From Ranitomeya imitator (Eukaryota): 64,000 nucleotides of DNA. Shown one piece after another: positions 1 through 64,000 of this stretch; within the stretch, counting starts at the first letter, position 1; every line of letters starts with the position of its first letter. The stretch is from contig NC_091285.1 of the NCBI RefSeq assembly GCF_032444005.1, positions 531,340,001-531,404,000 of the forward strand, written 5' to 3'. Both the position numbers and the translations under genes were made by a program. Under the pieces are notes generated by a model. That model ran no database searches and had not been told where the DNA came from. It saw only the letters and a list, made by a program, of their open reading frames with translations.

Positions 1-647
1 GGATATTTCCTTGACTTTCCTTTCTTGGAAAGTCGTATTTTTAGTGGCCTTAACTTCCATAAGGCGGGTATCAGAACTGTCAGCCCTGTCCTGTCGTACT
101 CCCTTTCTACGTTTTCTTCAGGACAAGGTAGTACTCGGACCAGTACCTTCCTTTTTGCCGAAGGTTGTTTCCTCGTTCCATTTTAATGAGGATATAGTTC
201 TTCCTTCTTTTTGCCTGGCGCCTACGCACCGTGTATAAAAAAAAAAAAAAGCTCTCCATACGTTGGACCTGGTGAGAGCGCTAAGGAGATACATTTCCCG
301 TCAGGCTCCTTTCCGTCAGACGGATGCTCAGTTTGTCCTCCCAGAGGGTCGCAGGAAGGGATGCGCGGCCTCAATATCTACCCTGGCCAGGTGGATACGT
401 GCGGCCATTCTGGAGGCCTATCGCACCAAGGGCATGATGGTTCCGGCTGGAATCAAAGCTCACTCCACTAGAGCAGTGGGGGGCTTCCTGGGCGATTCGG
501 CATCAGGCCTCAGCAGAACAGGTTTGCAAAGCTGCAACCTGGTCTAGTTTGCATACCTTTGTCAAACATTATAACGTCCTCTCCCAGATCTCTGCAGATG
601 CAAGTCTGAGTAGAAGGATTCTTCAAGCGGCGGTAACGCTCTTATAG
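1..647 (+). pseudogene. DIRS tyrosine recombinase C-terminal region, frameshifted
   Basis: ORF 263-547 gives DLVRALRRY...LARWIRAAI...KAHSTR. After a frameshift near the G-run at ~480 another frame gives ASWAIRHQASAEQVCKAATWSSLHTFVKHY, i.e. the HxxR and HY catalytic motifs of DIRS YR. Confidence 0.85.
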
Positions 648-714
648 ACAACAGTGGTCTGGATAATTATTATTGGTGAGTTAATTTCCCACCCAGGGAC
701 TGCTTTAGGACATC

Positions 715-1027
715 CCACAGTCCTGTGTCCCCCAATGAGGCGAAGGAGAAATAGGGATTTTTGTGTTAGGGTATGTGTCCACGTTCAGGATTGCATCAGG
801 ATTTGGTCAGGATTTTTCATCAGTATTTGTAAGCCAAAACCAGGAGTGGGTGATAAATGCAAAAGTGGAGCATATGTTTCTATTATACTTTTCCTCTAAT
901 TGTTCCACTCCTGGTTTTGGCTTACAAATACTGATGAAAAATCCTGACCAAATCCTGATGCAATCCTGAACATGGACACATACCCTTACTCACCGTAAAA
1001 TCCTTTTCTCCGAGACGCTCATTGGGG
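715..1027. other. DIRS internal complementary region (ICR), interrupted by a MITE
   Basis: Removing 769-988 restores aatagggatttttgtgttactcaccgtaaaatccttttctccgagacgctcattgggggacacag, which is complementary to the element's right end. Confidence 0.85.
769..985. mobile_element. PIF/Harbinger-type MITE (217 bp)
   Basis: TIRs gggtatgtgtccacgttcaggatt / aatcctgaacatggacacataccc. TTA duplicated at 766-768 and 986-988. Confidence 0.92.
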
Positions 1028-1359
1028 GACACAGCTCCCTCCCTGGTGGCTACTGTCTTTTTGTATCTGATATTATCAGTGAGGTTTTTTCTAGACTTAA
1101 GTTTTCTGTATTTATGCTGATAATATTATTTTTACTTCTCCTACTGCTTTTGCACCAAACTGGATTCTCTGGTAGCCAGTGTCAGGGTGTACACGACAGA
1201 GGAGGAGCTAACTTTTTTTTATGTCTACTTAGTGTCAGCCTCCTGGCGGCAGAAGCATACACCCACAGTCCTGTGTCCCCCAATGAGCGTCTCGGAGAAA
1301 AGGATTTTACGGTGAGTAACACAAAAATCCCTATTTCGCCCTCATTGCCAGACTAGATT

Positions 1360-1835
1360 CTACAATTCCGGCCACTGTCGCTTTATGAGGTAATGACTGT
1401 GGAACGCTTCATCCTGGGATTGTTTTTTTTATTTTGTTTTTTTTTTATGACACATTGTACTTCATGATAGAGGTAAAGTGTCTTCAATATGATTTGCGTT
1501 TTGTGAAAAAATCTAAAATTTGGCAAAAAAATTTTAATTTTCAAACTTTTCTGTCCTTAAATCAGGCATGACACAAAATAGTTAAATAACCTTTCACCCC
1601 TGTATATTCTACATGAGCACAATTTTTTAAAACTAATTTTTTTTGTTAGGCAGGTAGAAGGGTTAAAAGTTGGACAGCGATTTCTCATTTTTACAACACC
1701 CATTTTTTTTTTTTTTTAAGGACCACATCACATTTGAAGTGTCTATATGACAGAAAAAACCCAAAGTGACACAATTCTAAAAACTGCACCACTCAAGGTG
1801 CTCAAAACTACATTCAAGAAGTTTATTAACCTTTC
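1360..1835 (+). mobile_element. Fragment of the TTAA/piggyBac-like non-autonomous family found at 15784-21186
   Basis: Colinear similarity to ~15830-16350 (ttatgaggtaat...ggaccacatcacatttgaag...ccactcaaggtgctcaaaac...aagtttattaacc). Confidence 0.7.
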
Positions 1836-1896
1836 ACTACGTGGAGCACACTGCTGCGCTTCTCCAGTCTTAGGGTATGTGTCCACGTTCAGGATT

Positions 1897-3688
1897 TTAC
1901 TCAGGTAAAATCCTGACCAAATCTGCACCTGAGGTCACTGGCAGGTCACCTGCGTTGTCCTTGCGTTGTTTCTGCAATGTAAGGACATGCTGTGTTCTGA
2001 AAAGAAAACATGGGGAAGACATTGGGATTTGGGTCGGGATGGGAATTGGGACAGAAGTGGCTGTGTGGGGAGGTGTGGATGTTGGAGGGGCTTCGGAGCT
2101 GACCTGCACTAGAGCAGTATGCCGGCATTGCATTACCCGCATCTGCTGGTCAAGAGTTAGCTTTTCCATGCTCCTGAGCATGGATTGCAAAAAAAGGTTG
2201 CTTGGAGCTTGACTTGCATCTGAATGCAGCCTATCCAAGCGACTGCTGTGTTCACTCATGCGTGTTTGCATCATGTTGAACCCAGCAGTCACTTGCTCTC
2301 CCAAAATTTTGAAAGGGCTTTGGAAAGATGCATTCAGATGCAAGAACTCAGGAGCATAGCTCCTTTCCTGACCACTCTGTCGCTGCCGCCACGAACCTAA
2401 TGGTGGTGTAGAGGTTGCAGGATCGGAGGGGTGGGGTAAAGGGAACGCTAACTGTTGACCAGCAGCTTCAAGTAACGAAGGCTGCGATGATGCTCCAGTG
2501 CTGGTGGCGGTGGAAGTGGATGGGGCAGAGGTACCGGAAGGGTCAGACGAGGGGTGGAGTCTACCGACGTGGCCCTCGGTGGCGGACTCCTGAGAGATCG
2601 CTCCAGAGGGATCCAAGGTAGATGCAGGCTCCCGATGGTGCTGTGAAAAAGGAAAAAAAAATTAAGTTATTGATAGGAAAAAGCCCTGCCTGAAACCAAA
2701 AAAGTTAGACAGGTAAACCTGGTGATTTATTCAATGGCCTGTAGAATACTTACGTTCTACTCAGCATTGTTTCCCGGAGGAAGGACAGGGCACGGCTGTG
2801 TTTATACCGAGTCCTTCGTCCTGCTGAGCCATTCGGGGCCTGCATCTCCTGGTTAAACTCCCTCTTGAAGCGATCCCTGCGTGACCGCCACCGCTTCCTA
2901 ACCCTTTCACCTGTAAAGACAAAGAAATTAAAGCAAGTGTTAATTACAAAACACATTCCGTTCAGCTCAAAACATAACTGTAAAGTGAATACTTACATTC
3001 TTGAGTCTGCTGCCTTGGCGCAAGGTCCTCCCACATCGGCAATACGTTTTGGCAGACTTCCTCCCAGAGCCGACGGGTCACATACGTATCAGCATGCCTG
3101 CGGTCAGCCATATTCCACAGCGAATCCCGCTCGCGGACCTCCTCGATGAGGCGGTCCACATCGATCCCGATGTCCTCACCATCTGAGTCGGGAGCACGCT
3201 GTGAAGACTGTGAAAATAAAAAATAAAAAACAAATTAATACACTGAAGCACAAAACTACCAAGAGAAAAAAAACAGCAAACTCACTGCTGGCTGACCATG
3301 GCAGTGATGACGCCGACTCTGGGAGCGGCTGGGAGGACATTCATGGCGTTGGCCAGAATGTGCAGCAGACTAAAAAAAAAAAAAAAAAGAATTATGTTTG
3401 ATGTAGGCATATGTTGTATGTGTACTGTGATGTATGATGAAGTGTTTGTATGTGTTGGGTGCTCTGTGATGTGTGAAGCAACTGTTTCGGCACAACTTGC
3501 GCCCACTCCTTGTATTTCTCCACCCATCTCGTCTCCTTCTGAGAGGCCCCCGGCTGCTTCAGCTTCCTGTGAAAACATAATGCATATAGTGATTACCCGA
3601 AATTTTAACTATAGCACCAAAACCTTAAAAAATTTAAAATTACCGCAACACGCTGTCGCTGTGGAGGAGGGCTCCCAGAAGAAGACAT
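1897..3688 (-). pseudogene. Harbinger-associated MADF (Myb/SANT-like) DNA-binding protein gene, about 6 exons, probably frameshifted
   Basis: Exons with GT-AG boundaries: 3688-3644 (MSSSGSPPPQRQRVA), 3566-~3500 (donor unresolved), 3369-3286, 3207-2997, 2910-2754 and 2640-1897. Exons 3-5 join in frame and give IDVDRLIEEVRERDSLW...LWEEVC...VRKRWRSRRDRFKRE. The last exon needs a 1-nt shift near 2635. Confidence 0.8.
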
Positions 3689-3694
3689 TTTGTT

Positions 3695-4110
3695 GTCCCT
3701 GGTAGCTTTAGTCTGGGTAGGCGGCTGTGGTCCCTGGTGGCTCTGCAAGTATAAAGACCCTTGTAATCTACTATACACATTGAAATTGAAGCTTTAGGGT
3801 CTTTAATACTTACAGCAGCAAAGCTGCTTTCTCCCTGCTGGAATATTTTCAGGCGGCTGTGGTCCCTGGTGGCTTTAGTCTGGGTAAGCAGCTGTGGTCC
3901 CTGGTGCCTTTAGTCCGGGTAGGCGGCTGTGGTCCCTGGTGGCTCTGCAAGTATAAAGACCCTTGTAATCTACTATACACATTGAAATTGAAGCTTTAGG
4001 GTCTTTAATACTTACATCAGCAAAGCGGCTTGCTCCCTGCTGGATTATTTCCAGGCGGCTGTGGTCCCTGGTGGCTTTAGTCCGGGTAGGCAGCTGTTGT
4101 CCCTGGTGGC
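3695..4110. repeat. Composite tandem repeat upstream of the MADF start (~200-bp unit x2 with ~35-bp subunits)
   Basis: Recurrent ggcggctgtggtccctggtggct and ctttagtc(t/c)gggtag. The block ctgcaagtataaagaccc...atacttaca occurs twice. Confidence 0.85.
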
Positions 4111-4719
4111 TCTGCAAATATAAAGAATTTATCGTTAGAACCACCCCCCAAACTAGCTAATGTAAAAGATTTACTAACCACCCTGCTGAAATTATCTGAG
4201 CAGTGTTCATGCAGGCCAACAGCAAAAGTTTTTAGACATAAACCCCCCCAAAAATATACCCAAGGCACACCAGTCTGAGCTGGATTCCCTACTGCAATAG
4301 TATGTGCAAGCTGTAAAACCATTTTCCCCAACCCCCGAAAAAAAAAAAAAATACCCTCTTGTAAAATTGAAATGCCTACACACCAGTTCAAATGTATTGA
4401 TCACAAATGTGATTTGAAAAAATCCCTTTAAAAAATAAAATTTTCCTTTTAAAAATGTTAGATAACCTTTTATCTTAAACAATACACCCTAAACCAACTC
4501 GGTATTGCATGTGTGGCCATTTGTACATACACCAGGTTAAAATTTACCTTTGTGAAATGATACTACGGACATTTTTAAGAAAATTTTTATTAATTCTTTT
4601 TTAATTTTCTTTTTTTTTTTTACCATCACAATTAGGAGCTACAATGCTCTTTATTTTAAATACAAGTACATCAACTGGAAATGTTTCCAACAAGAAAAAA
4701 AAAATTGAAAGAAAAAAAA

Positions 4720-5345
4720 CCAAACACACGCAAGACACATGCTCACACACTGAAACCACATGCTGCACAGACCACACTACTTGGTAAATACATCACATTA
4801 CTAAATAAAAATGTACGTGCACTCACCCATTCGCACGGACGCATGCAACCGCAATCACCCAGAAGCATGCACGAAAGCACACAGGCGCATGCACAACAAA
4901 TGCAGACACACAAAAGCACATAGGCGCAGGCATAATGCACGCACACAGCCGTACGCAAACACACACAAAAGCACACCGGCTTATGCAAACACACAGATGC
5001 ACAAAAGCACACAGGTGGACAAAAACACACAAAGACGAACACAGACACGCACACAAAAATGGCAGGACACACACTGTCTGGATGCTGGCAGGCCTGAGGC
5101 TGGAGCTGGACGCTGGCTCGCTTCACAGTAGCAGGCCTCAGGCTGGAGCTGGACTCTGGCAGGACGCTGGCTGGTGCAGGACGATGGCAGGCCTCTGGCT
5201 GTATTCAGGTTTAGCTCTGGCTGTATTCAGTACGTCATACAGACACAAACACATGCACACACAGACACACGCAAAAATGGCAGTACTCACACTGGCTGGC
5301 AGGCCTCTAGCTTGATGCTGGCTTCTGGCAGCACAGTCAGGCCTC
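4720..5345. repeat. CA-rich low-complexity sequence and short ctggc repeats
   Basis: Degenerate (CA)n-like runs and repeated gctggcaggcct / ggctctggctg motifs. Confidence 0.7.
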
Positions 5346-5360
5346 TGGCTGCATAGGTTT

Positions 5361-6249
5361 TGTGGCACCCCTAGGGGTATTTGCCACAAAAATAGTTACT
5401 GACAGTAAATGCAAATACTAAAATAGCAAGACTGCACTACCACCTCCGGCCAGAAGGGGGAGCTCCAGAGACTCCCCTTGATCCATTCTGGTCTGAGAGA
5501 AGAACTGGCAGTTGGGCTAAGGAGCTGAAAGTGAGAGGTCATACAACTGAATTTCTAACAGCCCTGTGACTGTTACCAGGCCTAAATCACCGGCCTGAGG
5601 AGAAGAGGGATAGAGAAAAAGGACATTGTGAGAACCGGGTAGCATTAATCACTACCCAGAACAGGCGCAAAGACGGATACCGGATCCGTGGCTGTATTCA
5701 TTACATATAATACAGCAACCGGAAAAACGTGAGGTGATATCAGCTTCACTAGGGTCGGACGCAGCAACAGACACAGAGTTCAGCGGTACTCCTGGAGGGG
5801 GTAAGCCGATAAAAGGACTCGGGTTGCCCGTCGAACCAGGACCCGGAGGGGACAGATTGGGCCGGCAGCCAGTTCACATACAGCAGCAGGGCCACACAGA
5901 TATTGCGTACAATAAGAGGCGAAGACCCCGGCAGGGTCAAAGTAACTCAGAGTTCCCATACAGACTCCGGTGACAGGACTGGTTGTAAATCCTTTTTTGT
6001 TAAAGTAAACTGGTTAAACGTTTCAGTGCCTCAGTCTTTCATTTGGACAATAGCCATCTATCCAGGATTGGGATCATCACCGCTGGGAGAACCTGCTGCT
6101 GATCAAGTAAGTACCTGTTCCCTCACGATACCCTTTACATTGTGCATTGCCTGAGGCCACAGCACCGGGTCAAGCCACCCGTGACACCCCCCTCAACAGA
6201 CAGACCCCATTGGTCCGGTGCTGGGTACCCCGGTCTCTTGGGCGTCACA
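5361..6249 (+). repeat. 5' LTR
   Basis: tgtggcaccc...ggcgtcaca; direct repeat of 12376-13264. Confidence 0.98.
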
Positions 6250-6251
6250 AT

Positions 6252-6269
6252 TGGCGTCACGAACAGGAT
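6252..6269 (+). promoter_or_regulatory. Primer-binding site, probably tRNA-Ser(CGA)
   Basis: TGGCGTCACGAACAGGAT lies 2 nt after the LTR. As I recall it, vertebrate tRNA-Ser(CGA) ends ATCCTGTTCGTGACG-CCA; this needs a GtRNAdb check. Confidence 0.8.
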
Positions 6270-6719
6270 CTAGCCAGCCCGTATACCGGGTATTGTGTGC
6301 CGTGATTGGAGCCCAAAACTGTGAAAACTTGGATGAAAAATCTTGAAAATTTACTTTATTAAAGAAAAATCCATTCTCCATTGAAAACTATTGAAAGTGA
6401 CTTTTCCCCATTGGTTATAATGGAGTAAAGATGGCCGCCATCCCCTGAGGTAATCACTTCATAACCGTTAGGCACGAGACTGTTAATTGAGCTACGCCAT
6501 CACCTGAGCCCCAGTCTAACTGAAAAACTTCAGAATCCGCCATTACAGAGCGCGGTGAGTGGGAGCAGCAGGGGGCGTGTCATTGTGGGCGGCACCAAGC
6601 TGAGCGCTCTGACATCAGAGCAAGGGGAAAATCGATCCTGCTGCACAGCGGAACGAATCTACACTATCCCGACGGAAGCGGAGGACCGGAAGGGTCCGGA
6701 TTAACTAAGGGGGCACAGT

Positions 6720-7760
6720 ATGTCGCAGCACGGAGACGCCGCAGCACCCGGCGACGCTAATGCAGCTGAAAGACAGAGTGTCGATAGAGAGTCCGGTAGC
6801 GCAGCGGTGCAAGGAGTGGCGCCCATCATGCCGGTGCTGATGCCATATACCCCGGGTGGCCCATGGCTTCCAATGTATGAAGGTGAGCCTAATACCCTTG
6901 ACGATTTCAGAGAAAAGATGCTGGCCCATTTTGACATGTTCCCTGTGGGTGAAGTTCAGCGTGTTAGTCTCCTGATGATGCAGTTAAGTGGCCATGCTAA
7001 GCGAGAAGTCACAGCATGGGCAGCTGATCTAAAAGGCACTGTTGAACGCATATTTGCTGGATTAAAAGCTACATTTTAAACCACTGCCAGCAGCAAAGCT
7101 AAAGTACGATTCTTTAATTGCAAACAAAAAGTTAATGAGGGCGTGAGAGACTTTGCCTTAAACCTGCAGGAAGCCCTTAAATCACTTACACTGGCTGAAC
7201 CCATTTTTAACACCGGAGCGGATAAACTGCTAAGAGATCAATTTATTGAGGGACTCTACACCCCTTCTCACCGGGGGCATGTAAGCATGCTTGTTTTTAA
7301 GAACCCTGAATTGACATTTGCCCAATTAAAGGAGAGCGTTATACTTCTCCAGCTGGCAGAGGCACCTCGGGATCAGGATCCTGCGCAACTCATGGCAGAG
7401 GCTCCTCAACAACATGGAGTACCAGTGACATCAGCTATGTCCGGGGCCATTGCTAAGCCCCTGGGGCCCAGTACTAATGAGGCTCTTCAACAAAAGCTTG
7501 ACTCTTTAACTGATGTTGTTGCTTCAATGGCTAAAACCATGCAGGAGATGAGAGGACCCAAGATGGAGTTGTCAAACCGTAGAGAAGGTGTTCCATGGAT
7601 GAGACCCCGGAGATACCCGACATGGAGAGGACGACCCCGCGACCGCTACCAACCGGATGGACAGCCCATTTGCCGCCGTTGCCAGCAGCCAGGCCACTTT
7701 GCACGAGATTGTGATTTAAACGGGAATCCCCTGGGAATGCGGGCCGCTTCGCAGGAATGA
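6720..7760 (+). pseudogene. gag: Gypsy gag (PNMA-like) with CCHC zinc knuckle and one in-frame stop
   Basis: ORFs 6720-7079 and 7143-7760 are in the same frame, separated only by TAA 7077-7079. Knuckle CRRCQQPGHFARDC fits CX2CX4HX4C. Confidence 0.9.
7715..7721 (+). other. -1 ribosomal frameshift slippery heptamer T_TTA_AAC linking gag to pol
   Basis: In phase with gag (GAT TTA AAC). The -1 frame reads TTT AAA CGG...GGA ATG without a stop into pol at 7757. Confidence 0.8.
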
Positions 7761-10700
7761 ACTTTCAAGGCCCAACACCCTGGCACGACAGGTACATCGG
7801 AGGACGACCCATTATCCCTATCGTGCTGGACGGAATTCCCCTCAACGCTTTGCTGGACACAGGTTCCCAGATTTCATCTATACCGTATATCCTTTATAAG
7901 AGGTACTGGGCTGATGCAGATATTGATAAAGGGCCCTCTGATGTTGAACTAGATATATGGGCCAGTAATGGTAAGTTGGTACCGAAACTAGGATTCAGGG
8001 AGATGACCATAAAGATTGGTAAAGTAGAATTGAAGAAACAGGGTATAAATGTTGTTGATGTTGACCGGCGGAACTGTGAACCAACTGTATTGATAGGAAT
8101 GAATGTGTTAGAGAACTGCTTTTCCGAAGTCATTTCTGTCTTACAGCAAATTGCTGAAACTGCCCAATCCTGCCAGCAGAGAGTTCTCCGGAGGGAAATA
8201 AAAGTATTGATGTTAAGGCAACAGGTCGAAGTTGCAGGTGGAGAAATCGGCAGTGTGAGGGTAAGTGATCCAACATCTATTGTAATCCCACCAAAAACAG
8301 AAATGCTGGTATGGTGTAGAGCAGCCATTGGTACTAAGGGACGAGATTATCAAGCCTTAATAGAACCAGTGTACACCGACAGCAGGCCCACTATACTCAC
8401 AGCACGAGGGATAGTCGAGGTACACCGGGGACGAGTGCCGGTACGACTTTTGAACTGTGGAGAGGAAGAGGTCACTTTGCCAAGGTATGCTACAATGGCA
8501 AAGCTATATACTGTTGACAACAATGCCATCACAACCATTGAGCCCTTAGAACCAACCTGTCAGGTGGAAGGCAATGGCTCAGATGGAGAAATGGAGGATT
8601 GGTGCCAACAGCTACACGTGGGCATAAATTCAACACCTACCCATCAAAAACAAGGGGTGTATAGGCTAGTGACGGAATATGAACAAGTCTTCAGTAAACA
8701 CCCATTGGACTTCGGACGGATAGAAGGGGTAGAACACACAATCCCCACCAGTGACCATCCCCCAATAAAAGAAAGATATAGACCCATACCGCCCGCTCAC
8801 TATCAATGTGCAAAAGATATGCTGAGGGAGATGAAACAGGCCGGGGTAATAAGAGACAGCTGTAGCCCCTGGGCGGCCCCTCTAGTGATTGTCAAAAAAA
8901 AGGACGGAACCATGAGAATGTGCGTAGACTACCGGAAGATTAATAACATCACCCATAAAGACGCCTACCCCTTGCCTAGGATAGAAGAGTCCTTAACTGC
9001 TTTGAAATCTGCTAATTATTTTTCCACCTTAGACTTAACAAGCGGGTATTGGCAAGTCCCTGTGGCTGAGCGAGATAAGGAAAAGACGGCATTCACCACA
9101 CCAATGGGTCTATGTGAATTTAATCGCATGCCGTTCGGACTCTGCAACGCATCCGGTACCTTCCAGCGGCTGATGGAATGCTGCCTCGGACACAAGAACT
9201 TCGAGACCGTCCTCCTGTACCTAGATGATGTGATCGTCTACTCAAAGACTTACGAACAACACTTAATAGACCTGGCAGAAGTGTTCGAAGCCTTATCCAG
9301 GTATGGCATGAAAGTCAAGCCATCCAAATGTCACCTTCTCAAGCCAAAGGTACAGTACCTGGGACACATCGTGAGTTCGGAGGGAGTAGCACCAGATCCT
9401 GAGAAAATAAGCGCCATAAGGGATTGGCCAAGACCTACCAGCGCAAAAGAAGTGAGACAATTCCTGGGATTGGTGGGTTACTATCGCAGATTTATAAAAG
9501 GATTTACCAAGTTGGCAGCACCCTTGCAAGACACCTTGGTAGGGCAGACGAAGAAACCTTCAAACCGAAACCCTCCTTTTCAGTGGAACGACGAAAGGGA
9601 AGACTCCTTTGAACAACTAAAGAAGGCACTAACCGGAGAAGAGGTTCTGGCATACCCAGATTACCATCAACCTTTCATCCTCTACACCGATGCCAGTAAT
9701 GTGGGACTAGGAGCGGTGCTGTCACAAAAGCAAGAAGGTCGGGAGAAAGTCATCGCCTTTGCAAGTAGAAAGCTCCGGCCTACTGAAAGAAATTCAGAAA
9801 ATTACAGCTCCTTCAAATTGGAACTACTGGCAGTAGTTTGGGCTGTGACTGAACGTTTCAAACACTATCTGGCCGCTGCAGAATTTATTGTCTATACTGA
9901 CAACAATCCGTTGACCCACCTGGACACAGCCAAATTAGGTGCGTTAGAACAGCGATGGATAGCCCGGTTATCTAATTACAACTTCAAGATCAAGTATCGA
10001 GCAGGTCGCAAGAATGGAAATGCCGATGCCCTATCCCGGATGCCACACTTGAGAGATGTAGAAGAAGAAATGGGGGAGCTTGAAGAAATTGAACTACCAG
10101 CCTTCCATCATCCCAAGGCAAAACATCATCAGTCAAGTACCTATCAGAAACAACAAGAGGTGAATTTAAATCCGTTAGCACACCATAGATGGGCTGACAC
10201 CCAAGACAGCAATCCGGCTGTGAAGTTGGTGAAGGAACTGTTAACTGAGCAAAGTGCATATCCCGATGAGGATGCCCCAGAAGAGACGCATCAACTCTGG
10301 AAAGAGAGAGGCAAAATGTTCCTGTATCAAGGGAAGCTCTGTAGAAGGTACACCAATCCGAAAACACATGAATTGGTTTGGCAGATTATCGTGCCTAAAC
10401 AAGATGTCAAGATGGTCCTCGAAGCTTACCATAATGGTGCTGGTCACTTCGGTTGGAAAAAGTTAGAAGTACTTCTAAGAGAAAGATTTTATTGGGTCGG
10501 GATGAGAAAATCAATCGAACAGTGGTGCAGAAATTGTGGCCCGTGCAACCTCAGAAGAAACGATCAAAAGAACCAAAGAGCACCACTGCAGCCCATAATC
10601 ACCAAACAACCACTTGAACTTGTAGCCATGGACCACGTGAAGTTGACACCAAGCCGGTCTGGCTATGTCTATGCCTTGACCATCGTGGACCATTATTCAC

Positions 10701-11893
10701 GCTTCTTGGTAGTAGTACCCGTAAAAGATCTGACAGCAAAAACAGCAGCCAAAGCGTTCCAAACGTACTTTTGTAGACCCCATGGATATCCGGAACAGGT
10801 TCTCACCGACCAAGGTACAGCCTTTGAATCAGAGATCTTCAGAGAATTCTGTAATATGTATGGTTGCAAAAAGATCCGGACGACGGCCTATCATCCACAA
10901 ACAAACGGCTTATGCGAGAAGATGAACCATATTGTAATAGAACTACTAAAGACTTTACCTGAGGCAGAAAGGAATCAATGGCCAGAGAAATTGCCTGACT
11001 TGGTGGATCTGTATAATCATGTCCCGGTGAGTTCCACCAATTGCACCCCAGCTTACCTTATGCGTGCAAGACCCGGCCAATTACCAATCGATCTAGAAAT
11101 GGGAATTCTGAAACCAGACGCAGAAGTCCAAGACTCCAATTGGGATATCATACGGCAAAAGCAGTATCGCCAAGTGCAAGAGAGTGTGGAAAGAAGCCTT
11201 CAGCAAACTAGAGAAAGACAAGAGCGAACTTTCAACCAGAATGCTCTAGCGACCCCATTAAGACCAGGTGACCAAGTGCTCAAGAGAAATCGTCGAACCA
11301 ATAAACTGGACAATCAGTGGGAAGCCGTACCCTACACAGTTTTACCAACAAGAGTGGATAATCCTAAAATGTGTCTCATTAGCAAAAACGGAGGCTTAAC
11401 ATCTGTACTAGTGTCAAGAGACAATCTTAAATTATGTCCGGAAGCATTGAAAGAGCCAGACGTTGTCCAGCCAGAACCAGAAGTTATTCAACCCATATAG
11501 GTTCAACCAGTAAAGGAAAAAGAAGAGGAAGTGTATCACACCTGTATAGGAGACTTTCCCAAAACCCTACTAACATACCATGGTGCAGTAGTGGTTCCCA
11601 TGGTGGCCTTTTACCCAACACCAAACCCAATACCAGAAGTCCCAAGACAGGAAGAGGCTGACCCCGTACTACAGGAGGTTCCAGGCCAGGAAGAACAGAT
11701 TCCTGGTCAGAGTAATCCCATTCACGGTGGACTTGCCAACTCCATAGTCGTGGAATTATCTTTAGCAGAGCGGGCAGATACTACATCCGCAGTAGACAGT
11801 AGTACACCACATGAAGAGACACCGCTATTACGTAGATCACAGCGTAGTACCCAGGGTCAATTACCGGCCAGGTATGCAGATTACCAACTATAA
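7757..11893 (+). CDS. pol: Gypsy Pol polyprotein (protease, RT, RNase H, integrase); TAG at 11498-11500 separates an in-frame C-terminal tail
   Basis: LLDTGS (PR), YLDD (RT), LYTDAS (RH), HNGAGH...CGPC plus D-D-E (MDHV, TDQG, LCEK) for IN. ORF 11531-11893 is in the same frame and ends in LRRSQRSTQGQLPARY. Confidence 0.95.
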
Positions 11894-12366
11894 AGCTCAT
11901 AATGTGAATTGTATATATGTTATGCCGTATATAGTTAAACAGAAAATGTAGTATAGTCATTGTTATCAGTCTGCAACGTTTAAGCCCAGTGCCTACAGAG
12001 ACTTGTCTGTATGAACTTCTTGCATATTCTTGAACTTTTTATCAGCCCGGAGGCACTAAATCAAAGCTCCGGAAAGACTGCTTTTTGAACTTTGCTCCTC
12101 GCTCTTTTTGAACTTTCTTTAGACTTTATATTGATAACTCCGTTGGAAAAATGGAGCTAAATTCCTGGACACAAAGTGCAGTGCCTTTCCTAGTACCTTC
12201 AAGGATAGAACTGTATTAATGGACGCTATTTGAAGTGACTTTGTACAGAACTATATTTTTGTTTCCTCGAGTGGTTTTTGTAACTTTTCATTTTTAAGAC
12301 TCTGTACATATTAATTGTTATTTCAAAATGTTATTGTCCCACAGTCCCGGAGTACTGTTCTTAACT

Positions 12367-12375
12367 AAGGGGGAA
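12367..12375 (+). promoter_or_regulatory. Polypurine tract
   Basis: aagggggaa immediately before the 3' LTR. Confidence 0.85.
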
Positions 12376-13264
12376 TGTGGCACCCCTAGGGGTATTTGCC
12401 ACAAAAATAGTTACTGACAGTAAATGCAAATACTAAAATAGCAAGACTGCACTACCACCTCCGGCCAGAAGGGGGAGCTCCAGAGACTCCCCTTGATCCA
12501 TTCTGGTCTGAGAGAAGAACTGGCAGTTGGGCTAAGGAGCTGAAAGTGAGAGGTCATACAGTTGAATCTCTAACAGCCCTGTGACTGTTACCAGGCCTAA
12601 ATCACCGGCCTGAGGAGAAGAGGGATAGAGAAAAAGGACATTGTGAGAACCGGGTAGCATTAATCACTACCCAGAACAGGCGCAAAGACGGATACCGGAT
12701 CCGTGGCTGTATTCATTACATATAATACAGCAACCGGAAAAACGTGAGGTGATATCAGCTTCACTAGGGTCGGACGCAGCAACAGACACAGAGTTCAGCG
12801 GTACTCCTGGAGGGGGTAAGCCGATAAAAGGACTCGGGTTGCCCGTCGAACCAGGACCCGGAGGGGACAGATTGGGCCGGCAGCCAGTTCACATACAGCA
12901 GCAGGGCCACACAGATATTGCGTACAATAAGAGGCGAAGACCCCGGCAGGGTCAAAGTAACTCAGAGTTCCCATACAGACTCCGGTGACAGGACTGGTTG
13001 TAAATCCTTTTTTGTTAAAGTAAACTGGTTAAACGTTTCAGTGCCTCAGTCTTTCATTTGGACAATAGCCATCTATCCAGGATTGGGATCATCACCGCTG
13101 GGAGAACCTGCTGCTGATCAAGTAAGTGCCTGTTCCCTCACGATACCCTTTACACTGTGCATTGCCTGAGGCCACAGCACCGGGTCAAGCCACCCGTGAC
13201 ACCCCCCTCAACAGACAGACCCCATTGGTCCGGTGCTGGGTACCCCGGTCTCTTGGGCGTCACA
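12376..13264 (+). repeat. 3' LTR
   Basis: Direct repeat of 5361-6249. Confidence 0.98.
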
Positions 13265-13379
13265 GTTTTATGCTGTCTGGATGCTGGCTGGAGTCTTCCT
13301 GGCACATTTGGGGTTGAAGGCCCAGGCCAGGTTTATATAGATTTGGGGGTGTCTGGTGAATTGGCTATAAAATCCTGAT

Positions 13380-13735
13380 TCTGAGCATGCTCAGTGTAAA
13401 AAAAGTATTGCAGCGCTGCATTCCGTCATATGACAGATCCTGCGTCCACAGGCTTCCATTCTAGCCAACGACGCATGCCGCAGGATGCGTCGCGACACTT
13501 TTTCCCGGCGCAGACAAAAAACGTTACAATCAACGTTTTTTCCAGACGACGTATCGCCAAATTCCGATGCATCCGTCGCACGACGTATGCGACATGTGAC
13601 AATCCGTCGCGATGCGTCGCCAATACAAGTCAATGAGAAAAAAACGCATCCTGCGGGAGATTTTGCAGGATGCGTTTTTTTTCACAAAACGACGCATTTT
13701 GACGTCCGACAGAAAACGCTAGTGTGAAAGTAGCC
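13380..13735. mobile_element. One arm of a Harbinger-type MITE
   Basis: Ends cgctagtgtgaaagtagcc followed by TTA. Internal gacgcat/atgcgtc palindromic repeats. No matching left TIR found. Confidence 0.6.
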
Positions 13736-13990
13736 TTAGTGTGTAAGCACAGGCTCGTATTGAACAGCAAGGTGGATTGCTGCTGAGGGGAAAGAGGGGA
13801 AAAAAAAAATATATATTCTTTAAATCTTCAGCTTAGCGAGTGTGACCTGAGCGTAAGTGTGTGACTTGTGATTCAGTGACTTTGGATTCAGGGAGTTTCC
13901 AAGGGAGGAATTACTGAATTGCTGTATGTGTTTTATTGATACTTTGCATTTATTTTTTATTTTAACGTTTGGTGCAATCCCCATTAGGAA

Positions 13991-14972
13991 ATGTGCTCCA
14001 CTATTGTTAATGCCATCCAGTGCACGTCTTGCCACAGGTATGCAGTCCTTGAGAAGCTGGTTGAGGGTGCACACTGCTGTGCGAGATGTGAGCATGTTGT
14101 GCACTTGGAAACCCAGATTCTGAATCTAAATGTGCAGCTGGCAACACTGAGATCCATTGACAATATGGAAAGGAGTCTTCTGCTCACTGAGCAGATGCTC
14201 AATGGGATAAATGAGGGGGGGATGGTAGGATGGAGCTGCAGGACAGTGGAGTAGCAAGCTGGGTGATAGTTAGAAGGCCGGGTAGAGGGAAGAGTGCCAG
14301 GGAGGCTAGTCCTGATCTGGCACACCCCAATAAGTTTGCTAAGTTGGCAGATGAGGGGGTGCCAGTACAGGGGTAGCACTGCTGCAGCCAGGCATGTCCT
14401 CTGAAAGCCGGAGGAGTGACTGCTCCAGTAAGGAGGGAAATAGGAGAGCAGGGCAGGACAGACAGGTCCTGGTTGTGGGGGACTTAATTATTAGGGGAAC
14501 AGATAGGGCAATTTGCCACAAAGACATGGATCGTCGAACGGTGTGCTGCATACCTGGCGCTCGAGTCTGACACATCGCTGATCGGGTGGACAGATTACTG
14601 GGAGGGGCTGGTGAGGACCCAGCGGTCATGGTGCACATTGGCACAAATGACAAAGTTAGAGGTAGGTGGAACGTCCTTAAAAACGATTTCAGGGAATTAG
14701 GCTGCAAGCTGAAAGCAAGGACCTCCAAGGTGGTATTTTCCGAAATACTGCCTGTACCACGTGCCAGGCCAGAGAGGCAACGGGAGATTAGGGAGGTTAA
14801 TAAGTGGCTCAAGAATTGGTGTAGGAAGGAGGGGTTTGGGTTCCTGCAGAACTGGGCCGACTTGTCAGTTGGCTACAGGCTCTACGCTAGGGACTGGCTG
14901 CACCTCAATGGGGAGGGTGCAGCTGTGCTGGGGGAGAAAATGGCTAGAAGGTTGGAGGAGTGTTTTAACTAG
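13991..14972 (+). pseudogene. CR1 ORF1 (zinc finger plus esterase), frameshifted
   Basis: CTSC...CARC, then VMVHIGTNDK...DWLHLNGEG, ending ECFN*. Confidence 0.85.
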
Positions 14973-16399
14973 GAAATGGGGGAGAGAGTATTCATTTTAT
15001 AGGAGGGGAAGATAGTGCAGATAGAGACTTGGGCACAAATAAGGAAGTTGGGGGTGGCTGTGGCATGGGGTGTGGGGTTAGATCAATTAATAATTTAAGA
15101 AAGAATAGAGGTGCAGAGAGATACATAAAATGTATGCATACTAATGCCAGAAGCCTCGCCAACAAAATGGACGAATTAGAATTAATGTTGTTGGAGCATA
15201 ATTATGACATGGTGGGGATAACTGAAACGTGGCTGGATGAGAGCCATGACTGGGCTGTCAACTTGCAGGGCTATAGTCTATTCAGAAATGACCGAACGGA
15301 TAAGCGAGGAGGAGGGGTGTGTCTATATGTAAAATCATCCTAAAAACCCATCCTGGGTGATAATATAGGTGAATTTAATGAAAATGTAGAATCCCTGTGG
15401 GTGCAGATAAGGGGAGGGGGGAAAATTTATAAATTACTGATAGGGGTTTGTTATAAGTCTCCAAAAATAATGGAAGCAACGGAGAATATCCTCATAAAGC
15501 AAATAGATGAAGCTGCGACTCAAGGAGAAGTCATTATTATGAGGGACTTCAACTACCCTGAAATAGATTGGGGAACGGAAAGCTGCAGTTCCAGCAAAGG
15601 TAATCGGTTTTTGACAACTTTGAGAGACAATTACCTTTCACAATTGGTTCAGGACCCAACAAGAAGGTGGGCACTGCTAGACCTAATATTAACCAACAGG
15701 CCAGACCGCATATCAAATATAAGGGTTTGGAGTCACTTTGGGAATGGTGATCACAAAATAATAAGTTTTCATGTATCCTTTAACCCCTTCATGACCCAGC
15801 CTATTTTGACCTTAAAGACCTTGCCGTTTTTTGCAATTCTGACCAGTGTCCCTTTATGAGGTAATAACTCAGGAACGCTTCAACGGATCCTAGCGGTTCT
15901 GAGATTGTTTTTTCGTGACATATTGGGCTTCATGTTAGTGGTAAATTTAGGTCAATAAATTCTGCGTTTGTTTGTGATAAAAACGGAAATTTGGCGAAAA
16001 TTTTGAAAATTTCGCAATTTTCACATTTTGAATTTTTATTCTGTTAAACCAGAGAGATATGTGACACAAAATAGTTAATAAATAACATTTCCCACATGTT
16101 TACTTTACATCAGCACAATTTTGGAAACAAAATTTTTTTTTGTTAGGAAGTTATAAGGGTTAAAATTTGACCAGCGATTTCTCATTTTTACAACGAAATT
16201 TACAAAACCATTTTTTTTAGGGACCACCTCACATTTGAAGTCAGTTTGAGGGGTCTATATGGCTGAAAATACCCAAAAGTGACACCATTCTAAAAACTGC
16301 ACCCCTCAAGGTACTCAAAACCACATTTAAGAAGTTTATTAACCCTTCAGGTGCTTCACAGCAGCAGAAGCAACATGGAAGGAAAAAATGAACATTTAA

Positions 16400-19370
16400 C
16401 TTTTTAGTCACAAAAATTATCTTTTAGCAACAATTTTTTTATTTTCCCAATGGTAAAAGGAGAAACTGAACCACGAAAGTTGTCCAATTTGTCCTGAGTA
16501 CGCTGATACCTCATATGTGGGGGTAAACCACTGTTTGGGCGCACGGCAGGGCTTGGAAGGGAAGGAGCGCCATTTGACTTTTTGAATCAAAAATTGGCTC
16601 CACTCTTTAGCGGACACCATGTCACGTTTGGAGAGCCCCCGTGTGCCTAAAAATTGGAGCTCCCCCACTTGGAAACTAGACGCCCCAAGGAACTTATCTA
16701 GATGCATAGTGAGCACTTTGAACCCCCAGGTGCTTCACAAATTGATCCGTAAAAATGAAAAAGTACTTTTTTTTCACAAAAAAATTCTTTTAGCCTCAAT
16801 TTTTTCATTTTCACAAGGGCAACAGGATAAAATGGATCCTAAAATGTGTTGGGCAATTTCTCCTGAGTACACCAATACCTCACATGTGGGGGTAAACCAC
16901 TGTTTGGGCACATGGTAAGGCTCGGAAGGGAAGGAGCGCCATTTGACTTTTTGAATGAAAAATTATTTCCATCATTAGCGGACACCATGTCGCGTTTGGA
17001 TAGCTCCTGTGTGCCTAAACATTGGCGCTCCCCCACAAGTGACCCCATTTTGGAAACTAGACCCCCCAAGGAACTTATTTAGATGCCTAGTGAGCACTTT
17101 AAACCCTCAGGTGCTTCACAAATTGATCTGTAAAAATGAAAAAGTACTTTTTTTTCACAAAAAAATTCTTTTCGCCTCAATTTTTTCATTTTCACATGAG
17201 CAGTAGGATAAAATGGATCACAAAATTTGTTGGGCAATTTCTCCTGAGTACGCCGATACCTCATATGTGGGGGTAAACCACTGTTTGGGCACTCGGCAGG
17301 GCTCGGAAGGGAAGGCACGCCATTTGACTTTTTGAATGGAAAATTAGCTCCAATTGTTAGCGGACACCATGTCGCGTTTGGAGAGCCCCTGTGTGCCTAA
17401 ACATTGGAGCTCCCCCACAAGTGACCCCATTGTGGAAACTAGACCCCCCAAGGAACTTATCTAGATGCATATTGAGCACTTTAAACCCCCAGGTGCTTCA
17501 CAGAAGTTTATAACGCAGAGCCATGAAAATAAAAAATAATTTGTCTTTCCTCAAAAATGATTTTTTAGCCTGGAATTTCCTATTTTGCCAAGGATAATAG
17601 GAGAAATTGGACCCCAAATATTGTTGTCCAGTTTGTCCTGAGTACGCTGATACCCCATATGTGGGGGTAAACCACTGTTTGGGCACACGGCAGGGCTCGG
17701 AAGGGATGGCACGCCATTTGGCTTTTTAAATGGAAAATTCGCTCCAATCATTAGCGGACACCATGTCACGTTTGGAGAGCCCCTGTGTGCCTAAACATTG
17801 GAGATCCCTCAGAAATGACCCCATTTTGGAAACTAGACCCCCAAAGGAACTAATCTAGATGTGTGGTGAGGACTTTGAACCCCCAAGTGCTTCACAGAAG
17901 TTTATAACGCAGAGCCATGAAAATAAAAAAAAAAAATATTTTCTCAAAAATGATCTTTTAGCCTGCAATTTTTTATTTTCCCAAGGGTAACAGGAGAAAT
18001 TTGACCCCAAAAGTTGTTGTCCAGTTTCTCCTGAGTACGCTGATACCCCATATGTGGGGGTAAACCACTGTTTGGGCACATGCCGAGGCTCGGAAGTGAA
18101 GTAGTGACGTTTTGAAATGCAGACTTTGATGGAATGCTCTGTGGGCGTCACGTTGCGTTTGCAGAGCCCCTGATGTGGCTTAACAGTAGAAACCCCCCAC
18201 AAGTGACCCCATTTTGGAAACTAGACCCCGAAAGGAACTTATCTAGATGTGTGGTGAGCACTTTGAACCCCCAAGTGCTTCATAGAAGTTTATAATGCAG
18301 AGCCATGAAAATAATAAATACGTTTTCGTTCCTCAAAAATAATTATTTAGCCCAGAATTTTTTAATTTTCCCAAGGGTAACAGGAGAAATTTGACCCCAA
18401 TATTTGTTGTCCAGTTTCTCCTGAGTACGGTGATACCCCATATGTGGGGGTAAACTACTGTTTGGGCACATGCTGGGGCTCGGAATTGAAGTAGTGACGT
18501 TTTGAAATGCAGACTTTGATGGAATGCTCTGCGGGCGTCATGTTGCGTTTGCAGAGCCCCTGATGTGCCTAAACAGTAGAAACCCCCCACAAGTGACCCC
18601 ATTTTGGAAACTAGACCCCGAAAGGAACTTATCTAGATGTGTGGTGAGCACTTTGAACCCCCAAGTGCTTCATAGAAGTTTAAAATGCAGAGCCGTGAAA
18701 ATAATAAATACGTTTTCTTTCTTCAAAAATAATTATTTAGCCCAGAATTTTTTACTTTCCCCAGGGTTACAGGAGAAATTGGACCCCAAGAGTTGTTGTC
18801 CAGTTTCTCCTGAGTACTCTGATACCCCATGTGTGGGGGTAAACCACTGTTTGGGCACATGTCGGGGCTCAGAAGGGAAGTAGTGACTTTTGAAATGCAG
18901 ACTTTGATGGAATGGTCTGCGGGCGTCACATTGCGTTTGCAGAGCCCCTGGTGTGCCTAAACAGTAGAAACCCCCCACAAGTGACCCCATTTTGGAAACT
19001 AGACCCCCCAAGGAACTTATCTAGATGTAAGGTGAGCACTTTGAACCCCCAAGTGCTTCACAGACGTTTACAACGCAGAGCCGTGAAAATAAAAAATCAT
19101 TTTTCTTTCCTCAAAAATGATGTTTTAGCAAGCATTTTTTTAGATTCACAAGGGTAACAGGAGAAATTGGACCCCAGTAATTGTTGCGCAGTTTATCATG
19201 AGTATGCTGGTACCCCATATGTGGGGGTAAACCACTGTTTGGGCACACGTCAGGGCTCGGAAGTGAGGGAGCACCATTTGACTTTTTGAATACGAGATTG
19301 GCTGGAATCAATGGTGGTGCCATGTTGCGTTTGGAGACCCCTGATGTGCCTAAACAGTGGTAACCCCTCA
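16400..19370. repeat. Internal tandem array, 8 copies of a ~385-bp unit
   Basis: gggtaaac landmark at 16521, 16890, 17271, 17665, 18058, 18448, 18837 and 19225. Confidence 0.92.
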
Positions 19371-19384
19371 ATTCTACCTCCAAC

Positions 19385-19478
19385 ACTAACCCCAACACAC
19401 CCCTAACCCTAATCCCAACTGTAGCCATAACCCTAATCACAACCCTAACCACAACCCTAATTCCAACCCTAACCCTAA
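19385..19478. repeat. Degenerate telomere-like (CCCTAA)n tract, left part
   Basis: ccctaaccctaatcccaac...aaccctaaccctaa. Confidence 0.8.
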
Positions 19479-19836
19479 GGCTATGTGCCCACGTTGCGGA
19501 TTCGTGTGAGATATTTCCGCACCATTTTTGAAAAATCCGCGGGTAAAAGACACTGCGTTTTACCTGCGGATTTACCGCGGATTTCCAGCATTTTTTGTGC
19601 GGATTTCACCTGCGGATTCCTATTGAGGAACAGGTGTAAAATGCTGCGGAATCCGCACAAAGAATTGACATGCTGCGGAAAATACAACGCAGCGTTTCCG
19701 CGCGGTATTTTCCGCACCATGGGCACAGCGGATTTGGTTTTTCATATGTTTACATGGTACTGTAAACCTGATGGAACACTGCTGCGAATCCGCAGCGGCC
19801 AATCCGCAGCCAAATCCGCACCGTGTGCACATAGCC
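19479..19836. mobile_element. Harbinger-type MITE (358 bp)
   Basis: ggctatgtgcccacg ... cgtgtgcacatagcc; TAA on both sides. Confidence 0.88.
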
Positions 19837-19845
19837 TAATTCTAA

Positions 19846-20191
19846 AGGTATGTGAACACGCTGCAGAAAACGCTGCAGATCCGCAGCAGTTTCCCATGAG
19901 TTTACAGTTCAATGTAAACCTACGGGAAACAAAAATCGCTGTACACATGCTGCGGAAAAACTGCACGGAAACGCAGCGGTTTACATTCCGCAGCAAGTCT
20001 CTTCTTTCTGCGGATTCCGCAGCGGTTTTACAACTGCTCCAATAGAAAATCGCAATTGTAAAACCGCAGTGAAATGCGCAGAAAAAAAACGCGGTAAATC
20101 TGCCATAAATCCGCAGCGGTTTAGCACTGCGGATTTATCAAATCCGCAAAGTAAAAATCCGCAGAGGAACAGAATACGTGTGCACATGCCC
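19846..20191. mobile_element. Harbinger-type MITE (346 bp)
   Basis: aggtatgtgaacacg ... cgtgtgcacatgccc (imperfect TIRs); TAA on both sides. Confidence 0.8.
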
Positions 20192-20283
20192 TAACCCTAC
20201 CCCTACCCCTAGCCCTACCCCTAACCCTACCCCTAGCCCTAACCCTAACCCTACCCCTAACCCTACCCCTAACCCTATTCTAA
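20189..20283. repeat. Telomere-like (CCCTAA/CCCTAC/CCCTAG)n tract, right part
   Basis: About 15 consecutive hexamers. Confidence 0.9.
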
Positions 20284-20564
20284 CATTAGTGGAAAAAAAA
20301 AATTCTCTTTATTTTTTTATTGTCCCTACCTATGGGGGTGACAAAGGGGGGGGGGGGTCATTTATTATTTTTTTTATTTTGATCACTGAGATTATATCTC
20401 AGTGATCAAAATGCACTTTGGAACGAATCTGCCGGCCGGCAGATTCGGCGGGCGCACTGCGCATGCGCCCGCCATTTTGGAAGATGGCGGCGCCCAGGGA
20501 GAAGACGGACGTGACCCCGGCAGGATCGGTAAGTATGATGGGGTGGGGGGGACCACGGGGGGGA

Positions 20565-20790
20565 TCGGAGCACGGGGGGGGAATCGGAGTGCGGCAGGCG
20601 TGGAACGGAGCACGGAGGCGTGGAACGGAGCACGGGGGGGCTGGAACGGAGCACGGGGGGGCTGGAACGGAGCACGGGGGGTGGATCGGAGTGCAGGGGG
20701 GTGATTGGAGCACGGGGGGGGTGATTGGAGCACGGGGGGAGCGGACAAGAGCACAGGGGGGAGCGGAGCACTGGACGGAGGGGAGCCGGA
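20565..20790. repeat. G-rich minisatellite (ggaacggagcacggggggg-type, ~20-24 bp)
   Basis: Repeated ggagcacgggggg units. Confidence 0.8.
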
Positions 20791-21462
20791 GCAGTGTACC
20801 GGCCAGATCGGGGGGCTGGGAGGCGATCGGAGGGGTGGGGTGGGGGCACATTAGTATTTCCAGCCATGGCCGATGATATTGCAGCATCGGCCATGGCTGG
20901 ATTGTAATATTTCACCAGTTATAATAGGTGAAATATTACAAATCGCTCTGATTGGCAGTTTCACTTTCAACAGCCAATCAGAGCGATCGTAGCCACGAGG
21001 GGGTGAAGCCACCCCCCCTGGGCTAAACTACCACTCCCCCTGTCCCTGCAGATCGGGTGAAATGGGAGTTAACCCTTTCACCCGGCCTGCAGGGACGCGA
21101 TCTTTCCATGACGCCACATAGGCGTCATGGGTCGGATTGGCACCGACTTTCATGACGCCTACGTGGCGTCATGGGTCGGGAAGGGGTTAATAAGATGTGC
21201 AATAGAGGGGTTACAAGGACACTAAACTTCAGGAGGGCAAATTTCCAACAGATGAGAGATGATCTTAGTGCAATTAACTGGGACGATATCCTGAGACATA
21301 AAAATACACAAAGAAAATGGGAGACGTTTATTAGCATCCTGGATAGGACCTGTGCACAGTATATACCGTATGGGAATAAACATACCAGAAATAGGAGGAA
21401 ACCAATATGGCTAAATAGAGCTTTAAGGGGCGCAATAAGTGACAAAAAGAAAGCATTTAGAA

Positions 21463-21648
21463 CAGGGGTGTCAAATTGCATTCCTCGAGGGCCGCAAACC
21501 ATGCGTGTTTTCAAGATTTCCTTAGCTTTGCACAAGGTGCTGGAATCATTATGTGTGTAGGTGATTAAATTATCACCTGTGCAGTACAAGGAAATCCTGA
21601 AAACATGACCTGTTTGGGGCCCTTGAGGAATGCAGTTTGACACCTCTG
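21463..21648. mobile_element. hAT-type MITE (186 bp) inserted in CR1 ORF2
   Basis: TIRs caggggtgtcaaattgcattcctc / gaggaatgcagtttgacacctctg. 8-bp TSD atttagaa / atttagag. Confidence 0.88.
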
Positions 21649-24154
21649 ATTTAGAGAATTAAAGGAAGTAGGTAGTGATGACGCATTAAATAAGTACAGA
21701 AAATTAATTCAATTCTGTAAAAAGCAAATCAAGGCAGCAAAAATTGAGACAGAGAGACTCCTTGCCAGAGAGAGTAAAAATAATACCAAAATATTCTTTA
21801 ACTATGTAAATAGTAAGAAACTAAAAAATGATAGTGTTGGCCCCCTTAAAAATAGACTGGGTGAAATGGTGGATAAGGATGAGGAAAAAGCCAATATGCC
21901 AAATTACTTTTTTCATCAGTATTTACACAAGAAAATTCCATGGCAGACATTATGATCAGTGATAACAAAAATTCCACATGAAATGTCACCTGCTTAACCC
22001 AGCAGGAAGTACGTCGGCATCTAAATATCACTAAAATTGACAAATCTCTGGGCCCGGATGGGATACACCCCCGAGTACTGCAGGAATTAAGTACAGTCAT
22101 TGACAGACCATTATTTTTAATCTTTAAAGACTCCATAATAACAGGGTCTGTGCCACAGGACTTGAGTATAGCAAATGTGGTGCCAATATTCAAAAAAGGG
22201 ACAAAAACTGAACTCGGAAATTAAAGGCCAGTAAGCTTAACCTTTACTGTGGGTAAAATCCTGGAGGGCATTCTAAGGGATGCTATACTGGAGTATCTGA
22301 AGATGAATAACCTCATGACCCAATACCAACATGGGTTTACTAGGGACCGTTCATGTCAGACTAATCTGATCAGCTTCTATGAAGAGGTAAGTTCCGGACT
22401 GGACCAAGGGAACCCAGTGGACGTAGTGTATATGGACTTTTCAAAAGCTTTTGATATGGTGCCACACAAAAGGTTGATACATAAAATGAGAATAATGGGG
22501 ATAGGGGAAAATATGTGTAAGGGTTAAGAGCTGGCTCAGGGATAGGAAACAAAGGGTGGTTATTAATGGAGCACACTCGGACCAGGTTGCGGTTAGCAGT
22601 GGGGTACCACAGGGGTCAGTATTGGGCCCTCTTCTTTTTAACATATTTATTAATGATCTTGTAGGGGGCATACAGAGTGAAATTTCAATATTTGCAGATG
22701 ACACTAAACTCTGCAGGATAATCAATACAGAGGAGGACAATTTTATATTACAGGATGATTTATGTAAACTAGAAACTTGGGCTGATAAATGGCAAATGAG
22801 CTTTAATGGGGATAAATGTAAGGTCATGCACTTGGGTAGAAGTAATAAGATGTATAATTATGTGCTTAATTCTAAAACTCTGGGCAAAACCGTCAATGAA
22901 AAAGACCTGGGAGTATGGGTGGATGACAAACTCACATTTAGTGGCAAGTGTCGGGCAGCTGCTACAAAGGCAAATAAAATAATGGGATGCATTAAAAGAG
23001 GCATAGATGCTCATAATGAGAACATAATTTTACCTCTATACAAGTCACTAGTGCGATCACACTTAGAATACTGTGCACAGTTCTGGTCTCCGGTGTATAA
23101 GAAAGAAATAGCTGAACTGGAGCGGGTGCAGAGAAGAGCGACCAAGGTTATTAGAGGACTGGGGGGTCTGCAATACCAAGACAGGTTATTACACTTGGGG
23201 TTATTTAGTTTGGAAAAACGAAGGCTAATAGGGGTGATCTTATGTTAATGTATAAATATATGAGGAGACAGTACAAAGACCTTTCTGATGATCTTTTTAG
23301 GGGTGATCTTATGTTAATGTATAAATATATGAGGAGACAGTACAAAGACCTTTCTGATGATCTTTTTAATCATAGACCTGTGACAGGGACAAGGGGGCAT
23401 CCTCTACGTCTGGCAGAAAGAAGGTTTAAGCATAATAACAGGTGCAGATTCTTTACTGTAAGAGCAGTGAGACTATGGAACTCTCTGCCGTATGATGTTG
23501 TATTGAGTGATTCATTACTTAAATTTAAGAGGGGATTGGATACCTTTCTTGAAAAGTATAATGTTGCAGGGTATATATACTAGATTCCTTGATAGGGCGT
23601 TGATCCAGGGAACTAGTCTGATTGCCGTATGTGGAGTCGGGAAGGAATTTTTTCCCCCAGTGTGGAGCTTACTCTTTGCCACATGGGTTTTTTTTGCCTT
23701 CCTCTGGATCAGCATGTTAGGTTAGGCTATGGGTTGAACTAGATGGACTTAAAGTCTTCCTTCAACCCTAATAACTATGTTACTATGTATGCTAATCTTA
23801 GACATCACTCACTATTACCAGAAAAGCGCTGTCAATCAAGACAAAGGACTGGCTTTAATATGCCAATAGGATGGTGTAACGGAGCGCCAAGACATAGGCC
23901 TTGCCAAGGGTGTACTGAAGCACCTTCATCTGCATATTACATAACAGTAGATTTTTCTGCAAATACTACAGAACTTCTGGTATTGTTTTTCCTCTAAACC
24001 TGTGTAAATGTTATTGTAGTGTCAGTGCATTTATATACTCCCCTGCTGCAGTCTTCTGTATACAGCGCCGTTGTGCACCTCTTCTGAGTTACCTGACTTT
24101 TACAATTTAAGCCTATAGAGAGTCAGAATGAGACTCCATAGACTAACACCATAA

Positions 24155-24455
24155 GGGTATGTTTCCACGTGCCGGATTACATCTGGGTTAGCTGCGGATT
24201 GGACGCTGTGTACAGCCGCAGAGTTCAACCCGCAGCGTCCAGATGTTACAGCATAGTGGAGGGGATTTTATGAAATCCCGTCTCCACTACGCGTGCGAAC
24301 ATGCATCCGTCTTTTTAGAACGCAGCATGTCTGTTTACCTTGCGGCGAAGCCGCAAGCTAAATCACAGGGCCCTATGTACGGGGTGCGGAGATTCCGGAT
24401 GTGTGCAATTAACACATCCGGAATCACCGCGCGTACAGAAGGGGGCGGCGGTTCT
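24155..24455. mobile_element. Harbinger-type MITE, truncated on the right
   Basis: TAA followed by gggtatgtttccacgt, similar to the other Harbinger termini in the window. Confidence 0.6.
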
Positions 24456-24459
24456 TTAA

Positions 24460-25590
24460 AGGGAGCCTGTTGTGAATTCTGTGGCAGAGCTCCCTCCTGT
24501 GGTCACAAGTGGTACTTCGGCTGATTCTCTCTGTGAGCTTCCGTTGGTGGAGGAAAGTGGTACTGCGGCTTCTGAGTTTCCTTCCTCAGGTGATGTGGTG
24601 AAGTTGTTAGGTGCTGCTCTATTTAACTCCCCCTAGTGCTTTGATCCTGGCCTCCAGTCAATGTTCTAGTATTGGACCTGTTTCCTCCTGGATCGTTCCT
24701 GTGGCCTGCTGTTCTGCATAGCTAAGTTCCGCTTTGCTATTTTGTTTGCTGTTTTTTCTGTCCAGCTTGTCTATTTGTTTTTTCCTGCTTGCTGGAAGCT
24801 CTGGGACGCAGAGGGTGTACCTCCGTGCCGTTAGTTCGGTACGGAGGGTCTTTTTGACCCCTTTGCGTGGTTTTTGTAGGGTTTTGTGTTGACCGCAAAG
24901 TTACCTTTCCTATCCTCGCTCTGTTCAGAAAGTCGGGCCTCACTTTGCTAAATCTATTTCATCTCTACGTTTGTCTTTTCATCTTTACTCACAGCCATTA
25001 TATGTAGGGGCTGCCTTTTCCTTTGGGGTATTTCTCTGAGGCAAGGTAGGCTTATTTTCTATCTTCAGGCTAGCTAGTTTCTCAGGCTGTGCCGAGTTGC
25101 ATAGGGAGCGTTAGGCGCAATCCACGGCTGCCTCTAGTGTGGTTGGAGAGGATTAGGGATTGCGGTCAGCAGAGTTCCCACGTCTCAGAGCTCGTTCAAT
25201 GTTTTTGGGTTATTGTCAGGTCACTGTATGTGCTCTGACCTCTATGTCCATTGTGGTACTGAATTACCTTATCATAACAGGAGCCTGTCACCCCCAAAAT
25301 TGAAGATGAGCCAGGCCCACCAGCATCAGGGGCTTATCTACAGCATTCTGTAATGCTGTAGATAAGCCCCGATGTATCCTGAAAGATGAGAAAGAGGTTA
25401 GATTATACTCACCCAGGGGCAGTCCCGCTGCGGTCCGGTCCGATGGGCGTTGCGGTCCTGGGCCTCCTATCTTCATAGGATGACGTCCTCTTCTTGTCTT
25501 CATGCTGCTGCTCCGGCACAGGCGTACTTTGCCCTGTTGAGGGCAGAGCAAAGTACTGCAGTGCGCAAGTGCCGGGAAAGGTCAGAGAGG
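24460..25590. mobile_element. T2/Kolobok-type MITE (partial), interrupted by a solo LTR
   Basis: The reconstructed end is TTAA-AGGGAGCCTGTCACC. 19-bp-arm hairpin at 25329-25370. Right end not found. Confidence 0.65.
24468..25279 (+). mobile_element. Solo LTR (812 bp)
   Basis: tgttgtg...cataaca, flanked by a 6-bp duplication GGAGCC (24462-24467, 25280-25285). Strand is inferred only. Confidence 0.85.
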
Positions 25591-25749
25591 CTCTGGCAAA
25601 AATTGAGACCACTGCAAAACTTTCAGTTTGTCTGATTTTTCTTTTTATAGATATATTTTTGAGTAAAATATAAATTGTTCTTTTATTCTATAAACTACTG
25701 ACAAACAATCCTACGCCGTGACCTCCAAAACATTAAAACTGCTCCTCAC

Positions 25750-26800
25750 TGTGCTCTCTGCACAAAAAAATTACCCCCACACTGTCTCTCTTATGGTACA
25801 TGTTTTCCACAATATCCTGTCCTAAAAAATATTTCCCTCACCATCACCCCCCACTATAGTGTCTGCCTTATGACTGTCACACCATTCTTTACACACTAAA
25901 ATACCATACTGTCCTTCCTTATGAATTATACCCACCACATTTTCCTCAATTATGAAATATAATCTCCACACTGTCCCACCTCAAGCTGCCTTCTCTCAGC
26001 GCCCACACTCCATACAGAGCCCAGTCTTCACACAGTCTCCATTCATGTTGCCCCTCTATATACCGATTCTCTGATGCTAACCCTTCTCCATACTGGGCCT
26101 ACCATGCTGCTGTTTCTTTACATGGAGCCCTTCATGATGGCCTTCTGTATATTGAGTCCTCTTTCTATACCGAGCACCACACTTCCCTCTTTCCATACCA
26201 AGAGGCACGCTGCCCTTTTTCCATGCTGTGCCCCCCATGCTCCACGTCTTTACATTCTGAGTTATCCACAATGCTCTTTCTCCTTTTTTTATAATGAATC
26301 CCTAATGCTGCTCTTTGCCAAACTTGTGCCGCCACTCTGCTTACTAGGCCCTCCACTCTGCCCCTCTATATTGGGCCCTCCATGCTGCCCCATTCTCCAT
26401 ACTGAGCCCCCCCATGCTGACTCTTCTCCATACTGAGCCTGCCATTATGCTTTTTTTCCCTTTATTTATATATGTAGCCCCTCTTGCTGCCCTTCTCTCC
26501 AAACTGGGCGCCTCTCCATACTGAATCCTGCACCCTCGTTTCATTATTGAAACCCCCACTCTGCCCTTCTCTCCATACCGAGCCCCTCAATCTTCAATAA
26601 TAGCTTCCCTAACCACCAGTAGCCCCTGTAACCCACAATCTATAGTAATAGCCCCCCTAATACCTATTCTATAGAAATAGACCCCTAATTCCCAATCCAC
26701 AGTAAAAACCTCTCTAACCTCCAGTCTGTAGAAATAGTCTCCCTAATTTCCAGTCCTGAGAAATAGCCACCCAAAACCTCAGTCTATAGAAACAGCCCTC
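25750..26800. repeat. Degenerate pyrimidine/CA-rich minisatellite region
   Basis: Recurrent ctgcccttctctccatactgagccc-like units. Confidence 0.55.
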
Positions 26801-28598
26801 CTAAATCTTCAGCTCTATGAGCACTTGCCTGCTCCCGTCGTCCCCTGTGCGCACTGTGTTGTGATCTCTGCAGAGTTGTAAGGTCACCTCATCGCGCTGC
26901 AGCTATGTCAGCAGTGTTTGAACGTTGGAGTAAGGAACTGATTGGCTCTCCTCTCACCTCAGAAGAGCATGCGCCGACACTTCCGGGGTGAATCGGCTCC
27001 CTGTGTCTGTGGTTTATATGTATTTGAGCCTTCAAGATGTGAATAGCGGCCTCTTCCCCCTCAGATAAGACAACAGATTTACTATACAGTCTGACGGAGG
27101 GGAAGAAAGATCTCAGAAGAAAAAAAATCCACCTCATCTTGGCCCCCTCAGCCCTACGCCCTAGGCCCCAGACCTCTGGTATCTAGTGGCAAATTCGGGC
27201 CTGCTGGTGGACCTATCTAGCGTTCCTCCATCAAGTCACCATGACTCAAGATTGAGCCGAAGGCCGTTAAATGATATGATAATAATTGGCCTCCTCTCCA
27301 TTCTTCGCCTAGATGTGGTGGATAAGTAAAATGTACAAATGCTCTTTCAATAGTCTAGAGTCTTTGTAATCAGTGCCACAATGAAGAGATTGTCCAGTGA
27401 ACAAAAGTCATCACCTAACAGGATAGGAGTAACAAATTACTATTACCCTAGGAGATCAAGGTATTTTTATCACAGAAATGACACTTTTAAGCCTTTAACA
27501 CTTTTATAAGATGGAGCCAGAGTTCAAACTATCAACTAGCGCTCCATTAACTTTCTTTGGGGCTTATTGAACTGGTGGTTGAGCATGCACACTGGTTATC
27601 CATTCTTACGAGCTTAAAAAAATTAATCCCAGTTCAGGGCAGATCCCAGTGGTCAGACCTTCTTTGGATAGGTAACTTATTTTTGCCAGACCAACCCTTT
27701 AAAGAAATTTGTATCAACAAACAACTGCACCCTCATAATGTACAACAATGAGAAACTATTTTATACGACACATACACTATCATGGACGTAGTATTCGTCT
27801 GCAACAGGTAAATGATGTATTAGTATTGGGCTCAACCAAGTGATTCCAGAAAAAGATGGTGTTACTATAGTATATCTTATTGCTTATAGGCATCTAGTCA
27901 TTCAACAGAGGCTATTACCTATATATTATGTCGGGCTTGTACATTGTCCATTATACTAATAAATAGTATAAAAAGTGCAGTGCAAGAGGTGGTGGCGGCG
28001 GCGAAGGACTTGATTAATATGACCAAATATTAATAGCAGTATTTAAAATATTCACAGGCTGCAATTACCCGCCATGGTTTTTTTATAAACAATTAAATGA
28101 ACTTTTTCTTGTGGTTGCAAATTTGAAATAACAGTGACCGCTATGATGACATCACAAGGAACATGACATCATAGACATCACATGACATCACAATTGGAGT
28201 AGAATGTAGAATGTTCTGCAGTGGAGCCATCTAGTGTCAGTAGGACCTGACAGCTGGAAGAGGACGAGTCCAGGTAGGTTGCTCTTTACTTTTAAGCTCT
28301 GGTATACTTATGAAGCATCCTACAGATATATCATGGATTGAACACTGTAAGAAAACTTTTTCAGGACAACCCCTTCCCTAAATGAGGAGTCGCTGACATT
28401 CAGTCGATATGAATGGGTATGGCAGCTAAAATCCCTACCAATTAGCTGCTATATTACTGGGAAAGTAGCGACCTCTACAGGACACAGAGTTTTATATGCC
28501 CCCAATAGTAGCCGCATGACAATGTAATAATACATATCATATTTGTTGGGAGTCTTCAAGCTCTTTGCACTGGCTCCCTACTATGGAAGTCTTCAATG

Positions 28599-29370
28599 GA
28601 GCTCACCCTCTATTCCATTCCTATGCTTTAATAAGGAATGTAGATAAGGGTGGTCAAGTTGGGACATCTTTATGTGGCTCTATTTCTGGGTAGGTTTGCC
28701 ATTTACGTGGATAAATGACAGCAGTTTGAAACAGAAATCTAGTTACATATGCTATTATTCTCTGTTGTGAGCTGTTTTGTTCTTGTTGAATTAGGGGGGT
28801 AATATTTGAGTTGTAGTTTACTGCGGTCAGAAATGGCAGTATGTGTTTTCTTTTAGCATATATAGCACTAGGTAATGTAGATTAAATAAAAGGGTCCCCT
28901 AATTGTGTGTCTTAGAATTCTAAAATGAGGTAGGGGTTTTGTCTTTTTAGTAAATTCATTTTTGTTAATGTTGTATATTGGCATGCCAGGGCCAAGAGCT
29001 CACCCTCTATTCCATTCCTATTCTCTAGTAAGACATGTTAATGGGGTGGTCAAGTTGGGACATATTTTTGTGGCTCCATTTTTGGGTAGTTTTGCCATTT
29101 ACATGGACAAATGACAGCATTTTGTAACAGAAATCTAGTTGCAAATGCTATTATTCTCTGTTATCAGCTGTTTTGTTCCTGTTGAATTATAGGGTGCCAT
29201 TGGAGCCGTAGGAATGGCAGCATGTATTTTTGTGTTTTGTTTTAGTACATAGAGCACTAAAAAAGATAAAAGGGTTCCCGTAATTGTGTGTCTTATAATT
29301 ATAAAATGAGGTACGGGTTTTGTCTTTTTAGTAAATTCATTTTTGTTGATGTTGTAAATTGGCATGCCAG
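28599..29370. repeat. Diverged tandem duplication, ~397-bp period
   Basis: gagctcaccctctattccattcctat at 28599 and 28996; both copies end in ttggcatgccagg. Confidence 0.9.
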
Positions 29371-29371
29371 G

Positions 29372-29645
29372 ATCGGTATGTCACTCTTCACGAGGAGAAA
29401 AGTAACCCTTTAGACCTCAGTCCAGAGTCTCTCACCTAGTCAAATCAGATATCATACTTTGCACTGACAAGAGTTAATACCCTGAAACACAGTGTCTTCA
29501 AATATAGATTCTGACTTTGGCTTTTATCCTAAGCCATATTGAAAGTCTCATTAAAGGTTCGATAGTGACTTGTAGGATCACTGCTTCCAACAGGTGGCAC
29601 TATAGAGTTCTAGTGCTCTTCCGCTCTGAAGAGGCAATTTGCATA
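29372..29645 (+). mobile_element. Probable Penelope-like element terminal-repeat fragment
   Basis: Contains a minimal type I hammerhead fold. Such folds are established in Penelope pseudo-LTRs. The family assignment is an inference. Confidence 0.55.
29458..29502 (+). ncRNA. Degenerate minimal hammerhead ribozyme
   Basis: tttgca-CTGAcaa-gag ttaatac cct-GAAA-cacagtgt-C-ttcaaa: stem I, CUGA, GAAA, palindromic stem III and a GUC site. G8 is changed to A. Confidence 0.6.
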
Positions 29646-32600
29646 GATAAGCAGTGACACGTCTAATAACATCATGTGGCACGTGACATCATCAGCATTC
29701 CATGACATCACAATTGGAATAGAATGTACACATTCCTATACCTGAATCATTTTGTGTATTTAGACCTTGACAGCTTCAGCTTCAGTCATCTGTTCACACA
29801 ATCTGTTTTTCTGTGTTGGGTTTAGCCTCATGTCTGGTGTGTTGATCCTCCTGCCTTGGGTCTGGCCCCATATCTGGGGGTGTTGTGCTGCCCGCCTCAG
29901 GTTTTGCCTCGTGTCTGCTGTGTTGGGTCACCGAACTTGGTTCTGGCCCTGTGTCTGGTTTGTCAGGCCTCCCACCTCAGGTCTGGCCCCATGTTTAGTG
30001 TGTTGGGCCTCCAGGCTCAGGTCTGGCCCCATTACTAGTGTTTTGGACTGCCAGCCTGGGGTTTGGTCATGTGTCGTTTGTGTTGGGTCGCCCATCCTTA
30101 GTCTGGTTCTGTGTCTGGTGTGTTGGGCCACCCACCTCAAATCTGGCCCTGTATCTGGTATGTTTTGCTCCGTGCCTTGGGTCTGGCCCCGTATCTGGTA
30201 TGTTGGGCCTCCTGCCTCAGTTCTGTTGTGTTGGGTCATCTGCCTCAGGTTTGGCCTTGTGTCTGATGTGTTGGGCCACCTGCTTCGGTTCTGGCCTTGT
30301 GTCTAGTATGTTGGGCCATGCACCTCGGGTATGGCCCCATATCTGGGGTGTTGGGTCTAGCCTTGTGTCTAGTGTGTTTGGCCGCCTGCCTCGGGTCTGT
30401 CCCCATATCAGGTGAGCTGGGCTGCCCGCTTTGGGTCTGGCCCGTTTTTTTTGTGGTGAGCCTCCCACCTTGGGTCTGGCTCAGTGTTTAGTGTGTTGGA
30501 CCACCCTCATCAGGTCTGACCATGTGTTTCATGTGTTGGGCTGCCCACCTTGGCTCTGACCCTGTTTCTGGTGTGTGGGGCTGTGCGACTCAAGTCTAAG
30601 CCCAGGTCTGGTGTTTGGGCCACTAAACTCATGTCTGGCTCCATGTCTTGTGTGTTGGGTTGACCACCTTTGGATCTGTCTCCATGTCAGGTGTATTGGA
30701 ATGCCTGCCTTGGGATTTGCCTTGTGTATGGTGTGTTGGGCCTCCCACTACGGGTCTAGCCCTGTGTCTGGTGTGTTGGGCCGCCCACCTCGGGTCTGGC
30801 CCTGTGTTTGGAGCTTTGGGCCACCTGCCTTGGGTCTGGCCCCGTGCCTGTTGTTTTGAGCCACCAGCCTGGGGTCTGGCCATGTGTCTGGTGTGTTGAG
30901 TTGCCTGCCTCTGATATGGCTTTGTGTTTCGTGTCCTGGACCACCCGCCTCAGGATATGGCTTTGTCTCGTGTGCTGGACCACCCTCCTCAGGCCTGGCC
31001 CTATGTGTGGTGTGTTTTGCATCGAATATGGCTTCATGTCTGGTGTGTTGTGCTGCCTGCCTTGGGTTTGGCCTTGTGTCTGTTGTGTTGGGCCACCGAC
31101 CTTGGTTCTGGCCCTGTATCTGGTTTGTCGGGCTTCCCACCTCAGGTCTTGCTCCGTTAGGTCCGGCTTGGGTCTGGCCCGTTACTGGTGTTTTGGGCCA
31201 CCAGCCTGGGGTCTGGTCATGTGTCTGGTGTGTTGAGCTGCCCAACCCGAGTCTGGCTCTGAGCCTAGAGAGTTGGGCAGCCCATCTCAGGTCTGGCCCT
31301 GCGCCTGGTGTGTAGTACCTCCCATCTTGGGTCTGCCTTTGTGTCTGGTATGTTTGGCCGCCTGCCTCAGTTCTGGTGTGTTGGGCCACCCACCTCAGCT
31401 CTGGCCCTGTTCTGGTGTGTAGTACCTCCCATCTTGGGTCTGTCCTTGTGTCTGGTATGTGTTTGGCCGCCTGCCTCAGTTCTGGTCTGTTGGGCCACCC
31501 ACCTCTGGTTTGGCCCTGTGTCTGGTGTGTTGGGCCATTTGCCTCAGGTCTGCCCCTATGTCTGCTGAGTTAGGCCGTCTGCCTTGAATTTGGTCACATG
31601 TGTTGGACCACCCACCTTGACTGAGGCCTTGTGTCTGATGTGTTGGGATGCCCACTTCGGGTCTGGCCTTATGCCTGGTGGCCTCGTGTCAGGTGTGTCT
31701 GGTCTTTCGTCTGGTGTGTAAGACCACCTGCCTGAGGTTTGGCCCCTGTGTTTGTTGTTGTTCTTGTGTCTCATGTGTTAAGTCAAAGGCTTTGGTCTGA
31801 CCCTGTGTTTGGTGTTTTGGGCCACCAGCCTGGGTCTGGTGTGCTGAGCCACCCACCCAGAGTCTGGCTCTGTGCCTGGAGTGTTGGGCAGCCCACCTCG
31901 GATCTGACCCTGTATCTGATATGTAAGACTGCCCGCCTTGGGTCTGGCCCCATGTCTGGTGTGCTGAGCCCCCCGCCTTGGGTCTAGCCTCATGTCTGGC
32001 GTGTTGAGCTATTCGCCTCGAGTCTGGCACTATATCTCCTGAGTTGGGCCATCCACTTCTAGTCAGGTCACATGTCTAGTGTGTTGGAACGCCCGCCATG
32101 TGTCGGATTTGTTGACCTGCCCACTTCAGGTCTGGCCCCATGTCTGGTATGTTGGGCCGAATGCCTCAGTTCTGGTGTGTTGGGCCATCTGCCTCAGGTT
32201 TGACCTTGTCTGGCCTCGTGTCTGGTGTGTTGGGCCGTCTACTTTGGGTCTGACCCTGTGTCTAGTGTGTTGGACCGCCCTCCTCAGGTCTGGCCACATG
32301 TTTTGTGTGTTGGGACGCACACCTCGGGTCTGGACCCAGGTCTGTTGTGTTGGGCTTCCCTCCTCGAGTCTGGGCCCAGGTCTGGTGTGTTGGGCCCCCA
32401 AACTCAGGTCTCGCCCCATGTCTGGTGTGTTGGGTTGCGCATGCCTTTGAGTCTGGCCCCATGTAACGTGTGTTGGGACACCTGCCTGTGGTTTGGCAAT
32501 GTGTATGGTGTGGTGGGCCTCCTGGTACAGCTCTGGCCCTGTTTCTAGTGTGTTGGGCAGCCCACCTCAGGTTTGGTATGTAAGACCGTCTGCCTCGGGT

Positions 32601-33624
32601 CTGGCCCCATGTCTAGTATATTGGGCCGCCTGCCACAATTCTGGTGTGTTGGCTCACCCGCTTCGGGTCTAGCCTCATGTCTGGTCTGTTGGGCCACCTG
32701 CCTCAGGTCTGGCATGTTGGGCCATTTGCCTCAAGTCTGGCCCTATATCTGCTGAGTTGGGCCATTCGACCCGAGTCAGGTGACATGTCTAGTGTGTTGG
32801 GACCGCCGGCCTCCTCGTGTCTGATTTGTTGGGCTGCCCAATTCAGGTCTGGTCTTGTGTCTGGTGACTTCGTGTCTAGTGTGTCTGGTCTTGTGTCTGG
32901 TTTGTTAGGCCACCCACCTGGGGTTTGGACCTTGGGTCCTGTCCCATGTCTAGTGTGATGGGCCGCCTGCCTCTGGTGTGGCTTTATGTCTGGTGTGTTA
33001 GACCACCTGCCTCGGGTCTGGCCCTATGTGTGTTGTGTTCGGCAGCCTGACAGGGGTTTGGCCCCGTGACTGGTGTGTCTGGCCACCTGTCCCTGGTCTG
33101 ACGTGTTTGGTGTGTTGGGCCGCCCACCTTGTGTCTGGCCCCGTGCCACTCCAACATTATTCAGATTCTTATTTATATACAGCAAAGCATCCATTTTGTC
33201 TGCAAGCTTATATTTTGGATATCTTCAACCAGGATACATATCCTTAACATGGTGTATTGGGCCGCCTGCCTCTGGTCTGGCCCCATGTCTGGTGTGTTGG
33301 GTTACCCGCCTTGAGTCTGGCCCTATGTCCTTAACATGGTGTATTGGGCCGCCTGCCTCTGGTCTGGCCCCATGTCTGGTGTGTTGGGTTACCCGCCTTG
33401 AGCCTGGCCTTATGTCTGGTGCTTTTTGGCATCCTTTTCGGGTCTGTTCTCATGTCTGGTGTTGGTCCTCCAGACTCGGGTATGGCCTCATGTTTGGTTG
33501 ACGTTTGTCTGGTGTGTTGGGTTGCTTGCCCCAGGTCTGGCTTCGTATCTGAGTGTTGGGTAGCCCACTTTGAGTCTTGCCCTATGTCTGGTGTGTTGGG
33601 CTGCCCACTTCAAGTTTAACCCCG

Positions 33625-34873
33625 TGTGACGGACAAGGGAGAATCCATTTTGGATTTTAAGTTCAGGACATCTCCTTCCACTCCTGAAATGTGCCCCCTC
33701 CATTGGGATTCCACAGGCTCATTGTTTTCTTTTAATTAAAAGAGCTAGTGTGAACTCTTCTGCAGCTATAGCAACCGGAACCTCTTTGTGTGACCAAGCA
33801 TATGGCACAGCAAGGCTATGAGGTATGGAATCTGGAAAATGACCTATTGTATAATAAGAGAATGCAAAATATCTCTAAGATGAGCCGAGCACATATTCCT
33901 TTCCCCACGTGCCCATATTACTTAGCCATCTGTAGCACTCTGGATTATGGAGTTATAAAACATAGCTAGCAGTAATTACATACGGTAGTCAGATTTAGTC
34001 TCTATGTGCAGATAAAATCCAGCGGAATCCAGTGGCGGTACAACCAATCCATTCAGAGCTTCGGGCTCAAAGTTATGGGCCAGCCACAGTTGTAGGCAGG
34101 AAATCATATTCTCAGATATGGGAGGAGAGAAGCTGCACCACCCAGGGGTGGGAGCAGATGGGTGAAGTAGCAGCCTAGGAGATATAAGGCAGCCCCTCAT
34201 TTAGGTCTGGGTTTTCTGATGGCCGGAGCATACGTTTGCTGACGCAGCCCGGAAAGCCTGTAACTAAGATTTGGACCTGTGATCCATCAGCGCCTCCCTG
34301 TGGTCACATGCTACATAACATTGCAACCTATCTATACCCTATCCTTGTACTACACTCCTGACTGTATATATTTGCTCTTGTATGTATAGCTGTATGTTCT
34401 AGTGCGCCTCCTCGGCGATTAAATATAAAATTAGTCTTTGGCTCCTCTTTTATCTCGATCCACAAATCCCCATGTCTGCACACTCCGTTGGTTATCTTAT
34501 ACACTGCCGCAGGGTTGGTTCCTGACCCGATATAATTCTGCTGTCGTATGGGGCTTATTTTAAATGAGGAACTGGTGGCAGAATACCGTATTGTTTTAGT
34601 GAGGAATTCTGGCAGTGACGGCCGGGAGGTTTAGATATCCCCAGGCTGGACTGGTAATATATATCCCAACCCCCCCCCTTCCCCACGGGGAGCGCCTCTC
34701 TAACTTGTACCTGTAAGGGAAGTCTTTCTGGTGACTATTTGCCCTCAGTGCAGTTCCCTGACTGACCTGAGGCAAGTTGTGGTGCTAGAGAGCCGATCCC
34801 TGCCGGGTCCTTCTCTTTCCTCCCCCCGAGGTGAGTGAAGTCGCCGCCCCCTTTCCCTGTGAGATCCCTTACA
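33625..34873. mobile_element. Solo LTR (1249 bp) in the satellite
   Basis: tgtgacgg...ccttaca with a 5-bp TSD CCCCG. The empty site matches the paralogous caagtttaaccctgtgacagatgtg at ~35407. Confidence 0.88.
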
Positions 34874-37800
34874 CCCCGTGACTGATGTGTTGGGCTGCCC
34901 ACTCAGGTCTGGCCCCATATCTGGTGTGTTGGGCCGCCCGCCTAGGGTTTGTCCCTGTGCCTAGTGTGTTAGGCCGAGCACTTTTGGTCTGGCCCATTGT
35001 CTGGTGTGTTTGTCTGCCCTCATTTGGTATGGCCCCGTGTCTGGTGTGACGGGTCTGGTAAATCTGGTGTGCTGGGCCACCTGCCTTGGGTCTGGCCCCG
35101 TGCTTGGTGTGTTGGGCCGCTCACCTCTGATTTTTGTCGTGACTGGTGTGTTGGGTCTGGCCTTGTGTCTGGTATGTTGGGCCGCCCATTTCGGTTCTGA
35201 CCCCATGTCTGGTGTATTTAGCCACCCACCTTGAATCTGGCCTCACGGCTGATGTGCTGGTCCACCCGCCTCGGGTATGACCTCGTGTCTGGTGGCCATT
35301 TGTCTGGTGTGTTTGGTTGCTTGCCTCAGGTCTGGCTTCGTATCTGGAGTGTTAGGTAGCCCACTTTGAGTCTTGCACTATGTCAGGTGTATTGGGCTGC
35401 CCACTTCAAGTTTAACCCTGTGACAGATGTGTTGGGCTGCATGCTAAGGTCTGGCCCCATATCTGGTATGTTTGGTGCCCCACTAGTGTTTGTCCCCGTG
35501 CCTAGTATGTTAGGCCGAGCGCTTTGGGTTTGGCCCATTGTCTGGTGTGTTGGACCGCCTGCCTTGCGTCCGGCTTCGTGTCTGGTGTGATGGGTCTGGT
35601 CTCATGTCTAGTGTGTTGGGCCACCCGCCTTGGGTCTGACCTGTGTCTGGTGTGTTGGGCCGCCCACCTCAGTTGACCCCGTTTCTGGTGTTTTGAACAG
35701 CCCATCTCGAGTCTGGCCTCTTGTGTTATGTGTTGGGCCACCCGCCTCTTGTCTGGCCTTGTGTCTTCTGGCCCTATGTCTGGTGTGGTAGGCTGCCCAC
35801 CTCAAGTTGGGCCTTGTGTCTGGTGTGTTAGGCCACCCACCTTGGGCTTTGTACAGGTTTGGAGTGTTGGGCTGTCAGCCTCGGGTGACCCCATGTCTAG
35901 TGTGTTGAACCACCTGCCTCAGTTCTGACTTCTCTGGATCTGGCTCTGTGTCTGGTGTGTTGGGCCGCCTGCCTCAAGTCTGGCTCCATGTCAGGTGTGT
36001 TGAGCCCACCCGCCTCTGGTTTGGCCCCGTGTTTGATGTGTTCGGCAGCCAACTTCAAGTCTGTCTTTACGTCTGGTATGTTGAGCTGCCCGCTTCAGGT
36101 CTGACTTTATTTCTGGTGTGTTGGGTCTTGCCTCTTGTCTGGTGTGTTGGTCCACCTGTATTGGAACTGGCCCCATGTCTGATTTATTCATCTGCCCATT
36201 TTGGGTTTGGCCTTGTGTTTGGACCTCCCACCTTGTCACATGTCTGGTGTGTTAGGCTGCCTGCCTCGGGTCTGACTTAGTATCTGGTGTGTTGGGGCAC
36301 CCGTGTTGTCTGGCCCCATGTCTGGTGTATTGGGCCTCCCACCTCGGGTCTGGCCCAATGTCTGATATGTTTGGTCTTATCTCGTGTCTGGTATGTTGGG
36401 CTACTGTCTTCGTTCTGGCCCCATATCTGGTGTGTTGGGTTGCCGCCTTGGGTCTTGCCCTATGTGTGGTGTGTTTCGCCGCCCGCCTCAGGTTTGGCGC
36501 CCTGTCTGGTGTGTTTTGCTGCCCACTTCGAGTCTGGCCCCATATCTGGTGTGTTACGCCACCTGCCTCAGGTTTGGCCCCGTGTCTGATGTGTTCAGCA
36601 GCCCATTTCAAGTGTGACTTTACGTCTGGTATGTTGGCCTGCCCACTTCAGGGCTGGCCCTTGTCTGGTGTATTGGACCGCCCATTCCTTGGGTCTGGAC
36701 CAATGTCCGGTGTGTTAGGCTGCCTGCCTTGGGTCTGGCCCTGTTACCTGTGTTAGACCACTCACATCGAGTCTGGCTCTGTGTCTGGTGTGTTGAACCG
36801 CCCACCTCTTCCTAACCCATTGTCTAGTGTGTTGGGACGCCCAACTCGGGTCTGATTTCTTGGGCCATTCTGGCTCTGTATCTGGTGTGTTGGGCCACCG
36901 CCTATGGTTTGGCTCCTTCTCTGGTGTGTTGGACTGTCTGCCTCGGGTCTGGCCCCATGTCAGGTGTGTTGGGCCTCCCACCTGGGGTTTGGCCCCATGT
37001 TTGGTGTGTTGGACCTCTTGCCAAGTTGGGTCTGGCCCAAAATTCTGGAGTGTTGAACCGTCTGTCCTGTTGGGCTGCCTGCCTTGGGCCTGGCCCTGTT
37101 ACCTGTGTTAGGCGACTCGCATCGAGTCTGGCTCTGTGTCTAGTGTGTTGAGCCCCCGCCTCCCGCTAACCCCTTGTCTAGTGTGTTGGGAAGCCCGCCT
37201 CAGATCTGGCTCATGTCTGGTGTGTTGTGCCGCCTGCTGCAAGTCTGATTTATTGGGCCATTCTGTCCCTGTGACTGGTGTGTTGGGCCACCCGCTTATG
37301 GTTTGGCCCCTTCTCTGTTGTTGTGTTGGGCTACCTTTCTCAGGTCTAGCCCCATGTCTGGTGTGTTGGGCCATCCGCCTCGGGTTTGGCCCCTTGTATT
37401 GTGCATTGGTCTGCCTGCCTTATCTGGCCTTATGTCTGGTATGTTGGGTCGCCCACCTCGGGTTTGGTTTGTTGGGTATCCCGTCTTGGGTCTGGCCACA
37501 AGTCTAATGTGCTGGGCCATGTGCCTCAGTTCTGGACCCGAATTTGGTGTGTTGGGGCGCCCACCTTTGGTCTGGCACCATGTCTGGTGTGTTGGGCTGA
37601 ATGCCTCAGGTCTGGCCCTGTCTTGTGTGGTGGGCTGCCCGCTTCAGGTCTGGCCCCTTGACTGGTGAGCCCGACCGCCCATCCCCTGGGTTTTTCCCTG
37701 TGTCTTTTGTGTTGAGCTGCCTGGCTCTGTCTAACCTCTGGGTGTGTTGGGATACCCGACTCGGGTTCTGGTCCATGTCTGGTGTGTTGTGCCGCCCGCC

Positions 37801-40065
37801 TCGCGTCTTATTTGTTGGGCTGTTCTGGCCTTGTGTTTGGTGTGTTGAGAGGTCTTCTGATTAAGGTATGGCTCCTTCTCTGGTGTGTTGGATTGTATGC
37901 CTCGGGTCTGGCCCCATGTCTGGTGCATTGGACCGCTGCCTTAGGTCTGGCCTTATGTCTGGTCTGTTGGGCCACCTGCCTCAGGTCTGGTGTCTTGGGC
38001 ACCCCCATCTTGGGTGTGGCCCCGAATCTACTGTGCTGGCTGCGCTCTTTGGGTCTAGCCTGTTTCAGGTGTGTTGGCTCGATTGCCCGAAGTCTGCCCC
38101 CTGTCTAATGTATTGAACTGCCTGCCTCGGGTCTGACCCTGTGTCTGAAATGTTGGGCAGTGCGCCTTTGGTCTGGTCCCATGTCTGGTGTGTTGGAATG
38201 CCTGCTTCGTGTTAGGTCTCATGTCTGATGTACTGGGCTGTCTGCCTCAGGTCTGGCCCATTTCTGGTATGTTGGGCCACCCACCTGGGGTATGGCCCCA
38301 ATTCTGGTGTGTTGGACTGCTCTTCTTGGGTCTAGTCCCTGGTCTGGTGTGTTCTGCTGCCCTCCCGCCTCGTGTGGTGCTGTGTCTGCTATGTTGGTCT
38401 GCCCACTCATGTTTGGTGTGTTGGGGTGCCCGCCTTGGTTCTGGCCCCATATCTGGTATGTTGGGTTGCCCGCTTCAGGTCTGGCCCTTGTCTGGTCTGT
38501 TGGCCCGTTATTTGGTGTGTTGGCCCCATGTCTGGTGTGTTGGGCTGCGTGCAGTGTCTGGCCCTGTTACCTGATGTGTTGGGCCACTCGCATCTGGTCT
38601 GGCCCTTGTCTAGTGTTTTGTGCCGCCTGCTTCAGTTCTGATTTGTTGGGCAATTCTGGCCCTGCGTATAGTGTGTTGGGCCACCCACTTATGGTTTGGC
38701 CCCTTCTCTGGTGTGTTGCGCTGTCTGCCTCTGCCCGCCTCAGGTTTGGCTCCTTGTTTGGTGCGTTGGGTTGCCTGCCTTGCATCTGGCCCTATGTCTG
38801 ATGCCCACCTCGGGTTTGGTGTATTGGGCAGCCCGTATTGGGTCTGGCCAAAAATCTAGTGTGTTGTGCCATATGCCTCGAGTCTGGACCCATGTGTGGT
38901 GTGTTGGGGTGCCCACCTTGGGTCTGGCACCATGTCTAGTTTGTTGAGCCGAGTGCCTTAGGCTTGGCCCCTGTCTGGTGTGTAAGGCTAGCCGCTTCAG
39001 GTCTGGCCCCTTGACTGGTGTGTTGGACAGCCCATCTCTTGGGTCTGGCCCTGTGACTGGTGTGTTGGGCCGCCCGCCTGGGGTCTGACTTTTTTACATG
39101 ATATGTGGTGCAGTTCACCTCGAGTCTGCCTCTTTGTCTGGCCACCCACCTCAGGGTGGCCCTCTGTCTGGTGTGTTGGGCTGCCCTCTTCAGGTCTGGC
39201 CCATTGTGTAGTATGTTGGACCACCCATCCCTTTGGTCTATTCCCATGTCTGGTGTGTCGAGCTACCTGCCTTGGGTCTGGCTCGTTACCTGATGTGTTA
39301 GGTCATTCACATCAAGTTTGGCTCTATGTCTTGTGTGTTGGGCTGCCCACCTCTGGCTAACCCATTTTCTACTGTGCTGGGACGACCGTCTCGGGTCTGG
39401 CCCATATCTGGTGTGTTGTGCTGCCCGCCTCGGTTCTGATTTGTTGGGCTGTTCTGGCCCTGTGTCTAGTGCGTTGGTACGCCTGCCTCGGGTCTGGCTC
39501 CATGTCTGGTGCATTGGGCCATCCGCCTCTGATCTTGGCCCATGTCTATTGTGTTGGGTCACCCGCCTGGGGTTTGGCCCTGTGTCTGGTGTGTTGGGCC
39601 TCTTGCCTTGGGTATGGCCTCGATTCTGGTGTGTTCGATCGCCCGTCTTGGGTTTAGCCCTGTGTCTGGTGTGTCCTGCTTCCCGCGCACCTTGTGTGAC
39701 CCCATGTCTATTGTGTTGGTCTGCCCACTCATGTCCGGTGTGCTGGGCATCTTGTCTTGAATCTGGCTTTGTCTGGTGTCAGGCCACCTGACTCAGGTTT
39801 TGCCCCGTGTCTGGTACGTTTGGGACACCTGCATCGGTTTTGGTGTGTTGGGCCACCCGCCTTGAATCTGACTCAGTGTCTGGTGTCCTATGTCTGGAGA
39901 GTTGGATCGTCCTCCTCGGATCTGGCCCCATGTCTGGTATATTGGGCTGGCTGCCTTCCATCTGGCCCCCTGTTTGGTGTGTTGGACCGCTCGCATAGGG
40001 CCTAACCCTGTGTCTGGTGTGTTGGGCCACATGCCTCAGTTCTAGTCTCTTGTCTGGTGTATTGG

Positions 40066-41562
40066 TGTTACGCTCACGCCCTGACTGGTGGGCGTGAGCT
40101 CGGGGGTTTTGTGGCCCCACTGTGCCAGAAACCAGACTACCCTGGAAGGGGCGTGACTAACAGCTGCCTGGGTTTTCACTGGAGCCTCTGATGGTGAGGA
40201 CAGGCTTGTGCAGCAGGCAGCTGCCAGGTGCTACTCCAGGGTGGTGTCTGGCTGTGGCTGCTGATCCCACTTGGGAGACTGGAACACATGGATTGGTGCG
40301 GGCATTAGGCAGGACTGGCAGAAGAGCACGGCTGGAACACGGACGAGTAGGCTGGCATGGCTGAGACAGGGCTGGCAGAGAACACAGGGCTGGCAGAGAC
40401 ACGGCAGGAAACAGGACTGGTTGATGTGGTATATGAAGGAACAGGTAAGGGCCTGTTCACACTGGACGTGCAGGTACAGATATGTAGTTTGGAACACAGG
40501 GCTGGCAGAGACACGGCAGAGAACACAGGGCTTGCTAGGACGGCAGGAGACACAGGACTGACTTAGGACGGCAGGAGACAGGACTGGCTAGGACGGCAGG
40601 AAACACAGGACTAGCTGATGAGATATTAGAATCAGGCTGCACTCAGATGACACCCGAGTGCAGTCCAATTGTGAGTGAGATGAAGGAACAGGTAGGGATA
40701 TATAGTTTGGAGGAACAGGTAGGGACCTGTTCACACAGGAGAGGAGTGAAAGACTGCAGATAGGAATGGAAAAGCAGCAAGCGGTAGCGTAGCGACAAAA
40801 GCTGAGCAGAGCCACAAAGAATGTGGAGAGAAGCTGCAGCAAGAGATACTGCAGAAGCTAAGCAAAGTGGAACCGCAAGGATTGCAGAGAGGAACTGCAG
40901 CAAGAGGTTTCTGCAGCAACGGGAGCGGAGCAGAGTAAGACGGAGCAGAACCGCAGAAGTGCAGAGCAGCGGTAAAGCCACCAAGATGCAGAGCAGGCAG
41001 AACCGCAAGAGTGCAGAGTGTAAGCAGACTGAGAACACAAGGAAAGACACAGCAGGGAAGGAAGCCACACACAAGGAGACCGAGATAAGACCAAGTACAG
41101 ACAAGGCAATGGAACAAGACACAAGGACAAAGACACAGGGACCAGGATATTCTGCCTCCTGGAGGGCGGACAAAGATCAAGGCAAATGCACAGAGAAAAG
41201 CCTCCAGAGAGGGAGTAACATAGAGCAAGGCCAGGCAAACTCAGAAGCAAAACACTAACTGAGCAAACACATTGCACAGGCCCAGACCACAGGGTGGAGC
41301 TGCACTATATACAGGAGGCCTCTTGGCAATTGGCCAGAAGCACCTTAGGGAGGTGCACACAGTCTCAATAAGAATCCGGAGTGGCTGGCGCCACCCCCCT
41401 ATGCACACGGCCAGGAAGTGTACACAGAGCAGGCCGCCATGAAGCACATGGCATGGAACCAGCAGCAGACAGATCTCACAGCATGGCACTGGGTGAGTGA
41501 GTAGATGTAGCAGGCAGGTGGGGAATGGAAGGCCATGCAGTGATGCCGACAGGGTTGTTACA
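40066..41562. mobile_element. Solo LTR (1497 bp) in the satellite
   Basis: tgttacg...gttaca with a 5-bp TSD ATTGG (40061-40065, 41563-41567). 10-bp-arm terminal hairpin and internal short repeats. Confidence 0.85.
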
Positions 41563-44500
41563 ATTGGGCTGCTCGCCATGAGATTGGTCCATGCCTGGTG
41601 TGTTGGGCTGCCTGCCTTGAGTCTGGGCCCATATTTGGAGTGTTTGGTCGCCCGCCTCAAGTCTGGCCCCTTGATTGGTGTGTTGGACCGCTCACCTAGG
41701 GTCTAGCCTCGTGTCTGGTGATTTGGGCTGCCTATCTCGGGTTTGGCTCGGAGCCTGGTGTGTTGGGCTGCCTACCTCGGGTATAGCCCTGTGTGCGTGT
41801 GTGTGGCTCCCTGATTTGGTTAAGGTGTATCGTGCCGCCCGCCTGACTCTTTTACCTGATGTGTTGTTGGGAAGCTCGCCTCGAATCTGGCTCTGCATCT
41901 AGTGTTGGGCCGCCCGCTTCCAGTATGGCTCTATCTCTAGTGTGTTGGATTGTTCTGATGTTGTGCGCCTGGCTGTGTGCCTCCTGCCTCAAGTCTGGCC
42001 TCATGTACGGTGTGTTCGGCCACCCGCCTCATGTCTGGACACGTGTCTGGCCTCGTTTCTGATATGTTAGACCACCAGCCTCGGGTCTAGCCCCATGTCT
42101 GGGGTGTTGGACTGCTTGCCTCAGGTTTGGCCATGTGTCTGGTGTGTTGGGTCTCTAGCCTCTGGTCTGATCCTGTGTCTGCTCTGTTGGACCACCCGCT
42201 TCGGGTCTTGCCCCATATCTGGTGTGTCGGGTAGCATGCTTTGGGTCTGGTGTGTTGGGCTGCCCCCACTCCTCAGGTCTGGTGTGTTTGGCTGCCCACA
42301 TTCCCCATGTGGCCCCATGTTTGGTGAATTGGCTGTCCACTCACCCTGGGTTTGGTGTGTTGGATTACACGCCTGGCCCCTTGTCTGGTGTGTTAGGGCA
42401 ATCGCCTTGGGTCTGGGCCCTTGTCTGGTGTGTTGGACTGCCCACCTTGGGTCTGGCCTCGTGTCTAGCTCCCTGTCTGGTGTGTTGGACTGAACACCTT
42501 GGGCTTGCCCTTGGGTCTGGTATGATTGGCCACGTGCCTCGGGTCTGGTCCTGTGTCTTGTGGGCTGGGCAGCCTACCTCAGGTCTGGACCCATGTACAG
42601 TGTTTTGGGATGCCTGTCTCTGTTCAGGTGTGTTGGGCCACCCACCTCAGGTCTTAATTGGTTGAGCAACTCGGTGTCTTGCTCTGTATGGGGTGCATGC
42701 CTTGGGTCTGGCCCCATGCTAGGTGTGTTGGGCATTGTGCCTCGGATTTGCCTTGTGTCCGCCACGGGTTTTTCATGTTTCTAGTGTGTTCAATCAACTG
42801 TTTCAAGTGTGTCCCTGTGTTGGGCCACCCTCCTTGGGTCTGGCCCCATGTCTGTCCTTATGTCTGGTGTGTCGGGCCGCCCGCCTTGCGTCTGGCCCCA
42901 TGTCTAGTGTATTGAGCCTCCTGCCCCATATAGCCCTGTGTCTGGTGTGTTGGTGCCCACCCAGTGTATGTTGTGTTGGATCATGTGCCTTGGGTCTGAC
43001 CCCATGACTGGTGTTGGACCCTTTACTTTGGGCCTGGGCCTGTGTCTGGTTTATTTTGTCACCCACCTCAGGTTTTTCCTGCTTCTAGTGTGTTGGGTCG
43101 TCTGCCTCAAGTGTGAACGTGTGTCTCTTGTGTTGAACTGCCTGCCCCATATGGCCCTGTGTCTGGTGTGTTGGGATGCCTGCCCACCTCATGTCTGGTG
43201 TTCTGGATCATGCCTCATCAGGCCTTTTTCTGGTGTATTTGGTCTGCCTGACTTGGGTCTGGCCCCATGTCTGGTGTTTTGGGTGCTTGCTTCGGGTCTG
43301 GCCCCGTGTCTGGTGTGTTGGGCCGCGTGCCTCGGTTGTGGTATGTTGGGCCACCTACCTCGAGTATAGCACTTTGTCTGGTGTGTTGGGCTGTCCCCTT
43401 CACATCTGGGCCCTTGTTTGTTGTCGTGGGTCACCCCCCTTGGGTCTGGCCATATGTCTGGTGTGTTGGACTGCCCATCTTGGGTCTGGCCTCGTGTCTA
43501 GCTCCCTGTCTGGTGTGTTGGACTGAACACCTTGGGCTTGCCCTTGGGTCTGGTATGATAGGCCACGTGCCTCGGGTCTGGCCCTGTGTCTTGTGGGCTG
43601 GGCAGCCTACCTCAGGTCTGGACCCATGTACAGTGTTTTGGGATGCCTGTCTCTGTTCAGGTGTGTTGGGCCGCCCACCTCAGGTCTTAATTGGTTGAGC
43701 AACTCGGTGTCTTGCTCTGTATCTAGTGTGTTCAGCTGCCTGCCTTGAGGTGGCACCTTGTCTGGTGTATTGGGTCGCCTGTCTCAGGTCTGACCCTGTG
43801 TCAAGAGTGTTGGACCGACTGCCTCGGGTCTGCCCCATATCAGGAGTGTTGGGCTGACTGCCTCAGGTCTAACCCTGTGTGTGGTGCTTTGGGCCACGTG
43901 CCCCGAGTCTGACCCAGTGTCTGGTGTGTTGTTCTGATCTGGCTTGTGTCTGGTGTTTTGATCTGTCCGCCACGGGTCTGGCCCCGTGTCTGGTGTGTTG
44001 GGCCACCCGCCTCGTGTCTGGCCCAGTATCTGTTCTGCTGGGCTATCTGCCTTGGGTCTGGCCTTGTGTCTAGTGTGTTGGACCCCACTGCTCAGGTCTG
44101 GCCCCATGTTTGGTGTGTTGGGCTGCCCACTTTGGGTCTGGTGTTTTGCGCTGCCTGTCTCGGTTCAGGTGTGTCACGCCACTTGCCTTGGATATGGCTC
44201 TGTGTCTAGTTTGTTGGGCCGACCACCTCGGGTCTAGACACTCTGCTTGGTGTGATGGGGTACTTACCTCAGGTCTGATGGGTCTGGACCTGTGTCTAAT
44301 GTTTTGTGCCACCTGCCTGGAATCTGGCATGTGTCTGGTGTCTTGGGCCGCCCGCCCCAGGAATGGTCATGTCATTGGTGTGTCGGGCTTCATGTTTGGT
44401 GTGTTTGGCCACCTGCATCGGGTCTGGCCCCATGTCTGGTGTGTTGAGCCACCCACCCTATATGGCCCTGTGTCTGATGTGTTGGGATTCCCGTCCTTGC

Positions 44501-44666
44501 CCTTCCACCCCTTGTTGGTTTACGTGCTTTGGGTCTGGCTGACCCCTTGTCTGGTGTGTTGGGGTGCCCACCTTGTGTCTGGCCCCATGTCTAGTGTGTT
44601 GATCCACTTGCCTCGAACCTGCCCTGTGTCTGGTGTACACACCAAACACGGACCAGACTTAAGGTG

Positions 44667-44825
44667 TAAAAACGTAATTCCAGCTCACCCAGTTGCTCTA
44701 TGCTCAACAGGACTGGATTTTCCTTTTCTTTTTCAAAAGAAAATATAGTGCATACAAACGAAAAATTTACATGGTCGACATGACCTAGTCGACGCATTTT
44801 GACTGCACTAGGCAGTCTTACTCAT
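44667..44825. other. 159-bp unique insert flanked by an 11-bp direct repeat
   Basis: GACTTAAGGTG at 44656-44666 and 44826-44836. Confidence 0.75.
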
Positions 44826-47800
44826 GACTTAAGGTGGGTAGACAAAACACCATAATTAGGGATAGACACTAGGCGGGCAGTCCAACTTACCAGATCTGGG
44901 CCTAGACTCGAGGCGGCCAGCCCAACACACCAGACACGAGGCTAAGCCTGATGCGTGTGGCCCAACACCTCAAACATAAAGCCAGATCCAAGGCGGGCAG
45001 CCCAACACACCAGACACGAAGCCAGACCTTAGGCAGGTGGCCCAGCACACTACACATGGGGCTGGATCCATCGCGGGCAGCCCAACATAGCAAACACTAA
45101 GCCAAAATTGAGGCATGTATCCGAACACACCAGACACAAGGCCAGATCCAAGGCAGGTGGCAGAACACATCAGACATGAGATCAGACTCGAGGCTGGCAA
45201 CTCAACACACCAGACACGGGGCCAGACACAAGACTGGCAGCATAACACACCACACACAGGGCCAGACACGAGGCAGGCTGTCCAACACACCATACACAAA
45301 CCAGACACGAGGCGGGTGGTACAATACACCAGACACAGGGACAGACTTAAGGTGGGCAGCCCAAAACACCTGAAATGGAGACAGACACTAGGCAGGCAGC
45401 CCCGGGGACCAGACCTGGGCCTAGACTCCAGGCAGCCGACCCAACACACCAAATACGGGGCAAGACCCGAGGCACTTGGCCCAAAAACGAAGACACAGGT
45501 CCGGACAAGAGATGAGCGACCCAATGCACCAGACAAAGGGCCAGACCTGAGGTGGACATCCCAATACTCCAAACATGGGGCCATACCAGAGGTGGGCGGC
45601 CCAATACATCAGACACGGAGCCAGACACAAGGCGGGTGGCCCAACACACCAGACATGAGGCAAGACCTGAGGTGGGAGGCCCAAAACACCAGACACAGGG
45701 CCAAACCCAATGCCAGCAGACAAACACACCAGATATTGGGCCAGACCCAATGTGGGTGGGCCAACACACCAGACATAAAGTCAAACTTGAATTGGGCTGC
45801 CAAACACATCAAACACAGGGCCAAACCTGCGGCTGGTGACCCAACACACCAGATACAGGGCCAGATCCGAAGAAGCCAGGGGTTGACCCGAGGTAGGCAG
45901 CCTAACACTCCAAACCCGGGCAAAGCATAAGGCGGGTGGCCTAACACACCAGACACAAGACCCAACCTGAGTTGGGTGGCTTAACACACCAGACACAAGG
46001 CTAGACAAGAGGTGGGTGGGCCAACACATGACACAAGAGGCCAGAATCGAGACAGGCAGTTCAACACACCAGACACGGGACTAAGCCTGAGGCGGATGCC
46101 CCAACACACCAGACTCAAGACCAGACCCAACACACCAGACACCGGGCCGAACCCAAGGCGGTCGTCCCAACACACCAGACACTGGGCCAGACCCAAAGTG
46201 CTCAGCCTAACACACAAGGCACGGGGACAAACCATAGGCAAGCGGCTCAACACATCAGATATGGGGCCAGACCTGAAGCGGGCAACCCAACACATAAGTC
46301 ACGAGGTCAAAATTGAGGCGGGGGGCCTAACACACCAGACATAGGGCCAGACCCAAAGTGCGCAGCCCAACACACCAGACAAGAAGCCAGACCTAAGGCA
46401 AGCGACCCAACCACCAGACAAACAACCACCAGATACGAGGTTATACACAAGGCCATACAGATCAGACACAAGGCCAGACTCAATGTGGGTGGCCAAACAC
46501 ACCAGACATGGGGTCAGAGCCGAGATGGGTGGCCCAACATACCAGACATGAGGCTAAATCCAACACACCAGTCACGTGACCAGACTAGAGGTGGGAGTCC
46601 CAACACACCAAACACGGGTCCACTCTTTAAGTGGGAGGCCGGACACACCTGAGACACAGCCAGACCTGAAGTGGGTGGCCTAACACACCAGACAGGGGGC
46701 AAGACCCAAAGCGGGCATCCAAACACACCAAACATGGGGCCACACCCAACACACCAGACATGCGGCCAAGCCCGAGGCGGGTGGCCCAAAACACCAGGTA
46801 TGGGGCCAGACTCGAGGCAGGTGGCAAAACACACCAGACAAGGAGTCAAACCTGAGGCCGGCAGCGAAACAGACCACACATAGGGCCAGACCCAAGGCAG
46901 GCAACCCAACACACTAGACATGGGGCTAGAACGGAGACAGGTGGCCCAACACACCAGACACGAGTAAGAGCAAATGCATCAGACATTAGGCAAGACCCAA
47001 GGCAGGTGGCCCAACTAGACATAGGGCCAGATCTGAACAAATCAGAACTGAGGCAGGAGGTCCATCACATTAGACATGGGGTCGGACCCGAGGCTGGCAG
47101 CCCAACACTTCAAACCTGGGCAAAGTCCAAGACAGTTGGCCTAACACACCAGACACAAGGCCAGATCTGAAATGGCGGCCTACCACACCAGACACAGGGC
47201 CAGCAGACACAAGGCCAGACAAGAGGAGGGTGGCCCGACACATAACGCAAGAGGCCAGACTCCAGATGGGCAGCTCAACACATCAGACAAGGGGCCAAAC
47301 CGAGGTGGGCAGCCCAACACACCAAACACAGGGCCAGAACCGAGGTGGACTGCCCAACACACCAGACATGGGTCAAACCCAAGGCGGGCTGCCCAACACA
47401 GCAAACATGGGGACAAGCCTGAGTCGGGCAGCCCAAAACACCAGACATGGGGCCAGACCCAAGGCGGGCAGCCCAACACACCAGACACGAGATCCGACCC
47501 AACACACCAGACATGGGGCTAGACCAAAGGGGGGGCAGCTCAACACAACAGACACTGGGCCAATCCCAAATCACTCGGCCTAACCCACAAGGCATGGAGA
47601 CAAACCCTAGGTGAGCGACCGAACACACCAGATATGGGGCCAGACCTGAGCGGGCAGCCCAACACTCCAGATAAGAAGCTAGACCTGAGGCAAGCAGCCC
47701 AACACACCAGACAAACGGCCAGGCGGGCAGCAGAACACACCAGACATGGGGCTAGACCCAAAGCGGTGGCCTGACACCAGATATGGCCCAATTCATCAGA

Positions 47801-49134
47801 CACGAGGCCAGACCCGAGGCAGGCATCCCAGCACACCAGAAACAGAACCAGACTCAATGTGAGTGACCTAACATATCAGGTACATGGCCAGACCCAAGGC
47901 AGGTGGCCCAACACACCAGACATGGGGCCAGACCCATGGGATGGGCGGTCCAACAGACCAGTCAAGGGGTCAGACCTGAATTGCGCAGCCCAACACCAGA
48001 GAGGCACTAGTCCCAACACACCAGACATGGTGCCAGACCCAAGGTGGGCACCCCAACAAACTAGACACGGGTCCAGACCCGAGGTGAGTGGCCCAACACA
48101 CTAGATTTGTGGCCAGATCCAAGATGGGCTGCCCAATAAACCAAATCCATGTTGTGCGTCGCAACATGCCAGACATGGGGCCAGATGCAAGGCAAGTAGC
48201 CCAACGCACCAGACAAGGGGCCAAACCCGAGGCAAGTGGCCCAACACATCAGACACAGGGCTAAAATGGCCCAGCAACTCAAAACTGGAGGCGGGCAGAA
48301 CACCACACAAGACATTGGCCAGACTTGAAGGGGGCTTTCCAACACACTAGAAAAGTGGCTAGCCAGAGGCGGGCTGCGCAACACACCAGACACAGAGCCA
48401 GACTCGATGCGAGTAACACATCATGTAATTGGGCCAGACCTGAGGCAGGCGGCCCAGCACACCAGACACAGGGCCAACACACCAGGCAAGGGGCCATCAG
48501 ACCAGACAAAGGGCAAGACCCGAAGCGGGCAGCCAAACACACCAGATATGGGACCAGACCCAAGGCGAGCACCCCAACACACCAGACACAAGTGGGCAGA
48601 CACTGCGCCACTCGAGGCGGGAGGGCAGCAGAACACACCAGACACGGAGCAAGACCCAAAATGGGCGGTCTAACACCGCCCAATACACCAAACATGGGGC
48701 CAAACCTCAGGCGGATGACCCAACTTACTATACATGGGCCCAGACCTGAGGAAGATGGCCCAATACATCAGACATGAGACCTAACACGGGGCCAGACCCG
48801 AAGCAGGCATCCCAACACACCAGACATGGGGCCATACAAGAAACAGGCTGCCCAACACTTCAGACACAGGGCCAGACCCAAGGCAAGCAGTCCAACACAT
48901 TAGACAGAGGGCCAGACTCGGGCAGTCGAGCCACCAACACACCTGGAATGGGCTAAACCTGAAGCTCGCAGCCCAACATGCTAGATTCAGGGCAAAACCC
49001 AAGATGGGGTGTCCAACACACCAGATCCGAGGTAGGGCCAGACCTCAAGACCCGCGGCACGGCTCAACACATCAGACACAAGCGGGCAGCCCAACACAAC
49101 AAACACCAGGCCAGACTAAAGGCTGGCAGCCCAA

Positions 49135-49230
49135 CATGTTAGGACATGTTAGGCTATGGGTTGAACTAGATGGACTTATAGTCTTCCTTCAACCTTAATA
49201 ATAACTATGTAAATATAACTATAACTATGT
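49135..49230 (+). mobile_element. Very short CR1 3'-end insertion
   Basis: gttaggctatgggttgaactagatggactta..gtcttccttcaacc..ataactatgt closely matches 23720-23780. Confidence 0.85.
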
Positions 49231-50753
49231 AACACACCAGACACAAGGCCTGACATGGGACAGGCGGGTTCAACAAACCTGAAATGGGCCAGATCCGATT
49301 CTTGTGGCCCAGCACTCTATATTCATGGCCAGACCTAAGAAGGGCAGCCCAACATGCCAGACATAGGGCCAGAAGCCAGGCAGGTGGCCAAACGCACCAG
49401 ACAAGGGGCCAAACCCGAGTCATGCATCCCAACACAAATAAATCATGGGGCCAGACCTGAGGCAGACAGCCCAACACACCAGAGAAGGCGCCAAACCATA
49501 CGTGGGTGGCCCAGCACACCAGACACAGGGCCAGAATGTCCAAACAAATCAGAACCAAGGTGGGCGGCACAACACACTAGACAAGGATTTAGCCAGAGGC
49601 GTTTGGATGAACACACCAGACAAGGAGCCAGACTTGACGTGATTGGCCTAACACATCAGGTAACAAGGCCAGACCCGAGGCAAGCAGCCCAACACTCCTG
49701 ACACGGTTCCAGACCCCAGGGATGAGCGGTCCAACAAACTAGACAAGGGCCAGACCTAAAGCAGGCAGCCAAATACACCAGACATGGGGTTAGACCCAAG
49801 GTGGTGCCCGAACAAACCAGACATGAGCGGTTAGCCAACCCACCAGACACTGTGCCACTTGAGGTGGGTGAACAGCAAAACGCACCATACACAAGGCTAG
49901 ACCCAAGACAGGTGGTCCAACACACCAGAATCGGGGCCAGACCCAAGGCGAGAGTCCCAACACAACAGATACAGGGGCAAACACCAGGTGGGTGTCCTAA
50001 CACCCCAGACATGGCCCCAGATCTCGGGCGGCCCAATACATCAGAAATGAGACCAGAGAAGAGGTCAGTCGCAAGGCAGGCGTCTCAACACACCAGACAT
50101 GTGTACAGTTCCAAGGCGCTGCCCAACACACCAGACACGGATGAGGAGACCAACACACCAGACATGGGGCTACACAAGGCGGGCAGACAGCAGTACACAC
50201 CAGACCCAACACACCAGAATCAGGGCCAGACCCAAGGCGAGAGTCCCAACACACCAGATCCAGGGGTAAAGACCAGGTGGGTGTCCTAACACCCCAGACA
50301 TGGCCCCAGATCTCAGGCGGATGGCCCAATACTTCAGAAACAAGACCAGAGAAGAGGTCAGTCATGAGGCAGGCATCTCAACACACCAGACATGTGTACA
50401 GTTCCGAGGCGCTGCCCAACACACCAGACATGGACGAGGAGTCCAACACACCAGACATGGGGCTGCACAAGGCGGGCAGACAGCAGTAAACACAAGACAT
50501 GGGGCTAGACACAAGACAGGTGGTCCAACACACCAGACATGGGGCCAGATCAGAGGCGGGTTGCCCAACACATTAGACACAGGGGCAGAGCCAAGATGGG
50601 GTGTCTAACACACCAGACCCGATGGGGTCAGCCAGAGGCAGATGGCTCAAGATACCAGACAAAGAGCCAGATCATAACATCATAACATGGCCAGACACGA
50701 GGCAGACAGCTTAAGACACACCAGACACAGGGCAAGACCCATGGCACTCTGCC

Positions 50754-53427
50754 CAACACACCAGACATGGGGCCAGGACTCTAACCCAACACACCAGTCA
50801 CGGACGGGCAGACAAACACACAAGACATGGGGCCACATTAGGTGGGCGGACAGCAGAACACACCAGACAAGGGGCTAGACCCAAGGCAGGCAGTCCAACA
50901 CTCCAGAAACGGGGCCAGACCCTAGGCAAGACTATCAACGCACCAGACACGGGGCCATACTAAGGCGGGTGGCCCAAAACACCAGACAAGGAGCCCAGAC
51001 CTGAAGCAAAAGGCCCAATACATCAGAAAGGAGGCCAGACATAGGGCAAGACCCAAAGCAGGCATCCCAACACACCAGACAAGGGGCCAGACCAAAGATG
51101 GGCTGCCCAACACCTTGGACACAGGGGGTCAGTCGGGGCAACACACCTCAAATGGGTTAGACCCGAGGTGTGCAACCCAACACAATAGATTCAAGGCCAC
51201 ACCCAAGACTGGAGTTGAGCGAATTTGCTTGGGTCCCTGCTTATTCGCCAAGGTATAGCGCTTACCAAATAATCTGCAGAGGAAACCCAGCTTCCTGGAT
51301 CACTCCGGCTGATCAGCTGTTCAGCTCCGCATCTGCATGTGTCGCGGCTGTGTGACAGTCACAACACATGCATGGAGAGCCTGTTTGTTGGTGCCCAACT
51401 CACCAGACCCAAGGTGGGCTGCACCAGACATAGGGCCAGACCCATGGGCAGGCAGCACAACGCACCAGACATGGGCCAGACCTGAAGTGGGTGTCCCAAC
51501 ACATTAGACACGGAATGGTTAGCCAGAGGCTGGCGGCTCAACACACCAGACATAAGTGGCCTAACAAACACATCAATCAGGTAACAGGGCCAGACCCGAG
51601 GCAGGCAGCCAAACACACCAGACGATGGGCCAGACCCAAAGGATGGGCAGTCCAATGCACCAGTCAAGGGCCAGACCTGAAGCAGGCAGCCCAACACAGA
51701 ACACATCAGACCACGGGGTAAGACGGGTTGTCCAACACGCCAGAAACAGAGCCAGACTTGATGTGAGAGGCCCAGACACATCAGGTAACAGGGCCAGAAA
51801 TGAGGCCAAACCCAAGGGGTGGGCGAGGTCCAACACACCAGACCCTTAAGCGGGCATCCCAGCACACCAGACAAGGAGCCAGACCCGTGGCACTTGGCCC
51901 AACACACCAGACATGAGGCCAGAAACAAGGCAGGCATCCCAATACACCAGACACGGGTCCAGACCCAAGGTGCTGCCCAACACACCATACACGGGCGGGC
52001 AGACCAACACACCAGACACAGGGCCACATGAGCTGGGCAGCAGAACACACCAGAATGGCACAACAAATCACAAATCATAACTGAGGCAGCCACAACACAC
52101 CAGACATGGGGCCAGGACTCTAACCCAACACACCAGTCACGGACGGGCAGACAAACACACAAGACATGGGGCCACATTAGGTGGGCGGACAGCAGAACAC
52201 ACCAGACAAGGGGCTAGACCCAAGGCAGGCAGTCCAACACTCCAGAAACGGGGCCAGACCCTAGGCAAGACTCAACCCACCAGACACGGGGCCATACTAA
52301 GGCGGGTGGCCCAAAACACCAGACAAGGAGCCCAGACCTGAAGCAAAAGGCCCAATACATCAGAAAGGAGGCCAGACATAGGGCAAGACCCAAAGCAGGC
52401 ATCCCAACACACCAGACAAGGGGCCAGACCAAAGATGGGCTGCCCAACACCTTGGACACAGGGGGTCAGTCGGGGCAACACACCTCAAATGGGTTAGACC
52501 CGAGGTGTGCAACCCAACACAATAGATTCAAGGCCACACCCAAGACTGGAGTTGAGCGAATTTGCTTGGGTCCCTGCTTATTCGCCAAGGTATAGCGCTT
52601 ACCAAATAATCTGCAGAGGAAACCCAGCTTCCTGGATCACTCCGGCTGATCAGCTGTTCAGCTCCGCATCTGCATGTGTCGCGGCTGTGTGACAGTCACA
52701 ACACATGCATGGAGAGCCTGTTTGTTGGTGCCCAACTCACCAGACCCAAGGTGGGCTGCACCAGACATAGGGCCAGACCCATGGGCAGGCAGCACAACGC
52801 ACCAGACATGGGCCAGACCTGAAGTGGGTGTCCCAACACATTAGACACGGAATGGTTAGCCAGAGGCTGGCGGCTCAATACACCAGACATAAGTGGCCTA
52901 ACAAACACATCAATCAGGTAACAGGGCCAGACTCGAGGCAGGCAGCCAAACACACCAGACGATGGGCCAGACCCAAAGGATGGGCAGTCCAATGCACCAG
53001 TCAAGGGCCAGACCTGAAGCAGGCAGCCCAACACAGAACACATCAGACCACGGGGTAAGACGGGTTGTCCAACACGCCAGAAACAGAGCCAGACTTGATG
53101 TGAGAGGCCCAGACACATCAGGTAACGGCCAGAAATGAGGCCAAACCCAAGGGGTGGGCGAGGTCCAACACACCAGACCCTTAAGCGGGCAGCCCAGCAC
53201 ACCAGACAAGGAGCCAGACCCGTGGCACTTGGCCCAACACACCAGACATGAGGCCAGAAACAAGGCAGGCATCCCAATACACCAGACACGGGTCCAGACC
53301 CGAGGTGCTGCCCAACACACCATACACGGGCGGGCAGACCAACACACCAGACACAGGGCCACATGAGCTGGGCAGCAGAACACACCAGAATGGCACAACA
53401 AATCACAAATCATAACTGAGGCAGCCA
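50754..53427. repeat. Recent ~1.34-kb tandem duplication (50754-52092 / 52093-53427), including a non-satellite insert (51211-51383 / 52548-52720)
   Basis: Identical ORFs at 51170 and 52507. Fewer than 10 differences seen by eye. Confidence 0.92.
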
Positions 53428-53555
53428 CAACACACAAGACATGGGCCAGACCCGAGGAGGTCGTCCCAACAAACTAGACAAGAAGTTAAGGCGGGTGGCT
53501 AAACTGAGTCGATGTGAATGACCCAACATGTCAGGTAACAGGGCCAGACAGACAC

Positions 53556-54389
53556 AAGGTGCGGGGTCTGGAAGAAAGAATAGCAACTTTGAAACTCATC
53601 AAAGAGAATGAAGACTTTCTAGACAGAACAGAAGCATCTCTACTGGTCACAGAAGGTGCAAAAAGTGTCAGAGAACCTCCAAAAGCAGATGAGTGGAAGC
53701 ATGTGACCAAAAGAAGCAAGAAGACCATGGAGAAATCACCAACCACACAACTGAAGAACCGATATCAAATCTTTGTAGAGGATGAAGATGGCACACCTAA
53801 GAATGAAGCAATACCAGCAAGCAAAAAAGAAAAGGGCACACAGCAACTAGTTACAGCAAAAAGTACAGCCAAGAAGCAACGAAGAATGGTGGTGGTGGGA
53901 GACTCACTACTGAGAGGCACCGAAGCAGCCATCTGCAGACCGGACATAACTGCAAGAGAAGTATGCTGCCTTCCAGGTGCGATGATCAAGGATGTGACCG
54001 ATAGGATACCAAAGCTCTTCAGCTCCAAGGACGTCCACCCATTTCTTCTGATACATGTTGGCACCAATGAAACGGCAAGGAAGGACCTACCGACAATCTG
54101 CAAGGACTTTGAAGAGTTGGGGAAGAAAGTAAAGGAACTGGATGCACAGGTAGTTTTTTCTTCTATCCTTCCAGTAGACGGGCATGGCACCAGGAGATGG
54201 AACAGGATCCTTGATGCAAACAACTGGCTAAGACGATGGTGCAGACAACAAGGATTTGGATTCCTGGACCACGGTGTGAATTACTGGTATGATGGACTCC
54301 TCCCCAGAGACGGACTACACCTCAACAAACCTGGGAAACACACATTCACCAGAAGACTCGCTACACTCATCAGGAGGGCGTTAAACTAG
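53556..54389 (+). CDS. CR1 ORF1, 5'-truncated (coiled coil plus SGNH esterase)
   Basis: VVVGDSLLRG, HVGTNE, DGLHLN, ending RALN*. The first residues of the listed ORF (53514) come from the satellite. Confidence 0.88.
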   Translation, partial: KVRGLEERIATLKLIKENEDFLDRTEASLLVTEGAKSVREPPKADEWKHVTKRSKKTMEKSPTTQLKNRYQIFVEDEDGTPKNEAIPASKKEKGTQQLVTAKSTAKKQRRMVVVGDSLLRGTEAAICRPDITAREVCCLPGAMIKDVTDRIPKLFSSKDVHPFLLIHVGTNETARKDLPTICKDFEELGKKVKELDAQVVFSSILPVDGHGTRRWNRILDANNWLRRWCRQQGFGFLDHGVNYWYDGLLPRDGLHLNKPGKHTFTRRLATLIRRALN

Positions 54390-54526
54390 AAGAAGAGGGG
54401 ACGGGAAGAAAAACATTAGACTCGAACAAAGACGACCCAGGAAAACATACTCAGAAGGGAGGTAAGAACATTTCTAAAACAATCCACAGTGAGGAGATTG
54501 GAACAAAACAAAATCCTCTAAACTGC

Positions 54527-57307
54527 ATGCTCGCAAACGCCAGAAGCCTGACAAACAAGATGGAAGAACTAGAAGCAGAAATATCTACAGGTAACTTTGA
54601 CATAGTGGGAATAACCGAGACATGGTTAGATGAAAGCTATGACTGGGCAGTTAACTTACAGGGTTACAGTCTGTTTAGAAAGGATCGTAAAAATCGGAGA
54701 GGAGGAGGGGTTTGTCTCTATGTAAAGTCTTGTCTAAAGTCCACTTTAAGGGAGGATATTAGCGAAGGGAATGAGGATGTCGAGTCCATATGGGTTGAAA
54801 TTCATGGAGGGAAAAATGGTAACAAAATTCTCATTGGGGTCTGTTACAAACCCCCAAATATAACAGAAAGCATGGAAAGTCTACTTCTAAAGCAGATAGA
54901 TGAAGCTGCAACCCATAATGAGGTCCTGGTTATGGGGGACTTTAACTACCCGGATATTAACTGGGAAACAGAAACCTGTGAAACCCATAAAGGCAACAGG
55001 TTTCTGCTAATAACCAAGAAAAATTATCTTTCACAATTGGTGCAGAATCCAACCAGAGGAGCAGCACTTTTAGACCTAATACTATCTAATAGACCTGACA
55101 GAATAACAAATCTGCAGGTGGTTGGGCATTTAGGAAATAGCGACCACAATATTGTGCAGTTTCACCTGTCTTTCACTAGGGGGACTTGTCAGGGAGTCAC
55201 AAAAACATTGAACTTTAGGAAGGCAAAGTTTGAACAGCTTAGAGATGCCCTTAATCTGGTAGACTGGGACAATATCCTCAGAAATGAGAATACAGATAAT
55301 AAATGGGAAATGTTTAAGAACATCCTAAATAGGCAGTGTAAGCGGTTTATACCTTGTGGGAATAAAAGGACTAGAAATAGGAAAAACCCAATGTGGCTAA
55401 ACAAAGAAGTAAGACAGGCAATTAACAGTAAAAAGAAAGCATTTGCACTATTAAAGCAGGATGGCACCATTGAAGCTCTAAAAAACTATAGGGAGAAAAA
55501 TACTTTATCTAAAAAACTAATTAAAGCTGCCAAAAAGGAAACAGAGAAGCACATTGCTAAGGAGAGTAAAACTAATCCCAAACTGTTCTTCAACTATATC
55601 AATAGTAAAAGAATAAAAACTGAAAATGTAGGCCCCTTAAAAAATAGTGAGGAAAGAATGGTTGTAGATGACGAGGAAAAAGCTAACATATTAAACACCT
55701 TCTTCTCCACGGTATTCACGGTGGAAAATGAAATGCTAGGTGAAATCCCAAGAAACAATGAAAACCCTATATTAAGGGTCACCAATCTAACCCAAGAAGA
55801 GGTGCGAAACCGGCTAAATAAGATTAAAATAGATAAATCTCCGGGTCCGGATGGCATACACCCACGAGTACTAAGAGAACTAAGTAATGTAATAGATAAA
55901 CCATTATTTCTTATTTTTAGGGACTCTATAGAGACAGGGTCTGTTCCGCAGGATTGGCGCATAGCAAATGTGGTGCCAATATTCAAAAAGGGCTCTAAAA
56001 GTGAACCTGGAAATTATAGGCCAGTAAGTCTAACCTCTATTGTTGGTAAAATATTTGAAGGGTTTCTGAGGGATGTTATTCTGGATTATCTCAATGAGAA
56101 TAACTGTTTAACTCCATATCAGCATGGGTTTATGAGAAATCGCTCCTGTCAAACCAATCTAATCAGTTTTTATGAAGAGGTAAGCTATAGACTGGACCAC
56201 GGTGAGTCATTGGACGTGGTATATCTCGATTTTTCCAAAGCGTTTGATACCGTGCCGCACAAGAGGTTGGTACACAAAATGAGAATGCTTGGTCTGGGGG
56301 AAAATGTGTGTAAATGGGTTAGTAACTGACTTAGTGATAGAAAGCAGAGGGTGGTTATAAATGGTATAGTCTCTAACTGGGTCGCTGTGACCAGTGGGGT
56401 ACCGCAGGGGTCAGTATTGGGACCTGTTCTCTTCAACATATTCATTAATGATCTGGTAGAAGGTTTACACAGTAAAATATCGATATTTGCAGATGATACA
56501 AAACTATGTAAAGCAGTTAATACAAGAGAAGATAGTATTCTGCTACAGATGGATCTGGATAAGTTGGAAACTTGGGCTGAAAGGTGGCAGATGAGGTTTA
56601 ACAATGATAAATGTAAGGTTATACACATGGGAAGAGGGAATCAATATCACCATTACACACTGAACGGGAAACCACTGGGTAAATCTGACAGGGAGAAGGA
56701 CTTGGGGATCCTAGTTAATGATAAACTTACCTGGAGCAGCCAGTGCCAGGCAGCAGCTGCCAAGGCAAACAGGATCATGGGGTGCATTAAAAGAGGTCTG
56801 GATAGACATGATGAGAGCATTATACTGCCTCTGTACAAATCCCTAGTTAGACCGCACATGGAGTACTGTGTCCAGTTTTGGGCACCGGTGCTCAGGAAGG
56901 ATATAATGGAACTAGAGAGAGTACAAAGGAGGGCAACAAAATTAATAAAGGGGATGGGAGAACTACAATACCCAGATAGATTAGCGAAATTAGGATTATT
57001 TAGTCTAGAAAAAAGACGACTGAGGGGCGATCTAATAACCATGTATAAGTATATAAGGGGACAATACAAATATCTCGCTGAGGATCTGTTTATACCAAGG
57101 AAGGTGACGGGCACAAGGGGGCATTCTTTGCGTCTGGAGGAGAGAAGGTTTTTCCACCAACATAGAAGAGGATTCTTTACTGTTAGGGCAGTGAGAATCT
57201 GGAATTGCTTGCCTGAGGAGGTGGTGATGGCGAACTCAGTCGAGGGGTTCAAGAGAGGCCTGGATGTCTTCCTGGAGCAGAACAATATTGTATCATACAA
57301 TTATTAG
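54527..57307 (+). pseudogene. CR1 ORF2 (APE-RT) with a single nonsense codon
   Basis: ORFs 54527-56329 and 56351-57307 are in frame. TGA at 56327-56329 in the context KWVSN*LSDRKQRV, probably from TGG. FADD motif present. Confidence 0.93.
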
Positions 57308-60300
57308 GTTCTGTAGAAGGACGTAGATCTGGGTATTTATTATGATGGAATATAGGCTGAACTGGATGGACAAATGTCTTTTTTCGGCCTTACTAACTAT
57401 GTTACTATGTTACTATGTTAAGGCAGGCAGCTTAACACACCAGACACTAGAGCAGACCCAAGTCACTCTGCCCAACACACTAGACATGGGGCAAATCCCG
57501 AGGTACTGCCCAACACACCATACACAGGCGAACAGACCAACACACCATACACGGCGACACATGAGGCGGGCAGCAGAACACAGCAGATATGGGGTTAGAC
57601 CAAAGACGGGTGGTCCAACACACCAGACACGGGGGCAAACCGAGGTGCGCGGCCCAACACACCAGACATGACCCTAGACCCACTAGATTCTGGCCAGAAA
57701 CGGGGCCAGACCCAAGTCGAGAGGCCCAACACACCAGACACTGGGGAAAATCGAGGCAGGCAGCCCAAGACACCAGACATGGGCGCAGACCTGAAGCAGA
57801 AGGCACAATACATCAGACATAGGGAAAACCCGAGGCAGGAGGCCCAACACACTAGACACAGTGCCAGGCCCAAGGCAGGGGACCCATGCCATCAAACATG
57901 GGGCCAGCCAGACCCAAGGCAGGCACCATAGCACAACAGACACGGGTCAAGACCTGATACATGGCCCAACACACCAGACACGGTGCCACACAAGGCAGGC
58001 AGACAGCAGAACACATCAGACATGGGGTAAGACCCAAGACGGGTGGTCCAACACACCAGAATCGGAGCCAGGCACAAGACGAGAGGCCCAACACATCACA
58101 CACGGGGCCAAACCTCATGCGGATGGCCCAACATACCAGACATGGGCCCAGACCTGAGACAGACGGCCCAATACATCAGACACAGGTCCAGAGCCAAGGT
58201 GCTGCCCAAAACACTATACACGGACAGGCAGACCAACACACCAGACACAGGACCACACGAGGCGGGCAGCAGAACACACCACACATGGGGCTAGACCCTA
58301 GATAAGCGGTCCAACACACCAGAAACAGGGCCAGACCCGAGGCGAGATGCCCAATACACCAGACACGGGGATAACCCGAGGAGGGCAGCCAACACACCAG
58401 ACATGGGCACAGACCTGAGGCTGACGGCCCAATAGATCAGACACAAGGTCAGACACGGGGCCTGACCCGAGGCAGGCAGTGCCGAGGCGGGCGACCCAAC
58501 ACACCAGACAACTGGGCCAGGCCCAAGGCTGGCGACCCACCACACCAGACACTGGACAAGACCCGAGGCGGGCGACCCAACACACCAGACACTGGGCAAG
58601 ACCCGAGGCGGGCGAACCAACACACAACACACTGGGCCAGACCCAAGGAGGGCAACCCAACACACCAGACACTGGGCCAGGCCCAAGGCTGGCGATCCAC
58701 CATACCAGACACTGGGCAAGACCGGAGGCGGGCAACCCAACACACCAGACACTGGGCCAGACCCGAGGCGGGTGAATCAACACAAGAGACACTGGGCAAG
58801 AGCCGAGGCGGGCGACCCAACACACGAGACACTTGGCCAGACCCGACGCGGGTGACCTAACACACCATAAACTGGGACAGACCCGAGGAGGGCGACCCAA
58901 CACAACAGACACTGGGCCAGACCCGAGGCGGGCGACCCAACATACCAGACACTGGGCCAGACCCGAGGCGGGTGACCCAACACACCAGACACTGGGCCAG
59001 ACGCGAGGTGGGTGACCCAACACACCAGACCCTGAGCCAGACCAGAGGCGGGCGACCCAACACACTAGACACTGAGCCAGACCCGAGGCGGGTGACCCAA
59101 CACACCAGACACTGGGCCAGATCCGAGTAGAGCGACCCAACACACCAGACACTGGGACAGAACCGAGGCGGTAGTCCCAACACACCAGACAGTGGGCCAG
59201 ACACTGGGCCAGACACTGGGCCAGACCCGAGGCAGGCGACCCAACACACCAGACACTGGGCCAGACCCGAGGCGGGTGACCCAACACACCAGACACTGGA
59301 CCAGACCCGAGGTGGGCACCCCAACACGCCAGACACTGGGCCAGACCTGAGGCAGGCAACTCAACATGCCAGACACTGGACCAGACCCTGGGCCAGACCG
59401 AGGCAGGTGGCCCATCACACCAGACACTAGACCAGACCAGAGGCGGGCGACAAACACACCAGACACTGGGATTGACCCAATGCGGGCGACCCAACACACA
59501 GACACTGGGCCAAACCTGAGGCGGGTGACCCAACACTCCAGACTTTGGGCCAGACCTGAGGTGGGCGACCCAACACACCAGACACTGGGCCAGACCCGAT
59601 GCGGGGGACCCACCACACCAGACACTGGGCTTGACCCAATGCGGGCGACCCAACATACAGACACTGGGCCAAACCTGAGGCGGGCAACCCAACACTCCAG
59701 ACACTGGGCCAGACCTAAGGTGGGCGACCCAACACACCAGACACTGGGCCAGACCCGATGCGGCGACCCAACACACCAGACACTGGGCTTGACCCAATGC
59801 GGGCGACACAACATACAGACACTGGGCCAAACCTGAGGCGGGCGACCCAACACTCCAGACACTGGGCCAGACCTAAGGTGGGCGACCCAACACACCAGAC
59901 ACTGGGCCAGACCCGAGGCGATAGACCCAACACACCAGACACTGGGCCAGACCCGAGTTTGAAGTCCCCACGCACCAGACACTGGGCCAGACCCGAGGCG
60001 GGACACCCAACACACAGGACACTGGGCCAGACCCGAGGCGGGCGACCGAACACACTATACACTGAGTCAGACCAGAGGCGGGCGACCCAAAACACCAGAC
60101 ACTGGGCCAGACCCGAGGTGGGCGAACAACACACCAGACACTGGCCCAGACCCGATGCGGGACACCCAACACATGATACACTGGGCCAGACCCGAGGTGG
60201 GCGACCGAACACACCATACACTGAGTCAGACCAGAGGTGGGAGACCAAAAACACCAGACCCAAAACAAGGCAGGCGAGCCAACACACCAGACACTCTGCC

Positions 60301-60809
60301 AGACCCGAGGCGGCGACCCAACACACCAGACACTGGGCCATACCCGAGGCGGGCGACCCAACACACCAGACACTGGGCCAGACCCGAATTTGAAGACCCC
60401 ACACACCAGACACTGGGTCAGACCCGAGGCGGGTGACCCATCACACCAGACACTGGACCAGACCCGAGGTGGGGACCCCAACACGCCAGACACTGGGCCA
60501 GACCTGAGGCGGGCAACCCAACACACCAGACTCTGGGACAGACCGAGGCGGGCGGCCCATCACACCAGCTTGCTGCAATTGTCAGCGCATTCCGCAAAAA
60601 ATACGCCAATGAAAGTCTATGAGGCGAGAAAAATACGGATTACATACGGACCATGCGTGTGACTTGCGAGAAATACGCAACACTTTCCCAGGTGACAGGA
60701 AATGGGCCAAGCCATTATCAGGAAGCTTAGACATGCTAATTAGCTCAAAAAACGCTCCAGACATCCCAGAAGAACGCCTCCACGGAGTCCTGCAGCATGT
60801 CTTCCTTAA

Positions 60810-63800
60810 CCCGCTAATCCCATTGGACGTACTATCCCATCAAGGTGACCTTGGACTTAATTCCCGGTGACGGGATAGTACGTCTAGCGCGATCAGCCAC
60901 GTTCACGGGGGGAGCACGGCCGATCACGGCCGGATGTCAGCTGACTATCGCAGCTGACATCTGGCACTATGTGCCAGGAGTGGTCACGGACCGCCCCCGG
61001 CACATTAACCCCTGGCTCACTGCGATCAAACATGATTGCAGTGTTCCAGTGGCATAGGGAAGCATCGCGCAGGGAGGGGACTCCCTGCGTGCTTCCCTGA
61101 GACCCTCGGACCAACACGATGTGATCGCATTGCTCCGAGGGTCTCCTACCTTCTTCTCCCTGCAGGCCCCGGATCCAAAATGGCCGCATGGCCGAATCTG
61201 GGTCTTGCAGGGAGGTGGCTTACCAGCGCCAGCTCAGAGCAAGCGCTAGTAAGCCTGCAGCCCTGCATGTCGGATCGCTGATCTGATACAGTGCTGTGCA
61301 AAGTGTCAGATCAGCGATCAGTCACTATAACATGATGCTCCACCCCCCCCCCCCCCCCCTCCGGGGCTAACTTAGAGTGTAAAAAAAAAAATTTCACATG
61401 GGTAAAAAAAATAAATAAATAAATTCCTAAATAAAGAAAAAAAATATATATTGTTCACATAAATACATTTCTTTAAATAATAAAAAAAAATAAAAGTACA
61501 CATAATTAGTATCACCGCGTCCATAACGACCCCACCTATAAAACTGTCCTGCTAGTTAACCCCTTCAGTGAATGCGGTAAAAAAAAAAAAAAAAGAGGCA
61601 AAAAACAATGCTTTATTATCATACCGCCAAACAAAAAGTGAAATAACACGCGATCAAAAAGGTGGATATAAATAACCATAGTACCGCTGAAAACGTCATC
61701 TTGTCCCGCAAAAAACGAGCCACCATACAGCCTCATCAGCGAAAAAAATAAAAAAGTAATAGTCCTCAGAATAAAGTGATGCAAAAATAATTATTTTTTC
61801 TATAAAATAGTTTTTATCGTATAAAAGCGCCAAAACATTAAAAAATGATATAAATGAGGTATCGCTGTAATTGTACTGACCCGGACAATACAACTGCTTT
61901 ATCAATTTTACCAAACATGGAACGGTATAAACGCCTCTCCCAAAAGAAATTTATGAATAGCTGATTTTTGGTCATTCTGCCTCACAAAAATTGGAATAAA
62001 AATCGATTAACAAAGTCACATGCCCAAAAATGTTACCAATAAAAACGTCAACTCGTTCCACAAAAAACAAGACCTCACATAACTCTGTGGACCAAAATAT
62101 GGAAAAATTATAGCTCTCAAAATGTGAAGATGCAAAAACTATTTTTTGCAATAAAAAGCGTCTTTTAGTCTGTGACGGCTGCCAATCATAAAAATCCACT
62201 AATAAACCCGCTATAAAAGTAAATCAAACCCCCCTTCATCACCCCCTTAGTTAGGGAAAAATAATAAAATTTAAATGTATTTATTTCCATTTTCCCATTA
62301 GGGTTAGGGCTAGGGTTGGGGTAAGGATTAGGGTTGGGGCTAGGGTTAGGGTTGGGGCTAGGGTTAGGGTTTCAGTTAGAATTGGGGTTTCCACTGTTTA
62401 GGCGCATCAGGGGCTCTCCAAACACAAGACGGAGTCCCATCTCAATTCCAGCCAATTCTGCGTTGAAAAAGTAAAACAGTGCTCCTTTCCTTCCAAGCTC
62501 TTCCGTGCGCCCAAACAGGGGTTTACCCCAACATATGGGATATCAGCGTACTCAGGATAAATTGGACAACAACTTTTGGGGTCCAATTTCTCTTGTTACC
62601 CTTGGGAAAGTAAAAATTTGGGGGGATAAAAAAACCTTTTTTGAGGGAAAAAATGATTTTTTCTTTTCACGGCTCTGCGTTATAAACTGTAGTGAAACAC
62701 TTGGGGGTTAAAAGTTCTCACAACACATCTAGATAAGTTCCTTGGGGGGTCTAGTTTCCAATATGGGGTCACTTGTGGGGGGTTTCTACTGTTTAGGTAC
62801 ATTAGGGGCTCTGCAAATGCAATGTGACGCCTGCAGACCAATCCATCTAAGTCTGCATTCCAAATGGCGCTCCTTCCCTTCCGAGCTCTGCCATGCGCCC
62901 ACACGGTGGTTCCCCCCCACATATGGGGTATCAGTGTACTCAGGTCAAATTGGACAACAACAATTTCTCCTGTTACCCTTGAGAAAATACAAAACTGTGG
63001 GCTAAAAAATATTTTTTGTGGAAAAAAATAATTTTTATTTTCACGGCTCTGCGTTATAATCTGTAGTGAAACACTTGGGGGTTCAAAGCTCACAACACAT
63101 CTAGATATGTTTCTTTTGGGGGGTTTCAATGTTTAGGCACATAGGTGGCTCTCCAAACGCAACATGGGGTCCCATCTCAATTCCTGTCAATTTTGCATTG
63201 AAAAGTCAAACTGCAATCCTTCCCTTCTGAGCTCTGCCATGCGCCCAAACAGTGGTTTACCCTTACATATGGGGTATCAACGTACTCAGGACAAATTGCA
63301 CAACTTTTGGGGTCCAATTTCTTCTCTTACCCTTGGGAAAATAAAAAATTGGGGGCGATAAGATCATTTTGTGAAAAAATATGATTTTTTATTTTTACTG
63401 CTCTGCATTATAAACTTCTGTGAAGCACTTGGTAGGTCAAAAGTGCTCACCACACATCTAGATAAGTTCCTTTGGGGGTCTACTTTCCAAAATGGTGTCA
63501 CTTGTGGGGGTTTCAATGTTTAGGCACATCAGGGGCTCACCAAACGCAACATGGTGTCCCATCTCAATTCCAGTCAATTTTGCATTGAAAAGTCAAATAG
63601 CGCTCCTGTCCTTCTGAGCTCTGCCATGCGCCCAAACAGTGGTTTACCCCCACATTTGGGGTATTGGCGCACTCAGGACAAATTGTACAACAACTTTTAG
63701 GGTCCATTTTCTCCTGTTACCCTTGGTAAAATAAATCAAATTGGAGTTGAAGTAAATTTTGTGTGAAAAAAAGTAAAATGTTCATTTTTATGTAAACATT

Positions 63801-64000
63801 CCAAAAATTCCTGTGAAACACCTGAAGAGTTAATAAACTTTTTGAATGTGGTTTTGAGCATGTTGAGGGGTGCAGTTTTTAGAATGGTGTCACACTTGGC
63901 TATTTTCTATCATATAGACCCCTCAAAATGACTTCAAATTAGATGTGGTCCCTAAAAAAAAATGGTGTTGTAAAAATCAGAAATTGCTGGTCAAATTTTA
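60810..64000 (-). mobile_element. Second TTAA/piggyBac-like non-autonomous element, opposite orientation, runs off the window
   Basis: TTAA at 60806-60809 followed by CCC. Four reverse copies of the ~385-bp unit (62521, ~62910, 63255, 63643). 63860-64000 is the reverse complement of a region similar to 16160-16300. Confidence 0.82.
62298..62370. repeat. Telomere-like (TTAGGG)n variant tract
   Basis: ttagggttagggctagggttgggg...ttagggt, at the same position relative to the 385-bp array as 19385-20283. Confidence 0.88.

What the first reader, a model, noticed from the sequence alone, without database searches (positions are those of the whole stretch)
44600..44680. A ~31-kb satellite array flips orientation at a palindromic junction
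Seen: about 15 kb of GT-strand monomers meet about 16 kb of the reverse complement at ...ctgGTGT|ACACacca (8-bp palindrome gtgtacac, 44633-44640). The arms are not variant-for-variant mirrors near the junction, so this is not a recent perfect fold-back. The GT-rich strand runs 5'->3' toward the junction on both sides, the polarity seen in end-to-end fusions. Inference: an old inversion, a breakage-fusion event or a fusion of two terminal arrays. The region can form giant fold-back DNA or dsRNA if transcribed through. No outer TIR or TSD was seen, so a foldback transposon is unsupported.
Basis: partly seen in the sequence, partly recalled or inferred. Interest (0 to 1): 0.7.

Follow-up and report, generated by a model that had tools for sequence, protein, structure and literature searches.

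The report
Old strand flip in frog satellite
A decayed, transposon-riddled 40-base satellite array in a poison-frog genome reverses strand once, at a clean head-to-head joint; such old inversion-type scars are well documented in other genomes' satellites, so it is real-looking but ordinary.

Summary
A 40-bp satellite runs on the GT strand from 29,818 to 44,636 and on the CA strand from 44,637 to 60,568. There is one strand switch and no minority-strand monomers in either arm. About 7.3 kb of the 30.75 kb is later transposon insertion.

- **Joint:** it lies in the (GT)3 core of the monomer on both sides (phase 9 against 11), which creates GTGT|ACAC. A half-palindrome of 4 or more occurs at 1.3% of random joins of these arms.
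- **Arms:** they are not mirror copies. Identity at the mirror register is 0.67, equal to background. Their outer flanks are unrelated.
- **Monomer pool:** both arms draw on one pool, with identical consensus and 0.667 between-arm against 0.664/0.671 within-arm identity. They also share 78-84% higher-order blocks.

The best reading is an old inverted join inside one ancestral array, followed by in-place decay. Three other readings fail:

- **End-to-end fusion:** there is no telomere repeat at the joint.
- **Foldback transposon:** there are no matching termini or target-site duplication.
- **Strong fold-back DNA or dsRNA:** only 1.8% of positions have a perfect 21-nt complement in the other arm.

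Public contigs cover both arms at single-copy depth, but none listed bridges 44,581-44,803, so a misjoin is unlikely but not excluded. Satellite strand switches are well documented in human T2T assemblies. Interest is low.

The parts
29818..44636 (+). Left arm: 40-bp satellite on the GT strand, ending at monomer phase 9. About 12.1 kb of satellite plus two TE insertions.
44637..60568 (-). Right arm: same 40-bp satellite, with the GT strand on the minus strand. It starts at monomer phase 11. About 11.3 kb of satellite plus five TE insertions.
44633..44640 (.). Head-to-head joint GTGT|ACAC with no filler and no spacer. GGTGTAC occurs nowhere else in either arm, so the central GTAC was made by the join.
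44667..44829 (.). 163-bp fragment of a very high-copy interspersed repeat, inserted into an in-phase CA-strand monomer 30 bp right of the joint. An 11-bp direct repeat lies at 44,656-44,666 and 44,826-44,836. Its order relative to the flip is unknown.
   Evidence: repeat identical; word depth about 37,000 against about 10 single-copy; other copies diverge at 44,667 and 44,829
33628..34873 (.). 1.25-kb insertion (TG...CA ends) in the left arm, flanked by the 7-bp direct repeat CCCCGTG.
40066..41563 (.). 1.5-kb solo-LTR-like insertion (TG...CA) in the left arm with the 5-bp target duplication ATTGG.
49137..49230 (+). 94-bp 3' stub of a CR1-type LINE, with the same ACTATGT-type tail as the LINE at 53.5-57.4 kb.
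50751..53449 (.). Recent 1.37-kb direct tandem duplication inside the right arm (99.1% identity). It carries a 190-bp insertion in both copies (51,213-51,402 and 52,550-52,739).
53481..57420 (+). LINE insertion: esterase-type ORF1, then endonuclease and reverse transcriptase split over two ORFs. The first ~25 nt of this interval still read as satellite.
57421..60568 (-). Outer right block: a younger subfamily of the same satellite. It is 85% identical to consensus, 77% pairwise, has more CpG and two diagnostic consensus changes.

Best explanation
This is a real, old strand switch (an inversion-type breakpoint) inside what was once a single unidirectional 40-bp satellite array of a poison-frog chromosome. 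Inferred steps: a double-strand-break repair event joined two stretches of the same array head to head, both ends lying in the short GT run of the monomer, with no filler and no recognisable microhomology. This was either an inversion whose second breakpoint lies at or beyond the array edge, or an inverted join between non-allelic parts of the array. Afterwards both arms decayed in place at the same rate (about 21% from consensus, CpG loss) and took up LTR, LINE and other insertions. Homogenisation was only local (a 1.37-kb duplication, and the young outer right block). The joint has no demonstrated function and is best read as a structural scar. Shown: the single switch, the shared monomer pool, the lack of mirror symmetry, the TE insertions and the unrelated flanks. 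Inferred: the repair mechanism, the single-array origin and the age.
For: One clean switch and complete strand purity in both arms. The L and R consensus sequences are identical. Mean monomer identity is 0.667 between arms against 0.664 and 0.671 within arms. Only 1 of 40 positions differs between arms at p<0.01, and nearest neighbours fall in the other arm at least as often as expected. Inter-arm blocks of 200-700 bp at 78-84% identity match the best old intra-arm blocks. Divergence from consensus is a uniform 0.74-0.81 along both arms, with no gradient at the joint. Several TSD-flanked TE insertions interrupt in-phase monomers. The window contains no N. Run X1 contigs cover both arms near-identically at about 10x single-copy depth, and contigs of a second study and of a close relative also match both arms at about 99%. 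Technical fold-back chimeras give perfect mirror arms, which these are not. Strand switches with TE invasion in old, diverged satellite layers are documented in human T2T centromeres.
Against: No listed public contig bridges 44,581-44,803, so the joint itself is unverified by reads. Only one breakpoint is visible in the window. A simple inversion needs a second one, which would have to lie exactly at the array edge or outside the window. The two best-matching inter-arm domains lie in the same left-to-right order (Spearman +0.7 to +0.8). Neither a simple inversion of a tandemly duplicated array nor a fold-back predicts that order, although it amounts to about one bit of information.
Confidence: 0.65

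Rival explanations
1. Ancient fold-back or sister-chromatid (U-type, breakage-fusion-bridge) inverted duplication. The arms began as exact mirror copies around a hairpin or short spacer, and point mutation plus array turnover have since erased all mirror signal.
For: The join is at nearly the same monomer phase on both arms (9 against 11). It is palindromic more often than random joins (p about 0.013). The shared higher-order domain lies at broadly similar distances from the joint on both sides. Fold-back junctions typically carry 2-8 bp of inverted microhomology.
Against: Mirror-register identity is 0.56-0.68 against a background of 0.60-0.65 over the first 2.8 kb. No mirror diagonal appears in the block matrix, and block order is parallel, not mirrored. 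The outer flanks are not mirrored, and the outer array ends are at different phases. With a star-like monomer divergence, a duplication later than the original amplification should still show excess mirror identity.
Confidence: 0.15
2. Assembly artefact: two unrelated stretches of the satellite were joined in opposite orientation inside a contig.
For: No listed contig of the best DNA run bridges 44,581-44,803. A repeat with word depth about 37,000 lies 30 bp from the joint.
Against: There is no N in the window. The arms share no near-identical overlap that could mislead an overlap assembler: the best match is 84% over about 300-400 bp and the longest exact match is 36 nt. They are not mirror copies, as missed-adapter chimeras would be. 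Both arms sit at the same single-copy depth of about 10, and no loose end at 44,636/7 appears among those listed. The join is phase-matched and palindromic, which is unlikely for a random chimera.
Confidence: 0.1
3. Head-to-head fusion of two terminal (subtelomeric) arrays from different chromosome ends.
For: The GT-rich strand runs 5'->3' into the joint from both sides. The satellite family is multi-locus, since many paralogous contigs were laid.
Against: There is no telomere repeat at or near the joint. The only short CCCTAA/TTAGGG tracts are 24 and 17 kb away, inside flanking composite repeats, with the G strand pointing outward. The arms show no arm-specific variants and share post-amplification blocks, as expected for one array. 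The window lies more than 523 Mb into its sequence piece, which says nothing either way.
Confidence: 0.04
4. A giant foldback-type transposon whose inverted arms are made of tandem 40-bp subrepeats.
For: The overall architecture (inverted arms of tandem repeats meeting with no loop) resembles FB elements. An unchecked note of this scan reports a smaller 'fold-back element with inverted satellite arms' elsewhere in the genome.
Against: The outer ends share no inverted terminal sequence. They stop at different monomer phases and have no target-site duplication. Arms of 15 kb with 33% mismatch and independent TE loads do not look like a mobile unit. The right outer block is a different, younger subfamily.
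Confidence: 0.02

Closest known systems
Strand switches (inversion breakpoints) inside human satellite arrays: diverged/monomeric alpha satellite, beta satellite, HSat3 (T2T-CHM13 and pangenome centromere surveys; bioRxiv 10.1101/2021.07.12.452052 and 10.64898/2026.07.22.740206)
   Same: The same monomer family continues on the opposite strand at an abrupt point. The switch lies in an old, diverged array layer that has also collected TE insertions. No function is attached to it.
   Different: Different organism, with a 40-bp GC-rich monomer rather than 171-bp alpha, 68-bp beta or HSat3 units. Only one switch occurs in about 23 kb of satellite here, and its genome-wide frequency is unknown. Chromosomal position (centromeric or not) is also unknown.
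Fold-back inverted duplications (Hermetz et al. 2014, PLoS Genet, PMC3907307) and BFB palindromic sister-chromatid fusions
   Same: Head-to-head orientation, with a short palindromic or microhomologous signature at the joint.
   Different: Those have mirror-identical arms separated by a 0.8-70 kb single-copy spacer, next to a terminal deletion or translocation. Here neither arms nor flanks are mirrored and no spacer can be recognised.
Foldback (FB) transposons of Drosophila and similar long-TIR elements
   Same: Inverted arms built from short tandem repeats.
   Different: This locus has no conserved termini and no TSD. Its arms are an order of magnitude longer and independently decayed.
Head-to-head telomere fusion relics (e.g. 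human 2q13)
   Same: The G/T-rich strand points into the joint from both sides.
   Different: There are no telomeric hexamer arrays at the joint.

Membership tests
Satellite-array strand switch / inversion breakpoint | Same monomer family on both sides, on opposite strands | tested here: met
   Identical arm consensus and equal within-arm and between-arm identity. Core hits are strictly strand-partitioned.
Satellite-array strand switch / inversion breakpoint | Abrupt switch without intervening non-satellite DNA | tested here: met
   The left arm ends at phase 9 at 44,636 and the right arm starts at phase 11 at 44,637. The nearby 163-bp TE is a separate TSD-flanked insertion.
Satellite-array strand switch / inversion breakpoint | Joint present in the organism's DNA (reads span it) | tested here: inconclusive
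   Contigs of run X1 stop at 44,581 and resume at 44,803. None of the listed pieces bridges the joint.
Fold-back / BFB inverted duplication | Arms are mirror copies of each other | tested here: not met
   Mirror-register identity equals background. There is no mirror diagonal, and block order correlates at +0.7 to +0.8 where a mirror predicts a negative value.
Fold-back / BFB inverted duplication | Mirrored outer flanks, or an adjacent terminal deletion or translocation | tested here: not met
   No homology between 21,190-29,817 and 60,569-60,803 on either strand. Terminal context is not testable.
Fold-back / BFB inverted duplication | Single-copy spacer with inverted microhomology at its edge | not testable with these tools
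   The arms are too decayed to delimit a spacer.
Foldback transposon | Matching inverted outer termini and a target-site duplication | tested here: not met
   Outer boundaries at about 29,810 and 60,568 have unrelated flanks, different monomer phases (about 27 against 3) and no direct repeat.
Foldback transposon | Multiple genomic copies with the same ends | not tested
   No eukaryote genome collection is searchable here.
Telomere-telomere fusion relic | Head-to-head TTAGGG/CCCTAA arrays at the joint | tested here: not met
   Runs of two or more hexamer copies occur only at 19,401-20,248 and 62,298-62,309.

The most novel reading that the evidence does not exclude
If transcription reads through the joint, the two arms could form a long, imperfect hairpin RNA. 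About 280 patches of 21-36 nt are perfectly paired and could feed small-RNA silencing of this multi-locus satellite family. One run of unknown library type shows contigs at depth about 300 over 45.7-47.0 kb, which could be RNA.
Probability: 0.05. Interest if true: 0.5.

Novelty: new member of a known kind. Interest (0 to 1): 0.2.

Why it matters
The value is mostly bookkeeping. The finding adds an amphibian example to the catalogue of strand switches in old satellite arrays, and it shows that this frog's 40-bp satellite decays in place with little homogenisation. The joint could serve as a rare-event marker: if it is shared by related dendrobatids, it dates the array and the rearrangement. It does not open a new mechanism or function. 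Neither the suggested cruciform/dsRNA potential nor the chromosome-fusion reading is backed by the sequence.

Tried and rejected
- **Mirror symmetry near the joint:** I compared 400-bp tiles across shifts of -400 to +2000 and found no excess at the mirror register.
- **Larger palindrome including the flanks:** the 388-bp tandem arrays and telomere-like tracts on both sides are inverted relative to each other at about 80% identity. They belong to two copies of a composite TTAA-ended repeat whose ends face the satellite, and the DNA between them and the array is not homologous. I therefore did not count them as part of the event.
- **Same monomer phase at the two outer array ends:** rejected on alignment, which gives phase about 27 against 3.
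- **GTAC microhomology fold-back:** GGTGTAC is absent elsewhere in both arms, so the GTAC was created by the join and did not pre-exist.
- **TE insertion as part of the flip:** the insertion interrupts an in-phase CA-strand monomer and has its own TSD. It is independent, and its order relative to the flip is unknown.
- **Central hairpin:** z = -1.14.
- **CTCF-motif array (a lead from another note of this scan):** 8 matches against 12.8 expected, with only one in the arms.
- **Rfam:** no family hit in the window.
- **Earlier notes of the scan:** searched by sequence and by words for the same satellite or other strand switches. Nothing usable turned up.
- **'Opposite strands' joints in the read table:** these are expected when contigs from unidirectional paralogous arrays are laid on two inverted arms. 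They do not count as evidence of other switches.

Full report
**What is there**

The window is repeat-dense vertebrate DNA. Earlier unchecked notes of this scan attribute the genome to a poison frog, probably Ranitomeya, and the window lies more than 523 Mb into its sequence piece. Tandem Repeats Finder reports a 40-bp unit with only 64-79% matches between copies. It lies on the GT strand from about 29.8 to 44.6 kb and as its reverse complement from about 44.9 to 60.6 kb.

A 12-nt core of the monomer, with two mismatches allowed, gives 222 plus-strand hits. All but two (one near 13 kb, one at 54,284 inside the LINE) lie between 29 and 44.6 kb. It also gives 222 minus-strand hits, all but three scattered ones right of 44.88 kb. 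AT skew flips from about -0.55 to +0.55 at the same point. BLAST finds no inverted match inside either arm. The array therefore reverses strand exactly once.

The sequence at the finding's coordinates is as quoted. The palindrome gtgtacac lies at 44,633-44,640 and the switch falls between 44,636 and 44,637.

**Anatomy of the arms**

A consensus-based coverage map and inspection of the edges show that 7.3 kb of the 30.75 kb is later insertion.

| Position | Insertion | Flanking repeat |
|---|---|---|
| 33,628-34,873 | 1.25-kb element with TG...CA ends | 7-bp repeat |
| 40,066-41,563 | 1.5-kb solo-LTR-like element | 5-bp duplication ATTGG |
| 44,667-44,829 | 163-bp fragment of a very high-copy repeat | 11-bp repeat |
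| 49,137-49,230 | 94-bp CR1-type LINE tail | not resolved |
| 51,213-51,402 and 52,550-52,739 | 190-bp insert, present twice | lies inside a 99.1% tandem duplication of 1.37 kb |
| 53,481-57,420 | 3.9-kb LINE with esterase-type ORF1, endonuclease and reverse transcriptase | not resolved |

In each checked case the satellite continues in phase across the insertion, so the arms were continuous arrays first.

Monomers are on average 74-81% identical to the consensus all along both arms, with about one CpG left per monomer. There is no gradient towards the joint. The exception is the outermost right block, 57.4-60.6 kb. It is a younger subfamily with 85% identity to consensus, 77% pairwise identity and two diagnostic consensus changes.

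**The joint**

Alignment to the consensus puts the last base of the left arm at monomer phase 9 and the first base of the right arm at phase 11. Both ends therefore lie in the short GT run of the monomer. Joining ...GGTGT to ACACACC... creates the 8-bp palindrome.

In 200,000 simulated joins of random positions of the two arms, a half-palindrome of 4 or more occurs 1.3% of the time. The palindrome is thus mildly non-random, but it is a consequence of where the ends lie and not an independent feature. GGTGTAC occurs nowhere else in either arm, so the central GTAC was made by the join. Judged against the consensus there is no filler, no spacer and no shared base that could be called microhomology.

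The 163-bp TE lies 30 bp to the right. It interrupts a CA-strand monomer in phase and has its own target duplication. It is therefore a separate event, and its order relative to the flip cannot be told.

**Are the arms mirror copies?**

They are not. Tiles of 400 bp at distance d from the joint on the left were aligned to the reverse complement of the right arm at d plus shifts of -400 to +2000 bp. Identity at the mirror register was 0.56-0.68, against 0.60-0.65 (sd 0.04-0.09) for the other registers. The mirror register was never the best.

A 500-bp-bin matrix of best HSP identity shows diffuse many-to-many similarity and no diagonal. The strongest inter-arm blocks are 200-700 bp at 78-84% identity. 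They link left 34.9-39.7 kb with right 45.9-51.7 kb and chain in mirror fashion for at most about 1.2 kb. At the larger scale the two domains lie in the same left-to-right order (Spearman +0.7 to +0.8), the opposite of a fold-back. Because only two domains are involved, this is about one bit of information.

The outer flanks are not mirrored either. Nothing in 21,190-29,817 matches 60,569-60,803 on either strand, and the array stops at different monomer phases on the two sides.

**One array or two?**

Among 249 exact 40-nt monomers, the left and right consensus sequences are identical. Mean pairwise identity is 0.664 within the left arm, 0.671 within the right arm and 0.667 between them. Only 1 of 40 positions differs between arms at p<0.01. 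A monomer's nearest neighbour, excluding anything within 1.5 kb, lies in the other arm at least as often as pool sizes predict.

Together with the shared 78-84% blocks, which equal the best old intra-arm blocks, this points to two parts of one ancestral array. It does not look like two arrays homogenised separately.

**Reads**

The stretch 42,700-46,600 is held by two runs of one sample at 0.67-0.71 of sampled words. Several small runs of a second study, and runs labelled as two other organisms, hold smaller shares.

When laid, contigs of run X1 cover 42,700-44,581 and 44,803-46,600 with 0-5 differences per piece at a depth of about 10. I take this as single-copy depth. A run labelled as another organism (X7) matches both arms at about 99%. 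None of the listed pieces bridges 44,581-44,803. De Bruijn contigs are expected to break there because the TE at 44,667-44,829 has a word depth of about 37,000. The joint is therefore neither confirmed nor contradicted.

Several indirect arguments favour a real joint:
- The window has no N.
- No near-identical overlap exists that could mislead an assembler. The best match is 84% over about 300-400 bp and the longest exact match is 36 nt.
- The arms are not mirror copies, as missed-adapter chimeras would be.
- Both arms have equal depth.
- The join is phase-matched.

The 'opposite strands' joints in the table are what contigs from unidirectional paralogous arrays produce when laid on two inverted arms. 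They say nothing about other switches. The many paralogous contigs (1,483 laid for X1) do show that the family is multi-locus.

**Other readings tested**

- **End-to-end fusion:** the only runs of two or more telomere hexamers are at 19.4-20.25 kb (CCCTAA) and 62.3 kb (TTAGGG). None lies near the joint. They sit next to 388-bp tandem arrays that are inverted relative to each other at about 80% identity. They seem to be parts of two copies of a composite repeat whose TTAA-adjacent ends (21,189 and 60,804-60,807) face the satellite. Their G strands point away from the joint.
- **Foldback transposon:** there are no matching termini and no TSD.
- **Fold-back DNA or dsRNA:** complementarity is about 67% in any register. 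Only 282 of 15,912 positions have a perfect 21-mer complement in the other arm, and the longest is 36 nt. The central 300 nt fold with z = -1.14.
- **CTCF-like array (a lead from another note):** not enriched.
- **Rfam:** nothing found.

**Comparison with what is known**

Strand switches inside satellite arrays are well documented. The T2T-CHM13 centromere study counted inversion breakpoints per Mb by satellite family. It found more than 200 in the chr9 HSat3 and the beta-satellite arrays. It describes diverged alpha satellite as accumulating mutations, inversions and TE insertions with age. A 2026 survey of complete human centromeres reports hundreds of switches in beta satellite and HSat3 arrays, scaling with array length and scattered at random. 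It also places about 90% of alpha-satellite switches in monomeric, diverged layers. The frog locus has the same character: old, diverged, TE-invaded, and carrying a switch. Fold-back inverted duplications in humans have mirror arms and a 0.8-70 kb spacer, and these features are not met here.

**Verdict**

The best explanation is an old inverted join within one array, followed by decay in place (confidence 0.65). An ancient, fully erased fold-back duplication is the next best reading (0.15). An assembly artefact comes third (0.10). A terminal-array fusion (0.04) and a foldback transposon (0.02) follow. The finding is a new instance of a known kind and of low interest.

Noticed in passing
window 16,100-21,189 and 60,804-64,000: Two copies of one composite repeat, in inverted orientation, bracket the satellite region. 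Each has a 388-bp tandem array, a degenerate telomere-like hexamer tract and a chain of hairpins ending at a TTAA. They are about 80% identical in the array and hexamer part, and their TTAA ends face inward. The DNA between them and the satellite is not homologous.
   Followed up: partly
window 45,687-46,600 (contigs seem to run on to about 46,990): A small run of unknown library type (X3, 176 M letters) has contigs at depth 280-390 with about 2 differences per 420 nt, where the best DNA run has depth about 10. It could be RNA, a RAD-like library or a capture library. This was not resolved.
   Followed up: no
window 46,106-46,236: Word depth is 11,907 in a run labelled as another organism (X8), against 800 in X1. 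A variant of this satellite seems much more amplified in a relative.
   Followed up: no
window 57,421-60,568: The outer right block of the array is a younger, more homogeneous subfamily with more CpG and two consensus changes. It is separated from the old right arm by the LINE insertion, which suggests local re-amplification at the array edge.
   Followed up: partly
window 50,751-53,449: A 1.37-kb tandem duplication at 99.1% identity carries a 190-bp TE insert in both copies. This shows that unequal exchange still occasionally acts on the old array.
   Followed up: partly
window about 5,400-12,500: Gypsy-type LTR retrotransposon with a zinc-knuckle gag ORF and an uninterrupted 1,247-aa protease-RT-RNaseH-integrase ORF. 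Identical 15-mers at 5,450 and 12,465 suggest its LTRs.
   Followed up: no
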